From Microthyrium microscopicum (Eukaryota): a DNA stretch of 64,000 nt. Location: NCBI GenBank assembly GCA_010405405.1, contig MU004238.1, positions 1,623,530 to 1,687,529 on the forward strand, in the 5' to 3' direction. Of the stretch, positions 1-64,000 are shown piece after piece. Every line of letters starts with the position of its first letter. Positions within the stretch are counted from its first letter, which is position 1. Position numbers and translations under genes: made by a program. The notes below the pieces were generated by a model. The model did not search any database. It saw only the letters and a list, made by a program, of their open reading frames with translations, and was not told the origin of the DNA.

Positions 1-128
1 TGGTCAAAAGCAGTGATGTATCCAGGTTAGCGAAACACAGCCTATCATATCTATCTTGGATCCAAGCTAACTTGGTACTTTGCGACTGATTAGGAGAAAG
101 ATCTTACCATGACTGTTATCAGGCAACC

Positions 129-2118
129 ATGTTCAGCGGCAATCCATATCAGAATCGCATTGTCTCGCCATATGCCATGATGGGTGCAGGTGGAAGTATG
201 TTTATGAACGGCTACGGGAGACAAAGGCCTAGTGCAAGATTCTACAGCATGTCGGTAGAGCAAACGATAAGGCTTAACAGTTCGCTCAACAACAAGGCGC
301 AGGCTGCCGTGGATGCGCTGGAGCCAACATATAACATCTGGAAAATGGACGAAGTGGAGTCAGGGATGGCTTCGTTGTCTATTGACACTCCCAGCTCAGG
401 CTTTCCCAAGGAAAAGAACGAAATATCTGAGAAGGGTATCAACGAGAAGCGACAGAGTGTTGCAGGATCAATTATGAGTGGCAATGGAGAAGGACCCAGC
501 ACCGGAAATTCCAAGCCATCCAAATTTTCTGGGTTAAAGAAAGCTTTCAACATCAAATCTTCTGAAGAAAGGGCGGTTGCCAAGGTAGAAAAGGTCAAGA
601 ATCGGGGTCGACAGCTAAGAGACGAGATTCTTAGAGAAGAACAAGGCCGATGGCCTGATCAAGAGTGGCGACGTATCGTATCAGAATATCAGGAGCATAT
701 TGGCATGACACGCAAAGTATCGGACCTTCGAGCTCGTCAACCTCTGCAATACCTGCACCTTCTCCGAGCTGGATATTTTGAGCCTATTCCTGTAGCATGG
801 GCCAAGTTGGCCTCGAATCCATTGAAATTCAGCATTGAAGCGGCTAGTGGCTGGCGAGGTATAACACCCGCATGGCGAGGATACGAAGATACTGCCGAAG
901 AGAGATTATACTGGTGCCTTAATCATCGCGAGGGAACGGCTGGTACACGATTAAAGCCCGACATGATCTCAGCTTTAAACATGGCAAGGGCCAGAATGGC
1001 TTCCGCAGTTGAAGCTCCGCCGCTGTACTTTGCTGCCGACGATACATGTCATACTCAACACACTTCGGAAGGATACTCGAAGCAGGTGATGCCACCTCCA
1101 TTCCGAGCGTTCGATGCGATCGAAACGGCATCGGACGACACCATGATCCTACTGGTAAGATTTTCCCGTCCCAAATCACAATCCTTGACGACATTCGTGG
1201 TGTTAGCTCCGATGGTAATTTTATACTAACAACTACTAGGATGTTTCTGGGTCAATGGATTTCGATCCGCTACGGTGAGTCTTCCTCCTGCAAAGATATA
1301 CTGTTTTCCTTACCATCGCTTGTTATGGCTGCTATAAAACGCGATGGCTACCCAAAATGCGATACATTTCGTGCTGAAAGAACAAATGGCCTCATACTGA
1401 CGAATGCCAGGCCAAACTATGATCAGTATCTAATCACTGGATACTCGAAATCCACACAGCCCAAGAACAAAGGTGAGTCTGCGATGGTCAAGCAGTAAGT
1501 ATGAGTATGTTACTGACCTTTGCCCTAGATGTTGCCAAAGCAATCATTCGACGATTCACTGATGCCATGATCAACCATGACCACAATGGCCGAGGATACG
1601 AATTAGTCACATTTGCCACTCAAGCCAACTACATAGGATGCGTTAACCACCAGAATCTTGACGCTATGTGGAGCAACGTCAGGATCGGAGGAGGAACCAG
1701 AGTGATGACGGGCTGGCAGCAGGCTAAAGAGTTACATTTTCAGAAGCATTCAGCCTCTGCCACACATCATCCCGTTTATGGATGGCAGGCCGGACCCGAA
1801 ACGCCCATTCTCAGACTGCTTGTTCTCTTGGATGGAGAAGCAACAGACATGGACGAGTTCGAGCTTGATCTCCTGAGTCTTTCATGGGTACACGTTACCA
1901 TCTTCTTGATAGGAGTAGATGGGTGCCCACATCATCATAGGCACGCGAATGAGTTGCAGCGGATCAGCGAGGTCAATCACCATGTGTCTTTTGTTGATGC
2001 ACAAGGAAATACTCCGGAACGATTTGTTACACATGAACTTCTCAAACGACATCTGGGTTACGAAGTGTCAATGCAGGAATTCGAAGAGCTGGAATTGCCG
2101 CCACCTTATACGGCCTGA
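129..2118 (+). CDS. von Willebrand factor A (vWA/MIDAS) domain protein, multi-exon
   Basis: Manual splicing (exons 129-1154, 1240-1274, 1411-1472, 1529-2118; GT..AG with branch sites) gives TMILL-DVSGS-MDF (MIDAS DxSxS), GGTRV and VLLDGEA. An upstream exon (intron ~26-93) may extend the N-terminus. Confidence 0.75.
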
Positions 2119-2268
2119 TTTATCCTGGATTTAGGTTTGCTTTGACATTTTTGGATTCCAGCGTCGAGTTAGGTATCTTCGATAGGTTTTTTGAAGGGTT
2201 TCAATGACTACTATAATGAGAATTCACATTCAGACCAGCTTTCCCATCGAAGAAAAAGCCCGAAACCT

Positions 2269-3207
2269 TCAGCCCAATAGACTGGATCCCATACTATCAT
2301 CGGAGTCTACATAGGAACTGTAATCCGTTTGGCTTGACCCACTGCTCTGAGGTGGCTTGATATCTTTGTTGTCTTCTTGCTTTGAAAATCCTCGACTTTG
2401 CTTTGGAAGTTTGTTGAAATCTGTGCCTAGTACTTCACCTGGGATCTTCTCCGCGTTCGATGCCTGATCACCTTGTATCTTGAAGCCAGAGCTAAACCGC
2501 TCCATAAGCCATCTGAATGGAGCATGAGTCCGCGCTATGGAGGGCCACTGATGTTCTGTTGTGGCCGGTGGTTCAGCTTTTGGCCTATCCTTTGGTACAC
2601 TTTTGTTCAGCAACCTCAACCTGTCCCTCTCAACATGTTTGAGTAGCTCTGAAGTAATTGGAATTGCAAGCCCTTTCTGTGTATATTGGTGCCAAAGGAC
2701 TAATGCTACGGTTTCCGTAGGCACAGCCGACGTGGAGTAGTACGATTGGGGCTCCGGAAAGTCTTTTGCGTAGAGTTGAGATGACTTTTCCTCGCGAGGT
2801 AGATACTCAACGTCAGCGTCCTTGAAAAAGGACGTGATTGGCAAGGCTTCCAGGAGCAACTGATCCAACATGACACGTTGGCACAACGCCCAGCCGCGGG
2901 GGGAGAAAGGCATGGTCTGACCTTGAACCTTGGTAAAGATTGCCTCGCCATTATTGCGGTACATTGCATATCGCAGGTTATTTCCAACATTGCGAAATAA
3001 CTCCAGGATGAAAGCTCGTTGAGTGTCGTATTCGTACTGCGCATCCCAACTCTGCCATTGCTTAGATGCTCGTCTTCCCAAGCCAGCAGACTGGATCTCT
3101 AGCAATGGCTCTAATATGCCTGCTTGCAAATCATCTCTCCACATAAGCAGTTCTCCAGTGCTGTATTTGCTGGGTTTGTTGAGGTCAAACTGCTCTCCGA
3201 GCCACAA
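2269..3207 (-). CDS. hypothetical protein (possibly 3' part of a longer, degraded gene)
   Basis: 312-codon ORF, convergent with the vWA gene; no recognisable motif; the start is not an ATG. Confidence 0.4.
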   Translation of the reverse strand: MWLGEQFDLNKPSKYSTGELLMWRDDLQAGILEPLLEIQSAGLGRRASKQWQSWDAQYEYDTQRAFILELFRNVGNNLRYAMYRNNGEAIFTKVQGQTMPFSPRGWALCQRVMLDQLLLEALPITSFFKDADVEYLPREEKSSQLYAKDFPEPQSYYSTSAVPTETVALVLWHQYTQKGLAIPITSELLKHVERDRLRLLNKSVPKDRPKAEPPATTEHQWPSIARTHAPFRWLMERFSSGFKIQGDQASNAEKIPGEVLGTDFNKLPKQSRGFSKQEDNKDIKPPQSSGSSQTDYSSYVDSDDSMGSSLLG

Positions 3208-4820
3208 AGATGTTGTGGTAGCTAGATAGTTCAGGTATGGAACAACACTCCTCGTAACTAGTGAGCTGTGGGGTCGCCAGCTTGCCTGGAATTCGTTAGT
3301 TTAAGATTGAGATCGGAACCACATAACACGACTGAAATGAGGGTCTAGTCTTTTCGAAGGAAAACCGTAAACCCCTATCGTATTCGAAGGGTACCATGCA
3401 CTCGATCAGAACCTCATTCTTTGGTAGCTATCGAGTGCGATCGGAGATCTTAGTTTTTTGATTATGTCGGATGTGACGATGGACTGTGATTTTGTATGAG
3501 GGAATCCTACCATGGTAGTGGTGTCAATGATATGTTCTATGCATCTCACGAGCATCTGAGCTCTCAGAGACGGTGTATATGATGGTGAAGACATTATAGA
3601 CGGCGAAAACCGCGACAAGTATGTCGTCTGAACTGGTGCACGTCTTTCGGATAAGACAAATTGTGGTCAGCAGATGTTCTCGTCAAATCGATGTTTTAGT
3701 AGGTTGCTGCATGAAAACTGCCAGGTGCAATGCACGACTTTTAAGTACCAAGGTCTTGCAAACTAGCTGAGCTGAGATACCAGTAAACTCATAAATAGGC
3801 CTGTGATAGGACATGGCCGAACCGAAACTTGTAGTTTCATGTCAATAAACTCTCGATAAAGTTGGTAGCCTTGCAGTCACTATCACTACTACTAGCCTAG
3901 TCTTGGTACATACCACAATGTTTGAACCTCGCAACACTAACGATCATTTCAACTTTAGGAATGAAAGCTTCCTACCGTATGGACTAAAAAATCATGGGCT
4001 TGATGTCATCAAAGATGATGATGTTAGCCAGAAGATCCCAGCGTCAGCACTATTCTTTATGATGGAGTGCTGTAATATGTATCTGGAGAGCGTTTGTGAC
4101 CATCTGATGAAAACCCATTTTCTTTGGTCACTTTCAGAGGATCAGGGTTCCATGAATCTAGTCTTCTTCATTTTCACAATAGCACTAAATCTTTGAGGTC
4201 CCAGCTCTTGAACGGGTACTGAAGGAAGGAGTAATCGAAGCCATGTGTATAGACTGCTCTTTAATTCGGTCTGCTGTGCCTTTGAGGTCTAAAGTAGAAT
4301 CTAAGAAATTGGCGAATCAATGTCACGCACATATAGGAGATGTTGAGCCAGGCCGCGAAGATGTAGAACAGCTTTTGCTTCTCGCTCTTCAATACATCTG
4401 ACAAGAGGAGGAAGCGGAGGTAGGCGTTCAAGGCGTTGAGCTCCAAGGGCAGATCTCGCCAACCTCAACCACCAAATCGTAAATTGAGCATGCTACAAGC
4501 ACTTATTCGATCAGCGAGTTAACAAGGTCGAACCAAAAACGTGGATGCTGGAGGCTCTGCGATTGAGGACCGAGAGAACGGAAGCAGATTACCTTTCGAT
4601 CCGTCCGTGCCGTCGCAATGCTTCTCGTCGTACTAATACCTTACCTCGGCAACATATAACCACCACCAGTAATTCTCCAACACCACATAGATGAAATTCT
4701 AACTACCTATGTGTCCCCTTTCGATGGGACCATACAATATCAACAACCTGTCCACCCGTCTCTGAATTCTACTCCGCCAAATCCACTCCCATAAACGACT
4801 AGAATCACAATATCGTCACA

Positions 4821-5684
4821 ATGGCTCTCCCCCTCACCACCCGCGCCGATATACTCGCATCCCGTCTCTCAATCTTATTCTCCACTCCCTCCGGCACCGA
4901 CGCCGTTCTTCGCACCATAACCTACACCCTGCAATTCGTCTCCGGCGCACTCTCCACCCTCCTCACCAAACATCTCGTCACCGTCTCCAAAGCCCTCTCC
5001 GCACGCTCTCCCCTCCTGCCTGGCGAAACGCTTCTAGTCGCTCTCGCCTACCCAACTCCCGCGCTCGCCCGTATCACACCACGCGTACGCGCACTATCCG
5101 CGCTCATCTCAGACTTCCGCACCTTCACACGCCTATGGGGACTCCTAGGCATGTACGCCTGGGGCAAAGGCATCGCCGCCAACCCCCCCAAAGACCTCAC
5201 CCTAAAACTCGCCGCCTGGGCCCAATGGAGCGCCTACACAGCCTATCAATTCCTCGAAAACCGCGCCTATCTAGGCAGCAAGGGCATCATTTCACGCGCC
5301 GGCCCACAAATCATGAGCGACTTCTTGCTAAGCACGCGCTGCTGGATGGTTGGTGTAGGCATGGAGTTTGTGCGCCTAGGACGAGTGTGGCAATTGCGAC
5401 AGCGCACGACGCGTGCACGACAAGTGCAGGGTACGGAGTCGGTGGAGCTAAGGAAGGAGGAGATGGAGGAGGAGAAGGCTTGGGCGACGAAGAATACGGC
5501 GGAGATTACGAAGTGGCGCTTGGAGTTGTTGGCGAATGTTGCGAATGCGCCGTTGACGGTGCATTGGAGTACGCCGGGTGGGGTGTTGGATGATACGACG
5601 GTGGGGTTCTTGGGTATGGTGACTGGGTTGCTGGTACTTTTGCCGAAATGGCAGCAGACGGCGGCGGTGGTGAAGAAGGCATGA
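4821..5684 (+). CDS. PEX11: peroxisomal membrane protein, PEX11 family (Pex11C-like)
   Basis: GTDAVLRTITYTL and LSALISDFRTFTRLWGLLGMYAW motifs; C-terminal PLTVHWS plus hydrophobic segment. Confidence 0.8.
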   Translation: MALPLTTRADILASRLSILFSTPSGTDAVLRTITYTLQFVSGALSTLLTKHLVTVSKALSARSPLLPGETLLVALAYPTPALARITPRVRALSALISDFRTFTRLWGLLGMYAWGKGIAANPPKDLTLKLAAWAQWSAYTAYQFLENRAYLGSKGIISRAGPQIMSDFLLSTRCWMVGVGMEFVRLGRVWQLRQRTTRARQVQGTESVELRKEEMEEEKAWATKNTAEITKWRLELLANVANAPLTVHWSTPGGVLDDTTVGFLGMVTGLLVLLPKWQQTAAVVKKA

Positions 5685-6480
5685 TATCAATGATCGAGAC
5701 GAGTCATGTAACTAGTACTCTAGAGTAGAGATGCATATATTGCATGGCATATAAACTCCTAGATGGAGCTTTGTTTATGGGATTTGGAAAAGTAAACGGA
5801 TCATGATATATACCGTACTTATATATCTCAAGTCAATCAAATAAAATATAGAACTCACCGCATATTTTCAATTGGACATTCTAGAAGTGGCACTATATTT
5901 TTGATTTGATAGCAGGTGTTTACTGTCTATCTCAACTTATTCGACAGACTTGATATATCATGATGTGCCTCTTGGAATTTGAAAAGGTGAATTTTTATAT
6001 TCTATAAAACATAATAGACGTAGCTCTATTGACATTAGGACCCGTCGTGAATTATTTTACAATTGTTACGCTGGAAGATTTTGTCAGTTTCTACTTCTGA
6101 GATTGAGTGGAAGCTTTCTATCTGAAAGTCATGATTTGGTTTGTAGCTATACCAGAGTTGTGCTCGATTATTCACGCAATCTCTTGTCTGCTATCAAAGT
6201 CTTTATTTGTTTGGTTATCATTATGTACATAAAATGCCGTATATGACATGCGTTTTCATTATCGCTTCATAAGCCCCTTTTGAATAGCCAAGTCTGGGGC
6301 GCTGTGTATTTGACTTGCCGTGTCATGAGAAAAAATGTAATCAGTGCTGTGATATCCTTGAATGCTCCCATAACTCCATGCAACAATCTTGGGCAATCCG
6401 ACTAATTCTCCAGACCATACTATCTGCAACTTCCAGTGTATCCGCCAGGTCCAGACCTAAACAGGAAATGCGTGAAACGC

Positions 6481-7350
6481 TCAAATGAGGAAAAGACCAA
6501 ATGTAATTGCCAAAACGAGAACACCTTGCAAAGTAACAGCCGCCGATTTCGTAGCCGAGCCTTGCAGTTTTGGACCTGTAGTTGCGGCGGAACCAGGTGG
6601 GATTGATGTCTTAGATACAATCGCGTACGAGGTATATGTTGACCGCGAACCATCCGGCGCAGTCGAAGTGAAGATGGCCAAACTAGTCACCACTCCACCG
6701 CCCGGAGTGAAAGTCGTGACATATGTGCTCCCTTGCTCATTTGTAGTGGTGATCGCTACGCCGCCGTCGGAAGCCTGGGTGGGAGCCGGTACGGAGGTAA
6801 CCTGTCCATTGGACGTTAGCACGACTGCAGGAACGGAAACGGCCGTGATCACTGTCTGGCCGGCTGAGTCTGTGGTATGCGTTGTAACCACTACGGAAGC
6901 CGTGGCAGAGGACTCGGCGGTTAATGTCGTCACCACTGAGGAGCCTTGGGCGTTGGTGGTGGTTTGGGTGACGGGCACAATTACCGTTGGAGTTGTGGTT
7001 GTTACTGTCAGGTTGCCATTTTGACGGCGGATGAGGTCGTAGCGAGCGGCGGCGAGAAGTTTGGTGGCCATTGTAGGATCCGTCCTGTGCACAGCTTCTA
7101 TTGCGTTTGTGTCTTTCTCAAATATACCGTCTTTGAAGGTTGCGGGTAGGTGTTTGTGTAGGATGGAGTGGATTTGTTCGCTGGGAACGTGGTTAAGGAT
7201 TTCGCTGAAATCGCCTTCGAGTTGGACGTCGTCGGGTAGGACAGGTAATGAGGGAAGATTCAACGAGTGTGGATCTTGAGGTTGTTGCTGGAAAAAGTCG
7301 AGGTGTGCAAAGCGTAGGGAAGCGAGCAACAAGCTCTTTATGCAGGGCAT
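6481..7350 (-). CDS. Ser/Thr-rich, probably GPI-anchored cell-surface protein
   Basis: Short hydrophobic N-terminus (MPCIKSLLLASL), RR site, T/S/V-rich body, C-terminal small residues followed by a hydrophobic tail (VLVLAITFGLFLI). Start uncertain. Confidence 0.6.
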   Translation of the reverse strand: MPCIKSLLLASLRFAHLDFFQQQPQDPHSLNLPSLPVLPDDVQLEGDFSEILNHVPSEQIHSILHKHLPATFKDGIFEKDTNAIEAVHRTDPTMATKLLAAARYDLIRRQNGNLTVTTTTPTVIVPVTQTTTNAQGSSVVTTLTAESSATASVVVTTHTTDSAGQTVITAVSVPAVVLTSNGQVTSVPAPTQASDGGVAITTTNEQGSTYVTTFTPGGGVVTSLAIFTSTAPDGSRSTYTSYAIVSKTSIPPGSAATTGPKLQGSATKSAAVTLQGVLVLAITFGLFLI

Positions 7351-10300
7351 GTTGTTGATGGAGACACTACTGACTGACAAGGGACCAAGCGAACCTGGGT
7401 GGCTTGACTTGCCCCTCTAGGCTCCTGGTTGTTGGATGCAACTCGTGGCCAAATCAAGGATTGGGGTGGATTTTGGCAGACGAGGCTGAGAAGTCGGCAG
7501 GATGAGTAGAAACAGGTAAGGTCTGGTCCCAGAGTTTTGATACGGGTGGCTGACGGCCTAGTGTCGTAATGGGAATGATGTCGTCAAAGAGTATGCTTTT
7601 CTTGGGCCTAGTAGTAAGTGCTCGGAATTGTTGATGACCAAAGTTTACAAAAGTTGCAACTTTGAGGATACGAGCAGTGTTCTCCTGGGATAAAAAAAGA
7701 ACAAGGTCGAATCAGTTGATGGTCAGATATGCAGCGCTAGGGTTGGCCGGAACGTAATGGTAGCGCAGTACGAGGTGATCAATAAAAGCCGGGTGCTTTA
7801 CGGATTGCGAGCTGTATGCCTGAGATTTTTAAATCATGGGATGTGAGAATCAATGGCGTAGAAAAGAGAGATTGTGTGAGTGTGGTGTGAGTTCCAGATT
7901 CAGGAATAATAAATAGTGGGCGTGACGGGATCAAATGGAGTCGAGGAAAGTGGAACTACGGAGGGAAAGGTAAAAGGTAGAGTAAAGGTAAAAGGCAGAA
8001 GTGTATGATGATTGATAACACGCAGCACATTAGTCTAACGAGGTCCAGGTCTCCAAGACACAATCGGATGCAGGAGAGAAGCACAAAAGGCAGTCGGTTG
8101 CACCAGCTGTGTCTATCCGAGAGACAATCGTTGTGGTGGCGGTCTGGAGTTACAGATGACAGACAGTTTGAGCCAGTCAAGTGCTACTCTGGTCATGTAT
8201 GATGCCAATGCTATCCATTGTTTTGTAAGTTCGCTGGCTATCAAAGTCGCCAAATATGCCGCCTATCAAGTCCAAATCCTTACAGATATCGAACCTTCCA
8301 AAGAGGAATCTGTATTCACGACCTATTATCACATATATGATATCAGGCTAACACCAACCTTTTATGTCTTTTCTTCATCATGAACATTTCAGTCTAGAGT
8401 TCCTCGTCAATCTCACTTTGAAACTGCATGTGCCCATCTTCTAAATCATGTCGACTTGCATGTTCCACTACTTAGGTCAACACAGCAGCAGACTGTCAAC
8501 GAGTTGATGATACACGTTAAACCAGGATCCCTTGCTTCAGTTGCATCCTTGTGCACATCTCGAAAAGTCCGAGTCCTGAACCTTTAACTTTTAACCTTGA
8601 TATCCACCTCGGCAATAGCTCACCAACATTTTACTTCAGCATCCAAATGTCCATTTGTAGCTAGACATTCTTAGCGCCTGATCCCCTTGATATTCGTTTG
8701 CTTGAACATTGTATTTCTCCATCGCATAATGTGGTGCGGACTGTGGAGCCTGATGGAGTTTGCAACAAGGTGATCGACAACAGGCATGGTCTCCAGATTT
8801 CTCCCTTGTCTGTACATTGTGCCAACTTCATCCTTCAATTGCCCAGTATTGCCAGTCTATCCCAGCCGTGCATCTATCTCGCCCTTGAAAAGAACAGGTC
8901 TGGTCCAACCCACATGCTCACAAACTCACAGCTACTGGTACCATACTCGCACAGATAAGAAACCCCAACGAAAATATTGTATGCACATTGCACACTAGAT
9001 CCGTGATATTGATTAGTGAAGTATAACACTAAGATCTTCGTGTAGTAGCGTCATGCACCTCTACAACCCCCCAGCCACCCTATCATCAACAAAATATTTG
9101 CAGAATAATACGACGCCCCGCCACTTTTTTCCAATAGTATAGAACTGAACTCGAATATCTCGTGATACTGTATGAATAGTTCGTGAGAGGTCATCGAGTT
9201 TAGCTTCAATGCATAATTGCACAACACGGGTCGGATATCCGCAGAAACCGTTGCTGTTCACTGCGAGGTTCCGTGTGTTTGGTCACCGCGAGCCTCGAGC
9301 AAGTATCACAGAACCCTTCATAAAATCAAGCGATTACTCTTTCTTAGTAATGAAACCTTTGTTCGCTTCAAATAGCTCCTGCAAGGCCAACATCGCAATA
9401 TCTCTCAGCCCAGGTAGCGTGGGGCCTCGCCTTACTTCCACTGTCCAGCTGCTGCCTCCAGCACGCCAGAATTCATAGCACCGCACTCTCGTAATACTTT
9501 ACGCATTCACTTGACAACCTTCTACAGAAATATATGCCCAAGAAATCTAACAAAAGCATCCGCTTCAATCCAATAAAGCCCTCTCCTTACGCCCAACTAT
9601 CGAAACTTCACCTTCCCTCCCTTCCAATCCCATCTTCCCTAACTCATGCCCATCAAATCCATCGCCCATCTATTCATAGACCCAAAGTCCACTTTTCACC
9701 ATGCAGGACGCACAACCTGCATCACAAGTTCCCTTCTCGCCCACTATTCGTCCCGCTTCCGCATCCTCGAGGACCGTAGCACGCGTGTGTCTCAAGCTTT
9801 ACCACCAGCTCATGAGCGGCGTGTTTCATAGCAATAATAACAAGCGCTCCTTGCAGTCTAGGAGGCAAAAAGATACAGTAGTCCATGAAGTTTATACGAC
9901 CTAGATGACTAGTAGTGTGGATGTCCATCGCGTGGCAAAGCTGTTTATTTATGTAGATGGAAAGTCCACCATCCGAGCCAGGTTCGGGGACTTTTGTACA
10001 TTGAATTATTGCTATCAAGTTGCATATATGCAACATCTGATAGGAACTAATGATAATGCACACAACCACTTTCAAAAGAATACGTCGTCAAAAAGTGTGG
10101 CATCCATTACAACACCAATCGATGACGAGGAGCAGGGGAGAAAAGGTCTAGGCATATGAGAAAAAATAGTATCAAACATATATTCCCACAATGTCCACCT
10201 CAAATGAAAAAAAAGAGCCTCCTATAACACTTTTATCATTCTATTATTATTATGAGAAAAGAAAACAGCACAAAACGTGCCATATGTTGGCAATACCCAT

Positions 10301-10662
10301 ATTTGGAGAGAAACACAAACAAACGAAATAAAAATTATACCTTGATATCTTTCCTCTCTCCGCAAGCATTAAATATGTTTTCGTCCTCGTCAAGAAAACG
10401 CATCCTTCCAAAACACCAAACAAGGGGGATAACGCTGTGTATACAAGAAAACAGGAGAGGAATCCAGAACCATTGGCTGGCCAACAACAACCTATACAAA
10501 ACCAAAATTCAAGCTACGTCTAGAACAGTCTTTGGATTATATGAACACACAACAGCACCGTTCTCTGACAATGTAACATTACAGAGGAATACAGAAGATT
10601 CATGGAGAGAAAGACTCCATGATTGGGAAAGGACAATTGGCCATTACAAAAACTCATCAAGT

Positions 10663-13368
10663 TTAAACATTCAACATGGACGAAACCCTTTGTGCGGCTG
10701 GTGAGGACTCGGTTGGTGCCGTCGTGGCGTTGGTAGATGTCACTCGCTCGGGAATGACCGGTTGTACAATCGGGGGTACCTGGGTAGTTGACTGGGAAGT
10801 AGTTGGAGGAGCATTAGTTCCTTCCGATGTGGCTGGAACATCCGTCGGCTCCTTTTTCACTTCTTCTTGCGAAGGTTGTTCCTTGACGGCCTCTAATTTT
10901 GGAGCAGCCTCCTCTTTTCCTGGCCCGGGCTTATCATCCACAGGTGAGTGAGAGTAGGGGGTGCTAAGGGTGGGAGCCTCAACAGCACCAACCATAGGCT
11001 GCGCAGCGGTGTTCGCAAACCCAATCGAAGTCGGGGGTTGATAATTGACTGTAGGTTGAGAGCCAGCGCCTGGAGCAAAGATGGGTGGTGTAGAGACAAC
11101 ACTGTTCATGCTCACTCCCGGTTGTTGAGAAGCTGTGATTGCTGGGCTTCTTGTCGGACTCTTCATGCGTTTTTGTTCATCTTTCTTTTCTTGATGCGTT
11201 TGGATCTTACCCTTGGCCCAGCTGATCGGGTTAAAGTTCTTCTTAGAATCGCGCTCCGAATCGCTGGTTACAGGCTCGCCATACTCGTTCATCTGGCCTC
11301 GATCCATGTTGACACTTCTTCGATTGTCGACGCTTCTCCGTGACTCGCCGCCGCTTAGCACAGAACTTCTACTTCTGGCTGCTTGGCTGTTTCCACCTAA
11401 AGACGATTGCCCACTCTGATCGGTCTTCCGAAACCAATGCCGTCTCTTTCCTTCCGGATCTTGGTCTAGGGTCGATACAGACTGATTTGGGTGGGTTTGT
11501 TCGGCATCGGATTGAGACATGTATGAAGTAGTCGGTGACATTTTTGGCTTGTAATTCTCGCCAATTGGAGGTGGAGATCTGAGTGGCATATCATCGAGTG
11601 GTAAAGGGCGATTCTCCTTCTGTGGGGACATGAGAGGAGTTGAAGTTAATGAGTTTATAGACTGCATGGATTCTGGTGGATATGGATCATTGAGTGAGTG
11701 TGTTGAGCTATGAGCGCTTGGTAGCGGGCTTCGTTTCTTCTGTAGCTTGTTTGGTTTGCGGCCATCATCGCCTGGTCCTGGTTTACTGAAAATTTGAGTA
11801 AATGTTCGAGGTGTACCCGCTGGTTGTGGAGTAACTGGCTCTGAAGGAGGCCCTGTGGCACTGATATTTGTTGGAGGATTATTTGTGCCGTTATAAGTCG
11901 CCGCTGTTGGTGTTTTGACATCGTCTCCCAACCCTTCCGGTAATGGTCGTGTTCTGCTAAAAGACATCATTTCATCGGAAGTTGGAGACATGACTTCATG
12001 CATTATAGGTTGACTGTGCAATTTCTTCTCTCCAATTATCGGCCCTTTCGGTTTCGGGGTCGTCTCGCCTTCGGCTGCATGCTCAATGATCACAGGTCCC
12101 GCAGGTGCATCAGAGTCGTTTGGATTAAAACGTCCGTGAGCTAAGTTTGGGGAGCGAGTAGGTGGAAGCGTATTGCTTCTGTGCACGCCTCCTGAACCAG
12201 TTTGTGCTAGTGGACTTGCCAGCGGCGTTTGATACTCCGACCCAGAGGGGCTCGGTACTGCGCGGTCGGAGTTCCTCGATCGTCGGGATGACGCTGAAAC
12301 GCTTCTCCTTACGCCGCTGTACCTACTCGAATTAGAACCTGATCTTGCAAGTGTCTTGTTATTGCGTGGTGTTGAGGAGCGATTTTGGGGAGTGGGAGGT
12401 CCGCTTTCTACTTCTTGAACAGTCTTTTCATCCGCTGCAGTTCCTTGCATGCCTATCAGGAAATGATCTTGATTTTCAATCAAAAATATGAGAACGTCTT
12501 GGCTGAGGCGATATTCTGGAGGAGCCATATCATGCGCAGGATGAGAAAGAATGCCAGGTTGGAAAATGGCGGCAAGATTGGGCGTTGTCATTTTATTAAG
12601 GTCGGATTTCGATGCGAATACTGCAAGAAGGTCGAGAATGTAGAGGAGGAGTTGTCTGTTTAGGGGAGGTAATTCGGTAATGAGTCTCTGGAAGGTCTTG
12701 ATCGCTGTTGCGACTTCGAAATCACCTTGCGACGGACTTTGACCTTCCATGGGACCCACAGCTTGTGATTGATGGTTTCGTATAGGCTCTCTGAATTTGT
12801 CGTAGAACTCAAGAGGAATGATAGGTTCCGGTAGCTGATTAAAGTATCGTCGCAATATGTTTGCCGCATCATGAACTGTGTAACCTGTCCAGTCAAGACC
12901 TTTGCCGTATCGATCGGGAGAATTGAAAGCGTTTCGGAGCTCTTTTATGCGCTTTTCTGATCCGCTAAGGCGGAATATTCCCTCGACGTCGGTTGCTTCT
13001 TTGAATTAGGCTAGACAATGGAGCAGATTCAAAGATACATACCTTTCTCCTTCAAAAACACTCCACATTTTGCGACTACGATCGGTACGTATCCGTAGAT
13101 ATAGCTCTGGCCGTTTGCGTCGGATAGGGAGATGGCGACATTTGCATATCGTACGCTGGTTGAGAGAGGGACCCCAAAAATGCCTTGTTGTTCTGGGAGA
13201 TTGTCTGAAATCTGTCAGCGCGTGTGTTCATGCCAAAGGTTGAGCCTACAAACCTTTTTCTTCATCTTTCTTAGGGCCTCCTTTCTTGAAATTCTTCCAC
13301 CACGATGAAAGATCTTTGCGCACCGCGTTATCGCCGCCAGACGGCGCAGGTGGGTCGCCGACAGGCAT
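10663..13368 (-). CDS. Rho GTPase-activating protein (Sac7/Bag7-like)
   Basis: Spliced exons give GIFGVPL..SVRYANVAISL, YGYVPIVVAKCGVFLKEK, ATDVEGIFRLSG (arginine finger), LRRYFNQLPEP and NKMTTPNLAAIFQPGIL; long disordered C-terminus. Confidence 0.9.
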
Positions 13369-15542
13369 ATCGACAGCGTCCGCTAAAGCGATTGAGGTAT
13401 GAGATGAAGGTTGCACCAAGGTTGTTAAGGGGAATGTAGTCAAACGATGCGCTGTGTATGAAGTATGGTCAGCAATCAAGCTTGGATGCGACGAACGCGA
13501 CAGATGTGGGGCCAGGCTAGAGGTAAGATAGGAGCGCAGATCTATTTCTAGAGCTTAGGGTGAGGCTCACTCTACCACAACACCAGGTACAAGTCGCTGC
13601 GGTGACTGTTGTTTAGGAAATGACGTAGCTGGGGCTTCGAGAGAGGTGAGACGAGAGCTGATGGGGCCAAGAGGGGTTGCAGCATGGGGCGCAGCCGTCG
13701 CCAGGCAGGCAGTAAGGTGAACGGCACTGGCAGGTTTGCCCGATGGTGGAGATGTTTGAGAATAAGGGATAAGGGACGAGATGAAGTTGGGGTTGATGGT
13801 GGGTGGGGAATGAAAGAGAGAATAATAGTAGGAGAGTGCAGGAGTAGTGGAGTAAGAGTTTAGGAAAGATGATGGGGGAGAGCGTACAGTGAAGGAGCCG
13901 CTTGTTTGAGGACCTGGGGGAACCTGGGGATGGAGTTGGGCCGTGGATAGGATAGGGCAGTTACTACCCACTACTTCAAACTAACCTAGAGCAGGAGCGA
14001 CCTAGCCTGTGTGTAGTGTGTACAGGTAGCAGCTTTGAACAGCAGGAGCGATTGGTATATATTGAGAAGGAGCACCCGCGCAAGATGCTTACCACGGTAG
14101 GAGCGATGGACTGCCTTGACCGCCTGGTACCTCAGTTGCTGTGGACAGCGGAAAAGTAATTTGATACCGGAACAAATCCAACAGGTTGCGTAGGCAAAAT
14201 AAGAATTAGCGACTGTAGGTGGTCCTAGAAGTTGACAAGCTCGAGGTTGTACAGCGCGAAGATGGGTGAGCAGGTGGATGAGATGGGATCCTGGCGCGTA
14301 CTTTGCGGGCAGTGGGACAGCTTGTGAGCTCTTTGGTTGTGGTTGGATGAGAAACAATGGTCTGAACCAGATCAATCGCTGAATACCACTTGACACTTGA
14401 CTCGCTTGACACGGGGAAATACCGAAGCAGGATCTTTGGAGAGAGGGAAAAAAAGCTGGGAGTGAAATGGATGATGAGTGAAGGTGTTACAGGCGCGTCA
14501 GAAGGATGGCAGACAAGCGACGAGAGACGGCTCACAAGCTCTCTCTGTAAATTGATGTTGCCAAGATGGATTAACGAAGCAAAATTGAACAACAGCGCCT
14601 CATGACTGGCCGTTGAAAAATAATCATGCCCCAGCTCCAAAGTTTGGTTCTGCCTCAGACGTTTTCAAACTCCTTCTGCCAACCTGCTGTGACGTCCATT
14701 TGGCCATTCATCATCGAGAGCCCATGCAATATGTATGTCTGTCTTTGTTCCTTGTATTTTACAGTCTCTGATGCAGATGGACCTGCAGACAGGGTCTTTA
14801 TTGGCCGTTTTCTACCTATTCTTTCATGTACATGCATCTCCACTATTAACGCTATCAAGTATAAACTCGTATTCTTCCCAAGCAGCTTTTCTGTCCTGCA
14901 ACAGCCTTATCGCAAAAAAAACATGTCGCTGGCACGCTGCTGTTGTCGGTCCTGCTTCACGCACGTTGACACATGGGGGCGGAAAGCAATTTAATTTCCT
15001 TCCCGTTGGGAGGCCAGTAGTTGGGTTTAATCTAAAAATAGAACCCAACATTCCGGACTTCATTCTACCCAACAAGTTACAAACAAAGCTTTATCAAGTC
15101 CTGACAGACCAACTCTATGTTCCTGGCCGTACGACATGAGTACAAGGCAAGCCACACGAGAGACTGGTGAACTTGGGTCTCTCAGTAAATTCCGAGAGTC
15201 GGCAGCTTTCCTGGTAATAAAATGCGACATCACCACTCAATTGCCAAAGTTGGTAGATCATAAGAGGTAGTGTTCATGACTTGTCATGAGCTGTTTCGAC
15301 GAGAGACGTCAGGCTAGAGTAATCTGCAATCAACTTTCATCGTCATTGAATGCAAAAACAAGGCAGGGAATCATGATTGTCATATTTCATTACAGGGCTA
15401 ACAAGGGCATGGCAAAATAAAAACGAAAATGAAGAGAAGTAAATATCTTATGTTCATTCAAAAAGTTTATCACTACCTACATAAAGTCCTAGGTAACGCA
15501 AACGTGTTCAATGGCCTATCTATCGACCGCTCGTCTACTCAC

Positions 15543-16721
15543 CTAATACTCGTCGATCCCAAGGATCAGGCGTTGCAACTCCAGAGCTTCATCAGAATAG
15601 CCATAACATCTAGGCATAATATCCCGCCACTCACCTCTGATCCATTCTAGAGCTGCTGTCGCAGAAATGACAACTGTCGGGTCAAGCTCCATGGTGTCAG
15701 ATCTTTTGGACCTGCTTGATGATGTGTCTGAGAAATTGGTGTCAAGTTCCATGGCGGTAGAGCTATTGGACCTGCAGATAGACATATTCACCGAAAATAC
15801 TGCATCGAGGCCGTCTCTCCAGTAGCTGTCAGGCTCACCTGTAAGGAGATTATGAAGTCTTTTCAAAGCATCGACGCCAGTATATCCGCATTCTCCGCTA
15901 GATCGCCTTCGGCGAAGGAGCAGCCGCTTTCCCTCTGCATCGCTACCAATTTCAGCATGGATCAACTGGCGAAGAAGGTTGCCAAGCTGAATAGCATCGA
16001 TATCAGGTTCCGCCATATGTTCCTGGCGCTGGGGAATCTTGTACTTGGCTTGAACAATGCTTGGACGATTCTCTGCCCAGCGGTACTGGGCTAAGCCCCA
16101 GTCAGCTAGAACAATCAACGGGAATCGCGAAGAGTCAGTCATCTTGAAGAAGACGTTTTGCACGTGAACATCGCAATGATCAATACTTCGCCAATCAGCC
16201 TCTGTGCCAGGTCCATCATGGATTGCCTGGAGAGCCACAGTCAGTTGATATGCGATGTTCCAGAGTTGCAACTCTCGATCCATCAAACTGCCTTTGTCGG
16301 GTGCTTCCCACTGCCACTGGAATAGATCGCCATCGTATTTGTCCATGACAGGACCCGTATTGATGCTACTGGTGAATCTGGTACTGAGAGCAGGACCATT
16401 CGGCCAACGAGCCCATCCATAGAAAGTGCTAAAGTGCTTGTAGGCCGGATGGCCCTGGAACGACTCCCTTAGCATCGCCATAACATGGATTTCGCCTTCT
16501 TGCGCGTGAGGCAAGTTGCCAAATTTGGCTACGAAACCCTTGTTGTAGCAATCAAGAACTTCATAGACACGTCCAAATGAGCCTTCTCCAAGCGGTTCTG
16601 GTGACAAGAATCTATATGGAAACTCCTCCGCTCTGTAGGCGAGTTTAGTGTCTTCACTGGGAAGAATGAGTGTTGGAGCTGTGGCAGAATACCACTGGAT
16701 GCTACGCGAATCGAAGTCCAT
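15543..16721 (-). CDS. divergent protein kinase-like protein
   Basis: LGEGSFGRVY Gly loop, VAK lysine, HCDVHVQNVFF catalytic loop, LADWGLA. Confidence 0.7.
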   Translation of the reverse strand: MDFDSRSIQWYSATAPTLILPSEDTKLAYRAEEFPYRFLSPEPLGEGSFGRVYEVLDCYNKGFVAKFGNLPHAQEGEIHVMAMLRESFQGHPAYKHFSTFYGWARWPNGPALSTRFTSSINTGPVMDKYDGDLFQWQWEAPDKGSLMDRELQLWNIAYQLTVALQAIHDGPGTEADWRSIDHCDVHVQNVFFKMTDSSRFPLIVLADWGLAQYRWAENRPSIVQAKYKIPQRQEHMAEPDIDAIQLGNLLRQLIHAEIGSDAEGKRLLLRRRRSSGECGYTGVDALKRLHNLLTGEPDSYWRDGLDAVFSVNMSICRSNSSTAMELDTNFSDTSSSRSKRSDTMELDPTVVISATAALEWIRGEWRDIMPRCYGYSDEALELQRLILGIDEY

Positions 16722-18668
16722 CTATCAATATATCCTGTTTGGATATCGATTGAGTGTTTTTTTTTGTTTGATGTGTGATGTGGTTTTGATCCAATGCTTT
16801 ATGGTGGTCCATGATGTTAATCTCAAATAGCTTGGGTCATAAGTGAACTGCTGTAAGAGGTTGCTAATTGCACTAAGCCATTGCTTTGCACCTGGTTAAA
16901 GGCTTTGTTGTCTGTCTGGAGAGATGGAACAAGGTCATAGTCTTATCTTCATTGACACCAAGTAGGACAATGTTTTGTTTAGTGGTTCCAGGGACAAAGA
17001 ACTGAAGCTCCGAGGTATCAGCCGTTAAGATATACTACCAGAAGACTGGTGTTGAATTTCCCGTCGCCAGGCATCGTGTTTTGCTGCTGCAAGTCCAATA
17101 TCACACAATTCACTCAAAACTTTGCACTGCCCAGCCTGCACCTGAGTTCTCCAAGTCGTCGTACCATATCAGTCTGCTAGTTACCAATATACATTGGAAA
17201 GCTTCAAGAGAAGTGACTTGCATAATTTACGGATCGTTCGCTGGTACTTGGTCCCTGGCGCATATATAGATACCTACACGGTGGGAAGATTTCGAGCTCT
17301 ATTCTGGAAAGATTCAAAACCTCCTCCTTCTTGCCTCAGACAGTACCAGTGCTACTCAAAATTTTTGGCACAACTGACCATGTGACTGCCGTAGAGAGTT
17401 AAAGCGAATGTCTAAAACCCTCTTTTCAACTTGACTTTGACTGATCGTATGATATAATGCTTCACGAATTGTGTGATGTTTCAGCTGGCTGCTATCCTTG
17501 TCAGAGCGAAAACAGACGGCAGGTAGAGGGCCATATGCTGCTGAGATCATTTAGAGAATCAGAGAGAAAGTCTAATCTTTTGCTATACTACCTAGGGACG
17601 CTTACATTCTCGGTCAGTACATTGGTAATTTCGAATCCTGCTTCAGTCTTCTTGCTCTAGAACGAAATAATATGCATCGCGTTCCCTAAACTCTTTTTTT
17701 TTGACAAATACTGTTGACGATATCTCCCTCTCTTACTGACATAAGAGGCAGACTCCAGAGCTTTGGAATGATAAAATGTCAAACAATAAACATGCATCTT
17801 TTTTCCTTCCCATGCTTTTATATGAACAGTTCAGATATCTCGAAGTTATTTACAGTAACCAAAAAAGTTATGATGAGCCCTTATCCAGATATAGATCCTT
17901 GGAAGATACCTTCTTAGTTCATGCTATATGTTCGCTGGGATTTCCGGATTTTATAAAGAAGGAGTAGATCATATCAGTGCAGTGAATACCCTCTCCTGAT
18001 GCAATCGTCCGTATATCCCTCCGCCAGGTTTGGTCCCGTTACCACCGACCTGGCTCCGTGTTGGTTACGATTTGAACGCTGGGCCGTGTCGTAGTCCAGA
18101 GTGACGACTCTATGGATATTTAATCTAATAAACCCGAGGCAGGACAGGCACAACGACAGGCATACAACAAGCTTGGATTCGGCTGACCGGCACCCTTACC
18201 AACTAGAAATTATAGTTTGAAAAAATGCTCATGGTTTCATCGTAGATAGGTCAGTGGTAGGCCACGTCTAGCCAGTCTAGCCATCGATCTGTAAGCATAT
18301 ATACACTATAATGGTGCCAGCAAACCATACTAGTAGTATTATTCTGACGAAAACCACAGTTTCACGCGCTTCGCGGCACCAGGGTAGACGAGCCGAGCGC
18401 GAAGGAATAGTTGTCTTGTTAACCTATAGCGCAGAGCTTTAGTCGCTTAGCTGGTGTTGTGCATTCAATTGATCAACTACGGAATAATTCAGGGTCGTCC
18501 TGAGTATCTGTTCAATTAGTATTCAAAGTATAGAATATACACGGGAAATTTTGAGGCCGTAGTCATGTTTGCACTTATCTTGCTGATGATTCCACTTCGT
18601 ACTATGATGAATTTCCGATTTCTCGGTTACTTTCCAAGGTTTGTTGTCAAATCAAAAATACCCTCAAC

Positions 18669-19858
18669 ATGTTCTGGCTCCTTCCGTTCCTAGGATGTGG
18701 TTTCGTTTCATTGGTAGGCAGTCAGGAACTTCCTAGATATAACAGTACTCTTGGTTCGACGGCATTGGCTGCGGCCACTTTTACGAACCCGCTGAGACAG
18801 ACAAATGGTGCTGATCCGTTCATCATAACGCACCAGGGATACTACTATTTCATGACCACGACGTACACGGATATCAAACTGACGAGATCGCGCACAATCG
18901 AAGGCTTGAAAACGGGAGAAACCAGGACCGTGTACAAGGACGCTACGAAAGATCGATGCTGTAATGTTTGGTCACCTCGTGCGTTTCTCGCTCTTTGCTG
19001 TACCTTCGATTTTTACTGACAGTTTCGTTCAGAACTTGCAGCAATAGACGGGACGTGGTACATCTACTTCACATCAGGACAAGCAGACAACTCGCAGCAA
19101 AGAGCCCGAGTTCTCAAAGGCGGCAACCATCCAGTATGTTCCTGCACAACTACCAGCTCCGTCACGATCAGCTAACAACGCCCAGTGGAGCACATATACA
19201 TACGCCAATCGCATCACAGATGAATGGGCAACGGATGGTACTGTCACGGACATCAACCGACAGCACTACTACATTTTCTCCTGCTCGCGTAAGCCCTTGC
19301 TTGGCAAGGCTCAACAAGCATTATGCATAGCTCCCTTCCAGACTCCCACTAAGCTCGGCGCAATCAGCGTCATCTCACAACCCACAGCAGCTTGGGAGAG
19401 CGCAGATGGACTGATGCCCGTCAATGCTGGGCCGTCTGTGATCTATTATGGCGGTAGATATATTATGGCGCATTCAGGCACGTATTGTACCTCGCCATCG
19501 ACGGCTATTGGATTGATGACGCTGGAGAATGGCATGGATCCTACGCGAGCGGCGTCTTGGTATGTATAGTGCAGTTGAATAGTCGGAAGCTTCGTGGCTA
19601 ATAGGTTGTAGGACGAAATCGGGACCAGTGCTTGGAAGCGCGTATGATAACTATGGGCCGGGGCATATGACCTTCTTCAGGAGTCTTGATGACAAGGAGG
19701 TCTGGTCTGTCTATCATGCGACGAGTAATCCGAGGGGTGCTTGCGATAAGTCTCGATACACGATGGCTTACATCGTGGAGTGGGATGATAAAGGCAACCC
19801 GTTGTTCAGAGGTCCGCCACCGCTGAATGCTCGAAACAAAGTGCCCAGTGGCGAGTAG
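18669..19858 (+). CDS. secreted GH43 (arabinofuranosidase-like) protein, probably catalytically impaired
   Basis: Signal peptide; GADPF, WSPQL (WAPE-like), WATDGT, VNAGP (NEGP-like) and YGPGH motifs after removing 3 introns (~18979-19032, ~19133-19184, ~19560-19610). Confidence 0.8.
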
Positions 19859-20126
19859 CAATTGAGGCCGCAGCGAGGAACCAAAGATCGTGCGAGGGCC
19901 GAGGCTATGGAGGCGAAGAGAGTGGTGTCGAGGGATTTCTAGGAGCCGTGATAGATTGAGAGGAAGGCTGAAGCAAAGGAGGCAAACTTCAGCTTTATAT
20001 TTGTGTCGATGCGACAACAATGTTTTTCGACGCATACAGAGGGGAATGAGGCCTCCGTAACCGCGTGAATGCGAGGATGTAATGATGCTGGAAGTATGGC
20101 ATTGATGTGATTTTCGCCAGGTAATA

Positions 20127-21071
20127 TCATGTAGCAATTAATCGTCCTGCTTTTCCTCGTTCTACGAGCTTGTGTATGAAGTTTGCAAGAGCCTCGCCAA
20201 AGAAGTCATATCCTCGTCTTGTCATGTGTAGACCGTCTTTACTCCAGAGATTGTACTCTTCAGCCTTAGGATCTCGAGTCCACGGCATCAGAGCAGCAAG
20301 GTCCATGAAGAATACACCCAACATCAGGTGCAGGCTCGTAGTTGGCAACATAATCAGCAATTAGCATATTGAGTTGTGACCGCGAAGTACGCGCCTTTAC
20401 AGCCAATTGCGAGGTGTGCGAATCCATTCGACGTTCTGGTACAAGAAGACAGAGCACCGATGCACCTGTCGATAAGACGTACTCATATGGCACTCTAAGT
20501 CCAGCAAATACTTCGGCAGCAGCATCGGGGTCGTTGACCTAGAATTTGTCAGTATAAGTTTACGATCGGAGTTGACATGCCTGAAAAGACCATTGGGCCT
20601 CTTCGTGGTGAAACCACAAAACTTATCGCATTTTTTCTGAAGCGATTAGAAGAACCTTCTGTAGGAGCTATCAAATGCGAAGGGAGATAACGGGGTTTCG
20701 GTGTGTTGGATGTCATCAAGATATGTAATTGATACGGGAAAAATCTTACCTTAAGCCTTGGTCGTTGGTGCCACCTAAAAGAATGGGTAGGTCGTACTTT
20801 GGGTTCGAAGTATCGGTTCGCTTAGGCAAAGCGGTCTGGAGGCGCTGCAAGAATTGACCATATAGTGATTCGAGGACGCGATTACCACAGAAGCCGTTAA
20901 CATCGACCGTGATGGTATAGTCAGGCACGAGAGTAGCGAGGCGAGACTTGAGCGCCGGGCCGTACGATGCATGTGCGTGCCACAGTCTATGTATCCTTGA
21001 ACGAGAGAATCGCCGAAGGCTAGGATTTTGATCTGATTTGGATTTGAGAGTTTCAGCTTCTGGGTTTCCAT
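20127..21071 (-). pseudogene. SGNH/GDSL hydrolase with two apparent frameshifts
   Basis: ILAFGDSL, LLGGTND and DGLH blocks lie in different frames; shifts at ~20965 and ~20315 with no room for introns. Confidence 0.7.
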
Positions 21072-21609
21072 TTCTACAACGCGAATGATGTTTCTAGCGA
21101 GCTGTTGCTATGGCGAGAGTGGTGGTCTTTATGTCCAATTCTTCGGTTCCATGCTCTTACATACTGATTCTTAAAGAACAGCCATCGATATGATAATCTA
21201 TCAGGAGCTTAAACAGGCAGACACCTTAGCTTTGTCAACGTTGAAGAGGCCGACTGGTTGAAGCCGCGCTTGAACTCGCGCCGGCAGATCGGCCTGCGCT
21301 TCCAAGCAAAATTTCCGGTCCACAAATCCATTGCTTAATGATTTAACTGGTTGGGACGAGCGTTAGGAACATCAACCAGACCTCTCGAGATCCGACTCGA
21401 GATCTAATGGTTAACCGGTGGACCGGTGGTGTTGACTTGATGCCAAGACGTCCATCATCCAGATTCGCGCTAACCACATTGAGAAGTCATAGCTCAACTT
21501 TTCTGGTTTTCCATCTCTTGAGCTCGTCGACAGTTGAAATCGTGAGAAAGATTCATTTACACCATCATCGCATTTACTCGCACTCAATCTTCCAGTTCCT
21601 ACCGCCAGA

Positions 21610-21981
21610 ATGAACGCTCCCAAGTACCGCCCCTAAGCCAAGACCCCTTGAATCCACGCTGATTGTACATAGCCTCACCCAAGCAGAGCAGCAGGAATAC
21701 CAGCAGCGCATGGAGCGCAAGAGTATTCAAATGGCCATCTTGGTACGTTGACATTCGCAATCATTACTATGCCCAGCTAACGATGTCAGCAATTCTCTCG
21801 CCTCACCCAACAATGCTTCGAGCCATGCGTTGAAGACTTTACATCCAAAACTCTGGGATCGAGGGAGGAAGCTTGCCTTACCAAGTGCTTCGAGAAGTTC
21901 CACAACGGGCAGACGAGAATTGCCCAGCGGTTCCAGGAGAACATGGCCGTTATCACGAACAACGGACAAGGCGGATTCTAA
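21610..21981 (+). CDS. TIM9: mitochondrial intermembrane-space chaperone Tim9
   Basis: Three short exons give MNAPNLTQAEQQEYQQRMERK...CFEPCVEDFTSKTLGSREEACLTKC...RIAQRFQE (twin CX3C). Absent from the ORF track. Confidence 0.85.
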
Positions 21982-22244
21982 AGGATAATGTGCAAGGCGG
22001 AGAAAAGCTTGGTCTCAACCAAGCACTGAAATTATTGCATTGGAACGGAGTTGGTTCTTCTCGACTCTCTTGTATAGACCGCCGGAGTCTGTAGGATACC
22101 ATTGATCATAATCCACGAAACATATATCCGACGTGTTCAATGTCATCTGAACCGTTGACCTATTTTCTCAAAAACCCATTCCTGCAAAGATAATGATACC
22201 CATGAAAGCGCCCTACACCTTCTAACTCCAGCCATCAATCAAAC

Positions 22245-23050
22245 TCAATCACGCATCGCCTCGCCTTCACTTTCCACAACCGTAGTCTTCCCCTCCGCCG
22301 CAATCCAGTACGCAACAACGCGTATCCGAAACTCCGCCATCGCTACACCAAACATCTTCAACAAACTCGTTTGATGGCTATCCAGCACCTGTCCCTCTTT
22401 ACACACCACATACTCATTATCAAGCACCACCTTGCCCTTGTCCATCTTTGTCGGCATACCCCACTTTCTTAACGTCGTCTCTACACTGTGGGGTACAGGC
22501 ACATCTTGGTCAGACGGCACTTCTCCGCCCCGTGAGTAGACGATGCCGGCGGGCACAGTAAAGGTGTGTGTGGCAGCGACGCCAGCGCGCGCAAAGTCGG
22601 TCTGAGCGTATGTGGAGAAGTAAGCGAGCACATCGGCGGGCGGGCGTGCAGTGAAGAGGAGGCCTATGTCGCCGCGCATGTGCGGTGTAAGGGTGGCGAG
22701 GCCGGGGAGGTATTCGGTTTCGGGGTCTGAGCCTAGGGATTTGGCCATGACTTTTGTTTTGCCGAAGAATATTCTAAGACTGTGAGCGGTGGGCGATCAT
22801 GGACATGGCAAGAGACATGGAGAGATATAAAAGTATCGACGGTACGGGGAAGAGCTTACCGGCTATCTGAGAACTCGGTTCTTACTTCTTTCAAGTAGTT
22901 GTTTCGCATATTTTCGACTTGAAATACGAAGACGAATGGGTACTCGTCTGCTGCCTCACGAACACCATTGTAGAGTTTTTCTGAAAGTTCTTTGCCTTTT
23001 TTCTCGACTTTGGAGAGATGTACAACCTTTGCGCGCCTTGATTTGGGCAT
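22245..23050 (-). CDS. MRT4: ribosome assembly factor Mrt4
   Basis: MPKSRRAKVVHLSKVEKKGKE, VENMRNNYLKEVR, IFFGKTKVMAKSLG, DFARAG, VCKEGQVLDSHQTSLLKMFG; one intron. Confidence 0.95.
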
Positions 23051-23350
23051 TGTTGCTGCAGTTGGAATTTGCGATTACTGGTATATTTTGTAGGCGGGGA
23101 ATGGATCTCAAAAAAAAGTTGACGGAGAAAGTGGTGGGAGAATTAAGGCAGGAGATTTGCAGGGTTCAAGGGTCCATCCAACTTCATCTCTCTTTTCTTT
23201 CAAGCTCCCCTGCTCGACTCTCTCGTCTCAACATCAGAACATTACAAAATTATACTCCATTCCAATGTGCAAACACTTCCACTCCTTTCGTGATTGCAGG
23301 CAATACAACGACACTTTTAGTAGAGCGCAGAAATAGGACACTCATTCAGC

Positions 23351-24724
23351 ATGTTGGATTTCATGGACTACATACAGCAAGCATTCTACCACTCTTCAAG
23401 ATGGAATATAGACAACTCCTACTCTGGCCTTAATGCCACAGCCCAGTGTAAGTGCCCTTGATCCCGGGTATTAACGAAAGCTCTAACGATCATGCCAGCT
23501 ATTCTCGAGTTTCCCATCCCCAAAGGCCTCCGTCTAAACGTCTCTTCCCTAGGCACACCCCATTTTAGTTCCTCCTACACCATTTCCCTCGCGGGAACCT
23601 CCGCCGGACCCGTCACAGGTCAACTCTCCTACCTTTACTCCTCTCTGCCTCTCACTGTGCCCTCGCGCAGCTCTACCATCCCCCTCTCCGCCATTGTTCG
23701 TGGCTATAGACATTTACGCCCACTACGCGCGCCTGACAACCCACGCGACTGGGAAGTCTGGCATCGTGGCCGGCGCGTCGATGAGCGCGACACACTTCTC
23801 TACGGCCGGATATTCCTTCCCACAAGCCGCCTGGAAGCGTTATGGCTACGGCGCACAACGCCAACGCAGATGCTGCAGGTTCGCGGTGTGAGTGATGCGA
23901 GTTTGCCGAATGGCGGTAGTTTGCTTGGGGTGGTACATAATGACCATGGGAAATATAGCACGGAGTATCTGTTCAGTAGCGACTCGGCCCTATTGGGCGC
24001 GCGCACGCTGTACAACGTTGGCCATGACCCGCGTCAAAAGCAAGATGATAGCTCTGAGGAGCTGATGCCGACACGCGCCGGGACAACAGCAGCATCGACG
24101 GCACCGCCAAGTTTGTTTTCGATGGGCGTGGAGGTGTATTATGGGCTGCTGAACAAGTCGGGAGGCATGTCGACAGGACTGAGGTTCACGACGCTGCCTG
24201 CATATCTCGCATTCCCGTATACGATGACATTGACGCTGAACCCACTGATGGGAAATTTAAGTAGCACGTATGCGGTCAAGGCTGGGAAGTATCTGGCGCT
24301 GAGCTCGAGGTTCGATTTCAATTTCTATAGCTATGAGAGTGGCGTGTTAGTTGGGTGCGAGCTTTGGCGGTTAAGGAAGCGTGCACCGCTGGAGCGCATA
24401 AATGATGCTGTCAAGACGTCAGAGACACCACCTAGTGCGACGATGGAGGATTTTGTGAATCCCGCTATGGATAAGGCTGCGGAGGAAGAGCAGGCTGGTG
24501 GCGGGTTGTTGAGATCATTGGGACATGGGTTCCCCTCACAAGCTCCGGCAGATGAAGATGTTGTGGGTGTGCTAAAAGCGCGCGTGGATCAAGATTGGAA
24601 GATTGGGCTGTTATGGGAGGGTCGATTTAAAGAGCTACTTTGCAGTGTTGGCGCCAGCCTGGATCTGAAGAGGCGAGAGAAGATATTTGCGGGCGTGGGT
24701 TTGGAAGTTCAATACTCGAACTGA
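23351..24724 (+). CDS. MDM10: mitochondrial distribution and morphology protein Mdm10
   Basis: Exon 1 [71 protein letters not shown]. Confidence 0.93.
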
Positions 24725-24911
24725 CTGGCGAACAACGGGAAAGCAACACTGACAAAAAACTCGAACTTTTAATTCTGGAGCCTCGAACGAAGCACATGAT
24801 ACAGCTTTCTGCACAGGAAAACAGATAGGCACTGGATGAAACAGCATGATGAATAACTCATTCCTTTCCTACGACAATCTAGTCCACGCCGTCATCAACA
24901 CAAGATACCCC

Positions 24912-25670
24912 TCAATTCAACGCCTTTTTATCGAGAATTCGACCTTCTGCCGAAACAAATGACGCATTGAACTGCACCGGAATAGCAATCGTGATGCGAT
25001 CGCGCCACTTTGCATCGCGATTCAGCAACTCCATAACCATATCACGACAATGGCCAGCATGCAGCGCGCTCTGGAATCGTGCATCAATCACCGTACCCAA
25101 CTCCCACATGCGCACATACTTTTCCCACGAGAAGATGCAGTGCGCGATATGCCAGCCATAAGTCGTCGCAAACATGTCATTGTGCTCCGCCAGTAGCTCC
25201 ACCTGGTCAATGGTCATTGGCTTGGAACCATTGGCGTTGGCGTACATTTGCCAGCTCTTGTCGGGCAGGGGTCCAGCTTCGTTGAATTGCTTGGTCAGTT
25301 CGTCGTCGCGGCAGTAAGGCGGTAGCCAAGAGGCCGATAGCCCGTCGTATTTGCAGCCGAGGGAAAGTGCTTCGGCTATGCTCTTGCCGCAGTAACACAC
25401 GCTGAGACCTGGGTCGAGCATGCGTGGGTGGCAGTCGGCTGGAGAGAAGAGGCGGTATACTTGGAAGACGAGAGACCAGAAACCCCAGAGGGCGAGGACG
25501 ATGCAGGTAATGCGGCCGACGGTGATGAGAATGCCCCTTCGCTTGATGGCGGGTGTTGGGTATGGGCTCTCTTTGAGAAGCTCTTCGTTCTCTTCGTTAT
25601 CCATGCTGAATGCTTCTTCTTCGAGGGAGGAGTATTTGGTTTTGCGAGGAATCCCGAATAGCTTGACCAT
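24912..25670 (-). CDS. membrane-anchored twin-HxxHC oxidase, DUF3328/UstYa-like
   Basis: KYSSL..E..LL N-terminus, one TM helix, CGKSIAEALSLGCKYD..SASWLPPYCRD, then WHIAHC-x25-HAGHC. Confidence 0.75.
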   Translation of the reverse strand: MVKLFGIPRKTKYSSLEEEAFSMDNEENEELLKESPYPTPAIKRRGILITVGRITCIVLALWGFWSLVFQVYRLFSPADCHPRMLDPGLSVCYCGKSIAEALSLGCKYDGLSASWLPPYCRDDELTKQFNEAGPLPDKSWQMYANANGSKPMTIDQVELLAEHNDMFATTYGWHIAHCIFSWEKYVRMWELGTVIDARFQSALHAGHCRDMVMELLNRDAKWRDRITIAIPVQFNASFVSAEGRILDKKALN

Positions 25671-26651
25671 GGTTTTGATGGGTTTCGTTGCTGCGCACTT
25701 TAATATTAGCTGCGCTGTTCGCTAAGATTGTACTATATATTATAGACTGAGGTTTGTCACATACCAAAATGTTATGCAATGCCGCTCTTCAAGATGTTGA
25801 TACTTTGAGGTTTAACTGTGTGGAGTTAGGCTTTTGGAGGGACCAAGTTGACATCAGGATGAAGTCAAATGTAATGTCATCAATCCTTTTGAAAGTTCTA
25901 GCTTCACTTTAACTTCTTAGATTTATAGCTAAGAAGGGAATAGCGCAATGGAAGCCTGGTGACTTTCACCCTTACTTCACTTTTTGAGAGCCTGAAGTCA
26001 AATATACGCATTGGTGTTTCCGCTTTTGGCTTGGAGTGCCTCGAGAGCTTTCTCGAAGCAGGTCGCCAACACTCGACCACACCTGCAATTTCTCAGCACG
26101 CAGCTAGATGATGCTCGAAGGTGCTCTCAGGTATCATGCGGTTATGCTAGCGGCAAAATAGTGAATTCTGAAACTATCCGCGACCTGAAATCTCTCAGTG
26201 ATCAAGCACGCCATGATCTCAACACCACGCTATACCACGATAGATCTGAAAAATAACGCAATACTGCCACATGGCGCCGCGTGGTCACCACGTCCTTTCC
26301 TACCGCAGAGCCTCGCTAACCTCAAGCAACGTTGACGCAATATCAATTGGCTATCATTGCTCTCGCAACCTCAACAACAGCTCGTGCAGTTGCTCACGAG
26401 CCCATACCGCCATCACATATCAACCACCTTCAGCATGACGCTAACAATCGCATCATCACAATTTCGTCACTGATCGAGGGCCTGTGCTCTGGTTCAGTTG
26501 GTATAAAGCCAAATGGATTCTCTGCCATAATTCTTCTTCTTCACCATCCTTTAAATATACTCTTCCGAACACCAACAACCATTCCACATTTTCGACCATC
26601 AAACTCTCTTACTCACTTACCTCCTTCGATCTTCTTTGATCATCTCTCATC

Positions 26652-27444
26652 ATGCATGCTCTAACCCTCTTCACCGGCTTGGCTCTTGCCTCGGCCGCCA
26701 TGTCCGCGTAAGTCTTCCAACTTCTTCACATCACCGATACCTTGCTAATACATCTCATCTCCAGACCCTTCGTAACTTGGTCTTCCGTCAAAAACTCTGA
26801 TGTCGACAAGCGTTCACCCTTCTTAACGTGGGGCGCTGTCAAAACATCTGAGGTCGACAAGCGCGATCCATTTGTGACGTGGTCATCCATCAAGGCCGAT
26901 TCTGACGCTCTTGCCAAAAAATTCGTCACGTGGTCCAGCCTCGATCAAGATCTTGACAAGGTAAGTTCTTCTGTCCAATCTTCGATGATCTTGTTCGATG
27001 ATCTTGTACTAACTTACTTGTCTCCAGCGCTTCGTAACTTGGTCTCAACTCAACTCGGAGGCCGAGTCTCTCCAAAAACGATTTGTCACGTGGTCTAGCC
27101 TCGACAAGTCCGCCGCCGCTCTGGACAAGGACACCGAGGAGCTTGCCCGTCGATTTGTCACGTGGTCCTCTCTCAAGACTGACGACGTCGAGAAGCGCGA
27201 AATCAACTACAATGACTGGAAGGCCAAGCTCTTTGGTGTTGAGAAGCGCGGCCTGGATTACTCCCCTAACGAGTGGTTGACCGCCGTCAAGCAGGAGCCA
27301 AAGCGCTTCATAACCTGGTCTTCCGTTAAGCCAACTGAGGCTGAGAAGCGCGGCGTGGATTACTCCCCTAACGAGTGGCTGACCGCCGTCAAGCAGGAGC
27401 CAAAGCGCTTCGTAACCTGGTCGTCTCTTAGCAAGGACGAATAA
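26652..27444 (+). CDS. Kex2-processed repeat protein (KEP), putative RiPP precursor, 222 aa
   Basis: Exons 26652-26707, 26765-26960, 27028-27444 (both introns GTAAGT..CTAA..CAG) join in frame. Signal peptide MHALTLFTGLALASAAMS is followed by 12 units separated by KR/KK/RR: nine F[VLI]TW cores, EINYNDW, and 2x G[LV]DYSPNEW. Confidence 0.92.
27241..27422 (+). repeat. 102-bp-period internal duplication in the KEP gene
   Basis: Copies start at 27241 and 27343; about 80 bp with 3 mismatches. Confidence 0.9.
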
Positions 27445-28940
27445 GTCAGTAAGTTTCTCCCCAGCCTTCATTTCTTCTTGGAACGTCACTAACATTTCAC
27501 AGTTCTCTTCTGCGATGACTGCTCTTCTGTAGAGCCCGGGTTGTTTGGGGGGATCGCTGGATAGGATCAGTTTTGACAGTGTGTAGTATTGCATTAGAAT
27601 TGGTACAAGGCATGTTGCGATAAATCGTCGCAACTTGAATTCCTAGGTACACTTAGTAGATCACAATAGATCTACATTTGAACGAATTTTGCTCCGTCTT
27701 TCATATGTGACGTTGACGTTTACGTTTATATGTGATGAATGATAACTTAGATCTCTGCTCTCCATTGACAAGGCTGAAGACAAGGCTGAAACATAATGGC
27801 CAGGGCAGGCACTTCAGCAAAATCAAAAGTACAAAATCAACCATTCTCCGGAAGCATTTATTGCACCACAACGAAGACATTTTTAGGAATTTTTTAACGA
27901 GTTATGGCATTATGAATTCTGCTTAATTTTAGAAGTAATCGATTATCAATCAACTATGGCTGTTAATGTTGCTCTCTAAAGTGAAGAGAAAGAGAATCGG
28001 CATATTTTTCACGTTTTTTGAACACATGAAGTTAGGAAGGTGGTCGCTAATGTAGGGCGCCTCTGCCTTACTGTCCCCAGTAATTTAGCAGGCCTCCTGG
28101 TCAACCCTGCCTCTTTATCTCAAAAAGCAAAAAATATCAGAAATCATCCATGATCATCAACTCCTACTCATCGTCAAATCATGGAAATAAAAATACTTTA
28201 GACATGCAAAAATCCATAAAAATCCATAAAAATCTAAAGTCCTATTTGGCTTCTTCTGAATGCTAACATATGGCTGATTGCGGTGTGAATAAGTGATTTT
28301 GGATTTTTGGATTTTTGGTGAAGCGGCCGCCATGAGACGTCTGTACGAAGTAGACTCAGATATTCTCATCGAACTAACGGCAAGGCACTTGCGTAAGTCT
28401 ACCCAACAGCAAGCAAGAAGGCGCGGCGAAATAAAAATGCTGTTGTATATTGATTGCTCAAGTATTTCCTTGAGATGCTGGCTCATTTTTGTAGTCCCAC
28501 TAACGATCTCGACAATTCCATGAAAGATTGGGCGTGTAGATGACCTTCGACTCCAATCTCTGATCCCAATTCCATGAAACGCGAGATCCAAATTGTAAAT
28601 ATCTCTTAACATTTCCCCGAGAGCAAGCCGGCTGGCTGCAAGCACAGCGCAGAAACAGTGCATTGAAGCACCCAGTGTAAATTCCCAGTGCACATTGGTC
28701 AAGGCATTTGTCCGTGATATCGGAGAGGCGTCTCGCAGTCAAAATGAACCAAACTGCGGCCTATGTCCAAAAGTCTCAGATCCAAAATCTCAGGCTTGAG
28801 CAGAACCGCCATTTCCACCAAATGCCTCATGTAGTATGATCACTGAGCGAAAACGCTGAGTGAACCATCCAGAATCTTCAACTGTCTCCCTCCCATTTCC
28901 AATTCCCTTATCATCCAGCGCACCACCAAAAGATATCAGC

Positions 28941-29167
28941 TCAAACATATGTCCTCAACTCCCTAATCAGCCGAGATACTCTCCCCATTCGTCCCACCCG
29001 ACTCCGTCCGTCCAGCCGGTCAAAGCTCTCAACCAACATATAGCCCGGAGCATCCGAGGACATTCGGCGGGGTTTCTTGAGTCTGTTGCGCGGGGTTCTT
29101 GCTTCCAGAGCCTGGGGTTGGCGGTCGAGGGAGAGGAGGTTCGTTAGCGGGACGGCGCAGGACATTG
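28941..29167 (-). CDS. small basic hypothetical protein
   Basis: ORF MSCAVPLTNLLSLDRQ...RELRTYV, preceded on the minus strand by a C/T-rich leader and TATA-like sequence; no family recognised. Confidence 0.3.
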
Positions 29168-30076
29168 TTGCTTGTTTGGTGAGGATGTACAAGGCTGAGG
29201 AAGGGGGAATGTACAAAGATGACTGGGGGAGGTTGAAAGACGGGGAAGAGAGCACAAGACCAGCTTGAGGATAAGCTCAACCCCGCAGATCGAGGAACAG
29301 GGGGTGGTGGCGATTGTGGACTTTGGATTTGTTGAGGTGTTGTAAGTTTTCTTTTCGGTTGGAAGTGGTGGAGTGTATGTGGTTGTACTTGGAGAAAAGG
29401 GAGGCAGGATATATTACCTATTATATGGAAGATGAAGTTGGTAGTTACTAGTAAGGCAGATCAAGGCAGTTGTTTGAGAGGCCTGTTGGGGAGTTGCCGG
29501 CTGCATGAGACCTGCATATTCAGTGTGATTCCATGAGGCTGGTATTTTTGGTAAGAGCCTTTTCTTTTTAGAGAACAGTTGATCTACAGCTAAAAAACAT
29601 GGATTTTACCTTGATTTGCTAAGCAATGATTTAAGGTGTTCGTTCAACTCAGCTGCTTCTTCACGATTTGTGTTGCTAAAAATAGATCATCATGATCTTG
29701 CGAGTTGCTGGGTCAGAGGTTCGGAAACTATCTCCATGACAGATAATTTACTTGTCAAGTACGACCACAGTACAAAGAAGCTAGTTTAACGTGTCAATCG
29801 AGAGGATTCAAACACATAACTCCATGATCGTTTGAGGTCAATACCAGTGTCAAATATGAAATATTGATGTTGTCGTTGTCAATTGTGTTTATGGAGCACA
29901 GAAGCACCCTTTTGAACACAGTAGTCCCTATGAGCCATAATTAACACAATAGGCTGTGAGTAAATTGTATTTAAACTTGCTGGAACTGTAAACTCGACAC
30001 AGCATTGCTAAACTTGTAAACTTCCCAGTTCATAGCTCTCCAAGTATCGTTCGTTGGCCTAATCCAGATTGCATCA

Positions 30077-31039
30077 ATGACTTCCAACAATAATGATCCT
30101 TCGACTGACGAGGAAACCTATGAGGCTCAACCAGGGCGAAGGCGACCTGGTGAAACCCTTCAAGAAGCTGAAGTGCGATTAAAGGAGCATGTTCGCCGCA
30201 CTGCTGCTTCTGAGAGAGCAAAAGAAGCGCAGGACCCTGCTCGACTTGCTCGTAGTGAATCCATAGCTAAACGGCGGGCTGAACGTCTTCAGCGTGAGGC
30301 TGATCGAGCTTCTCAACCTGTCGAACTCAGTCCGGTAGCTCGAGATCGTGGAGATGTTCCATCCTCTACTGTTCCTGATTTTCTCGTGGATGGAAGTCCA
30401 GAAAGTCAAGAAAGAGAAGAAAGCTCAGGTCAAGGATCAGATCAAGTTGAGCCAACCCCTGCACCCACGCGTGCCACGATACGCGCTACTGAAGCCAGGG
30501 TCCAAGCTCCACCATCGCCATCGACTTTGACTTCTCGTTACTGGCCAGCTCAACACAAGCACCCTCTCACCAATTATCTCGGACTCAACAGACGACCCTC
30601 ACCACCAAGAGATTCAGACCCGAACCCACCAGATCACCCATTGGCATTCCTGTTCGACCGAGATTTTGAAGACCCAGATCAGAACGCGCGCACAAACCAA
30701 GCACCAGGTATCACGCCTCAAATTACAAATCCTCCAACTCGATTACCACCATCTTCACAACCATTGACTTCGACTTCCGGTCCCCAAGACACCATCACCA
30801 ATTCTCCCATTGGAAGGCCTTCACCAACAACCAATTCGAATCCGCCAAGTCCAGACCACCCACTCGCACTCCCATCCAAGCAAAACCCCAACGAGCCTAC
30901 AAACCAAACCCCCGATAATAACCTTACAAACCAAACACCAGATCCGACACCCACAAACCAAGCATCACCTGAAAGTACCGCGCCCCACAAAACAACCCCA
31001 CTAACTCCCCCTCCACCAACACGCAGACGCAAAAACTAA
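30077..31039 (+). CDS. hypothetical protein, charged N-terminus and Pro/Thr-rich disordered body
   Basis: 320-codon ATG ORF; duplicated RPSP..PDHPLA motif. Confidence 0.5.
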   Translation: MTSNNNDPSTDEETYEAQPGRRRPGETLQEAEVRLKEHVRRTAASERAKEAQDPARLARSESIAKRRAERLQREADRASQPVELSPVARDRGDVPSSTVPDFLVDGSPESQEREESSGQGSDQVEPTPAPTRATIRATEARVQAPPSPSTLTSRYWPAQHKHPLTNYLGLNRRPSPPRDSDPNPPDHPLAFLFDRDFEDPDQNARTNQAPGITPQITNPPTRLPPSSQPLTSTSGPQDTITNSPIGRPSPTTNSNPPSPDHPLALPSKQNPNEPTNQTPDNNLTNQTPDPTPTNQASPESTAPHKTTPLTPPPPTRRRKN

Positions 31040-31057
31040 ATCCATCAATCTCCAGAA

Positions 31058-31543
31058 ATGCCCGCCGACACAAACCCAAATCCAACAAATGCCCTACCCT
31101 CCCCCTCAACACCTTTGACAGCACGAACGCCTCTCCCACCACCTGCCCCAACAGTGACCCTCGACGACATCAATCCGTACCTTCTCGATGTCGTCCCACA
31201 AGTCGAGCGCCTCATCAACCGCGTCCTGCTACCTGCGCCTCCTCCCGGCTCAACTCCTACACCCATCACCAACAACACCGTCGTGCCCACAACTGGCCAT
31301 CTGGACACTGCGAACCTCGAAGCAGCTGCGAACCCGTTACGGGTAAACATACAGAAGAGCCAAGAAATGCTTAAGCAATTGCCGGACATGGATCGCAGTG
31401 TGGAAGATCAGCAGGCGGAGATCAAGTGGTTGGAGGAGCGAATAGGGAAGATGGTGGGGATGTTGGGCGGATTGCGGGATAGTGCAGATGCGGGTGCGAG
31501 AGAGCATCGTGAGAGGGATGGGCAGGGCAATGGGCAGGTATGA
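31058..31543 (+). CDS. MED9: Mediator subunit 9 (Cse2/Med9)-like
   Basis: LEAAANPLRVNIQKSQEMLKQLPDMDRSVEDQQAEIKWLEERI matches the Med9 LPD..RS.E.Q..EI..LE pattern. Confidence 0.75.
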   Translation: MPADTNPNPTNALPSPSTPLTARTPLPPPAPTVTLDDINPYLLDVVPQVERLINRVLLPAPPPGSTPTPITNNTVVPTTGHLDTANLEAAANPLRVNIQKSQEMLKQLPDMDRSVEDQQAEIKWLEERIGKMVGMLGGLRDSADAGAREHRERDGQGNGQV

Positions 31544-31774
31544 TGCTTGGTGGGGAATGAAGAAGGTTGATAGCCAAAAGCTACGTCCACTTATGTTTTA
31601 TGACAATGATGATATGATATACCCAGCATAGTAAGAATGAAGACGCAAGTATAAACAGCCTAGATTCCTTTTTCCCTACGAGTTATACAACTCTCCATTA
31701 CACTCCAGACACTGACATTTAATACCGGCCGTTAAATCATTATTCCAGCCACCCATTATCCCAGTGCTCGCGTT

Positions 31775-33133
31775 TCAAAGCGTGACTCCATCCAACTGCC
31801 TCGTTCCCTCAACGCCTTCCATCCTCTGGTCCCCATCCAATTGCCCCGTTCCCTCAACACCCTCCATCTGCTCCGGCCCTGGTCTCGCTTCAGCAGGAAT
31901 TGGCGGTGCCCCCTTCCCGGGTTCCCTACTCTTTGCGCCATCCATCAACTTGCCCGCGGCTCCCTGGCCCGCTCTCAACTGGTTAATTGCACGAATCGTA
32001 TCGATTGCCGCGTGCAACTTGACCCTTGCATTAAAGTTCTTGCGCACCGTCGGCAACAGATCCTTCTTCTCCGTGGTCTCCATCGAAGCCGCATCTGCGC
32101 CTGCGCTTGTAGCATCTTGCTTGATCCATGGATGGCTGAGCGCTTCGTGGGCCGTCATGCGACGCGAAGGCTCGACGGTGAGACAGCGGTCGATAAAGGT
32201 TCGTGCTGTGTCAGAGACGCCGCGCCAGTACTCGGCGGGCTTGTAGTCGTAGTCGGCTTCGAGAATGGCTTGCATTTCTTCGAGGTTGGAGTCGCGATCA
32301 AAGGGGGTATAGCCGCAGAGGAGGAAGTATGTTATTACACCAATGGCCCAGATATCGCTGTGAGAACGTTAGAGTCAGGGGCAATGGTGGTATATAAGGG
32401 TACATACACCGGTTTTCCATGGCCGCTCTTTTTGAATATTTCGGGGGCCATGTACCCAGGTGTACCGCAGGTTGTTGTTAGAACGTGGAATTGTTCTTCG
32501 TCCATTATACGAGAAAGACCAAAGTCAGCGATCAACAGGTCGGCATTGTCTTCAGGGGTGCGGAAGAGGAGGTTTTCGGGTTTGAGGTCGCGATGTACTA
32601 TGCCGTGGTCGTGAAGGTATGCGACAGCGGAGAGTACGGCGCGTACGAGATCTGCAGCGTCGCTTTCGAAATATGATCCTTTTCGGCAGATTCGATCAAA
32701 GAGTTCGCCGCCAAGTGCTAGATCCGTGACAAGATATACTTTTCAAATGTCAGCGCCGCAGCATTTTATGATATATATTCCGTCCTACAATTATTCATGG
32801 TCTCAAAGTAATCCACGAGAGTCAATATATTTCTGTGACCCATAGACACCTTTTTCAAAACAGCAATTTCGTTGCGAACCTGGCGCATAATCATGTTAGC
32901 TTACGCTGATTCTGTATGACATTGGGTGGGCCGATAAGTGATCATACCATATGCTCTCGTCCTTGCATCAACCTCTTGTTGATAACTTTGGCGGCATAAT
33001 ATCGTCCAGATTCGATATGTACACATTCTTTAACGACAGAGTATGATCCAGCGCCTAGAGTTTTTCCCGTCTTGTATCGACACGGCTGGACTTGGGCGGC
33101 GGTCTTTGAGGCAGGTGGTTGTGGTGAGGCCAT
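31775..33133 (-). CDS. cmkB: Ca2+/calmodulin-dependent protein kinase (CmkB type)
   Basis: VQPCRYKTGKTLGAGSYSVVKEC, IVHRDLKPENLLF, IADFGLSR, TTTCGTPGYMAPE, CaM-binding FNARVKLHAAIDTIRAINQLR; 3 introns. Confidence 0.92.
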
Positions 33134-34063
33134 GGCGAGGAGAGAATCCTCAAGGCTGGTAGGGTAAATATGCTAGGAGACGAAGACTCGTGAGAATAGG
33201 ATACTGAGAGGAGTAACCACAGATTTGGGGGCGCAAAGAAGTTAGGTTGTGGTGTTGGTTGAGGGATATGCAATCAACGCTTTGGTGGTTTGCAGGGAGC
33301 TTTTTGGTGGGGCAGGAGGAGCCAGCAAGCGGGAGTGGGGCGAGACAAAAAGCAATCCCTGGTCAACTTCGAAAAGGGGTAAAAATCAGGGACTCAGGAT
33401 GCTCCAACTTCATCCCTTCTTCTTTACCTTGAAATGTAAACAAGCTCACCTCTCCACCTAATGTACCTATTTTCTCGTTCTGCATCGGGCCGGTTTCCCG
33501 ACCTGTCACTTTGACATGTAAACTGACTCAAGTAGCCTTTATATTGAATTGACCATGGCAGGTAGCGCGACAAAAAGGCCCGATAGCTTTGCATATCAAC
33601 GGCCCAACTCAACACCACAGTAATCTCAACATGCGGATTACACAATAGGATCCAGTACCAAACACGTTCAATGAAGAGTACACCAGATTGATTCTCGGAC
33701 CTGGACTATTCAAATCATGGTACAGATCACGTTATACATCAGTTTATTCGTCATGCAGATACAAGCCAGCAGAACAAAAGCCTTGCCGACCCCAGATTTT
33801 TAGCTCACAGCCTTGTCATGCTGGCGTTCAGCCTCATGTGTTTCGAAAAATGCTAGCCAAATCAATACTGTGGAAATGATCGAGACTTGGAACCATTTAT
33901 GAAAAGTCTAGAATCTAAGTACAACTCCCATCGAAATCAAGGTACTCCCAAAATTTACTTCTTCAGAAAACAAAACACTCGTTCCACTTCTTACACCTAG
34001 GATGCTTATTTCCATTCCACTCTTTACCTAAGTTATCATTACCTTCACTACTACAAGTCTACA

Positions 34064-34832
34064 ATGAGATCGTCTCATCTTCTCGCTCTCGCTGGCTGTG
34101 CCGCAGCAGTACCACTGACCTTGCCAAATGCATTTCCTGTCTTGTCGTTCCCTATCCTACGAACTAGATCCAGCAAAGCATCAGCTCCAGCCGCCCATAC
34201 AACCTGCACACCCCAACCAAGCACTGGCGGCAACACCGAAAATGGCGTCGTCAACAAAAACTGCTGCACCGACGTGACCGTCATATTCGCTCGCGGAACC
34301 GTGGAGCCTGGCAACGTAGGCTACTTCACTGGCCCGCCTTTCATTGCTGCCCTGCGCAAGCAAATCGGTGCAAGCCGTGTTACTGTGCAAGGAGTCGAGT
34401 ATCCTGCTACTACCACTGTAAGTTCACCTTCCTTGATTATACTTCCTAAAAGTCGACTGACAGGCGCAGACACTGGCAACAGGCGGCGGCGTCGGCCCAG
34501 CGAATATGGCAGCGGACGTGAAGCAAGCGTTGTTACAATGCCCCAATACAAAGATCGTGCTTTCTGGATATAGTCAGGGCGGAGAGGTGGTTCATAATGC
34601 GTTTAAGCAGGGTATTACAGCATCGCAGATTGCTGCAGCGGTTATGTTTGGCGATCCGTATAATGGGCAATCGGTGGGCGGGTTGGCACCTGCTGTTGTT
34701 AAGGAGTATTGTGCGGCAGGGGATGTTATTTGTAATGGATCGGGATCTTTTGTTATTACTGAGGCTCATTTGAGTTACGCAAATGACGCGAGTGATGCGG
34801 CGGCGTTCATTGTCAAGACTTTGGGATTGTAA
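34064..34832 (+). CDS. secreted cutinase (CE5)
   Basis: Signal peptide; IFARGT, GYSQG, FGDP, GDVIC, AHLSY; one intron from 34418. Confidence 0.92.
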
Positions 34833-35026
34833 GCATCCTTGAAGACGGAGGTCTCTGCACGGTACCCGGTGGATATGCGGTAGAAGTGGAATTATTTGTA
34901 CTATCACCCTTTTTATATTGTGGGTGTGTTCATTGCAGCTCGGCTGCCATGCAGCACAGGAGCACTGTACAATAGTTTGAGCTCTACATTAGCCGATGGT
35001 AGTAGCAATTTTCTGATCATGCTCCC

Positions 35027-36674
35027 TTACAACTGCGACCAAAGCTTTGGCTTGCGGGTTTGTGGTCTTGCCGCTTTCTTCTCAGGCATTCGATCTTTTG
35101 ACTCCTCCAGTTTTGGTTTACTCGCCTCTCCTAGATTTTGGCTGTTTGTGTCTGCGCCATTCTCGCTTTCCCTCTGTTCCGTCTCTTCCGTTTCGGCCTT
35201 ATCTTCTCCGTTCATTTGTTCCTCTTCGTTGAATCTTTCTTTGGCTCCTTCTTCGGCGTCCATTTGTTCCTCTTCTTTGACTCCTTCTTTTGCTCCGTCT
35301 GCTGCTTTTGCTTCGTTAACCTGTTCATTACCCACTTCTTCCCTTGCTGACCTGATCTCATCCGTTTTGCCCGCAAGCCTCATATCGCCGTTAAGCCAGT
35401 GCCATGCAACCGTACGTGTCTCAGGAGACCGGCTGTGCAACTTTTTGGCACGCATGAACCGGTAGAAGGTTCCATGTCCAGAGGTTTTGAGCCATTCCCT
35501 TTGCTCTGGGGTCAACATGGGAAATCCATCTGGACCATATAGTGGTTGGGCGATATTTGCTGGCTGAGGGACATCTGCTGGTTGAGGGACATCTGCTGTT
35601 TGGGGGACATCTGCTGGTTGAGCGACATTTGCTGGTTGAGCGACGTCTGCTGGTTGAGCGACATCTGCTGGCTGAGCGACATCTGCTGGCTCAACGGCCT
35701 CTTGTGCTTCAACGACCTCTTGTGGTTCATCTACCTCTTGCGACTCAGCAACCTCTGCCGCGACTTCATCATCGATTTGCCGAGTCTCAATTCTATCGCG
35801 CAGATCCAAGGTATTAGTATCTTGATTCATGTCGTCTTGCGGTACATGAACTGAAATTGCACTGTTCTGAGCAGCACATTTTAGACCTGCGCCATCATCA
35901 GCAGCTGAAATTATCTCAAGCGAGACAATTATACGCTCACCTCGCGACCAGCATGCACTTTCAGCAGAACTTATCGTATGTGGTCTTCGCAAACACGACT
36001 TTGTCCACTTGGGACCATGTGGATATTCCAAGAGCTTCAAGATGCGCGAAATGGGTTGGTCCTTGGAAGATACTTCACCTGAAACACTCTTATCAGAGGC
36101 GCCTCCATCAGAAGCAGTTCCATCTGAGGCATCGTCGTCCGAGCCATGTTCATATAGAGCAGTCTCATCTTCACCATCTTCACCTATCGCATCTTCCACC
36201 AAATCAGCTTCCTCCATCGCAGCAACATACTCCCTCGTAACCGGATCTCTAAGGCCAAGTCCCAAGCTACCTTCCACGCACACCGGCGCGAAGTCTGGAG
36301 CCTTCGAAGCAATGATATTGAAACGTAGTGAAGGAACATGGAGAACGTTGTGTAGAACCAAAGAGTGAGATGCATTCGGCAGCCATCGGTATGGAGTCCT
36401 TTGGACTGGTATCTCCACAGTGCCAACCGCTATAACTTTGTGTTTATTAAGGTTGAAGCACTGTCTTCTAGATCCAATCAAGGTATAGGACCCTGGAGTA
36501 AACCAGTCTCTGTCATTGGTTGCACTGGACCTGTTAGTTTGGGTATTGGGGTGGAGGTGCTGGAACTAACTGGAAGTAGTCTTTGGACGAGACGACCCAA
36601 TCTGGATTCAGCGGGACTGGGAAGTCCGTCCAGTCCATTCGTTTTGGATGTCTTGTGGAGATATTATCCGACAT
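35027..36674 (-). CDS. protein with degenerate Ty1/copia protease-like (Pol beta-barrel) N-terminal domain and acidic/repeat tail
   Basis: Exon 1 (36674-36571) and intron 36570-36525 give PDWVVSSKDYFHATNDRDWF..VIAVGTVEI..LVLHNVLHVPSLRFNII. Confidence 0.6.
35543..35692 (-). repeat. 18-bp coding tandem repeat, 8 units (QPADVA/QPADVP)
   Basis: Directly visible, e.g. ACATCTGCTGGTTGAGCG repeated on the + strand. Confidence 0.95.
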
Positions 36675-37002
36675 GATGTATCTCTAAGTATCACAGGATT
36701 GATTGGAGAGGTTTGAAGCAGTCGCGAAAATCGGCCCTGTGGTATTCGGTAACCATATGGGGTAATTGTTCGTCCTTATACAAATCTGCTCAAGCTATGG
36801 TGGTGTTTGAGAGTTTTTAGCATATGTTTGTTTTGATATTCGAAGTCACAATCCCTACACGGACATTACTTAGCAAACTCTTCGGCAAATCATACTCAAG
36901 AAAGCGAATTGAGCATCACAGCGCAGTTGACACTGAATATAAAAAGTCTCATAACAAGCATTGGATTGCATTCATGATGGTATCAAACATTATAACAAAC
37001 GC

Positions 37003-39609
37003 TCATTTGTATGTCGTCTCGAATCGATCGGGCAAGTCAAGATCCCAGATCGGCCGCTCAATAATCACGACTTCCGGGAAGTGTACATCCTTCTCTGAAG
37101 AACCAGAACGCGGCAACGTGAGCGGAACAATCCCAGCAATGTCACGATACTGTCGAGACATATACCACTTGGGTGCATTCCTCGTCTCGTTTTTGTTCGT
37201 AGGCTTTGCCTGGGTAATCTCTTGATGGTTTTGTTGGAAGCCGTCGAGCATATCCACATCTTCGTCTTCCGGCTCTTCTTCACCATTCTCAGATTTTGGT
37301 TTCTCTTCTACTTGTTGTAGGACCAGACCGTGGATATCATCGTCGTACTTTGTTGAGCCAGCGCCTGTATTTTCAAAAAACTTTCGTTTAAGACTCTTCG
37401 TCGTTGGGACCAGCTCGTTTCCAGATTTGCCATCCGAATCGTCCTTGATTGTTATGTCGTGGTCAACGGAAGTGTTGAGTCCAAATAGCCACGAGGCTCC
37501 ATAAAGCCACATCCACCCGTTTGGTCCCCAGAACACACCCTTTGTGCGCTCTTTAGTGATCTTGAATGTCTCAGGCATCACCCCGTGTGGATTTCTTTTA
37601 GACCACAGAGTAAGGCCTCCGGTTTTCATATTGAATTCTTGTATTTTGTGTCTGGCGGTGATGACAAAGAGATTGTATTTGCTGTCGTCTTGCACATCTG
37701 TTTTTGCTGAGGCCCAACGAAATGTCAATGCGATGGGAAAGTCGCCTTGTAGCGGAGGGCAACGACTCGGATTGGGAATCCAGCCGAACTTGGAAGACTC
37801 TTCAGAATCGCTGTCCGAGTCCGAGTCGTTCTGTTCTTCGCTTTTTGTGGGTTCTTGGACAGGTTGATCGGGTGTTTCGGTCTCCTCTTGGAAAACCCAG
37901 CTATCTATATGCCCTCGTAAATCGCTAACAACAAGCATCTTGGAAGTGTAGGAGAAGGTCATTTGTGTGATGGTTTTCTGGTAGCCGGATAATTGATCGG
38001 CATGCTCAGGTCTTTTCGTCCGATGAAGGTTGATGTGTTTTCTGCTGCTGTTTTCTGCTAGCATGTCGAGAATTTTGATGCTATTGTCGTGTTGGACTAG
38101 AGCAAGCCATCTCTGGTCATGGGAGTATTTTGCTAGCTTCGCTCCAGATTTTGAGATTGGAGGAAGAGTGATGATGTTGAAGATCGTTTTGCCATTCTGC
38201 GTGACTTCCTCCAATTTGAAGATTTTGACTTCTGCAGAAGTTGCAACGACTAACGACTTGCCTTGAGACAGCACCGCACATGTGATGTTTTCTTCCCCTT
38301 TGATGACTATCTTAGCCACATGATGGTGTCGTTTTACAGTGTTTGGACCTTTTCTCTTCTTCTCGATTTGCCAGATGTTGATTTCTCGTTCCCACCAAGA
38401 TACAACAAGGCGCTGACCGGATGCTGAATCAAATGGGACTTGATGAGGAAGTCCAGACATTGTGTACTGATATTGTTTGCCATGTTCGCGCATGGGAGCT
38501 ATAACTAAATTTGTGTCGAGTCCTAGAACGAGTCAGTAATTTTCAATCAATAATGAGCTTGAAGGCTTGCCTCCAGATGCAATGACATTAAGGCTCTTGC
38601 TTTCGAAGGAGCTCATCGCCTTCACATCATGCTGATGATACGTCGTGTGATCAGTTTTGATCCACTTCGCGGTTGTTCCGGACCCTTTTACATATTTGGC
38701 AGTTCGACGATCCATTCCGGCACTGAAGATGGCACCAGTATCCTGACTTACAGCTAAGGTCAAAATATCTGCATCATGACTCGCTATCTTTTGGAGTTGT
38801 GAATAATGAGTTCGATCAAAGATCCGAACACCGCCAGTGGAATCGCCTGTCACTATTTCTCCTTTTGGAAGTGTTTTGATGGCCCATACCAGAATGTTCT
38901 TGGGGCCTCCTACTGGTCCAGCTCCTAGAGAGACGCTGCGGATAAAAGTTCCAGCGCTAATGTCGTAGATTCGAAAGGAGCTGTCGGCGTATCCTGCAGC
39001 CAGTTTGTTTCTAGTTACGAATGCCAGGCTGAGAACTCGAGCTTGTTTCTTGGTTGGCCGAGAAAGAACTCGCACAAACTGTAAATCGTTGTCGTTGGTT
39101 GACAGCACAGATATGCTACCATCCGCAAAACCAGCCACAAGTTTTTGTGGCCAATTCGAGTTCTCGTCATTGCGCGTGACTTTATAGGCCTGATTGTAAG
39201 GGGGTTGAGCAGCTAAGCACCATATCTCGCTGTTGTTGGCAATCCAGGATCGAAGAGGAAGGCCAGTCGAAAGATTCCACTCAGTCACAGCATTGGAGTT
39301 GCCAATGCTGAAAAGTCGCATTGGACCATCTATGCGGCGGCCTTGTTCGTCTTTTTCAGCCAGATCTTCGACCCATGCAAGACCCTCTACAGTTCGTCCC
39401 TTTCCACCTTTAAAGATGGCTTCTTGAACCCAATCTCCACCCAGAGGATTCCAAATCTCGATGTCTCCATTCGCGCGACCAAGTGCAAGACGCACTGTAT
39501 GTATTTTATTCGGACTGCTGACGAAGCCCTTGTTTGTGGACTGGGAGAATGCGAGGCAGGTAATGGCGGAGGTGGGATACTTGACGAAGCGGCAGCGGTA
39601 TACGTCCAT
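37003..39609 (-). CDS. UTP4: U3 snoRNP/SSU processome WD40 protein Utp4
   Basis: MDVYRCRFVKYPTSAI, RLALGRANGDIEIWNP, HQHDVKAM, C-terminal IERPIWDL; one intron ~38524-38570. Confidence 0.92.
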
Positions 39610-39934
39610 GGTTGCGGGGCTAAACCAAAGAAAGCTGAGTAATCATTGTTTTGGTGTGTGATCGCATGGGGAAATTTATTTGGCAAGCCTTGAAGGGGGA
39701 AGAAAAAGAGTCGCGATTTGTATTTGGTACTGGACTGGTTGAGAGAAAGGTGGGAACTGAAAGTTAGAAAAAAAATCCCAGCTTCGGCGCCAAGATTTCG
39801 AAAAAGGCCCAAGCTTCTTTAATCGATAAAGACTTTTTTCCTCCGCCCGCCTAAAACTCCGCATTTTTTTGTTGCAAGCACTTGGTCGTTCTCCATACAA
39901 CTACTTGTCGAGAAATTAAGAATCGACATTCACC

Positions 39935-42114
39935 ATGGCCATCACTACAAAAGGATCGCGGAAGCGCAAAGGTGAAATCGTGTCCTAATTCGTCCTGTTA
40001 CGAACACTAACAAGTCCCAGCCAAAACTGGCGCTGCCAAAAACTACATGACAAGAACACAGGCTGTTCGCAAACTACAGATTTCTCTTCCCGACTTCCGA
40101 AGACTGTGTATCTTCAAAGGTATATCATAGTCTGCTCGTACTGCTCAGAGAGTTTAAGTTGACATGTGCAGGCATCTACCCTCGAGAACCACGTAACAAG
40201 AAGAAGGTCAACAAGAGCGCAACTCCGGCTACAACTTTCTACTACACCAAAGACATCCAATACCTCTTCCATGAACCTCTCCTCACCAAATTTAGACAAC
40301 ACAAGTCCATAGCCAAGAAGATTGGTCGAGCCCTTGGCCGCAATGAGGTTGGCGACGCCGTTCGATTCGAGAAGAATGCGCCGCGCATGACCTTGGATCA
40401 CTTGATCAAGGAGCGATATCCAACCTTTGTTGATGCACTTCGCGACCTCGATGATGCACTGTCTATGATTTTTCTTTTCGCGAGCCTTCCTTCCACATCT
40501 CACGTTCCAGCCAAGACTATTGCGCTATGTCAACGATTATGTCTCGAGTTCCAACACTACCTCATCGTATCGCGATCGCTTCGCAAGTCGTTTCTGTCAA
40601 TTAAGGGGATATACTATCAGGCTACGATACAGGGCCAGGACATCATGTGGCTAGTTCCCTATAAGTTTGTGCAGAAAATGGCTGGAGACATTGATTTTCG
40701 AATCATGGCTACCTTCATCGAGTTCTACACTACACTGATTGGATTCATAAATTTCCGCTTGTATACACAAGTTGGCCTGGTCTATCCACCAAGATTCGAT
40801 GCGTCGAGTGACGAGAAAGGCGGTGAACTGGGGGCTTTCACACTACAAGGACGTGGCATATCTGCACCATCGAATGGAAACACAAACGCAATCACGAATG
40901 GTGACGCGGAAATGAATGTGGCATCAGCTGCAGCGCAAGCCGAGGCAGACAAGGTTGCTCTCTTAACTGAAAAAGATATGGGACAAGAGGCCAGCGAGGA
41001 TGTTGCAGAAGAGCAAGACGAAACGGCCGAGACAGCTCTGGATGTCCTCGACACATTCCAACCGGCTACTGAGCAAGATGCCGACGTACTACTTCAACCG
41101 ACCTTTTCCAGCATCGAGTCTGGCAACATATTCTCCGACTTTACTTTCTTCCTTTCCCGTGAAACCCCCAAAACCTCCCTCGAATTCCTTCTCAAAGCCT
41201 TCGGGTGTAACCGAGTCGGCTGGGACATTGTCCTCGGTGATGGCGCATTCACCAACGACGAGAAAGATCCTCGTATCACCCATCAGATCGTCGATAGACC
41301 AAGTGTAATTCCTGTTCAGAATGGCGATGCAGAAAATGAGGTGGATGACGAGGAAGCAGAGCACAAACCTGTGGGTCCACTTCGGCTACCGGGCAGAATT
41401 TATGTTCAGCCTCAATGGGTTTGGGACTGCCTCAATCAGGGAAGACTGTTGCGTCCAGATTTGTACGCTCCAGGTGCCTCGTTACCGCCGCATTTGAGTC
41501 CATGGGTCAAGCCCAAGGCTGGCACATATGACCCGACCAAGGCGTTGGAAGAGCAGGAGAAGGATGGTGAGGCTGAGATGTTTGAAGAGGATGTTCTAGA
41601 AGAGGAACAGCTAGCCATTGAAGCCAAGGACGCTTCAGATAACGGCATGGACGTAGACTCTGACGAAGATTCTGAAGATGACGAAGAAGAAGCAGAGGAC
41701 GTCAGCGATGACGATGAAGTTGCTGCTGGAGAGGGCATGCAAGTCGACGGCAGCGAGGACGAAGAAGAGGAGCAAGCTGTCCCTGCAGCAGAGGACGAGT
41801 GGGACGGCGTTTCTGGCGACGAAGGCTCTGAACTCTCCGTCGATGATGCTGAGAAACAATATCAGCGCGAACTGGAGGCCGAAGCAGCAGGACTACCAGT
41901 ACCCGCACCAGTCAAGACATCCTCGGCGAAGAAGAACAAGCTTCGCAAGGACAAGGCAGAGAAGGAAGAGATTGATCGCCAACGTATGATGATGTCGAAC
42001 AAGAAGCGCAAGCTATTCGACAGCATGCACAAGAAGAACAAGCGTGATGATGCCGAGGCTGAGAAACTTCGGTTAAAGAGACGGAAGTTGGAGAGACAGC
42101 AAAAGGCAACGTAG
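39935..42114 (+). CDS. NOP7: pescadillo / Nop7 (BRCT) ribosome biogenesis protein
   Basis: [71 protein letters not shown]; 2 introns. Confidence 0.96.
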
Positions 42115-42307
42115 AACGACATGCACGATACACTTAGTCAATAAGTTGGACTTTTCGATTGCAGTTTTTTTGAGAAGTGAACTAAAGCTATATGACTAAG
42201 TATACATACAAGTATCGATTCCGAAAGCTAATTTTCCATAACGTTCATTCATCCTCCCCCATATGGAACTCTGGGTAAAGGGGTAAGCTGCCTGGGTTGC
42301 CGGGTAG

Positions 42308-43000
42308 TTAGTAGTGCTTGGGTAGCATTGGAGCCGAGCATAAAGGCGGAGTTGGCACAGCTATGGATGAGGAATTTGGCTTGGTAGCAATCGGATCCGC
42401 AATGACCGATGACACCGAACTGTAAGTGGTAGTTGAAACCACAGGCGGCCCATTAGAAGTCGAAGGCGAAGCCTGGCTTGGGTATGGTGAAGGTGGTGGT
42501 GGATATGAGGATGGTGATGGCGGTGGAACATAGCTGCTTGGTGTACTGTACGGCGGCTTCGAAGTCGCTGTTGGATTGACCGTGTTCGTGGTGTTGGACG
42601 CTGGTGGCGGCGGCTTACCATATCCTGGAGGAGGTGGAGGAGAGTAGCTGGGTGGTGGTGGAGGAGGGTAGCCGTAGCCTGGGGGTGCAGGGACGAGTGT
42701 GAGCGTCGGCTTGGCGGAGGTTGAAAGCAACGCGCTGCCGTTGGTTATGGCGGCTGAAGTGACTGCTCCTACGGAGGTGGTGAGGATGATGGTTATGTCC
42801 ACATCGGTTGTGGTGGTAAAAGAGTCCTCTGTGGATGAAGGGAAAGGGTTGACAAAGGATGTCCCGGACACAATGTCGGTGTTGCTGACAACAGAGGATG
42901 AAGAGTTGTCCCGTTTTTCAAACTTGAGATAACCTGCATTTGGCAAGGCATCGATGGCAGAGAGCGCCGAAAGAAAGAAAACGAGGTGTTTCAACATCAT
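42308..43000 (-). CDS. secreted Pro/Ser/Tyr-rich extensin-like protein
   Basis: Signal peptide MMLKHLVFFLSALSAIDA, EKR site, YPPPPPPSYSPPPPPGY repeats. Confidence 0.65.
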   Translation of the reverse strand: MMLKHLVFFLSALSAIDALPNAGYLKFEKRDNSSSSVVSNTDIVSGTSFVNPFPSSTEDSFTTTTDVDITIILTTSVGAVTSAAITNGSALLSTSAKPTLTLVPAPPGYGYPPPPPPSYSPPPPPGYGKPPPPASNTTNTVNPTATSKPPYSTPSSYVPPPSPSSYPPPPSPYPSQASPSTSNGPPVVSTTTYSSVSSVIADPIATKPNSSSIAVPTPPLCSAPMLPKHY

Positions 43001-43449
43001 GTATGAGGCTGAGGACAAGGCTGGGTTTTTTGATCAACTACTAGTAGAGCGAGAGAAAATTGACACAAATTCGGTCTCAAGAGCCTGGATTGAATTGAAA
43101 AATGGCGATAAATCTAGAAGGCATGACGACTTTATAGAAATATACTGCCATAAATCATTCAAGTATCAGACTCGTTGGGTTACTCAATTATCACCAAAGT
43201 ATAGACTGAACCCCTTCTTGCGGGCCAGACTTGAACAAGTTCAGCATTGTCTGCAGATCTGACTCGCACCGTCAAGCAACACAATGATCTAAAATTCAAT
43301 AGAAGAGCAAAGCTCGAGCAAGTGTCTATTGACTTGCCGTCGTCAAGGATGCACAAAAACAGGCGGTGAAGAAGAGATATGCTTGTTTGGTTTGCCGTTT
43401 GGTACGGGTTCTGGTACCAGATAACTTCGGTGTTCTGGATTCATCGACA

Positions 43450-43896
43450 TGGCCAACGTATGCTCTTGAATCGGGGAGCCCGAGTGGTGGCCAACGACAT
43501 TTATCCTAGGCGACATCAAGATGATGGCTCTGGACTTTGAACCTGCAAGCCGCGACGGAATTACTAGTTCTTTACCATCTTCCATCTCCCACGAGAAGAA
43601 CAGAGAATCATGCTTTCCAAGATTAACTCCTAGCTTAAGCCTAGTGCCATGTTTGTAATGAATCTTGCAACGATGGACAAGGAAGAGATTCGTAGAGACT
43701 CGAGATAATGGGGCACGGCATATTCTACAGCAGCTTCGAAGCTAAGGAGAACAGAAACATCGTGACAGACATAGGGCTAGAACTGGTTAACACAGAGCTC
43801 CTAGAAGCTGGAGATGGCAAGCTGGAGGAGGACGATCCATATTATGGGGTCAAATTTCTTTGGCTCGCAGCAAAGAAAAAGGCGTTTGAGGACTGA
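43450..43896 (+). pseudogene. class I SAM-dependent methyltransferase remnant
   Basis: Fragments RMLLNRGARVVANDI / MMALDFEPAS / TIFHLPREEQ..SKINS*LKPSAMFV / GVKFLWLAAKK, with in-frame TAG at 43631 and frameshifts. Confidence 0.6.
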
Positions 43897-45913
43897 TATT
43901 GACTTTAGACGAGTGTTGCTGGACCATTTATAAATTAAGCGCCCCATGTTTGAATTGCTAGAAAACTTCTTCTTATGATGTACTGCAGTCGCATGGGACT
44001 CTACCACATGAATATCAAGCGATTAGATCACGAATACATAAATTTGCATGCTCGGATGCAAAATGAAGCAGAAGCAACCATCTCCGATGAGGCTTAAACA
44101 ACTTCATAACGATCCATCGACCGAAAAGAAGGTACTGGGAGAGGACGAAGTGGACAATGAAGCTTACGACAACTTAAAATAATGATTCCGATTCATTGTT
44201 CAGCAAAAGAGTTGCAGTGATGATATTTACGCCGCCGGAGACAATTTACACCAGAATCCGACGTTGCCTTCCAAATTTTTGAGCAATTTCCATATTCAAC
44301 TGAAGGAGTCGTTCCGAGGTCCGTAAGGCCTGAAAAGCATAACTCTCAAATCTATTGCATTAGTTCCGAAGAAGTGAACTGGTGAGACTAGGATGGTTTG
44401 GTACGCTGGCAGTACAAAACATAGGTGAAAATTGAAATGGTTTAGCACGCAAAGACCTGTCTGCTTCGGCTAATTACTATGAATTGAGTACAGCTTGCAA
44501 CTTGTCCCTCGGAACGCACTTGACATACTCTCTTCGGACGGTTCCGTACGGGACCTTGCAGAATCCGAATTTCACGTTGACACAACCGAGATCTTATCTT
44601 CTCCATCCCAGCTTACTTCATCATGTAACCGAGAGTAAGGCTATCGTGTTGGTGAATGGACAAGCGATTACTTCCAGTACGTTGACTCGAAATTCTTCTC
44701 GTAGCCTTGTTGCTATTCTAGTGGTGTTATACGGGTGAAGTGCTCTAGCCATATAGTTGGTGTTACAAATTTACCCAAGTACACGAGTCGTACAACATCG
44801 ACAGATCTGTAAAACATCAAGAATAGGTAAAGAGGGCGAAGCTCGAGAGATATCCTGGTAAAGGAAAGATCCCCGGGACGGATATTTCGTCTACTGACAA
44901 TCTGCTGATGCAGAGAAGTACTCCATGGATTTTATATTAACAAAACGAGGGCTACAAGAAAACTCCAGCAAGGTCAATTGATTTCCGGATGGATGTAGGA
45001 ATCAAGGAACGAAATTCATCTTACTGGTGGTCACACGCTTGACGTTGTTGTGATTATCATCAACCAGCGTGTCACAGTCTCGGCTCATTCGGTAGAACCA
45101 AATCTGTTGAAGCTGAGTGTCTAGGTGTACATACCCACATAACACCTTATACATGTCGAGAACAGCCAATAGTATCGAATGAGAAGGTTGTACCGGACCA
45201 ATATGGGATCAGACTAGCCCTTGTCCAATACTCCCCACAAGTCTCTATTATCACAGCCTGCTAACATCAATCTTTCCAGGGCTAACCAATTGGAGACTCC
45301 ATCTTTAATGAAAACACGTACGATTCGTCTCATGCACGGCCAAATTCGGCCACCACGGACCAGAATGCGAGGCACGATAGCTGCTTCCATTACTTACCAG
45401 CTCTGTTCTAGAAGGTGTCTAAGACTATTTCTTGCTACAAGGTTTCAATCCGAGAAAGCGACCGCAACCGCGACCAGCTCTTCCCTGTCATTCAGGGTCC
45501 TCTATCTCAGTTCTGCTAAAGCCCGGGGAGTTGTGTCGGAGGCTGATAATATCCCGAAAGTGCTGTCTGTTAACCACGCGCATTGTCGAAAACAATGCAA
45601 TGCTTTCGCTCCACGCGTGTAAAGTGACATGATTTACGAGATAGCCCCAGAACTAGACCGATAACTAGAACGTGACATTCCTTATATCTAATATATATTG
45701 GAAATCTGTTAATGTATCTAGTTTCAGTGGGGAAAGCCTTCCGATCATTTTAGATTGTTTACATCCTAAAGTGTGGATTTACGATAATAAAATCTAGTAG
45801 TTAAGATGTAGACTACTTGACCTTTTTTTTTATGCATTGAACGGCCTGGTGTCTTTTAGTCTATTACTACTTTCTTTGCTCGATCAGTCACTCTTTTTTG
45901 CTGGTTCGTCGTC

Positions 45914-46964
45914 ATGTCAATTCTCTCTGTTCTAGTGAGCGGGCTCGCTCTTGCTAGCAGTGTTGCAGCTGCTCCTCAACTCGCGTTTGGATCGGCCTCC
46001 GGTGTAGTAGCAGGAAAATGCACAGAGCAAAGCTGTTTGGCTGCGGATGTAAGCGGATCAACTGGCAATCTACCGACAGCTAAGCCGGTGGGTGGCTCGT
46101 AAGTTAGACTTGACATGAAATGTTGTCTCAAAGAGAGCATATGCTGACCACGAAAACCAGAGCATCCGGATGGGTCTGCGTTTCGAAATACAATCCCGCT
46201 GCAAAGGAGTCTGTTGAAAAGAATACCCCTAAGAGTAAAGGATTTGGTGGTCTCTTCGGCAAGGGCGCCTACGTTGAGTTTGAAGAGAGACCAAGTACTC
46301 TCAACGATGCAGCTGCTCTCGAGGGCCGCGTTATCCAGAAGCGTCAACTGCTAGGTGGTCTTTTCGGCGACGGAGCACAGAAATATACTGCTAGATGTAC
46401 ACCCAACATCCTTCTTTTCGCCAAAGGAACTCTTGAGACTGGAGAGCTCGGTATCACAGTCGGCCCAGCATTGAAGGCTGCTTTGGCCTTGTCTGGAGGA
46501 AGCTCATGGACTATGCAAGGTGTGAGCTACACAGCTACTATGGACAACGACTACTGCGTTGGCCTTCCCGGTGGAATGATTGCAAAAGGGTTGCTTGAGT
46601 CTGCGGCTGAGAAATGCCCCGAGGCCAAGATCTTTACCTCCGGCTACTCCCAAGGTGCTATGGTCGCTCGTATTGCTGTGGCTTATGCCAACGAAACCGC
46701 AAGGAAACAAGTCAAGGTATGCATATGGTAACATGACGTGGAGAAGAAAGGCTAATTTCTGATAAGGGAATCCTCGTCTATGGAGATCCATTCAACGGCG
46801 CCAAAGTCAAGGGTTGGGATGGACCTATCAAGACATTCTGTCGTGAATCCGACGCTGTCTGCACTGGTGCATTCAAGATCGGTACTGCTCACTTGTCTTA
46901 TTCTCTAAGCAGCGATGTCACCAATGGGTTGGCATGGCTCATTAAGACCGCGAAGGCCTCTTGA
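45914..46964 (+). CDS. secreted cutinase-family (CE5) protein with N-terminal extension
   Basis: Signal peptide; LLFAKGT, GYSQG, YGDP, DAVC, AHLSY; 2 introns. Confidence 0.88.
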
Positions 46965-47266
46965 ATAATTGAGACACTAGAGAGGGCTGTATCGTAAATG
47001 ACGAAAAGTAGAACTAGCATTAATACCAAGCGAGCACTTTTAGAATCTACATCTCAGGAAATCACACCCTTTTATCAAGGTTCAGATGATGTCGTTGTAG
47101 GTACTAGATCCTAAGAATATTTTGCTACCTGGAATACTCTACCATTTGGCATATACTACCAAAATGGTAAAGAAAGAAAGAACGCCATGGCCATCGAGGC
47201 AGACTGATTGCCAAACGCCGCGCTACAATTGGACCGGGATATAGAGCAAGAAAGAAAATGAACGCG

Positions 47267-48827
47267 TCAGCTTTTGGATTTTGATATTGATTCAACTTTT
47301 CCTGTTGATGCTTTACCAGACGAGGTGCTCTGACCTTCGTGACTGGATTTCCACAGATCTCGATTGAGCATGATGTTGATGCTCATTTGCTCATGCCCGC
47401 TCTTACTTTGAGAGTCAGAGATAATGATAATTGATCTGTTGGAGGCGCTTCGCTGTTGAGTATCCGACTGTCCAGCACTTGGATATGTTGGATTGGACGC
47501 TCCTTGTTCCGCTTCGATTGTTGGATCCTGTGAAGTTCCTGTGCGATGAGACGAAAACAAAGTCCGGATTTCTGGTAATGATCCACAAATTATGCCGAGG
47601 TTGAAATCCAGACACGAGAGGATGTAGAGGATGGCGATATTGTCTGACCTGTCGTTAGCGTTACAAGCCATTGCAAACTGCAAAGTATCTGCTCGTACAG
47701 AAGAGATCATTTGACGCAAAGTAGACCTGTGATAGGTAGTAAATTCGACCGATCCCTGCTATGCAAGTACTACACAGACTGTGGTCAGTCTTCGTTCTGT
47801 TACATTTCGAGGTGGTTGCGTACAAACAGCCAATGCTAAATACAAATATCAAGCCGACTCGTTGTCGCAGTGGTAACCGAATAGTCCACAGTCGTGGAGC
47901 TGGCCACAAGAACACTGCGAGATCCTGTATGGTGTTAGCTCGACTTCTGCTGGAATTGTGGGTCTCGCCGCACTACGTGACAATCTGATGAAATGATTAT
48001 ATATCATTTCACAGGATTATCCATCTTTGCATCTAGGGTGACTTGACGTGGGACACTTGCAGTGATCGTGTTAATTACTGCTGTTACAACGAACGCCCGC
48101 TTTGTATTGTAACACTTGTTATGAGTAATCGTCAAGTCCCAATACGCTTCAATGGGTCTATTACGCGGTTAAAATTGCATGTTTTTCGCCTTGTGGGCGC
48201 TGTACTTACAAGCAAGGTAGCATCATTGCGATAGTACTACCAATTAAAGAGAGGACTAAGAACGTAATTGTCCCAAAGCAGAAATATCTATCAACCTCGC
48301 TTGGGAAGATGCGCAGGTATGTTAGACAAATAGATATCTTGGAAAGAGACACAGTAGGCGTGAACAAAACTGCAAACACATAGGCAGACTGACCGTTCAT
48401 TGTCAGTTTCGCAGCTTAGATATAGTCTGAAGGTAAATATCATGGAAGGACTTACCTTTGCAGCCAAATTAATCTCTGGATCGCTAAGATCCCATCCATG
48501 TTTTCCAGTACCATATCTCGTAGATACGAGATTTAACACTGTTTCAGCTGTTGCGAAAAGCTAAAAGTACGAAAGTCAGAGTCATCTCAGGATATCGGCA
48601 GAAGACTTTCTTACTGATGCCACTCCCATCATCCAATCATCCGATCCAAGTGCTCGTTTCACGAAGGCTCTAGCGTAGAATCTCAATGATACAATCGAGA
48701 TCATCAAGACTAGCACTGGAGTTTCAACGGCAAGCAGAAGCGTAATTCTAGTATCGTGCAAAGACCGATCTTCTGGTAAGGTCGCAAATCCAGGAACCAC
48801 CTTTGGTGGTGGGTCGGTTGTCAGCAT
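47267..48827 (-). CDS. PTH11-like integral membrane protein (fungal rhodopsin-like GPCR, no CFEM)
   Basis: LRFYAR..LGSDDW, GTGKHGWD, LSKISICLTYLRIF, CLPIEAYWD, VFLWP..LW.IRL, NLGIICGSLP across 6 exons. Confidence 0.85.
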
Positions 48828-49819
48828 TCTTGATATCGATATGCGAGTCTGAGCCGCCTAGTACGCCCCTCTCAACCAGATGACTGAAGACAGTGCACAT
48901 TGAGGCAGTAGTGTAGTCCCCCGATTTGCGAAGGGTGCGTATATCCAGCAGGAATTGTCGAGATAAGTTACCTTTTCAGCTATTGAAGAGGTGAGAAGTG
49001 AAAAGGGGGCCTTTTAACGTCAACCATACTGTCATTCCCTAAATTGGAATAGTTGTGAAAGTCAGGAACTATGGGTTAGTAGTCTGGAACAACAAGGTCT
49101 TTTGACCTTTAGGGAACTCTCCGCCAAACCTAGGCGTAATATCAATCCTAACCGGATGGGAATCGCAAGAATTGAGCGAATGCCAGGATATCGGATGCGG
49201 GGTCATCAATAGGCATCACGAAAGTGCCCTATAAACCAAAGACGGCCCAGATATTCGATAGAATAGCCTAGGTAAATCGTAGAGATCCATGAAATAGAGT
49301 TCGTTTTGAGCTGTTGTTACTGGTCGAGTAGGCGTATATCTTGGCAGCAAGTCTTAACGGAGCTAACCAGGAGATGATCAGATCAATCAACAAGCGCTTG
49401 AGCTAGGCGAGAGAAAACAGGATTACATCGCGTAAAATAGCCTGTGTCTTCAGATAGTGGTTCATGAAGAACTATTCGTGGTCGGGAGGATTACACGACT
49501 AGAAACGTGTCTGAGCCTTGCAGATGGTCTGGCCCTAGATGCAAAATGGGATGTTGATTGGTTCGCATGGCTGAAAACACTTTATCTGAAGCTGGCAGGA
49601 TTGACAACTGGCGAGCAGTTCGTCGGTTGACGGGACGATGATCCGGCGCAGAAGCATATGACGGCGTTTTATATCCTATATCATTGGCTATAAAGACCTA
49701 TAAGTAGAAGGACTGTCAATCTTTGTATCTGGCTCTAATTAAGAGTCTCAGGCTGTTTGACTCGAGTGAGCTTGCCTCCAATCAGATACTAGGATGTGTA
49801 CGCTCCCTTAAAACACTTA

Positions 49820-49894
49820 CCCATCGGTTAAGAATACGATCGCCGTAGGCGATCAGGGACACCTCAACGAGGAGGATACCTCAACGAGGACTCT
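49820..49894 (+). repeat. left TIR with two 17-bp internal direct repeats GGA[C/T]ACCTCAACGAGGA
   Basis: Reverse complement of 53122-53196. Confidence 0.95.
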
Positions 49895-52800
49895 ATTTAC
49901 TATAGATTACTAAATAATTAATCCTATACGCAAATTATGATATTATTTAATGTAATTAATATAGGATGTGCCTATAGTACTATTCTATAACTAGTATCAA
50001 TTTTAGTAATTAATATTAACTTTTAGGGTGTGATCCTATGTAGTAATTAAGTTGCATAGAATATACAAAAATTGCAAAATCTCTTAATTTTAATAATAAC
50101 TAGAACTATCTAAAGTAAATAATATCTAAATTTTATAGTAAATATAGTAAACGACGCGTACGCTCTTATATTATATGTTAGGAAGCGTTAAAGTCCTAAA
50201 TAGTTAGTAGTACTTTAAGATTAATATCTTCATCGTTAGAACTAGCTAAAGACTAATATTCTTTATTAGTAATTATATCCAAATTATTTAGCGCTTTATT
50301 ACTATGGCGTACTTTAACAAGATCTATAGGAAGCTAAGGAAGAGTAAGAAGCTATAAATTAGGACACTATTTAATTAATATATCTCTCTCGTAATTGTAC
50401 TTAGGGCGATTAATTCCTATACCTAAAAGGTTACTAAAATACTACTACTAAGGGTAGGTTTAAGGGCAATACTACTATAGTAGAGCAAGATCTTTAAACT
50501 ATAGTAGTAGTAAGTAATTTTAATAGGGATCTGCCTATTCGTACCTTTATATCTTTATTATCTCTTCGTCCTTAGTAGCGCGCATATTTAGAGGCTTAAT
50601 TTCTTCCTTTTTAACTCTTATTTTACGCTTCTTCTTTAATAGCTAAGATCTCTTAGCTACTACCACCTAAGATACTTAAACGAGAGTAATTTTAGGCTTA
50701 GAATCCTTAAGATCTACGAGTTATAAAGCTTTTAAAGCTTTCTTAATAGTAGCATTCTTTCGTCTTATAATAATACCCTAAAGATTAGTCTAATTCTAGT
50801 TAGTAGCCTTCTTAAACGACTCAACGGTAAAGTAATGGAAGAGAGAGGGATAGACGTAATCATAGAGAGCGAGTTAATAAAGAAGCTATGGATCTATAAT
50901 ATAAGGTCGAATTCTATGCTAGGTATTTAGTAATTCTGACGAGCTTATAATATTACGATCTTAAAGGTCTGTAGCGTAGATAAATCTACCTTTTTAAGTC
51001 TATTTCCTAGATCTAGATTTTATCTATTTATTGTGAAGTTAAGCTAGATATAAGTTAAAGTAATAATTAATTAATTACGTATAGAGAGAGGCTATTGCTT
51101 TAGTAGCTATTAGGAACGTCTTCCTATTTATTCTTCTCTATCGCTATAGATCTATAGGAACTAGAGATGCTAAAGAACGATCCTATAATTGTACCTATGT
51201 TAATATCTCTTTAAAGATCGTTAAATACGCTAGAGGAAGCTAAATCTTAGGTAATTCTATAGCTTTAAGTATTATAGCACGTCTTCTAAACTTCTAAGTC
51301 TTCCTATTCTAATTAGGGTATGTTTTTAGGCCTGCTAAAGGATCTACTATAGGTATGCAATTAAGTATTAGATAAAGATTAAAGGGTACTATTCCTATAC
51401 GTCTCTAGGTACTCTTAATGTTATTTTTAGTAAAGGTTTAAGATCTAATATGCTTAATTACGATAAAGAAGTATTATTTATTAAAATTAATAATTCCTTA
51501 ATAGGCGTAGGTATTAATTACCTCTAAATATTAGTGTTTTTATAGTTAAAAGATACCAACATCTAATAGTTATAGGAAGTGCGTTAAATATAGAGGTAGA
51601 AGTAATAATTTAATCTTATTTAGCTTATAGAATAGTATAAACTAGTAGGTAAGATAGCTTTCGTATTCGTTAATTATTAGAAGCTGCTAGTAAGCCTTTT
51701 TTCGTGCTTAATCCTTTAGCTAGTGTTGCTTTAAGAGTCATTAAAAATGCTATATCTAGATAAATCCTAGGTAGTTATTTGAATAACTACTATCTAACAC
51801 TACTATAGCGAAGTTAGTACTCTAGATTTAGTAGTTTTAAAGCTATTAACTTATTAATCACGATATCTCCTAATATAAGTCTATTAAACCAAGATTTTAA
51901 GATAATACAGCCTTTAGTAATAAGAAGAGGCGTAATAGTTCTTCTACTAGTAGAATAGGCTTTTACGGATATTAAATTCTCTTAATTATTGAGCGATTTA
52001 ATATAATTATAATAGCTACTAAAGAACTCGCGATTATTAGGCATAACTACTATCTAGCCTCTTCCTATACTAATTTAAACGTTTATTTTATCTATATTCT
52101 ACTAATCTTTGGTTAGAATGTTGTATTTATTAATTATCTCTTTATAATCTTAATAGAACTTAGTAATGGCATCTTTATTCATTGCCTACTTGCGAGTAGC
52201 TTTAATAGTAGGTTAAAATCGTAGAGCAAAAGATAAGCGCTTTATCTAACGGCGAGCTTATTTTAAGCTAACTTAAGGTCAATTTTAGAAGGGAATTTTA
52301 TCAATATTGAGAATGTCTCGTTATAGGATCTTATTTGCAGTATTCTATATAAGCTTAACCTAAATAAGGACCCTAATCTTTGCTATAAGGTCAAGATATT
52401 GCTTTAGGGTGCTTTCTTACGCTTTAGAGAGCTTTTATTAGTTTAATTTACGTAAAGAATAAGATCTAGCACGACTAGTATATCGCTAGTAGAGTCATTT
52501 AGGTAGAATTAGAGAGAATTTGGCGGCTAGGGTATTCTATGTAGTTTTAGGCTAATTATCTTTAAATTTTATAGCTTTTTTAATAGTCGTTTCTTTATCT
52601 ATATAAAACGCGCGATTTTGCTTCTTTTGCTAGGTTTTTAAAGGTATATTAGTAGTAGTAGAAATAATTGTTAAAGTAGTAAATTATTAAAAGAGCTAGA
52701 ATTATTATGTTATAGGTAGTAGAACTAGGACTACTTCATTATATAAAGTTAGATTTACTAAGAGGGCCTAAGCGTTAGATTCCTATTTATTATAACTACT

Positions 52801-53121
52801 TTGCTAAAAGTATATATTATTTTCTAAAAATTTAGTAGTGTGTTTAGACGGGTATAAATAAAGTTTAGTAAAAATATGAAAATTATTTAATAGTTAGTTA
52901 CTAAGTAGTTATAAAGAACGTATAGAAATCTAGAAATACCGACCTAATCCTAAGTTAAACTAATGATACTCAACTATTCATACTTTAGCTAGATTTTAAG
53001 ATATAATTCTTAAAATAATATAGGATTTATAGCTCAAGCTATGGAATATAATCCCTCTTTTAAAATTTAAAAATATCACGTTTTAGCTACATGGTAGCTA
53101 TATAAAGCAAAGGGTACAGAA

Positions 53122-53196
53122 AGAGTCCTCGTTGAGGTGTCCTCCTCGTTGAGGTGTCCCCAATCGCCTACGGCGATCGTGTTCTTAACCGATGGG
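53122..53196 (-). repeat. right TIR
   Basis: Reverse complement of 49820-49894. Confidence 0.95.
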
Positions 53197-53696
53197 TAAT
53201 CCATGTGTATTTACTCAATGAGGTACAAAATCGGGAAGACTGACCTATCGGGTAAGGCAACAGGCAGTATCCATTACCAGTCAACTGGTAGCGTATAGTG
53301 CGTCTTCATTACGTTGCAATTCTGTCAAGTGGACATTAATAGTATTGCATTCATACTCTATGCTCATCGGTTATCTACCATCGGTTTGAGGTGGATCTAT
53401 CCATCTGATTGAGAACAGCTTACAGTATGTTCCGTGTGTTTCCCTCAGTAAAAAGCATACTAGATGCATAGAGTTTCGAAATCAAAGCGATAGTCGACTG
53501 GGAAAAATCATATCTATTCATGGGGGTATTTTGAGAGATCGACAACTAAGGATAGGCAAACGTCCTATGAACCATTCAAAAATATCGGCAAGGGCCGAAG
53601 TATGCTCGGAAACGCCACGCTTGTTTATGCGGAAGGATCAAATCGATGTCGGATAGTTCCTTGAGCTAAGGAACTGCTGGGGTTGGAGTTTCGAAT

Positions 53697-55857
53697 TTAT
53701 GTTGCAGTAAATGCAAACCGTCGGAGATCAAGAGCAGGTTTTCGAGTTTTGCCATCAAATTCTTCATCTTCGCTTTCAGAAACGATCAAGTCTTCACTGC
53801 CTTGTAAGCCTAAGGCGTGAGATATCGGAGGGTGTTCAATTGGGTCGCTTGCAGGCACAACGATGACTTGGCTAGCTTCCGCCCAAGTCATGTCAGAAAT
53901 ATCCAGTTCGTCATCTGGCTGGAGTGGTAATGAGTCGTGCTGATTACCGCAAATTCCTGGATTGTTCAGCTGTGATGTGTTGGTGTACTTCTCCAGAGAT
54001 TTCTTGCGCATGACCTTTACATCAGACAGGAGGTATTTGTCAAAACAACCTGCTGGAGATTTATCCTTAGACAATCCAAGGTCCACTAACGTGTCATCGA
54101 TATCCTCAAAGTCATTTCGAAGTGTTTCTGTTGGTGAAGCCTCTACAAGAGTAATTTGTGATTCATCCCCCACGACCAGTTCATTGGGTTCGCAAGTCGC
54201 TTTTGATTTCACAGGCACTTCGACATTTGGAAGATGGTTGAGCGGTAGAGACAACATTGCCTCGTCCACAGAATCATCTGAGAAAACAGTGAAATCAGTA
54301 GAACGCCGCTTTCTCTTCTTTTTCTCGGACTTGGCGAAAAATCTGCTTGATCCAGTCATCACTTCGGCGATAGTGGAAGAATGTGGGATAATCGTCGTTT
54401 CGACACCGTTGGAGAGCTTTTGTCGTTTCGATGGATTGGTCGCAGGTGTCGTTGAGACTGATACCTCATTGCGGCGTACATGAGTGATACTGTTTGAAAC
54501 AGGGATTTCAGACTGTAATAGTATAGGCGCTGTCTGTGGTTGCCACGAACTATTGGACGCTCGACGAGCTTGCTCTTCTTGTCGTGGTGTCAATATGAAG
54601 CTATTCGGATCCAGCTCTGCCAAGGGTTGTCGAGACTTGAAGAATGCATCCAAGGTCATATTTTTCTTGGTGTCTAGGTTCTCCACTTGGTTTTCTTTTC
54701 GAGTAAAGCCATACTTCGGCGTAGTGATTATTTCCGATTGCAGAATGAGCGGCTTCTTAGTATGCGGATTGAGATCACCACCGGCAACACCTGCAGCGAT
54801 GGCAGGCTCTACAAATCGACCAAGAAATTCCATACTCGCGATATCCACATGTTGTCCTGGTGATGACAGATTGACCATCGCTTTCTGAGAAGGACAGAAC
54901 ACCCATTGATATAAGAAAGTGTTTTCAGCTTGGACAAAGTCGATTAAATATTCCTGCGGAACCTTGAGCTTGCCCTCGAGTCGAACAGCTTGCAAGACTC
55001 GTTCGATAGTTTTGTGCTTTCGAAGTAGGCGATGGGCAGTTTTGAGACCCAGCTGGTCGATGTTGTCCAGATAGTCGCATCCGCTTAGAATGGCCATGCG
55101 TCGGAAGTCTTGATCAGTCCAGCCAACAAGACTGACTTCTCGGCAGGCGGTAAAATCATCTCTGCGAATCATAACGCACTCTCCATATTGGTCTAGCTTA
55201 GTTAGTAAGCATCTTGCTCCAAATACAAGGAGATCCGAATCTTCCGAAATGATGCCTTGGATATGACCATGGCGCTCCAAATATGCAAGTTGAGAGTCTG
55301 CTTCGTAAGGTGCCACAACATATTTTATGTTGGCTCTTTTAAGTTCTCGAATGAGTAGTCCTGCCATCTCCGGGGTAACATCAACAGCTTTTTGCAGTTC
55401 CTGTTGGGCTTGTGCTGTCTTCCCAAGCCGTAAGAGCTCCAGGCCAAGCTTCTTGCTCTCTTCTCTCCGTTTGAGTCGATCCTTCTCAGTGCAAGCTTTG
55501 CTTGGGAGATAGTCCCCATCAAAGACAATATATGGTATGATGCCGAAATGTAGCAGCATCCGAACTCGGTTCATCGCAAACTCAACATATCTTTCCAGCA
55601 GTTAGTTTGGAAATATTTATGAGTAGGACGATGGCATACTTGGTAGTGTGCTGGCCGAGAGCCAACTGCACAGCGCAGGCCGTCGTGCCTCGATGGAGCC
55701 AGCCATAAGCATCAATGCCAATAGTCTGCCCTGCAAACTTCCGTAAATGGGTAGGCTTCTGTATAGATTTTAAAAGCGGCAAGAGACCTGATCGAGATAT
55801 TAGCCTGAAGTCCAACAATGGCTCCTCTGCTCGCAGGAGCGTACCTGAAATCCCCAT
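53697..55857 (-). CDS. EXO1: exonuclease 1 (XPG/Rad2 family)
   Basis: MGISGLLPLLKSI, IDAYGWLHRG, VFDG, VAPYEADSQLAYL, SEDSDLLVFG, ILSGCDYL; 2 introns. Confidence 0.95.
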
Positions 55858-56592
55858 GTTGTAGAGTAGCCCAAACGGTTGGGAGGAAATTGTCTTAGCT
55901 CTCGGGAGCAAATTTGTATACGGTGCGCATTGTTTAAGTTTATTGTCTCCCAAAGGTGGACGTGTTCCCGCGCTGTCGAAGGTGGTGCAGTTCAAGACGA
56001 ACGACGCGAACGCGCCGAAGAAGTCGCGAGCATCGACCAAGCCGCGCTAAGACAGTGACAACTCGGCCCGAGACGGCGCTTGGTGCGATCCGAAGTTACA
56101 GCCAATAGGAAGACTGACCAAAATCAATATGGTACCGTACTTGCACTGTGAGTAATAACGGTCCGTCCCATTATTCAGGTCCATGTATAGTATTTTGGAC
56201 GCAGAAAAGCAAAACGGAACATCAAGGCTGCTGCTGCTTCGAACAGCTACACATCAACTATGCAGGAGAAATCCCGAAGGAACATCAGATTACAAGAAGT
56301 AGTTATGAAACATCGAACACACTGAGGGTTAGAGAGCATGCTTTTATTTAAGGTACTACGGTGGCGTAGACACCTGAACTCATCAATGACTCAATCATTA
56401 AGTTTGCAGAGTAGTATGGTGTACTTTACTACAAGAGTGTTGTTACATGATGCAATGCTAAATAATTCAAAAAGCATCCTGGGAATCTCGAGTGGCGAAG
56501 ATGAGCAAACGCTGCTTACGCCAAGTAATCGTAGCCATAATATACAATATGACGGGTTGTTTTGTACAATATACGTGCAGAGGTAGAAGGAC

Positions 56593-58032
56593 TTATGCTG
56601 GAGTTCGTGTGCCTCGTCGCTCATTGATGCCACCTGCCATTTTCTTGCCTATCTCATAGCTGCTGATCATAATCGCACATGCAGGAGCTACCTTGAGACA
56701 CCGCGCGCTCCAACCTGTGAAGAGACCAGCGGTTCCTTGAGTCTTGAAAATATGCCAGAGAAAGCGTGGCATCGCTAAATCTTCAGGTATTGGAGTTGAT
56801 GTTGCGTTTTTAATGGCGTTGCCACCATGGCGAATGATTTGCTGTCGTGTCTTTCCAACATCAAAAGGTGTAGTGACAAACGCTGCAAAAGCTCCAGAAG
56901 CTGCTCCGGCGATAAAACTGTCAATGAGTGTAGTTTTGTGATCTTCTTGACTGAGAGACCCTCTTCGACGCTTCTGTGGCTCTGCTGAGTTAGTTGCTGT
57001 CACTACTTCTCGCGCTCCATAGTCACGATAGTCCCTCAATGCCTCTCGACCATACTCATATCCCCACCAATACAACGCACTGAACGGGACATCGCGCCAT
57101 AATGTCAGGACAAGGCCACTCCATAGACTTCGATACCCACTTGCAGCAACCATTTCACGAAGGCCCCGCATTGTCTCCACAAATGGCGACCGCTGGCCTG
57201 GTGTGTTACGAGCACCTTGCATCCGCGTGCGGAACATCTCTATGGGGCTCACGGCAATGGCGGCTAGTATACGTGCAGAAGAGCCAGCCAGTAGTGGTAT
57301 GTACCACTCGGTGACGTTGAAGCGTCGAAAGGGACTCTGACGGTTATAGCGAAGCCAGTCGTAACCAGCAAAGTAGATAACGTTTGCTGGTATCGCCATG
57401 AGAAGGGTCGGGCTTAGACCACGCCATAGTGTTCTTGGTCCTTCATTTTGTGCAATCTTCCGCAAGCCGTCGAATGTGGAAGTGAACGTTTTGGATTGAG
57501 CTTCCTCTGCTGCACAAGCTGCAGCGGATCTTACGGCAGAATTTGATATAGCGGTTGGAACCGTGGTACTGGTAACGGACGGAGTGGCGACGCAGTACTG
57601 TGTGTTGTTTGATACCCAGAACACTTCACGACAACACGTCGATATGCCTAAATTTGGAGGAAGATTGGAGAATGATGATACGCTGTGGGCAGAGGGAGGA
57701 CCGGTGCGTGGGAGGTTAGATATTCCTTGTGCCGGCTGCGATTGCAAACGAACTCGTACAACGTCTAGGGGATTGACTACGACATGATCAGTAGGTGGCG
57801 TCAAAGTATGAGATCTAGTATAGGTACCTAGTAACGAAGTTATCAAGCTACCTGAGGTTGCTGATAGCATTTTCTGGTAAAATGAAACTGGAACATCGCC
57901 TTCATCTGGATCTGGCTCCCCTAACGCGACTCCAACATTTCTGAACCGATCATGGCGCTGGCCGCCAAGCTGTGTATGAGAAGTTGAGTCATTGTTGAAC
58001 CGCGTAGCAGTTGAGTCGTTGCGTATATCCAT
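56593..58032 (-). CDS. MTM1: mitochondrial carrier, Mtm1/SLC25A39-40 type
   Basis: PLDVVRVRLQ, CCREVFW, LWRGLSPTL, LWRDVPFSALYW, TPFDVGKTR, KVAPACAIMISSYE; probable in-frame intron ~57780-57826. Confidence 0.88.
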   Translation of the reverse strand: MDIRNDSTATRFNNDSTSHTQLGGQRHDRFRNVGVALGEPDPDEGDVPVSFYQKMLSATSGSLITSLLGTYTRSHTLTPPTDHVVVNPLDVVRVRLQSQPAQGISNLPRTGPPSAHSVSSFSNLPPNLGISTCCREVFWVSNNTQYCVATPSVTSTTVPTAISNSAVRSAAACAAEEAQSKTFTSTFDGLRKIAQNEGPRTLWRGLSPTLLMAIPANVIYFAGYDWLRYNRQSPFRRFNVTEWYIPLLAGSSARILAAIAVSPIEMFRTRMQGARNTPGQRSPFVETMRGLREMVAASGYRSLWSGLVLTLWRDVPFSALYWWGYEYGREALRDYRDYGAREVVTATNSAEPQKRRRGSLSQEDHKTTLIDSFIAGAASGAFAAFVTTPFDVGKTRQQIIRHGGNAIKNATSTPIPEDLAMPRFLWHIFKTQGTAGLFTGWSARCLKVAPACAIMISSYEIGKKMAGGINERRGTRTPA

Positions 58033-58486
58033 GTGTATTGGGGCAATTGGTTTCCGACTACCGGGTAAGATGGCTCATTGTAGTTGCTTGCGCGATTGTG
58101 AAGGAAATGGATATTGGAGGACTAATGGAGCATGATGATGCGCGTATCTGAGAGCTGTAAAAAAATATTTGGTTCGGAATGACGGATGTCACGACGTTAG
58201 TCGCAGCCGATCTTGGTCCCGCTAGCCGATCGTTCGGAGATAAAAGATATGTAGCTCGATATCTCCGTTCACTACTACATTGAATCATCAAGAACGTCGG
58301 TGACCGCTTTTGACCTAAAGACACTCATATCCTGAAGCACCTGTATGATCTTTTTCTTTGCATATGATTTTTAGCACTAGACGGATACCTGAAATACCTT
58401 CACTTCTTTGTTTGTGTAATTATCGCCTTTGAATTAACCAAAACTACACTACCTACCTAGATAGTAGATACCCACCAACGAAAGGC

Positions 58487-60079
58487 ATGGCAAGTCAGAC
58501 AGAGGCAGAGCTTGAGAGATTTAGAGAACAATGGCGCGCTGAAGTGAAAGCGCGAGCTGTTGGTGGGTCTCAACCTCGTCGAGCTGAGCACCAACGACTG
58601 TCAACTTCGGGGTCCAGTCGGGGACACGCTCGACAGATTTCGTCCTCCAAGATAGCCAAGAACCAAGCTATCCCGGATGATGAGTATGAGCCACGGTCAT
58701 ATCACGACGTGGAGAGTAAAGAGCTCGGAAGAAAAGTTGGCGATTCTACATGGGGTGCTGCCAACTCCTCTGTAGAGGTTGAGCCAAAATCTGCTCTAGA
58801 GCACTATGAGAAAGCGGTAGAAAGAGAGGCCTTGGGAAACCTGGGAGACAGTCTGACTCATTATCGCAAAGCGTTCAAGGTATATCAACCGTATTCGCCT
58901 GTTATAAATACGCATAACTGATTGTAACAGCTTGATCCTCAAGTGCAAGAGCAGTATAAGAAGAAGTATTTTCCAGCAACAAAACCAACCAACATCAACC
59001 CCTCAAATGCTCCAGTAACTGTTCCGAATACCGCCCACCACTCGTCCGCGGAGCCAACCCAATCAGTTTCTGAACTCATTGCGGGCTTCTCCCATCTCTC
59101 CATCCTAGGGGAAGTACCGCCGACTGAGTTATCCCCTGCTCCACCCTGTCCAATCTCCACCATTCCAGACGAAGTACTAGTAGAAATTATGCACCAAGTA
59201 GCTTCGGTTGACGTTACTCTATTCTCTCGCTTATCGCAGGTTTGCAAGCAGTTGGCTTTTCTTGTGTCATCCGAAGATAGCGTGTGGCGAAGAGTTGCAC
59301 TGGAATCGAAATATGGCTTTGCCGCGATGCTATACGATTTTGCCTGTACCATTGAGTGGACAGAACTGCCGGATGATACGGACCATTACCTATACGAGCT
59401 AGACAACTCTTCGCTTCTGGCAATAACCAAGAAGCTATCAGTTCTTCCACTCAGTCCCATATACCCTACATATCGTCAAATGTTTCGATCTCGACCTCGG
59501 ATACGGTTCAACGGATGCTATATTAGCACTGTCAATTACACAAGACCTGGTGGGCAAGGAGCTAACAGTGTGACATGGACTCATAGTGTACTGATTGTAA
59601 CCTACTATCGCTATTTGAGGTTCTTCCCTGACGGCACAGTCATCAGCCTCCTAACTACTGCGGAGCCCCCGGATGTGGTACCGTATTTGCAAAAGGAATA
59701 CATGGGCTACAAAGGCCAACCAGGCAGCAACCTTCCCCAAGCGGTGATGAAGGATTCCCTCAAAGGGCGCTGGCGTCTCAGTGGCGATCCTTACGGGACT
59801 AAGGCTGTCCGTCGGCGTCAACCCGGTCAACAAGAGCAAGGCGAGGAAGAGGAAGATGATGAACTGGAAGGCGACGTCCATATTGAAACCGAAGGGGCAG
59901 TGGCAAGATATAGATATATCATGCAGTTGAGACTCTCTTCCGCTGGCAAAGGCGCAAGAAATAACAAATTAAACTGGATTGGATACTGGAATTACAACAA
60001 GCTCACAGATGATATGGGAGAGTTTGGTATGAAGAACTATCGGGCATTCTTCTGGAGTCGCGTCAAGAGTTGGAAATAG
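58487..60079 (+). CDS. HRT3: F-box protein Hrt3/Pof7 (FBXO9 family)
   Basis: ELERFREQW, ALEHYEKAVERE..GNLGDSL, F-box IPDEVLVEI, RPRIRFNGCYISTVNY, VTYYRYLRFFPDG; intron 58880-58930. Confidence 0.88.
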
Positions 60080-60501
60080 ATACCTTTATACAGATAGATC
60101 CAAAAATACTACCCTAGCTGGACGCAAGTTGTGGCCGTAGGTTTTGAGCATGTTCAAGAAATTAGTAACAAACTCTGAACTATGTCGACATAAAACTGTG
60201 CCCATGCGCCCAAACGCGCACCTCGATGAAAAGCAAATAAGATTTATTCAGTACTACCGCTGATGACTACAAGAAACCTCATTTCAGATTTCATGTAGAT
60301 ACTAAAGGCATGTATTTGTCAGGATAAGCCCTGTCTCAGTCAAGTGCGCTGCTTACAGAGCATCATAATATCAACCCCTCAGGTGGATCTTGAAGGTTTG
60401 AAGAGTTCTTCAAACCACGAAAAACTCCACTACATCAGGTTCCATGGTTTAGATGGGCAAAAATTGAATTCCTGATCTATAGGCATCAAGTCTGTGCGAA
60501 G

Positions 60502-61352
60502 ATGGGAGCTGTCTCGGAGATCTTAAGATTTGTTCTTCCAAGAACAACCTCCTCCAATGCTGCCTTCAGTGAAGTTCGGCGTCTCGTAGCAGCCAATGGA
60601 CTTGGTACTTCTCAGTATTTCGGGTACATTATGGAGGATGAGGGGTTTCCTCGACCAAAAGCTGAAAATTTCATGTGCTGGTATATCGGTATGCTTGACA
60701 TAATGCTTATTGGTTGTATACTTAACCTAAAGTCATGGTTAGAATGGCCTAACAATTCCTCATTTCGAAACAATGAGGAATTTAGATCAAAGCTCGTAAA
60801 GCTCTCTGTCAAAGAGCCCCGATTGCTTCGGTTTCAATTTCAGGAGACCAAATCAAATGAGCTTACAAGAGCGTTGGAGTCCAGCGCCTGTCAGTTTGTG
60901 AGCGCTTCTTCCAATCTTTCCAATTGAATGGTCCACTGATGACGAGTTACTCTCAGGCAGTCATCAACCTAGCCCAGAATGCGCCACGAGGTCGTCGTGA
61001 CTTCGAGAAATCTATGGAGAAGACATTCACGGATTGCTACTTCGCTGAAGGGTTCGAAGGTGGAGGATGGGGTTATGCTCAAAACACTAATGATGCAGAT
61101 GGAGAAGAAATGAATACCAGCGATAGCACACTACCAGATGACAAACGTATGCTGGCGTACTATATGATCGGATGGAAAAGCCTTGCTGTAACTACATTCC
61201 ATGTTCCAACAGCTTTTCTAGAGCTAATAATATCTCAGGATCACCATGCGTATGCCAAAACGGAGCTTTATGACGAAGAGATTGATAAGTTGATGCCATA
61301 TTTTGGGCCTGGGACCGGAGCCTTCTATGTCAAATTTGAAAAACACGAATGA
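60502..61352 (+). CDS. hypothetical fungal protein (4 exons)
   Basis: Three plausible GT-AG introns link the two ORFs. YYMIGWKSL..H..Y..TE resembles dimeric alpha-beta barrel proteins (weak). Confidence 0.6.
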
Positions 61353-61544
61353 CGCAACAGGAAAATCATCATCTGGTACTAGTAGAGAAGCAATTGAAGG
61401 AATAGCTTGATATTTCGGGCGAAACAAGATCCCAATTTTGCAAAGAAGCCGTGATACATGAAAGGGACGCTGTATGCCATGAATTGACTCGATTGGAACC
61501 CAAACAGGAAGACAAACATTGCAACCCCAAGATGGATGCTCCTA

Positions 61545-64000
61545 CTACAGCCGGAAAGATGTTTCTGGTGCATACACCAGCATTTCGACAACATTGACAA
61601 GCTCATTCAACTTGCTATCCACGAACTCACTGCATGCTTGTTCGCCTTGAATCCCCAAAACCACTTTCCCTGCTTCGACATAAGAGACGATTTTCCAAGG
61701 ATTCGGCTTTTCGGAATGTGGAATTTGATAATCTACCTGCGCAGTAGTATCTCCTAAAGCCATGGTGTCGAAATAGTCGACCTCTTGGTGATGAACGATT
61801 GATGAGAAATCGGTGTCTTGCGACCATTCAGGACATAGGTTTCTGATACTCTTCAAGCCAATGATTTCGTGCTGTAAATCATCCACCCTGCTTTGCTGTA
61901 CAGCTAAAAGTAGTGAAGAATGGGATTTGAGGTTCTTCAACTCAACCCGGACTGGTACAATACCATAGCAAGGACCAGCGACCTGCTCAATTTCGGGAAG
62001 AGGCACGCTTCTTCCGTTGACAACAGCACCGAACACTACGTCGTGGAGACCCTGCGAGCGTGCGAGTACGATGGCCCAGGCGACAGTGAGAATGGTAGCT
62101 AAAGTGAAGTTTCCAGGGTTTGAGGGAACAGAGCAGGCTTTTGTAAGGAAAACAGTCCCAGCCGCGGCACTGGATCCACCAAGCTTGTCAAGCACTGTCA
62201 TTTGTGAACCATTAAGTTTTTGTTTCCAATAGGATTGAGCAGCTTGCTTTGATTCGCCGTTGATATAGTGCATATATCTGGAAAATGGGATGGATTGAGG
62301 TAAGATTGCTCCGCCATATGTCGTATTAATATGACGAACCAATTCTGACAGCGAAACTCCATCGTACTGGGCGTGAGATATCCTGAACACCAGTGCCTGT
62401 TTGGATGGGCCGCGGATGAAGAAGAACCTGAGAAAGCTAGAGCCCAAGGCAAATTCAGACTCGATATCGGCCTTGCAGAGCTTATTGCAGTAATTGGCGA
62501 CATCTTCTTTCGTTTCATGCTTTTCTCTGGGAGCTTCTAGATTTTGCAGCACAACTTGAAGGTACGAACCTTCATTTTTCACAAAGACTGTCCGCAAAAT
62601 CTCATAATGATCGACAAGGTCATCGCATGCCTTTGCTAGTCGGGCCAGATCGATAGAGTGGTCGAAGTAAAATATGTTGTACTGGACTGAACTACGCGGT
62701 CGACGAATTGTCGCATTGATATCCATGTCTTGAGTGTCGGATACCGGCAGAGCATCAGCAATATCCCAATTGTGGTTCTCCAGTAATGAAAGGATTTTGG
62801 TTTCGGCAAACTTTGTTGAATTGGAGAGCTTAAGCAAAGAGAATGGTATTATTTTCGCCTTCGGTAATTCCTCTTCCGAAGATAAGCTGGTAAGACCCAA
62901 GGCCATTTCTCTGAAATGCATTCGACGGAAAATATCGGCGACACTCAAACTATAGCCAGAAGCCCGTACAATAGAAACAAGCTTCATCGCTATTATGGAG
63001 TCTCCACCTATTTGGAAAAAGCTATCATTGGGCTTGAAGTCCTTAGATTCTAGACGAAGAACTTTCTGCCACGCTCGACGAAGAACTGCCTCTTTTTCCG
63101 ACTCCGGAGCTTGTGAAGTCGATTTTTCATTCATGTGCATCCTTTGATCATCATCAGGCTCTTGAGCCACTGCCTTCTCTATTGACCGACCCTGGTTAAT
63201 GATAATAATAGAGCCATCATTGTCGTATCTCGCCAACGCTCCTGTTTTGGAGAGACGACCAGATCGCCCAGATATTGCGCCATGTCCTTTGATGAGCCAT
63301 GACGGGTCTTGAATGGTATTTGTGGACTTAATAGGGCCTTCCAGATGTAGTTCACCAACGAAACCAATTGGGGCAAGCTTTTCATTGTCAGAAAGATGCG
63401 TGATCCACGGCACAACAACTTTCGAAAGTCGGGATTCCTCCTTGGAATTCAAAGTTGAAACGACTATGTCGTTCGTCGCTTCATCCAGTCTAGCAGGAGG
63501 TATGGCATTCCAGCTCCAGATTTGAGAAAGATCTGCATGAGACATCAAACTGACATCATGAATCAGACTATCGTGTGACCCCAAGAGTTGTTGTGTGGCA
63601 ATCTCAAACTTATCCAAGATACGCTCCATTGATTTAACAGAAATGAGGCCAGAGTCGAAGCTGGCATGTACTACAATGTCCGTTGAGCGCAAAGCACAGG
63701 CTATCATCAACGGATAAGAATTGAACTCTATGGCCTCTTCGGCAGGATCACCTCCTTTCGCAAGGAATATATTCGAACTTGGAATAATTTCATCGTCAGA
63801 TGCAGGCTCGAAAGGCTGGATAACGAATCCTGTTTTGATCTCACAGGCAAGCTGCAAATCCGAACTCAAGCGGCGAATATATTGTAACCCAGTATGCTCA
63901 TGTGGTATTCTTGTAATAGCCTCAGTATGAATGTTATGTAGATAATGGCTGCACGAAATTGCAGGATCAACAGATATCTTGACTGGCACTGTCGTAATCA
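61545..64000 (-). CDS. NRPS 3' part: end of C, degenerate A, T, terminal C; SidD/NPS6-type extracellular siderophore synthetase (5' end outside window)
   Basis: ITTVPVKI (C), APIGFVGELHLEGP and KTG..ARY (A remnant), DSFFQIGGDSI (T), ISHAQYDG (C); frame open to the window edge. Confidence 0.85.
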   Translation of the reverse strand, partial: ITTVPVKISVDPAISCSHYLHNIHTEAITRIPHEHTGLQYIRRLSSDLQLACEIKTGFVIQPFEPASDDEIIPSSNIFLAKGGDPAEEAIEFNSYPLMIACALRSTDIVVHASFDSGLISVKSMERILDKFEIATQQLLGSHDSLIHDVSLMSHADLSQIWSWNAIPPARLDEATNDIVVSTLNSKEESRLSKVVVPWITHLSDNEKLAPIGFVGELHLEGPIKSTNTIQDPSWLIKGHGAISGRSGRLSKTGALARYDNDGSIIIINQGRSIEKAVAQEPDDDQRMHMNEKSTSQAPESEKEAVLRRAWQKVLRLESKDFKPNDSFFQIGGDSIIAMKLVSIVRASGYSLSVADIFRRMHFREMALGLTSLSSEEELPKAKIIPFSLLKLSNSTKFAETKILSLLENHNWDIADALPVSDTQDMDINATIRRPRSSVQYNIFYFDHSIDLARLAKACDDLVDHYEILRTVFVKNEGSYLQVVLQNLEAPREKHETKEDVANYCNKLCKADIESEFALGSSFLRFFFIRGPSKQALVFRISHAQYDGVSLSELVRHINTTYGGAILPQSIPFSRYMHYINGESKQAAQSYWKQKLNGSQMTVLDKLGGSSAAAGTVFLTKACSVPSNPGNFTLATILTVAWAIVLARSQGLHDVVFGAVVNGRSVPLPEIEQVAGPCYGIVPVRVELKNLKSHSSLLLAVQQSRVDDLQHEIIGLKSIRNLCPEWSQDTDFSSIVHHQEVDYFDTMALGDTTAQVDYQIPHSEKPNPWKIVSYVEAGKVVLGIQGEQACSEFVDSKLNELVNVVEMLVYAPETSFRL

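Follow-up and report, generated by a model that had tools for sequence, protein, structure and literature searches.

Fungal RiPP genome mining keys on Pfam DUF3328/UstYa genes beside Kex2-repeat precursors, and the locus described here raises the question of whether such a precursor may have its oxidase in a neighbour which escapes the Pfam model. Within the window (the whole 64-kb stretch of Microthyrium microscopicum DNA that was analysed), the gene for a Kex2-repeat precursor (KEP) is paired with one for a membrane protein bearing two HxxHC motifs, and the first-pass annotation had taken the two for an undescribed RiPP system with a DUF3328-like oxidase. The dikaritins (ustiloxin, phomopsin and asperipin-2a; also victorin and the epichloecyclins) share with the window a signal peptide followed by multiple Kex2-delimited core repeats, together with a neighbouring gene for a single-TM protein that has two HxxHC motifs, and asperipin-2a, which needs only one such oxidase (PMC7329392, PMC9233826), resembles it further in having a single oxidase of the twin-HxxHC type. 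However, the window oxidase fails the PF11807 model, and no tyrosinase, methyltransferase, peptidase or transporter lies near the pair. In dikaritins an aromatic side chain of the core is joined to an aliphatic residue. The known cyclisations proceed via Tyr, or via Phe in victorin (PMC7329392, PMC9233826), whereas the main core in the window has Trp and no Tyr. With moderate confidence, we interpret the two genes as an ascomycete RiPP locus of a dikaritin-like kind, in which a Pfam-invisible, UstYa-like oxidase probably modifies Trp cores.

The repeat precursor

The precursor gene is arranged as follows:

26652-27444, + strand: KEP precursor gene, three exons, spliced product of 222 aa (translation)
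26652-26707, + strand: exon 1, signal-peptide-like N-terminus of 19 residues (predicted from sequence)
26708-26764, + strand: intron 1, predicted, GTAAGT...CAG, 57 nt (sequence)
26765-26960, + strand: exon 2, units 1-4 with four F[VL]TW cores (translation, repeat analysis)
26961-27027, + strand: intron 2, predicted, GTAAGT...TACTAAC...CAG, 67 nt (sequence)
27028-27444, + strand: exon 3, units 5-12 and the stop codon (translation, repeat analysis)

Translation bore out the three-exon gene, the signal peptide and the 12 dibasic-delimited units which the first-pass annotation had described, the ATG falling at 26652, one base to the left of the figure given there, and the TAA stop at 27442-27444. 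Without splicing, exon 1 runs into an immediate in-frame TAA; intron 2 contains a TACTAAC branch site, and its predicted removal rebuilds a K|R site in the precursor. The N-terminus is a hydrophobic stretch of 19 residues ending in a small-residue, A-x-A-like site (the signal peptide was called by eye), after which 11 dibasic sites (KR/RR/KK) recur periodically to give 12 units. There is one Trp in every unit (12 W in 203 residues), and 9 of the 12 contain F[VIL]TW, mostly as F[VIL]TW-S-S; in exon 3, five units have an F[VI]TW core, two resemble each other closely and contain ...YSPNEW..., and one contains ...NYNDW.... The main core thus holds Phe and Trp without Tyr, Tyr being present in three minor units.

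All nine copies of F[VIL]TW found in the six frames of the 64-kb window lie in the precursor, and their DNA varies synonymously, including switches between TCN and AGC serine codons; this variation shows that selection has acted on coding in the forward frame, and chance is ruled out as its source. In sequence terms, then, the precursor is a genuine Kex2-repeat precursor (KEP sensu Umemura 2020). A glutamine-rich stretch elsewhere in the window (35515-35730) was also considered as a repeat precursor and rejected as low complexity.

The first-pass view that the core is undescribed has held: neither FVTW in connection with Kex2 nor FVTWSS is mentioned in the literature searched, subscription-only papers aside, and FVTW is absent from the available text of three supplements of the KEP survey PMC7329392. 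The cores which the first-pass annotation lists for known dikaritins did not turn up in the review PMC9233826. Using exon 3 (138 aa) as the query, no relatives of the precursor were found at E<=0.01 and its own product was missed too; as the homology queries were single exons rather than the spliced protein, this blank is weak. Pfam searches with exons 2 and 3 gave chance-level rows only.

The twin-HxxHC partner and its likeness to UstYa

The partner gene and its surroundings comprise the following:

24912-25670, - strand: CDS of the twin-HxxHC membrane protein, 252 aa, single exon, stop included (translation)
25446-25541, - strand: predicted transmembrane helix, residues 44-75 (AlphaFold model, pLDDT about 97)
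25137-25151, - strand: first HxxHC, HIAHC, residues 174-178, on helix 171-191 (sequence, alignment, model)
25047-25061, - strand: second HxxHC, HAGHC, residues 204-208, on helix 202-216 (sequence, alignment, model)
25671-26651, no strand: divergent intergenic region between precursor and HxxHC gene, 981 nt (sequence)
22248-22796: MRT4-like L10 protein, neighbour
23462-24721: MDM10, 384 bits, housekeeping neighbour
31040-31540: Med9, neighbour
31778-32742: protein kinase, neighbour

The coordinates confirm that the two genes lie head-to-head with 981 nt between their ATGs, and both are intact. A TATAAA element (26501-26506) precedes the ATG of the precursor by 146 nt, and we infer that the intergenic region may act as a promoter common to both genes. 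The setting among housekeeping genes with no transporter or tailoring gene nearby, as first claimed, agrees with the ORF scan, in which 85 ORFs of >=110 aa in the window yielded no gene for a transporter, methyltransferase, tyrosinase, peptidase or PF11807 protein (85 of the 91 listed, the six omitted overlapping the precursor or the HxxHC gene).

The partner (252 aa) is, as the first reading had it, a single-TM protein with HIAHC and HAGHC (modelled helix 44-75), and the spacing HxxHC(x)25HxxHC gives it the twin motif by which UstYa/DUF3328 proteins are defined (HIAHC at 174, HAGHC at 204; PMC12435403, PMC12048977). A word-indexed protein search with the oxidase returned only itself and one 40%-identical protein; the family emerged from an exhaustive HMMER search, in which 1477 representatives scored E<=1e-3, 533 of them <=1e-10 and 38 <=1e-30. 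H177, C178 and C208 are invariant in an alignment of 70 of these sequences, and H174, H204 and H207 are conserved in >=90%. The named members are 'hypothetical proteins' of Stictis, Nemania, Xylariales and Aspergillus flavus, and no description of the family was found in the literature searched on DUF3328/UstYa, subscription-only papers aside. Judged by these homology searches, the partner belongs to a large unannotated ascomycete family. One clade carries long Met/His-rich (D/E/S)MHP(E/S) tails; arrays of this motif beside several family members had been considered as KEPs, and were rejected as the C-terminal tails of the family protein itself. Weak DinB_2 rows (E 0.077 for the window protein; 5/70 relatives) were put down to chance or to noise from the His motifs.

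The label 'DUF3328-like' survives in part. It is borne out by the motif and the predicted architecture, but a comparison of the oxidase with PF11807, by which the first-pass annotation had suggested that it be checked, gave no match at E<=1, which leaves the protein below the gathering cut-off of 25 bits. Against the same model, 20 of 149 relatives were sub-threshold (14-21 bits, E 3e-4 to 0.05), one was above the cut-off and 128 gave nothing, with nearly all the sub-threshold rows at profile positions ~105-190, the HxxHC region. The sole relative over the cut-off, P0150, is a two-domain model, either a fusion or a merge, with a UstYa and a partner-family domain. An hhalign comparison of the family (70 sequences) with only four true UstYa ORFs, which came from metagenome loci, gave a probability of 2.7% (E 0.017) over 43 columns confined to the two HxxHC motifs. 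The nearest named ESM-Atlas cluster is UstYa (rank 18, score 0.84), which is a lead only. Given the lack of a PF11807 match and the 2.7% from hhalign, 'DUF3328-like' here means a likeness of motif and architecture and not demonstrated homology; the family appears sister-like to UstYa and invisible to the Pfam model. Put in terms of a dikaritin locus, defined as a KEP with a DUF3328-family gene, a twin-HxxHC gene adjoins the KEP but fails PF11807, and no PF11807 gene was found in the 64-kb window.

Close points of comparison are CctR, ApnU and AprY, DUF3328 enzymes with binuclear copper whose biochemistry has been characterised (PMC12435403), although these belong to a different sequence family and the substrate of CctR is an NRPS product rather than a KEP (PMC12435403). 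On prediction, the window protein shares with them HxxHC(x)nHxxHC on two adjacent helices and a lumenal helical domain preceded by a disordered N-terminus and one TM helix. The AlphaFold model of the partner (pLDDT 80.4) has such a disordered N-terminus, the TM helix at 44-75 and the motifs on helices 171-191 and 202-216; it matches the architecture in the published description of CctR, with which it was compared without superposition. In contrast to these enzymes, the window protein and its family have an extra conserved lumenal segment before the helices, which is Cys-rich (C92, C94, C106, C120) and includes a W-L-P-P motif.

The window protein also shares with these enzymes a predicted homodimer held by the TM helix and a motif-bearing four-helix bundle. 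Its predicted homodimer scored 0.50 against 0.27 for the best control, and the runs shared >=85% of contacts (partner pLDDT >=76). Among proteins solved as one-chain pairs, 21 of 30 attained the dimer mark, against none of 23 solved as single chains; on eukaryotes, the corresponding figures were 17/29 and 0/30. The predicted interface (residues 55-67, 172-190 and 201-223) consists of the TM helix and the two HxxHC helices. Searches by sequence found no solved structure for either the partner family or UstYa, and the dimer score is therefore unlikely to reflect a memorised structure. Foldseek with the partner model against the PDB gave nothing at E<=1e-3, and the best Z that VIA-align reached against 48,161 chains was 3.4, the matches being mostly of single helices; these fold searches show neither a new fold nor any relation.

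Linkage to repeat precursors and readings of the locus

A context-blind pattern scan yielded 65 metagenome loci with family members, which reduced to 38 non-redundant clusters, 22 of them evaluable in that they had a locus of >=5 kb (220.6 kb in all). A signal-peptide repeat precursor was found <=6 kb from a family member in 11 of the 22, namely eight classical dibasic KEPs with >=4 repeats, one small KEP with two and two monobasic precursors. From the published density of 5.25 KEPs per ascomycete strain (PMC7329392) and an assumed genome of ~35 Mb, ~0.03 would be expected by chance. The pairing of a KEP with a conserved twin-HxxHC protein, as first proposed, thus gains support from other fungi. 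Precursor and family member are directly adjacent in L007 and L057, like in the window, and the head-to-head arrangement recurs in L007. Several loci have two or three family paralogues, and nearby genes include Zn2Cys6 regulators, MFS transporters, a sulfotransferase, an acyltransferase and a LanC-like gene. Of the 11 clusters with a precursor, four also have PF11807 ORFs above the cut-off: L007 (two), L022, L045 and L062.

The protein of the window falls in a clade with L001, L017 and L022 (tree support 99/97), where a precursor is present in four of the six members whose flanks are long enough for a verdict. Trp occurs in the cores of each of these four precursors, those of the relatives being V-P-W, S/A-W-E and K-W-S-F beside the F-V-T-W of the window. 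For the family as a whole, the remaining 11 evaluable clusters lack a repeat precursor and the KEP label is scattered on the tree (9 changes, no better than shuffles), and hence the family is not dedicated to KEPs.

If the locus works as a dikaritin-like RiPP system, the precursor would enter the ER via its signal peptide and be cut by Kex2 at the KR/RR/KK sites in the Golgi, and the neighbour would be a type-II-like single-TM protein whose lumenal domain presents HxxHC(x)25HxxHC on two adjacent helices. Acting like DUF3328/UstYa proteins, it would form a disulfide-stabilised homodimer with a binuclear copper site, use O2, and oxidise the Trp-containing cores, by hydroxylation or by a side-chain cross-link, in the secretory pathway either before or after Kex2 cleavage. 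Its family often lies clustered with repeat precursors and with further members of the family, and in some loci beside true UstYa genes.

The most serious competitor, which we nevertheless regard as rather unlikely, is that an ordinary KEP gives rise to unmodified linear secreted peptides (signalling, pheromone-like or effector), with the HxxHC neighbour acting elsewhere or handling copper in the secretory pathway and its adjacency being coincidental. Linear KEP products such as the alpha-factor-type pheromones have the same precursor architecture. An ascomycete genome has ~5 KEPs, the majority with no Pfam-DUF3328 gene beside them; only 22% of the 7878 KEPs surveyed have a DUF3328 partner, and many of the other 78% are thought to be linear (PMC7329392). 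The family clusters without a precursor, the Met/His-rich tails of one clade, which suggest metal handling over peptide tailoring, and the lack of any other tailoring, peptidase or transporter gene in the window point the same way. However, linkage in 11/22 clusters against ~0.03 expected is hard to ascribe to coincidence, the head-to-head arrangement is seen again at L007, and the Trp core is common to all four precursors of the window's clade. Moreover, the DUF3328 genes, whose products the window protein resembles in motif and architecture, are most frequent directly beside KEPs, and in the survey pheromone KEP genes are without DUF3328 genes alongside, with three exceptions (PMC7329392), whereas a twin-HxxHC gene directly adjoins the KEP of the window.

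We also know of no resemblance between the window core and the ascomycete alpha-pheromone motif.

It is improbable, in our judgement, that the HxxHC protein is an accessory to a classical UstYa (as copper donor, scaffold or second-step oxidase) and that the window is the remnant of a larger cluster without a product of its own. True PF11807 genes flank the family member and precursor in L007, L022, L045 and L062, where UstYa could be the real partner; P0150 unites the two domains in one predicted protein, and the MHP-repeat tails would fit copper supply. On the other hand, both genes of the window are intact, and no PF11807-type ORF was seen in the scanned ORFs of L001, L017, L023, L031 and L057, nor in the window, in a scan which could miss intron-split exons and genes beyond the 6-kb flanks (L041 was checked by a twin-HxxHC motif scan only).

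The dikaritin-like reading, with the partner as the oxidase of its own precursor, can be extended to the family as a whole: more tentatively, it is possible that this is a large, Pfam-undetected branch of the fungal binuclear-copper peptide oxidases and that at least the window's clade has specialised on Trp Kex2-repeat cores. Were this so, the locus would give rise to a new class of fungal RiPPs in which tryptophan is oxidised or cross-linked, comparable to the burpitides of plants, and part of the 78% of fungal KEPs counted as unaccompanied would have a dedicated oxidase. The BURP-domain cyclases of plants cross-link side chains in repeated-core ribosomal peptides in a copper-dependent manner (PMC12186524); they offer an analogy only, for a copper enzyme acting on a Trp core, as they are an unrelated protein family from another kingdom. 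Plant burpitide cores are often fused to the cyclase, and among the fungal loci a comparable fusion occurs only in L027, in which an unclassified twin-HxxHC domain is fused to the precursor itself. A partner family of ~1500 sequence clusters escapes the Pfam model on which current mining relies, and should the family prove to oxidise peptides, the search for fungal peptide natural products would widen and would take in Trp-based cores, which dikaritin chemistry is not known to include. The pair of genes, as a minimal system, is suited to a direct test by heterologous expression.

Transcript-like contigs over the locus

Contigs of one sequencing run, X1, cover the locus apart from 25957-26178 and 27410-27700; it was the only run found, and its RNA nature is the tool's guess ('RNA?'). 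The single contig over the precursor gene (record 2), possibly RNA, does not confirm the predicted forward-strand splicing, as it retains intron 1 and skips 26952-27017 (66 nt with CT..AC ends) instead of predicted intron 2. Such ends are the signature of a minus-strand GT..AG intron, and the contig looks antisense, the strand being deduced from the splice dinucleotides only. The feature would be:

26179-27409, - strand: possible antisense transcript with a 66-nt GT..AG intron, 27017-26952 (X1 records 2 and 3)

That the locus is chiefly a non-coding antisense unit, its forward-strand KEP gene silent or not expressed as modelled, would account for this splicing pattern and for a contig that starts upstream of the TATA-like element, but we consider it very improbable, as the synonymous codon variation, the intact frame over two canonical introns and the signal peptide all speak for selection on the forward frame, the antisense ORF matches no Pfam family, contigs lose rare variants, the RNA nature of X1 is itself a guess, and antisense RNA is compatible with sense mRNA under other conditions. 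Over the HxxHC gene, one X1 contig spans 24800-25956 without a joint.

The repeat precursor and its divergent neighbour

The two genes of the pair, and a possible transcript running across one of them, are arranged as follows.

26652-26707, 26765-26960 and 27028-27444, + strand: precursor gene, three exons (gene model)
25670-24912, - strand: coding sequence of the twin-HxxHC partner, 252 aa (translation)
26179-27409, - strand: possible antisense transcript across the precursor, 66-nt intron at 27017-26952 (X1 contig)

Translation of the spliced model bore out the three-exon gene of the first-pass annotation, with its signal-peptide-like start and 12 dibasic-delimited units, and that of the minus strand bore out the partner with HIAHC (residues 174-178) and HAGHC (204-208); the 981 nt placed between the genes were also correct, but the precursor ATG is at 26652, one base from the 26653 first given. 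Both introns run GTAAGT...CAG and the second carries a TACTAAC branch site. The predicted product (222 aa) opens with 19 hydrophobic residues, after which 11 dibasic sites delimit the units, each containing exactly one Trp (12 W in 203 residues). F[VIL]TW stands at the start of, or inside, nine of the 12, usually followed by S-S, and the remaining three hold ...YSPNEW... (two, near-identical) or ...NYNDW... (one). No further F[VIL]TW occurs in any of the six reading frames of the window (64 kb). The DNA copies of the nine repeats vary synonymously (TTC/TTT, GTA/GTG/GTC, ACT/ACG/ACC) and their serine codons alternate between TCN and AGC, which shows that the + frame peptide is under selection. 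The relaxed detector also applied to the metagenome loci below found no second Kex2-repeat protein (KEP) in the other 60 kb, where it returned a single Q-rich low-complexity stretch.

X1, a sequencing run whose contigs can be called RNA only as a guess, contains 78% of the sampled words. Its record 1, which ends in adapter sequence, covers 24800-25956 without a joint and therefore holds the HxxHC coding sequence uninterrupted. Record 2 covers 26179-26951 and 27018-27307, retains + strand intron 1 and omits 66 nt with CT..AC ends. These ends, together with the lack of any further difference across 2.2 kb, favour spliced minus-strand RNA over a deletion in the strain; going by the two dinucleotides, record 2 looks like spliced antisense RNA, the ORF of which matched no Pfam family. 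The + strand splice model is not confirmed by record 2, nor is it contradicted, because contigs drop rarer forms.

The partner family, UstYa and the predicted structure

The partner had been described as DUF3328-like, yet it gave no match to UstYa/DUF3328 (PF11807) in Pfam at E<=1, and by the UstYa family's own test its sequence is not that of a member. An exhaustive HMMER search returned 1477, 533 and 38 relatives at E<=1e-3, <=1e-10 and <=1e-30, counted as representatives of 50%-identity clusters, the closest non-self relative sharing 42% identity. Named members (Stictis, Nemania, Xylariales, Aspergillus flavus) are all "hypothetical protein" without any precomputed Pfam domain. Across a 70-member alignment C92, C106, W115, C120, W140, H177, C178, W182 and C208 are invariant, and C94, H174, H204 and H207 are kept in at least 90%; both HxxHC motifs and the Cys-rich segment before them are therefore constrained.

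Kinship to UstYa is suggestive only. In the ESM Atlas ranking 17 unnamed Ascomycota clusters come first, and UstYa is the first named cluster (rank 18, score 0.84). Sub-threshold PF11807 alignments, found for 13 of 70 relatives in one set and 20 of 149 in another, lie nearly all over profile positions ~105-190, the twin-HxxHC region. Only one of the 149, P0150 (474 aa), exceeded the cut-off, with a genuine UstYa C-terminal domain (77 bits) followed by a family domain; either the fusion is natural or gene prediction has merged two neighbouring genes, and in both cases UstYa and the new family are immediate neighbours in that genome. When the family was compared by hhalign with UstYa, represented by just four true ORFs recovered from metagenome loci, the motifs alone aligned (2.7% probability, E 0.017). 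No solved structure was found for any relative in either family.

An AlphaFold model of the partner, built on the 70-sequence alignment (pLDDT 80.4; core >90), has residues 1-43 disordered, one long TM helix (44-75) and then a compact domain with the HxxHC motifs on consecutive helices, 171-191 and 202-216. This predicted architecture is that described for the DUF3328 hydroxylase CctR: a cytosolic disordered N-terminus and a single TM helix lead to a helical domain in the lumen, in which HxxHC(x)nHxxHC on paired helices forms a binuclear copper site (PMC12435403). Residues 40-245 modelled as a homodimer scored 0.50 against 0.27 for the best control, with at least 85% contact agreement between runs and a partner pLDDT of at least 76; the score is the model's confidence and not a measurement. 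Among proteins with solved structures, 21 of 30 one-chain pairs attained that mark, against 0 of 23 single chains (among eukaryotes, 17/29 and 0/30). The predicted interface comprises TM helix 55-67 and HxxHC helices 172-190 and 201-223. On these models the partner would face the lumen and act as a dimeric oxidase that depends on copper and O2, its copper binding and catalysis being putative.

Linkage to repeat precursors across the family

Metagenome contigs were scanned context-blind with a pattern around the first HxxHC, yielding 65 loci that encode relatives and fall into 38 clusters at 90% identity. Linkage was judged in the 22 clusters that have a locus 5 kb or longer (220.6 kb altogether), the other 16 being too short. 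A repeat-peptide precursor was present inside the 6-kb flanks in 11 of the 22 and none was seen there in the other 11. Chance would supply ~0.03 KEPs in 220 kb, taking 5.25 per ascomycete strain from a KEP survey (PMC7329392) and an assumed genome size of ~35 Mb. Classical dibasic KEPs of four or more repeats account for eight of the 11 (L001, L007, L017, L023, L027, L045, L057, L062), L041 has a small KEP of two repeats, and the spacers in L022 and L031 are monobasic; in most, a signal peptide lies in the same ORF or an upstream exon. At L007 the precursor and the family gene stand head-to-head like the window pair, with a few hundred bases between them, and at L057 they are ~0.7 kb apart.

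The metagenome loci look like gene clusters. Several have two or three family paralogues. A scan of 53 of the 121 ORFs of at least 130 aa from the ten KEP-bearing loci other than L041 also showed Zn2Cys6 regulators and MFS transporters nearby, as well as one sulfotransferase, one acyltransferase and one LanC-like gene. PF11807 ORFs exceeded the cut-off at L007 (two), L022, L045 and L062, and no classical UstYa gene was found among the ORFs scanned at the remaining KEP-bearing loci.

The LanC-like gene (L023:2528-3691, - strand; PF05147, 82 bits) is flanked by two twin-HxxHC paralogues and lies 4 kb from a nine-repeat KEP; such proteins are not known as components of fungal RiPP clusters. At L027:933-2773 (- strand), more than 16 Kex2-delimited ..P-P-W-Y-R-A-S.. 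repeats continue in-frame into a 190-aa C-terminal domain that has two HxxHC motifs (HQYHC and HVIHC) and no match to PF11807 or to the family profile. This frame may encode a precursor fused to an oxidase, an arrangement that recalls the BURP-domain precursors of plants.

A maximum-likelihood tree was built from 34 family domains, two of 36 representatives being dropped as shorter than 120 aa. The KEP label is scattered over it (9 changes, no better than shuffles), and linkage to precursors is therefore family-wide and incomplete. The window protein sits on a long branch in a supported clade (99/97) with L001, L017, L022, L054, L037, L004 and L012. All four precursor-linked members (window, L001, L017, L022) have Trp in their cores: F-V-T-W in the window, and elsewhere ..V-P-W.. 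and ..V-L-W.., ..E-[AS]-W-E.. and ..E-K-W-S-F-S-S. In the whole set Trp occurs in 6 of 12 linked precursors, against 20-25% of KEP repeats in the survey (PMC7329392); the counts are small.

Another well-supported clade (99/95) carries a long C-terminal (D/E/S)-M-H-P-(E/S) repeat array of up to ~60 copies, fused directly to the family protein or following after a gap.

L018:5446-6945, + strand: MHP-array member
L032:1-1548, + strand: MHP-array member
L024:5746-6657 and 7444-7899, + strand: MHP-array member
L009:5842-6657 and 7208-7750, + strand: MHP-array member

No KEP was seen at these four loci. The Met/His-rich tails suggest copper capture, which would be consistent with a copper enzyme.

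Comparison with dikaritin clusters and the surrounding window

The locus probably works like a dikaritin cluster, a KEP adjoining a twin-HxxHC membrane protein that is a putative oxidase. It has only one twin-HxxHC gene, as does asperipin-2a, for which a single such oxidase gene suffices (PMC7329392). Unlike dikaritin clusters, its putative oxidase falls outside PF11807, its main core has Trp and Phe without Tyr, and it has no other tailoring gene. The openly accessible literature searched made no mention of this core or of this sister family, and the core was absent from those supplements of the KEP survey (PMC7329392) that were examined. On the boldest reading, the family would be a branch of copper peptide oxidases that Pfam misses, and one of its clades would act on Trp cores.

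The suggested minimal two-gene cluster fits what is visible. The window has 91 ORFs of 110 aa or more, and a Pfam scan of 85 of them (the omitted six overlap the two genes) found no PF11807 gene near the pair, nor any tyrosinase, methyltransferase, peptidase or transporter there, and a motif scan found no other twin-HxxHC ORF in the window. The housekeeping setting was likewise recovered, with an MRT4-like L10 protein, MDM10 (384 bits), Med9, a protein kinase, cutinases, pescadillo and other housekeeping genes. Further features were noted in passing.

34001-34829 and 46114-46728, + strand: two cutinase genes, 12 kb apart
35030-36565, - strand: ORF of 512 aa, weakly matching a retroelement Pol beta-barrel and containing a P-A-D-V-A-Q repeat run
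61548-63998, - strand: NRPS fragment (Condensation and PP-binding), running off the window end, 34 kb from the pair

At 50001-54000 the G+C falls sharply to 0.29-0.35, against ~0.47 elsewhere, and this stretch may be repeat DNA degraded by repeat-induced point mutation (RIP).

Follow-up and report, generated by a model that had tools for sequence, protein, structure and literature searches.

Within the 64,000 nucleotides of Microthyrium microscopicum DNA analysed here (the window), one short gene encodes nine peptide units built on the motif F[VLI]TW, and the question raised by this locus is what becomes of these units: whether they leave the cell as linear peptides, or whether a side chain is first modified and, if so, by which enzyme and through which residue. 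With moderate confidence, we favour as the best reading a minimal two-gene dikaritin-like pathway with Trp-centred oxidation, in which the second gene is an unannotated neighbour of the first. Should the peptides prove linear, the locus would be a further orphan Kex2-processed repeat protein (KEP) of modest interest; should a ring between Trp and a C-beta be formed, this would be a new reaction for the DUF3328 copper enzymes in a small two-gene study system.

The precursor and its twelve units

The precursor gene is read from the sequence as three exons on the forward strand with a continuous frame of 222 aa. Exon 1 (26652..26707) encodes a putative signal peptide, hydrophobic from residue 3, with a mean hydropathy of 1.96 over 11 aa and several sites of the -3/-1 type, as judged by hydropathy and by rule. 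Predicted intron 1 (26708..26764; 57 nt, GTAAGT...CAG) is followed by exon 2 (26765..26960), where cores 1-4 are found at 26769, 26820, 26871 and 26922, preceded in order by AP, KR-SP, KR-DP and KK. Beyond predicted intron 2 (26961..27027; 67 nt, GTAAGT...ACTAAC...CAG), exon 3 (27028..27444) holds cores 5-9 at 27031, 27082, 27154, 27307 and 27409, three units containing both Tyr and Trp, and the stop codon. Each of the two introns has a GTAAGT donor, a branch-like CTAAY site and a CAG acceptor. The Tyr+Trp units, likewise on the forward strand, are EINYNDWKAKLF (27199..27234), which contains EINYNDW, GLDYSPNEW (27250..27276), and GVDYSPNEW (27352..27378), an internal duplicate of the second. 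A further intron is predicted from sequence in the 3' UTR (27449..27502, +), 4 nt past the stop codon, and the paralog on contig C12 has one at the same place.

All nine F[VLI]TW units read exactly as they were first written in an earlier note on this DNA, and all lie within the one gene. The sites before them are KR (four units), RR (one), KK (one) and X-Pro (three); the three units without a directly preceding dibasic site do indeed carry the X-Pro dipeptides AP, SP and DP. That the gene encodes a Kex2-type repeat precursor is also supported, the repeat units being set between dibasic sites: against the three or more similar units between KR, RR or KK sites by which KEPs are defined, we count nine F[VLI]TW units, three Tyr+Trp units and 11 dibasic sites. 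The product is probably a secreted protein that is cut into 12 short Trp-containing peptides. It has no Cys, and neither the Cys pair nor the repeated X-A/X-P spacers of an alpha-type mating pheromone are present, a single X-Pro preceding only 3/9 cores. The description of the cores as Tyr-free applies to the nine F[VLI]TW units but not to the precursor as a whole, since 3/12 of its Trp-bearing units contain Tyr.

F[VLI]TW occurs nine times in the precursor region, compared with a mean of 0.006 and a maximum of 1 in 1000 base shuffles of that region, and is absent from the remaining 63 kb of the window. Among the nine cores, 94/132 differing codon pairs at codons 1-6 are synonymous and 115/191 pairwise base differences in the same codons fall at third positions, pairs that are not independent of one another. 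Since the differences lie mainly at third codon positions, it is the peptide sequence that appears to be under selection, and from this pattern we take the nine units to be kept by purifying selection. The residues that follow the core had been described as variable; this is not simply so, because positions 5-7 are [SG]-[SAQ]-[VIL] in 9/9 cores, and the conserved unit is therefore one of seven residues.

Precursors of this kind enter the ER and are then cleaved by Kex2 and Kex1 in the Golgi. A genome search identified one gene with a Kex2-type P-domain and three DPPIV_N genes, and Ste13-type trimming of KEP peptides is documented in PMC9769878. The earlier note held that all nine cores converge on a free N-terminal Phe. 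Kex2 cleavage and X-Pro trimming would indeed expose Phe in 8/9 cores, a count that presupposes cleavage at the single KK site, but unit 1 requires in addition that the signal be cleaved behind Ser18, and six positions in all are compatible with the -3/-1 rule (13, 14, 15, 16, 18 and 19, the last being excluded once Pro at +1 is counted).

Six sequencing runs contain this DNA, none of them recorded as RNA, and transcript evidence comes from a comparison of three, namely X5, taken as RNA by guess, and two DNA runs. One X5 contig over the precursor gene joins 26179-26951 to 27018-27307 with no mismatches; the 66 nt skipped (26952-27017) have GT...AG ends on the minus strand, and the joint is missing from both DNA runs. 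The best reading of this contig is a spliced antisense transcript on the minus strand (26179..27409), as judged from the intron ends, given that X5 contigs convey neither strand nor level and represent one run and one condition. Its intron overlaps sense intron 2 with a shift of 9-10 nt. The donor of each of these two introns is the reverse complement of the branch-site region on the other strand, and a literature search on such near-coincident introns found nothing on point. Sense intron 1 is retained in the contig and splicing of sense intron 2 was not seen; sense splicing is therefore predicted, not observed.

An alternative is that the sense gene is unexpressed or in decay, and that the function lies with the antisense transcript, which once spliced has an open frame of 200 aa. 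In favour of this, the minus-strand form alone is spliced among the contigs over the gene, and the minus-strand frame is open for 200 codons. We regard this as highly improbable. The sense frame is intact, and read on the sense strand the cores differ mostly by synonymous base changes. The minus frame stands in codon register with the sense frame, as the shadow cast by a genuine gene usually does, and the peptides that it encodes vary freely; contigs, moreover, lose rare forms, and one run samples one condition.

An unannotated neighbour with paired HxxHC motifs

Immediately upstream, and head-to-head with the precursor gene, lies an unannotated single-exon gene (24912..25670, minus strand) for a candidate oxidase of 252 aa. 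The two genes are separated by 981 bp (25671..26651), which from the coordinates could be a bidirectional promoter. Sequence, model and profiles together give the protein a transmembrane segment at ~46-64, a CGxS...GC motif, and HxxHC motifs beginning at 174 and 204. This gene is covered in full by a second X5 contig, which ends in adapter sequence at 25956 and hints weakly at transcription of the gene.

Pfam returns no match for the protein; PF11807 gives none up to an E-value of 10, and the curated cut-off is not reached. Nor do its relatives fare much better, as 3/40 match PF11807, with a best E-value of 0.011. The subfamily being mostly below PF11807, surveys based on Pfam would miss it. 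Its motifs are nevertheless well kept: two HxxHC motifs (residues 174-178 and 204-208 in the neighbour) are present in 39/40 aligned family rows, their spacing is 25 residues in 34/39, and H174, H177, C178, H204 and C208 are invariant in the alignment of 40. The family is intron-poor and shares the motif CGx[ST]xxEAxxxGCxFD.

An alignment-based model (mean pLDDT 74.8) places a disordered N-terminus before a transmembrane helix (model helix 45-75, at high confidence, around a hydropathy peak at 46-64) and sets the HxxHC motifs on adjacent helices (171-191 and 202-216); folding of the single sequence gave a pLDDT of 45 and was not usable. The model suggests one N-terminal transmembrane helix with a C-terminal domain that would be lumenal. 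PDB structure searches with this model produced no clear match, and no DUF3328 protein was among the matches listed, a result that implies neither a new nor a different fold.

Several comparisons connect the family to UstYa/DUF3328 proteins, all of which lean on the HxxHC motifs and are not independent of one another: profile-profile alignment over the two motif helices gives a probability of 76% and an E-value of 2e-5; when the family profile is run over 4370 translated pieces, four canonical UstYa pieces rank directly below its own members; and a UstYa profile scores at least 8 bits for 32/40 family proteins against 0/200 shuffled sequences, and 7.2 bits for the neighbour itself against a shuffled maximum of 5.5. 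The Atlas relates the neighbour to UstYa at 0.84, which we treat as a lead only. It is by motif and remote homology, and not by the Pfam cut-off, that the neighbour is distantly related to the UstYa/DUF3328 oxidases, which depend on copper. Where a dikaritin locus calls for a DUF3328-type gene near the precursor, what is found here is such a gene at 981 bp, recognised in that same way and not through Pfam.

PMC12435403 describes DUF3328 proteins as enzymes of the lumen that are anchored in the membrane, use two coppers and O2, and act on C-H bonds, C-beta being a frequent site, and CctR as a di-copper, O2-dependent C-H hydroxylase in an organelle lumen; that lumen is a compartment on the route of the precursor. 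CctR, ApnU and AprY share with the neighbour a disordered N-terminus, one transmembrane helix and a lumenal helical domain with HxxHC(x)nHxxHC (PMC12435403). The neighbour differs from them in belonging to a separate intron-poor subfamily, with the CGx[ST]xxEAxxxGCxFD motif and a 25-residue motif spacing.

A profile built from six family members recovered 38 proteins among 2023 candidates, those that are named being from ascomycetes. The genome contains five family matches, the neighbour included, which are invisible to Pfam, in addition to 22 PF11807 matches at ~12 loci. In a tree of 45 family proteins a long branch carries the neighbour together with one relative; a grouping of linked versus unlinked family genes in this tree was equalled by 43/500 shuffles and, given the long branches round the neighbour, was set aside.

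Related loci and linkage

Searches for orthologs of the precursor used exon 3 alone, and because intron-split fungal genes are sparse in the collections, their outcome does not make the gene unique. None of 196 candidates from a word-indexed protein search was an ortholog, a full HMMER search over 1.84 billion representatives gave two matches, both unrelated bacterial repeat proteins, and in a metagenome scan 0/291 pattern matches were confirmed. Insect neuropeptide precursors retrieved from the Atlas (best score 0.80, low recognition) resemble the precursor in architecture only and were rejected. A term search did not find the genus Microthyrium in the available text of Umemura's Table S2 (PMC7329392).

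At 633-641 kb on contig C15, two family members enclose a canonical UstYa gene and another that is UstYa-like, along with a GFA-like gene and the gene for a precursor of five EG-VVTWADVSKR units, none with Tyr. Elsewhere in the genome this precursor matches only the window precursor, in exon 2 (E 0.003). This cluster is compact (L033:3351 to L034:1117). A metagenome scan for the family confirmed five loci among 127 pattern matches, three of them distinct. One, recovered from two samples (L062/L063; L063:7743-17400) and belonging to another fungus, combines a family member with a canonical UstYa gene, P450 and FAD-oxidase genes and a precursor of nine ...DAG-FPEWIKKR-type units with DA/DP spacers and no Tyr; the others, L064 (20 kb) and L061/L065 (<4 kb), show no precursor. 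In the Microthyrium genome itself, the family members on C1 and at 32 kb on C12 belong to another branch and have no precursor within ~5 kb. In Cladophialophora carrionii the family members OCT49183 and OCT49186 bracket OCT49185, adjacency here being deduced from the accession numbers, and Table S2 of PMC7329392 catalogues OCT49185 among the KEPs that have DUF3328 close by. At C15 and in Cladophialophora alike, the two family genes of a cluster fall into separate subclades, and their pairing may therefore be old.

With the window left out, 2/6 other distinct loci (C15 and L062/L063) thus have a repeat precursor beside a family gene. None turned up in 20 control stretches, each of 10 kb, or in the remaining 54 kb of the window; the numbers are small, and the loci are unequal in length. 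These counts bear on the alternative that the units are linear secreted peptides, signals or antagonists, which receive only Kex2, Kex1 and Ste13-type processing while the neighbour is a bystander or acts elsewhere. In its favour, linear products are common among KEP peptides, and there are documented cases of Ste13 trimming in KEPs with Trp (PMC9769878); a DUF3328 gene lies near only 22% of KEPs (PMC7329392), and no precursor is seen at the remaining 4/6 family loci. We nonetheless consider linear peptides unlikely, for the linkage exceeds that of the controls, the two genes of the window are placed head-to-head at 981 bp, the precursor lacks the Cys pair of alpha-type pheromones (PMC6339444), and a DUF3328 gene is hardly ever found next to pheromone KEPs (PMC7329392). 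Precursor and neighbour quite probably form one modification pathway.

The related precursors also show which features of the core are shared. Aligned on Trp, the cores read FVTW, FLTW, FITW, VVTW, FPEW, YNDW, YIKW and WSKW, and the position three before Trp is hydrophobic in all of them (F, V, Y or W, across four precursors); Thr is not kept (FPEW), position 2 may be Pro, and Phe may be Val. As far as these sequences indicate, the common signature is hydrophobic-x-x-Trp, and a free N-terminal Phe is particular to the window locus. As a conserved feature the N-terminal Phe does not survive the comparison, for at C15 the EG spacer is followed by V, and in the metagenome precursor F comes after ...DAG, a spacer that X-Ala/X-Pro trimming would not remove entirely. 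The spacers before the C15 and L063 cores end in Gly, and X-Pro directly after the signal peptide recurs in the C12, C15 and L063 precursors, without Phe next. Convergence on N-terminal Phe is plausible for the window locus, yet it is not a family signature.

The Tyr+Trp units point to a second relationship. A paralogous precursor of 313 aa on C12 (497.5-498.5 kb; L007:1022-2010) lies head-to-head with a canonical UstYa gene and is identical to the window precursor over the ten residues NYNDWKAKLF, with four synonymous differences; this marks the window's own Tyr unit as a core under selection, and the window precursor looks, from its sequence, like a mosaic of two unit types. The paralog has eleven units (YNGGW, YDGGW, YNDW, YNEF, YYW, YIKW and four WSKW among the types), a KSKVGD tandem repeat in its leader, and a reductase-like gene ~3 kb beyond it. 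Shared upstream 12-mers and a likeness of the 3' UTRs between the C9 and C12 loci fell short of E 0.05 in blastn and were dropped as evidence.

It could accordingly be argued that only the three Tyr+Trp units are modified, by a Tyr-ether or Tyr-Trp bond, and that the F[VLI]TW units are linear or are repeats that bind the enzyme. The conservation of NYNDWKAKLF in a paralog that has its own canonical UstYa would agree with this, as would the plant precursors in which Phe in the recognition sequence anchors copper cyclases (PMC12186524). F[VLI]TW, however, accounts for 9/12 units, each flanked by its own cleavage sites, and the C15 and L063 precursors carry Tyr-free repeat units among HxxHC genes, so that we judge a restriction to the Tyr+Trp units quite improbable and retain the F[VLI]TW units as substrates. 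Canonical UstYa genes are present also at C15 and L062/L063, and any ring formed there could therefore be the product of these genes; none is found near the window pair.

Across the genome, most PF11807 loci show no repeat precursor to a simple detector. Examined individually, 9/11 canonical UstYa loci lack a convincing one, and three were flagged, one of them a chance WQQR repeat, with the proviso that short or intron-split precursors would escape this detector. Some 5 kb from a UstYa gene on C7 (~760 kb), a secreted-looking protein (L055:4919-5976) ends in four RKR-YF[AK]G[TS][ED]YIA repeats behind a long non-repetitive domain.

Proposed chemistry and known systems

We lean towards a modification pathway centred on Trp. 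Because the nine cores lack Tyr, Trp is the sole redox-active side chain in them, and a C-beta partner would come from the residue three before it. In the pathway that we propose, the neighbour would bind two coppers and oxidise hydrophobic-x-x-Trp cores, joining the C-beta of residue 1 (Phe in the window, Val at C15) to N1 or a ring carbon of the Trp4 indole; Kex2 and an X-Pro dipeptidyl peptidase would free the N-terminus and further proteases would trim the acidic follower. The product would be a three-residue-spaced ring like those of the plant stephanotic and cercic acids. The Tyr+Trp units, as a second unit type held in common with the C12 precursor, may be processed by the same enzyme or by a canonical UstYa acting in trans. 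Among specific products, the one with a link from the C-beta of residue 1 to the indole of Trp4 seems the likeliest by analogy, and we put it forward tentatively. The earlier note had expected a chemistry different from that of Tyr ethers, such as a Trp-Phe or Trp-Val link; Trp-centred chemistry has since been backed by two other loci, but a Trp-Val link at position 2 becomes less likely because that position is Pro in FPEW cores.

The analogy is chemical and does not denote membership of a class. In stephanotic acid (QLIVW) the C-beta of Leu2 is joined to C6 of Trp5, and in cercic acid (QILFW) the C-beta of Ile2 to N1 of Trp5 (PMC11253845); in both, a copper enzyme links residue i with the indole of the Trp at i+3, as proposed here, and the four-His plane of CctR has been likened to BURP sites (PMC12435403). 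The plant products differ in that they are made by unrelated BURP enzymes and have an N-terminal pyroglutamate.

The same two genes might carry out another reaction on Trp, such as hydroxylation, desaturation, halogenation, oxidative folding (to a pyrroloindoline, for example) or formation of an aryl-aryl bond, and make no ring between residue 1 and Trp4. DUF3328 proteins are described as performing halogenation, hydroxylation, macrocyclisation and isomerisation (PMC12435403), the type of reaction is not readable from two HXXHC motifs (PMC12871659), a biaryl-forming DUF3328 enzyme is cited in PMC13185096, a copper oxidase reportedly makes an aryl-aryl bond in a minimal ribosomal product, and the paired members from different subclades at C15 and in Cladophialophora suggest a division of labour. 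The i to i+3 spacing to Trp recurs, however, in four precursors, where position i is taken by F, V, Y or W, and Val rules out an aryl-aryl bond at C15. We rate such other Trp chemistry as somewhat unlikely.

Among characterised fungal pathways, asperipin-2a (aprA/aprY of Aspergillus flavus) is similar in pairing a repeat precursor with a single UstYa-type oxidase, in its Phe-first core (FYYTGY) and in using a Phe C-beta as crosslink site, the bond being a Tyr-O to Phe-C-beta ether (PMC6514808, PMC12186524). The window differs in that its nine cores offer Trp, and no Tyr, as the aromatic partner, that no counterpart of the aprT transporter or the aprR reductase is recognised beside the pair, and that its oxidase has no PF11807 match. 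With the dikaritins ustiloxin, phomopsin, epichloecyclin and victorin the locus shares a putative signal peptide, Kex2 sites, a multicore precursor and a double-HxxHC neighbour (PMC7329392, PMC12048977, PMC10540207, PMC9233826); in the accessible accounts none of these four uses Trp, and the window precursor is distinguished further by its two unit types. The victorin ring joins Phe and Leu (PMC9233826), so Tyr-free cyclisation is known. Neither a Tyr-free ring (Phe-Leu in victorin) nor a Phe-first core (asperipin-2a) is thus without precedent, and in the same accounts the side-chain-cyclised peptides of fungi form their rings via Tyr, or via Phe in victorin. Asperigimycins are reportedly Trp-containing fungal RiPPs made with several DUF3328 enzymes. 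Our literature search brought up no paper on FVTW-, VVTW- or FPEW-type cores, motifs looked for as such in the searchable text of two supplements, and no fungal hydrophobic-x-x-Trp core family tied to this oxidase subfamily, although KEP supplements may list similar cores and a Trp-linking DUF3328 may have been published.

Precursors with a Ste13 signature, including those of alpha-type pheromones, likewise have KR/RR/KK sites and X-Pro after some of these, and a signal peptide of the kind that is putative here (PMC6339444, PMC9769878). The window precursor departs from them in having a single X-Pro at 3/9 cores, no Cys, acidic followers that are left after Kex2 cleavage, and an HxxHC neighbour.

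How the locus is classified depends on which definition is applied. A classical Tyr-core dikaritin, with an aryl-ether ring, has Tyr in its core, whereas here 9/12 units are without it and 3/12 contain it. Of the original five-gene set, no tyrosinase, methyltransferase, transporter or peptidase gene is recognised among the 25 window ORFs and three flanking frames, from which intron-rich small genes may escape, and in the same material no transporter, reductase or peptidase gene is recognised adjoining the pair. The genes otherwise found beside the pair are of the housekeeping kind (MDM10, an L10-insert protein, Med9, kinases and cutinases). Later definitions drop the five-gene requirement, and the wide definition asks for a precursor with a double-HxxHC neighbour (PMC12048977). 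On sequence grounds, the locus would be counted as a KEP, as far as this is testable, and as a dikaritin in the wide sense, and not as a classical Tyr-core or five-gene dikaritin.

A bolder extension, which we consider rather doubtful, is that the Pfam-invisible double-HxxHC subfamily defines a branch of fungal ribosomal peptides, hitherto unrecognised, with hydrophobic-x-x-Trp cores and rings from the C-beta of residue 1 to the Trp4 indole, an independently evolved counterpart of the stephanotic and cercic acids. The window would be its smallest form, with one precursor and one enzyme, and the precursor would also contain core peptides that belong to a second pathway, whose genes are on a different contig. 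As the subfamily lies below the Pfam cut-off, surveys that ask for 'DUF3328 nearby' would sort such loci as unmodified, so that fungi may have more pathways for modified peptides than have been counted.

Three further features of the window were recorded. An NRPS fragment with carrier-protein and condensation domains in Pfam runs towards the window end (61545-63707, minus strand); it lies 34 kb off, beyond the housekeeping genes, and was not counted as a member of the pathway. An orphan frame without a Pfam match (35027-36565, minus strand) has ~10 repeats of the QPA[DN][VI]A type and an acidic tail. Finally, an AT-rich, stop-ridden segment (49817-53199) is bounded by terminal inverted repeats of 78 nt that are 95% complementary, and looks like a decayed DNA transposon.
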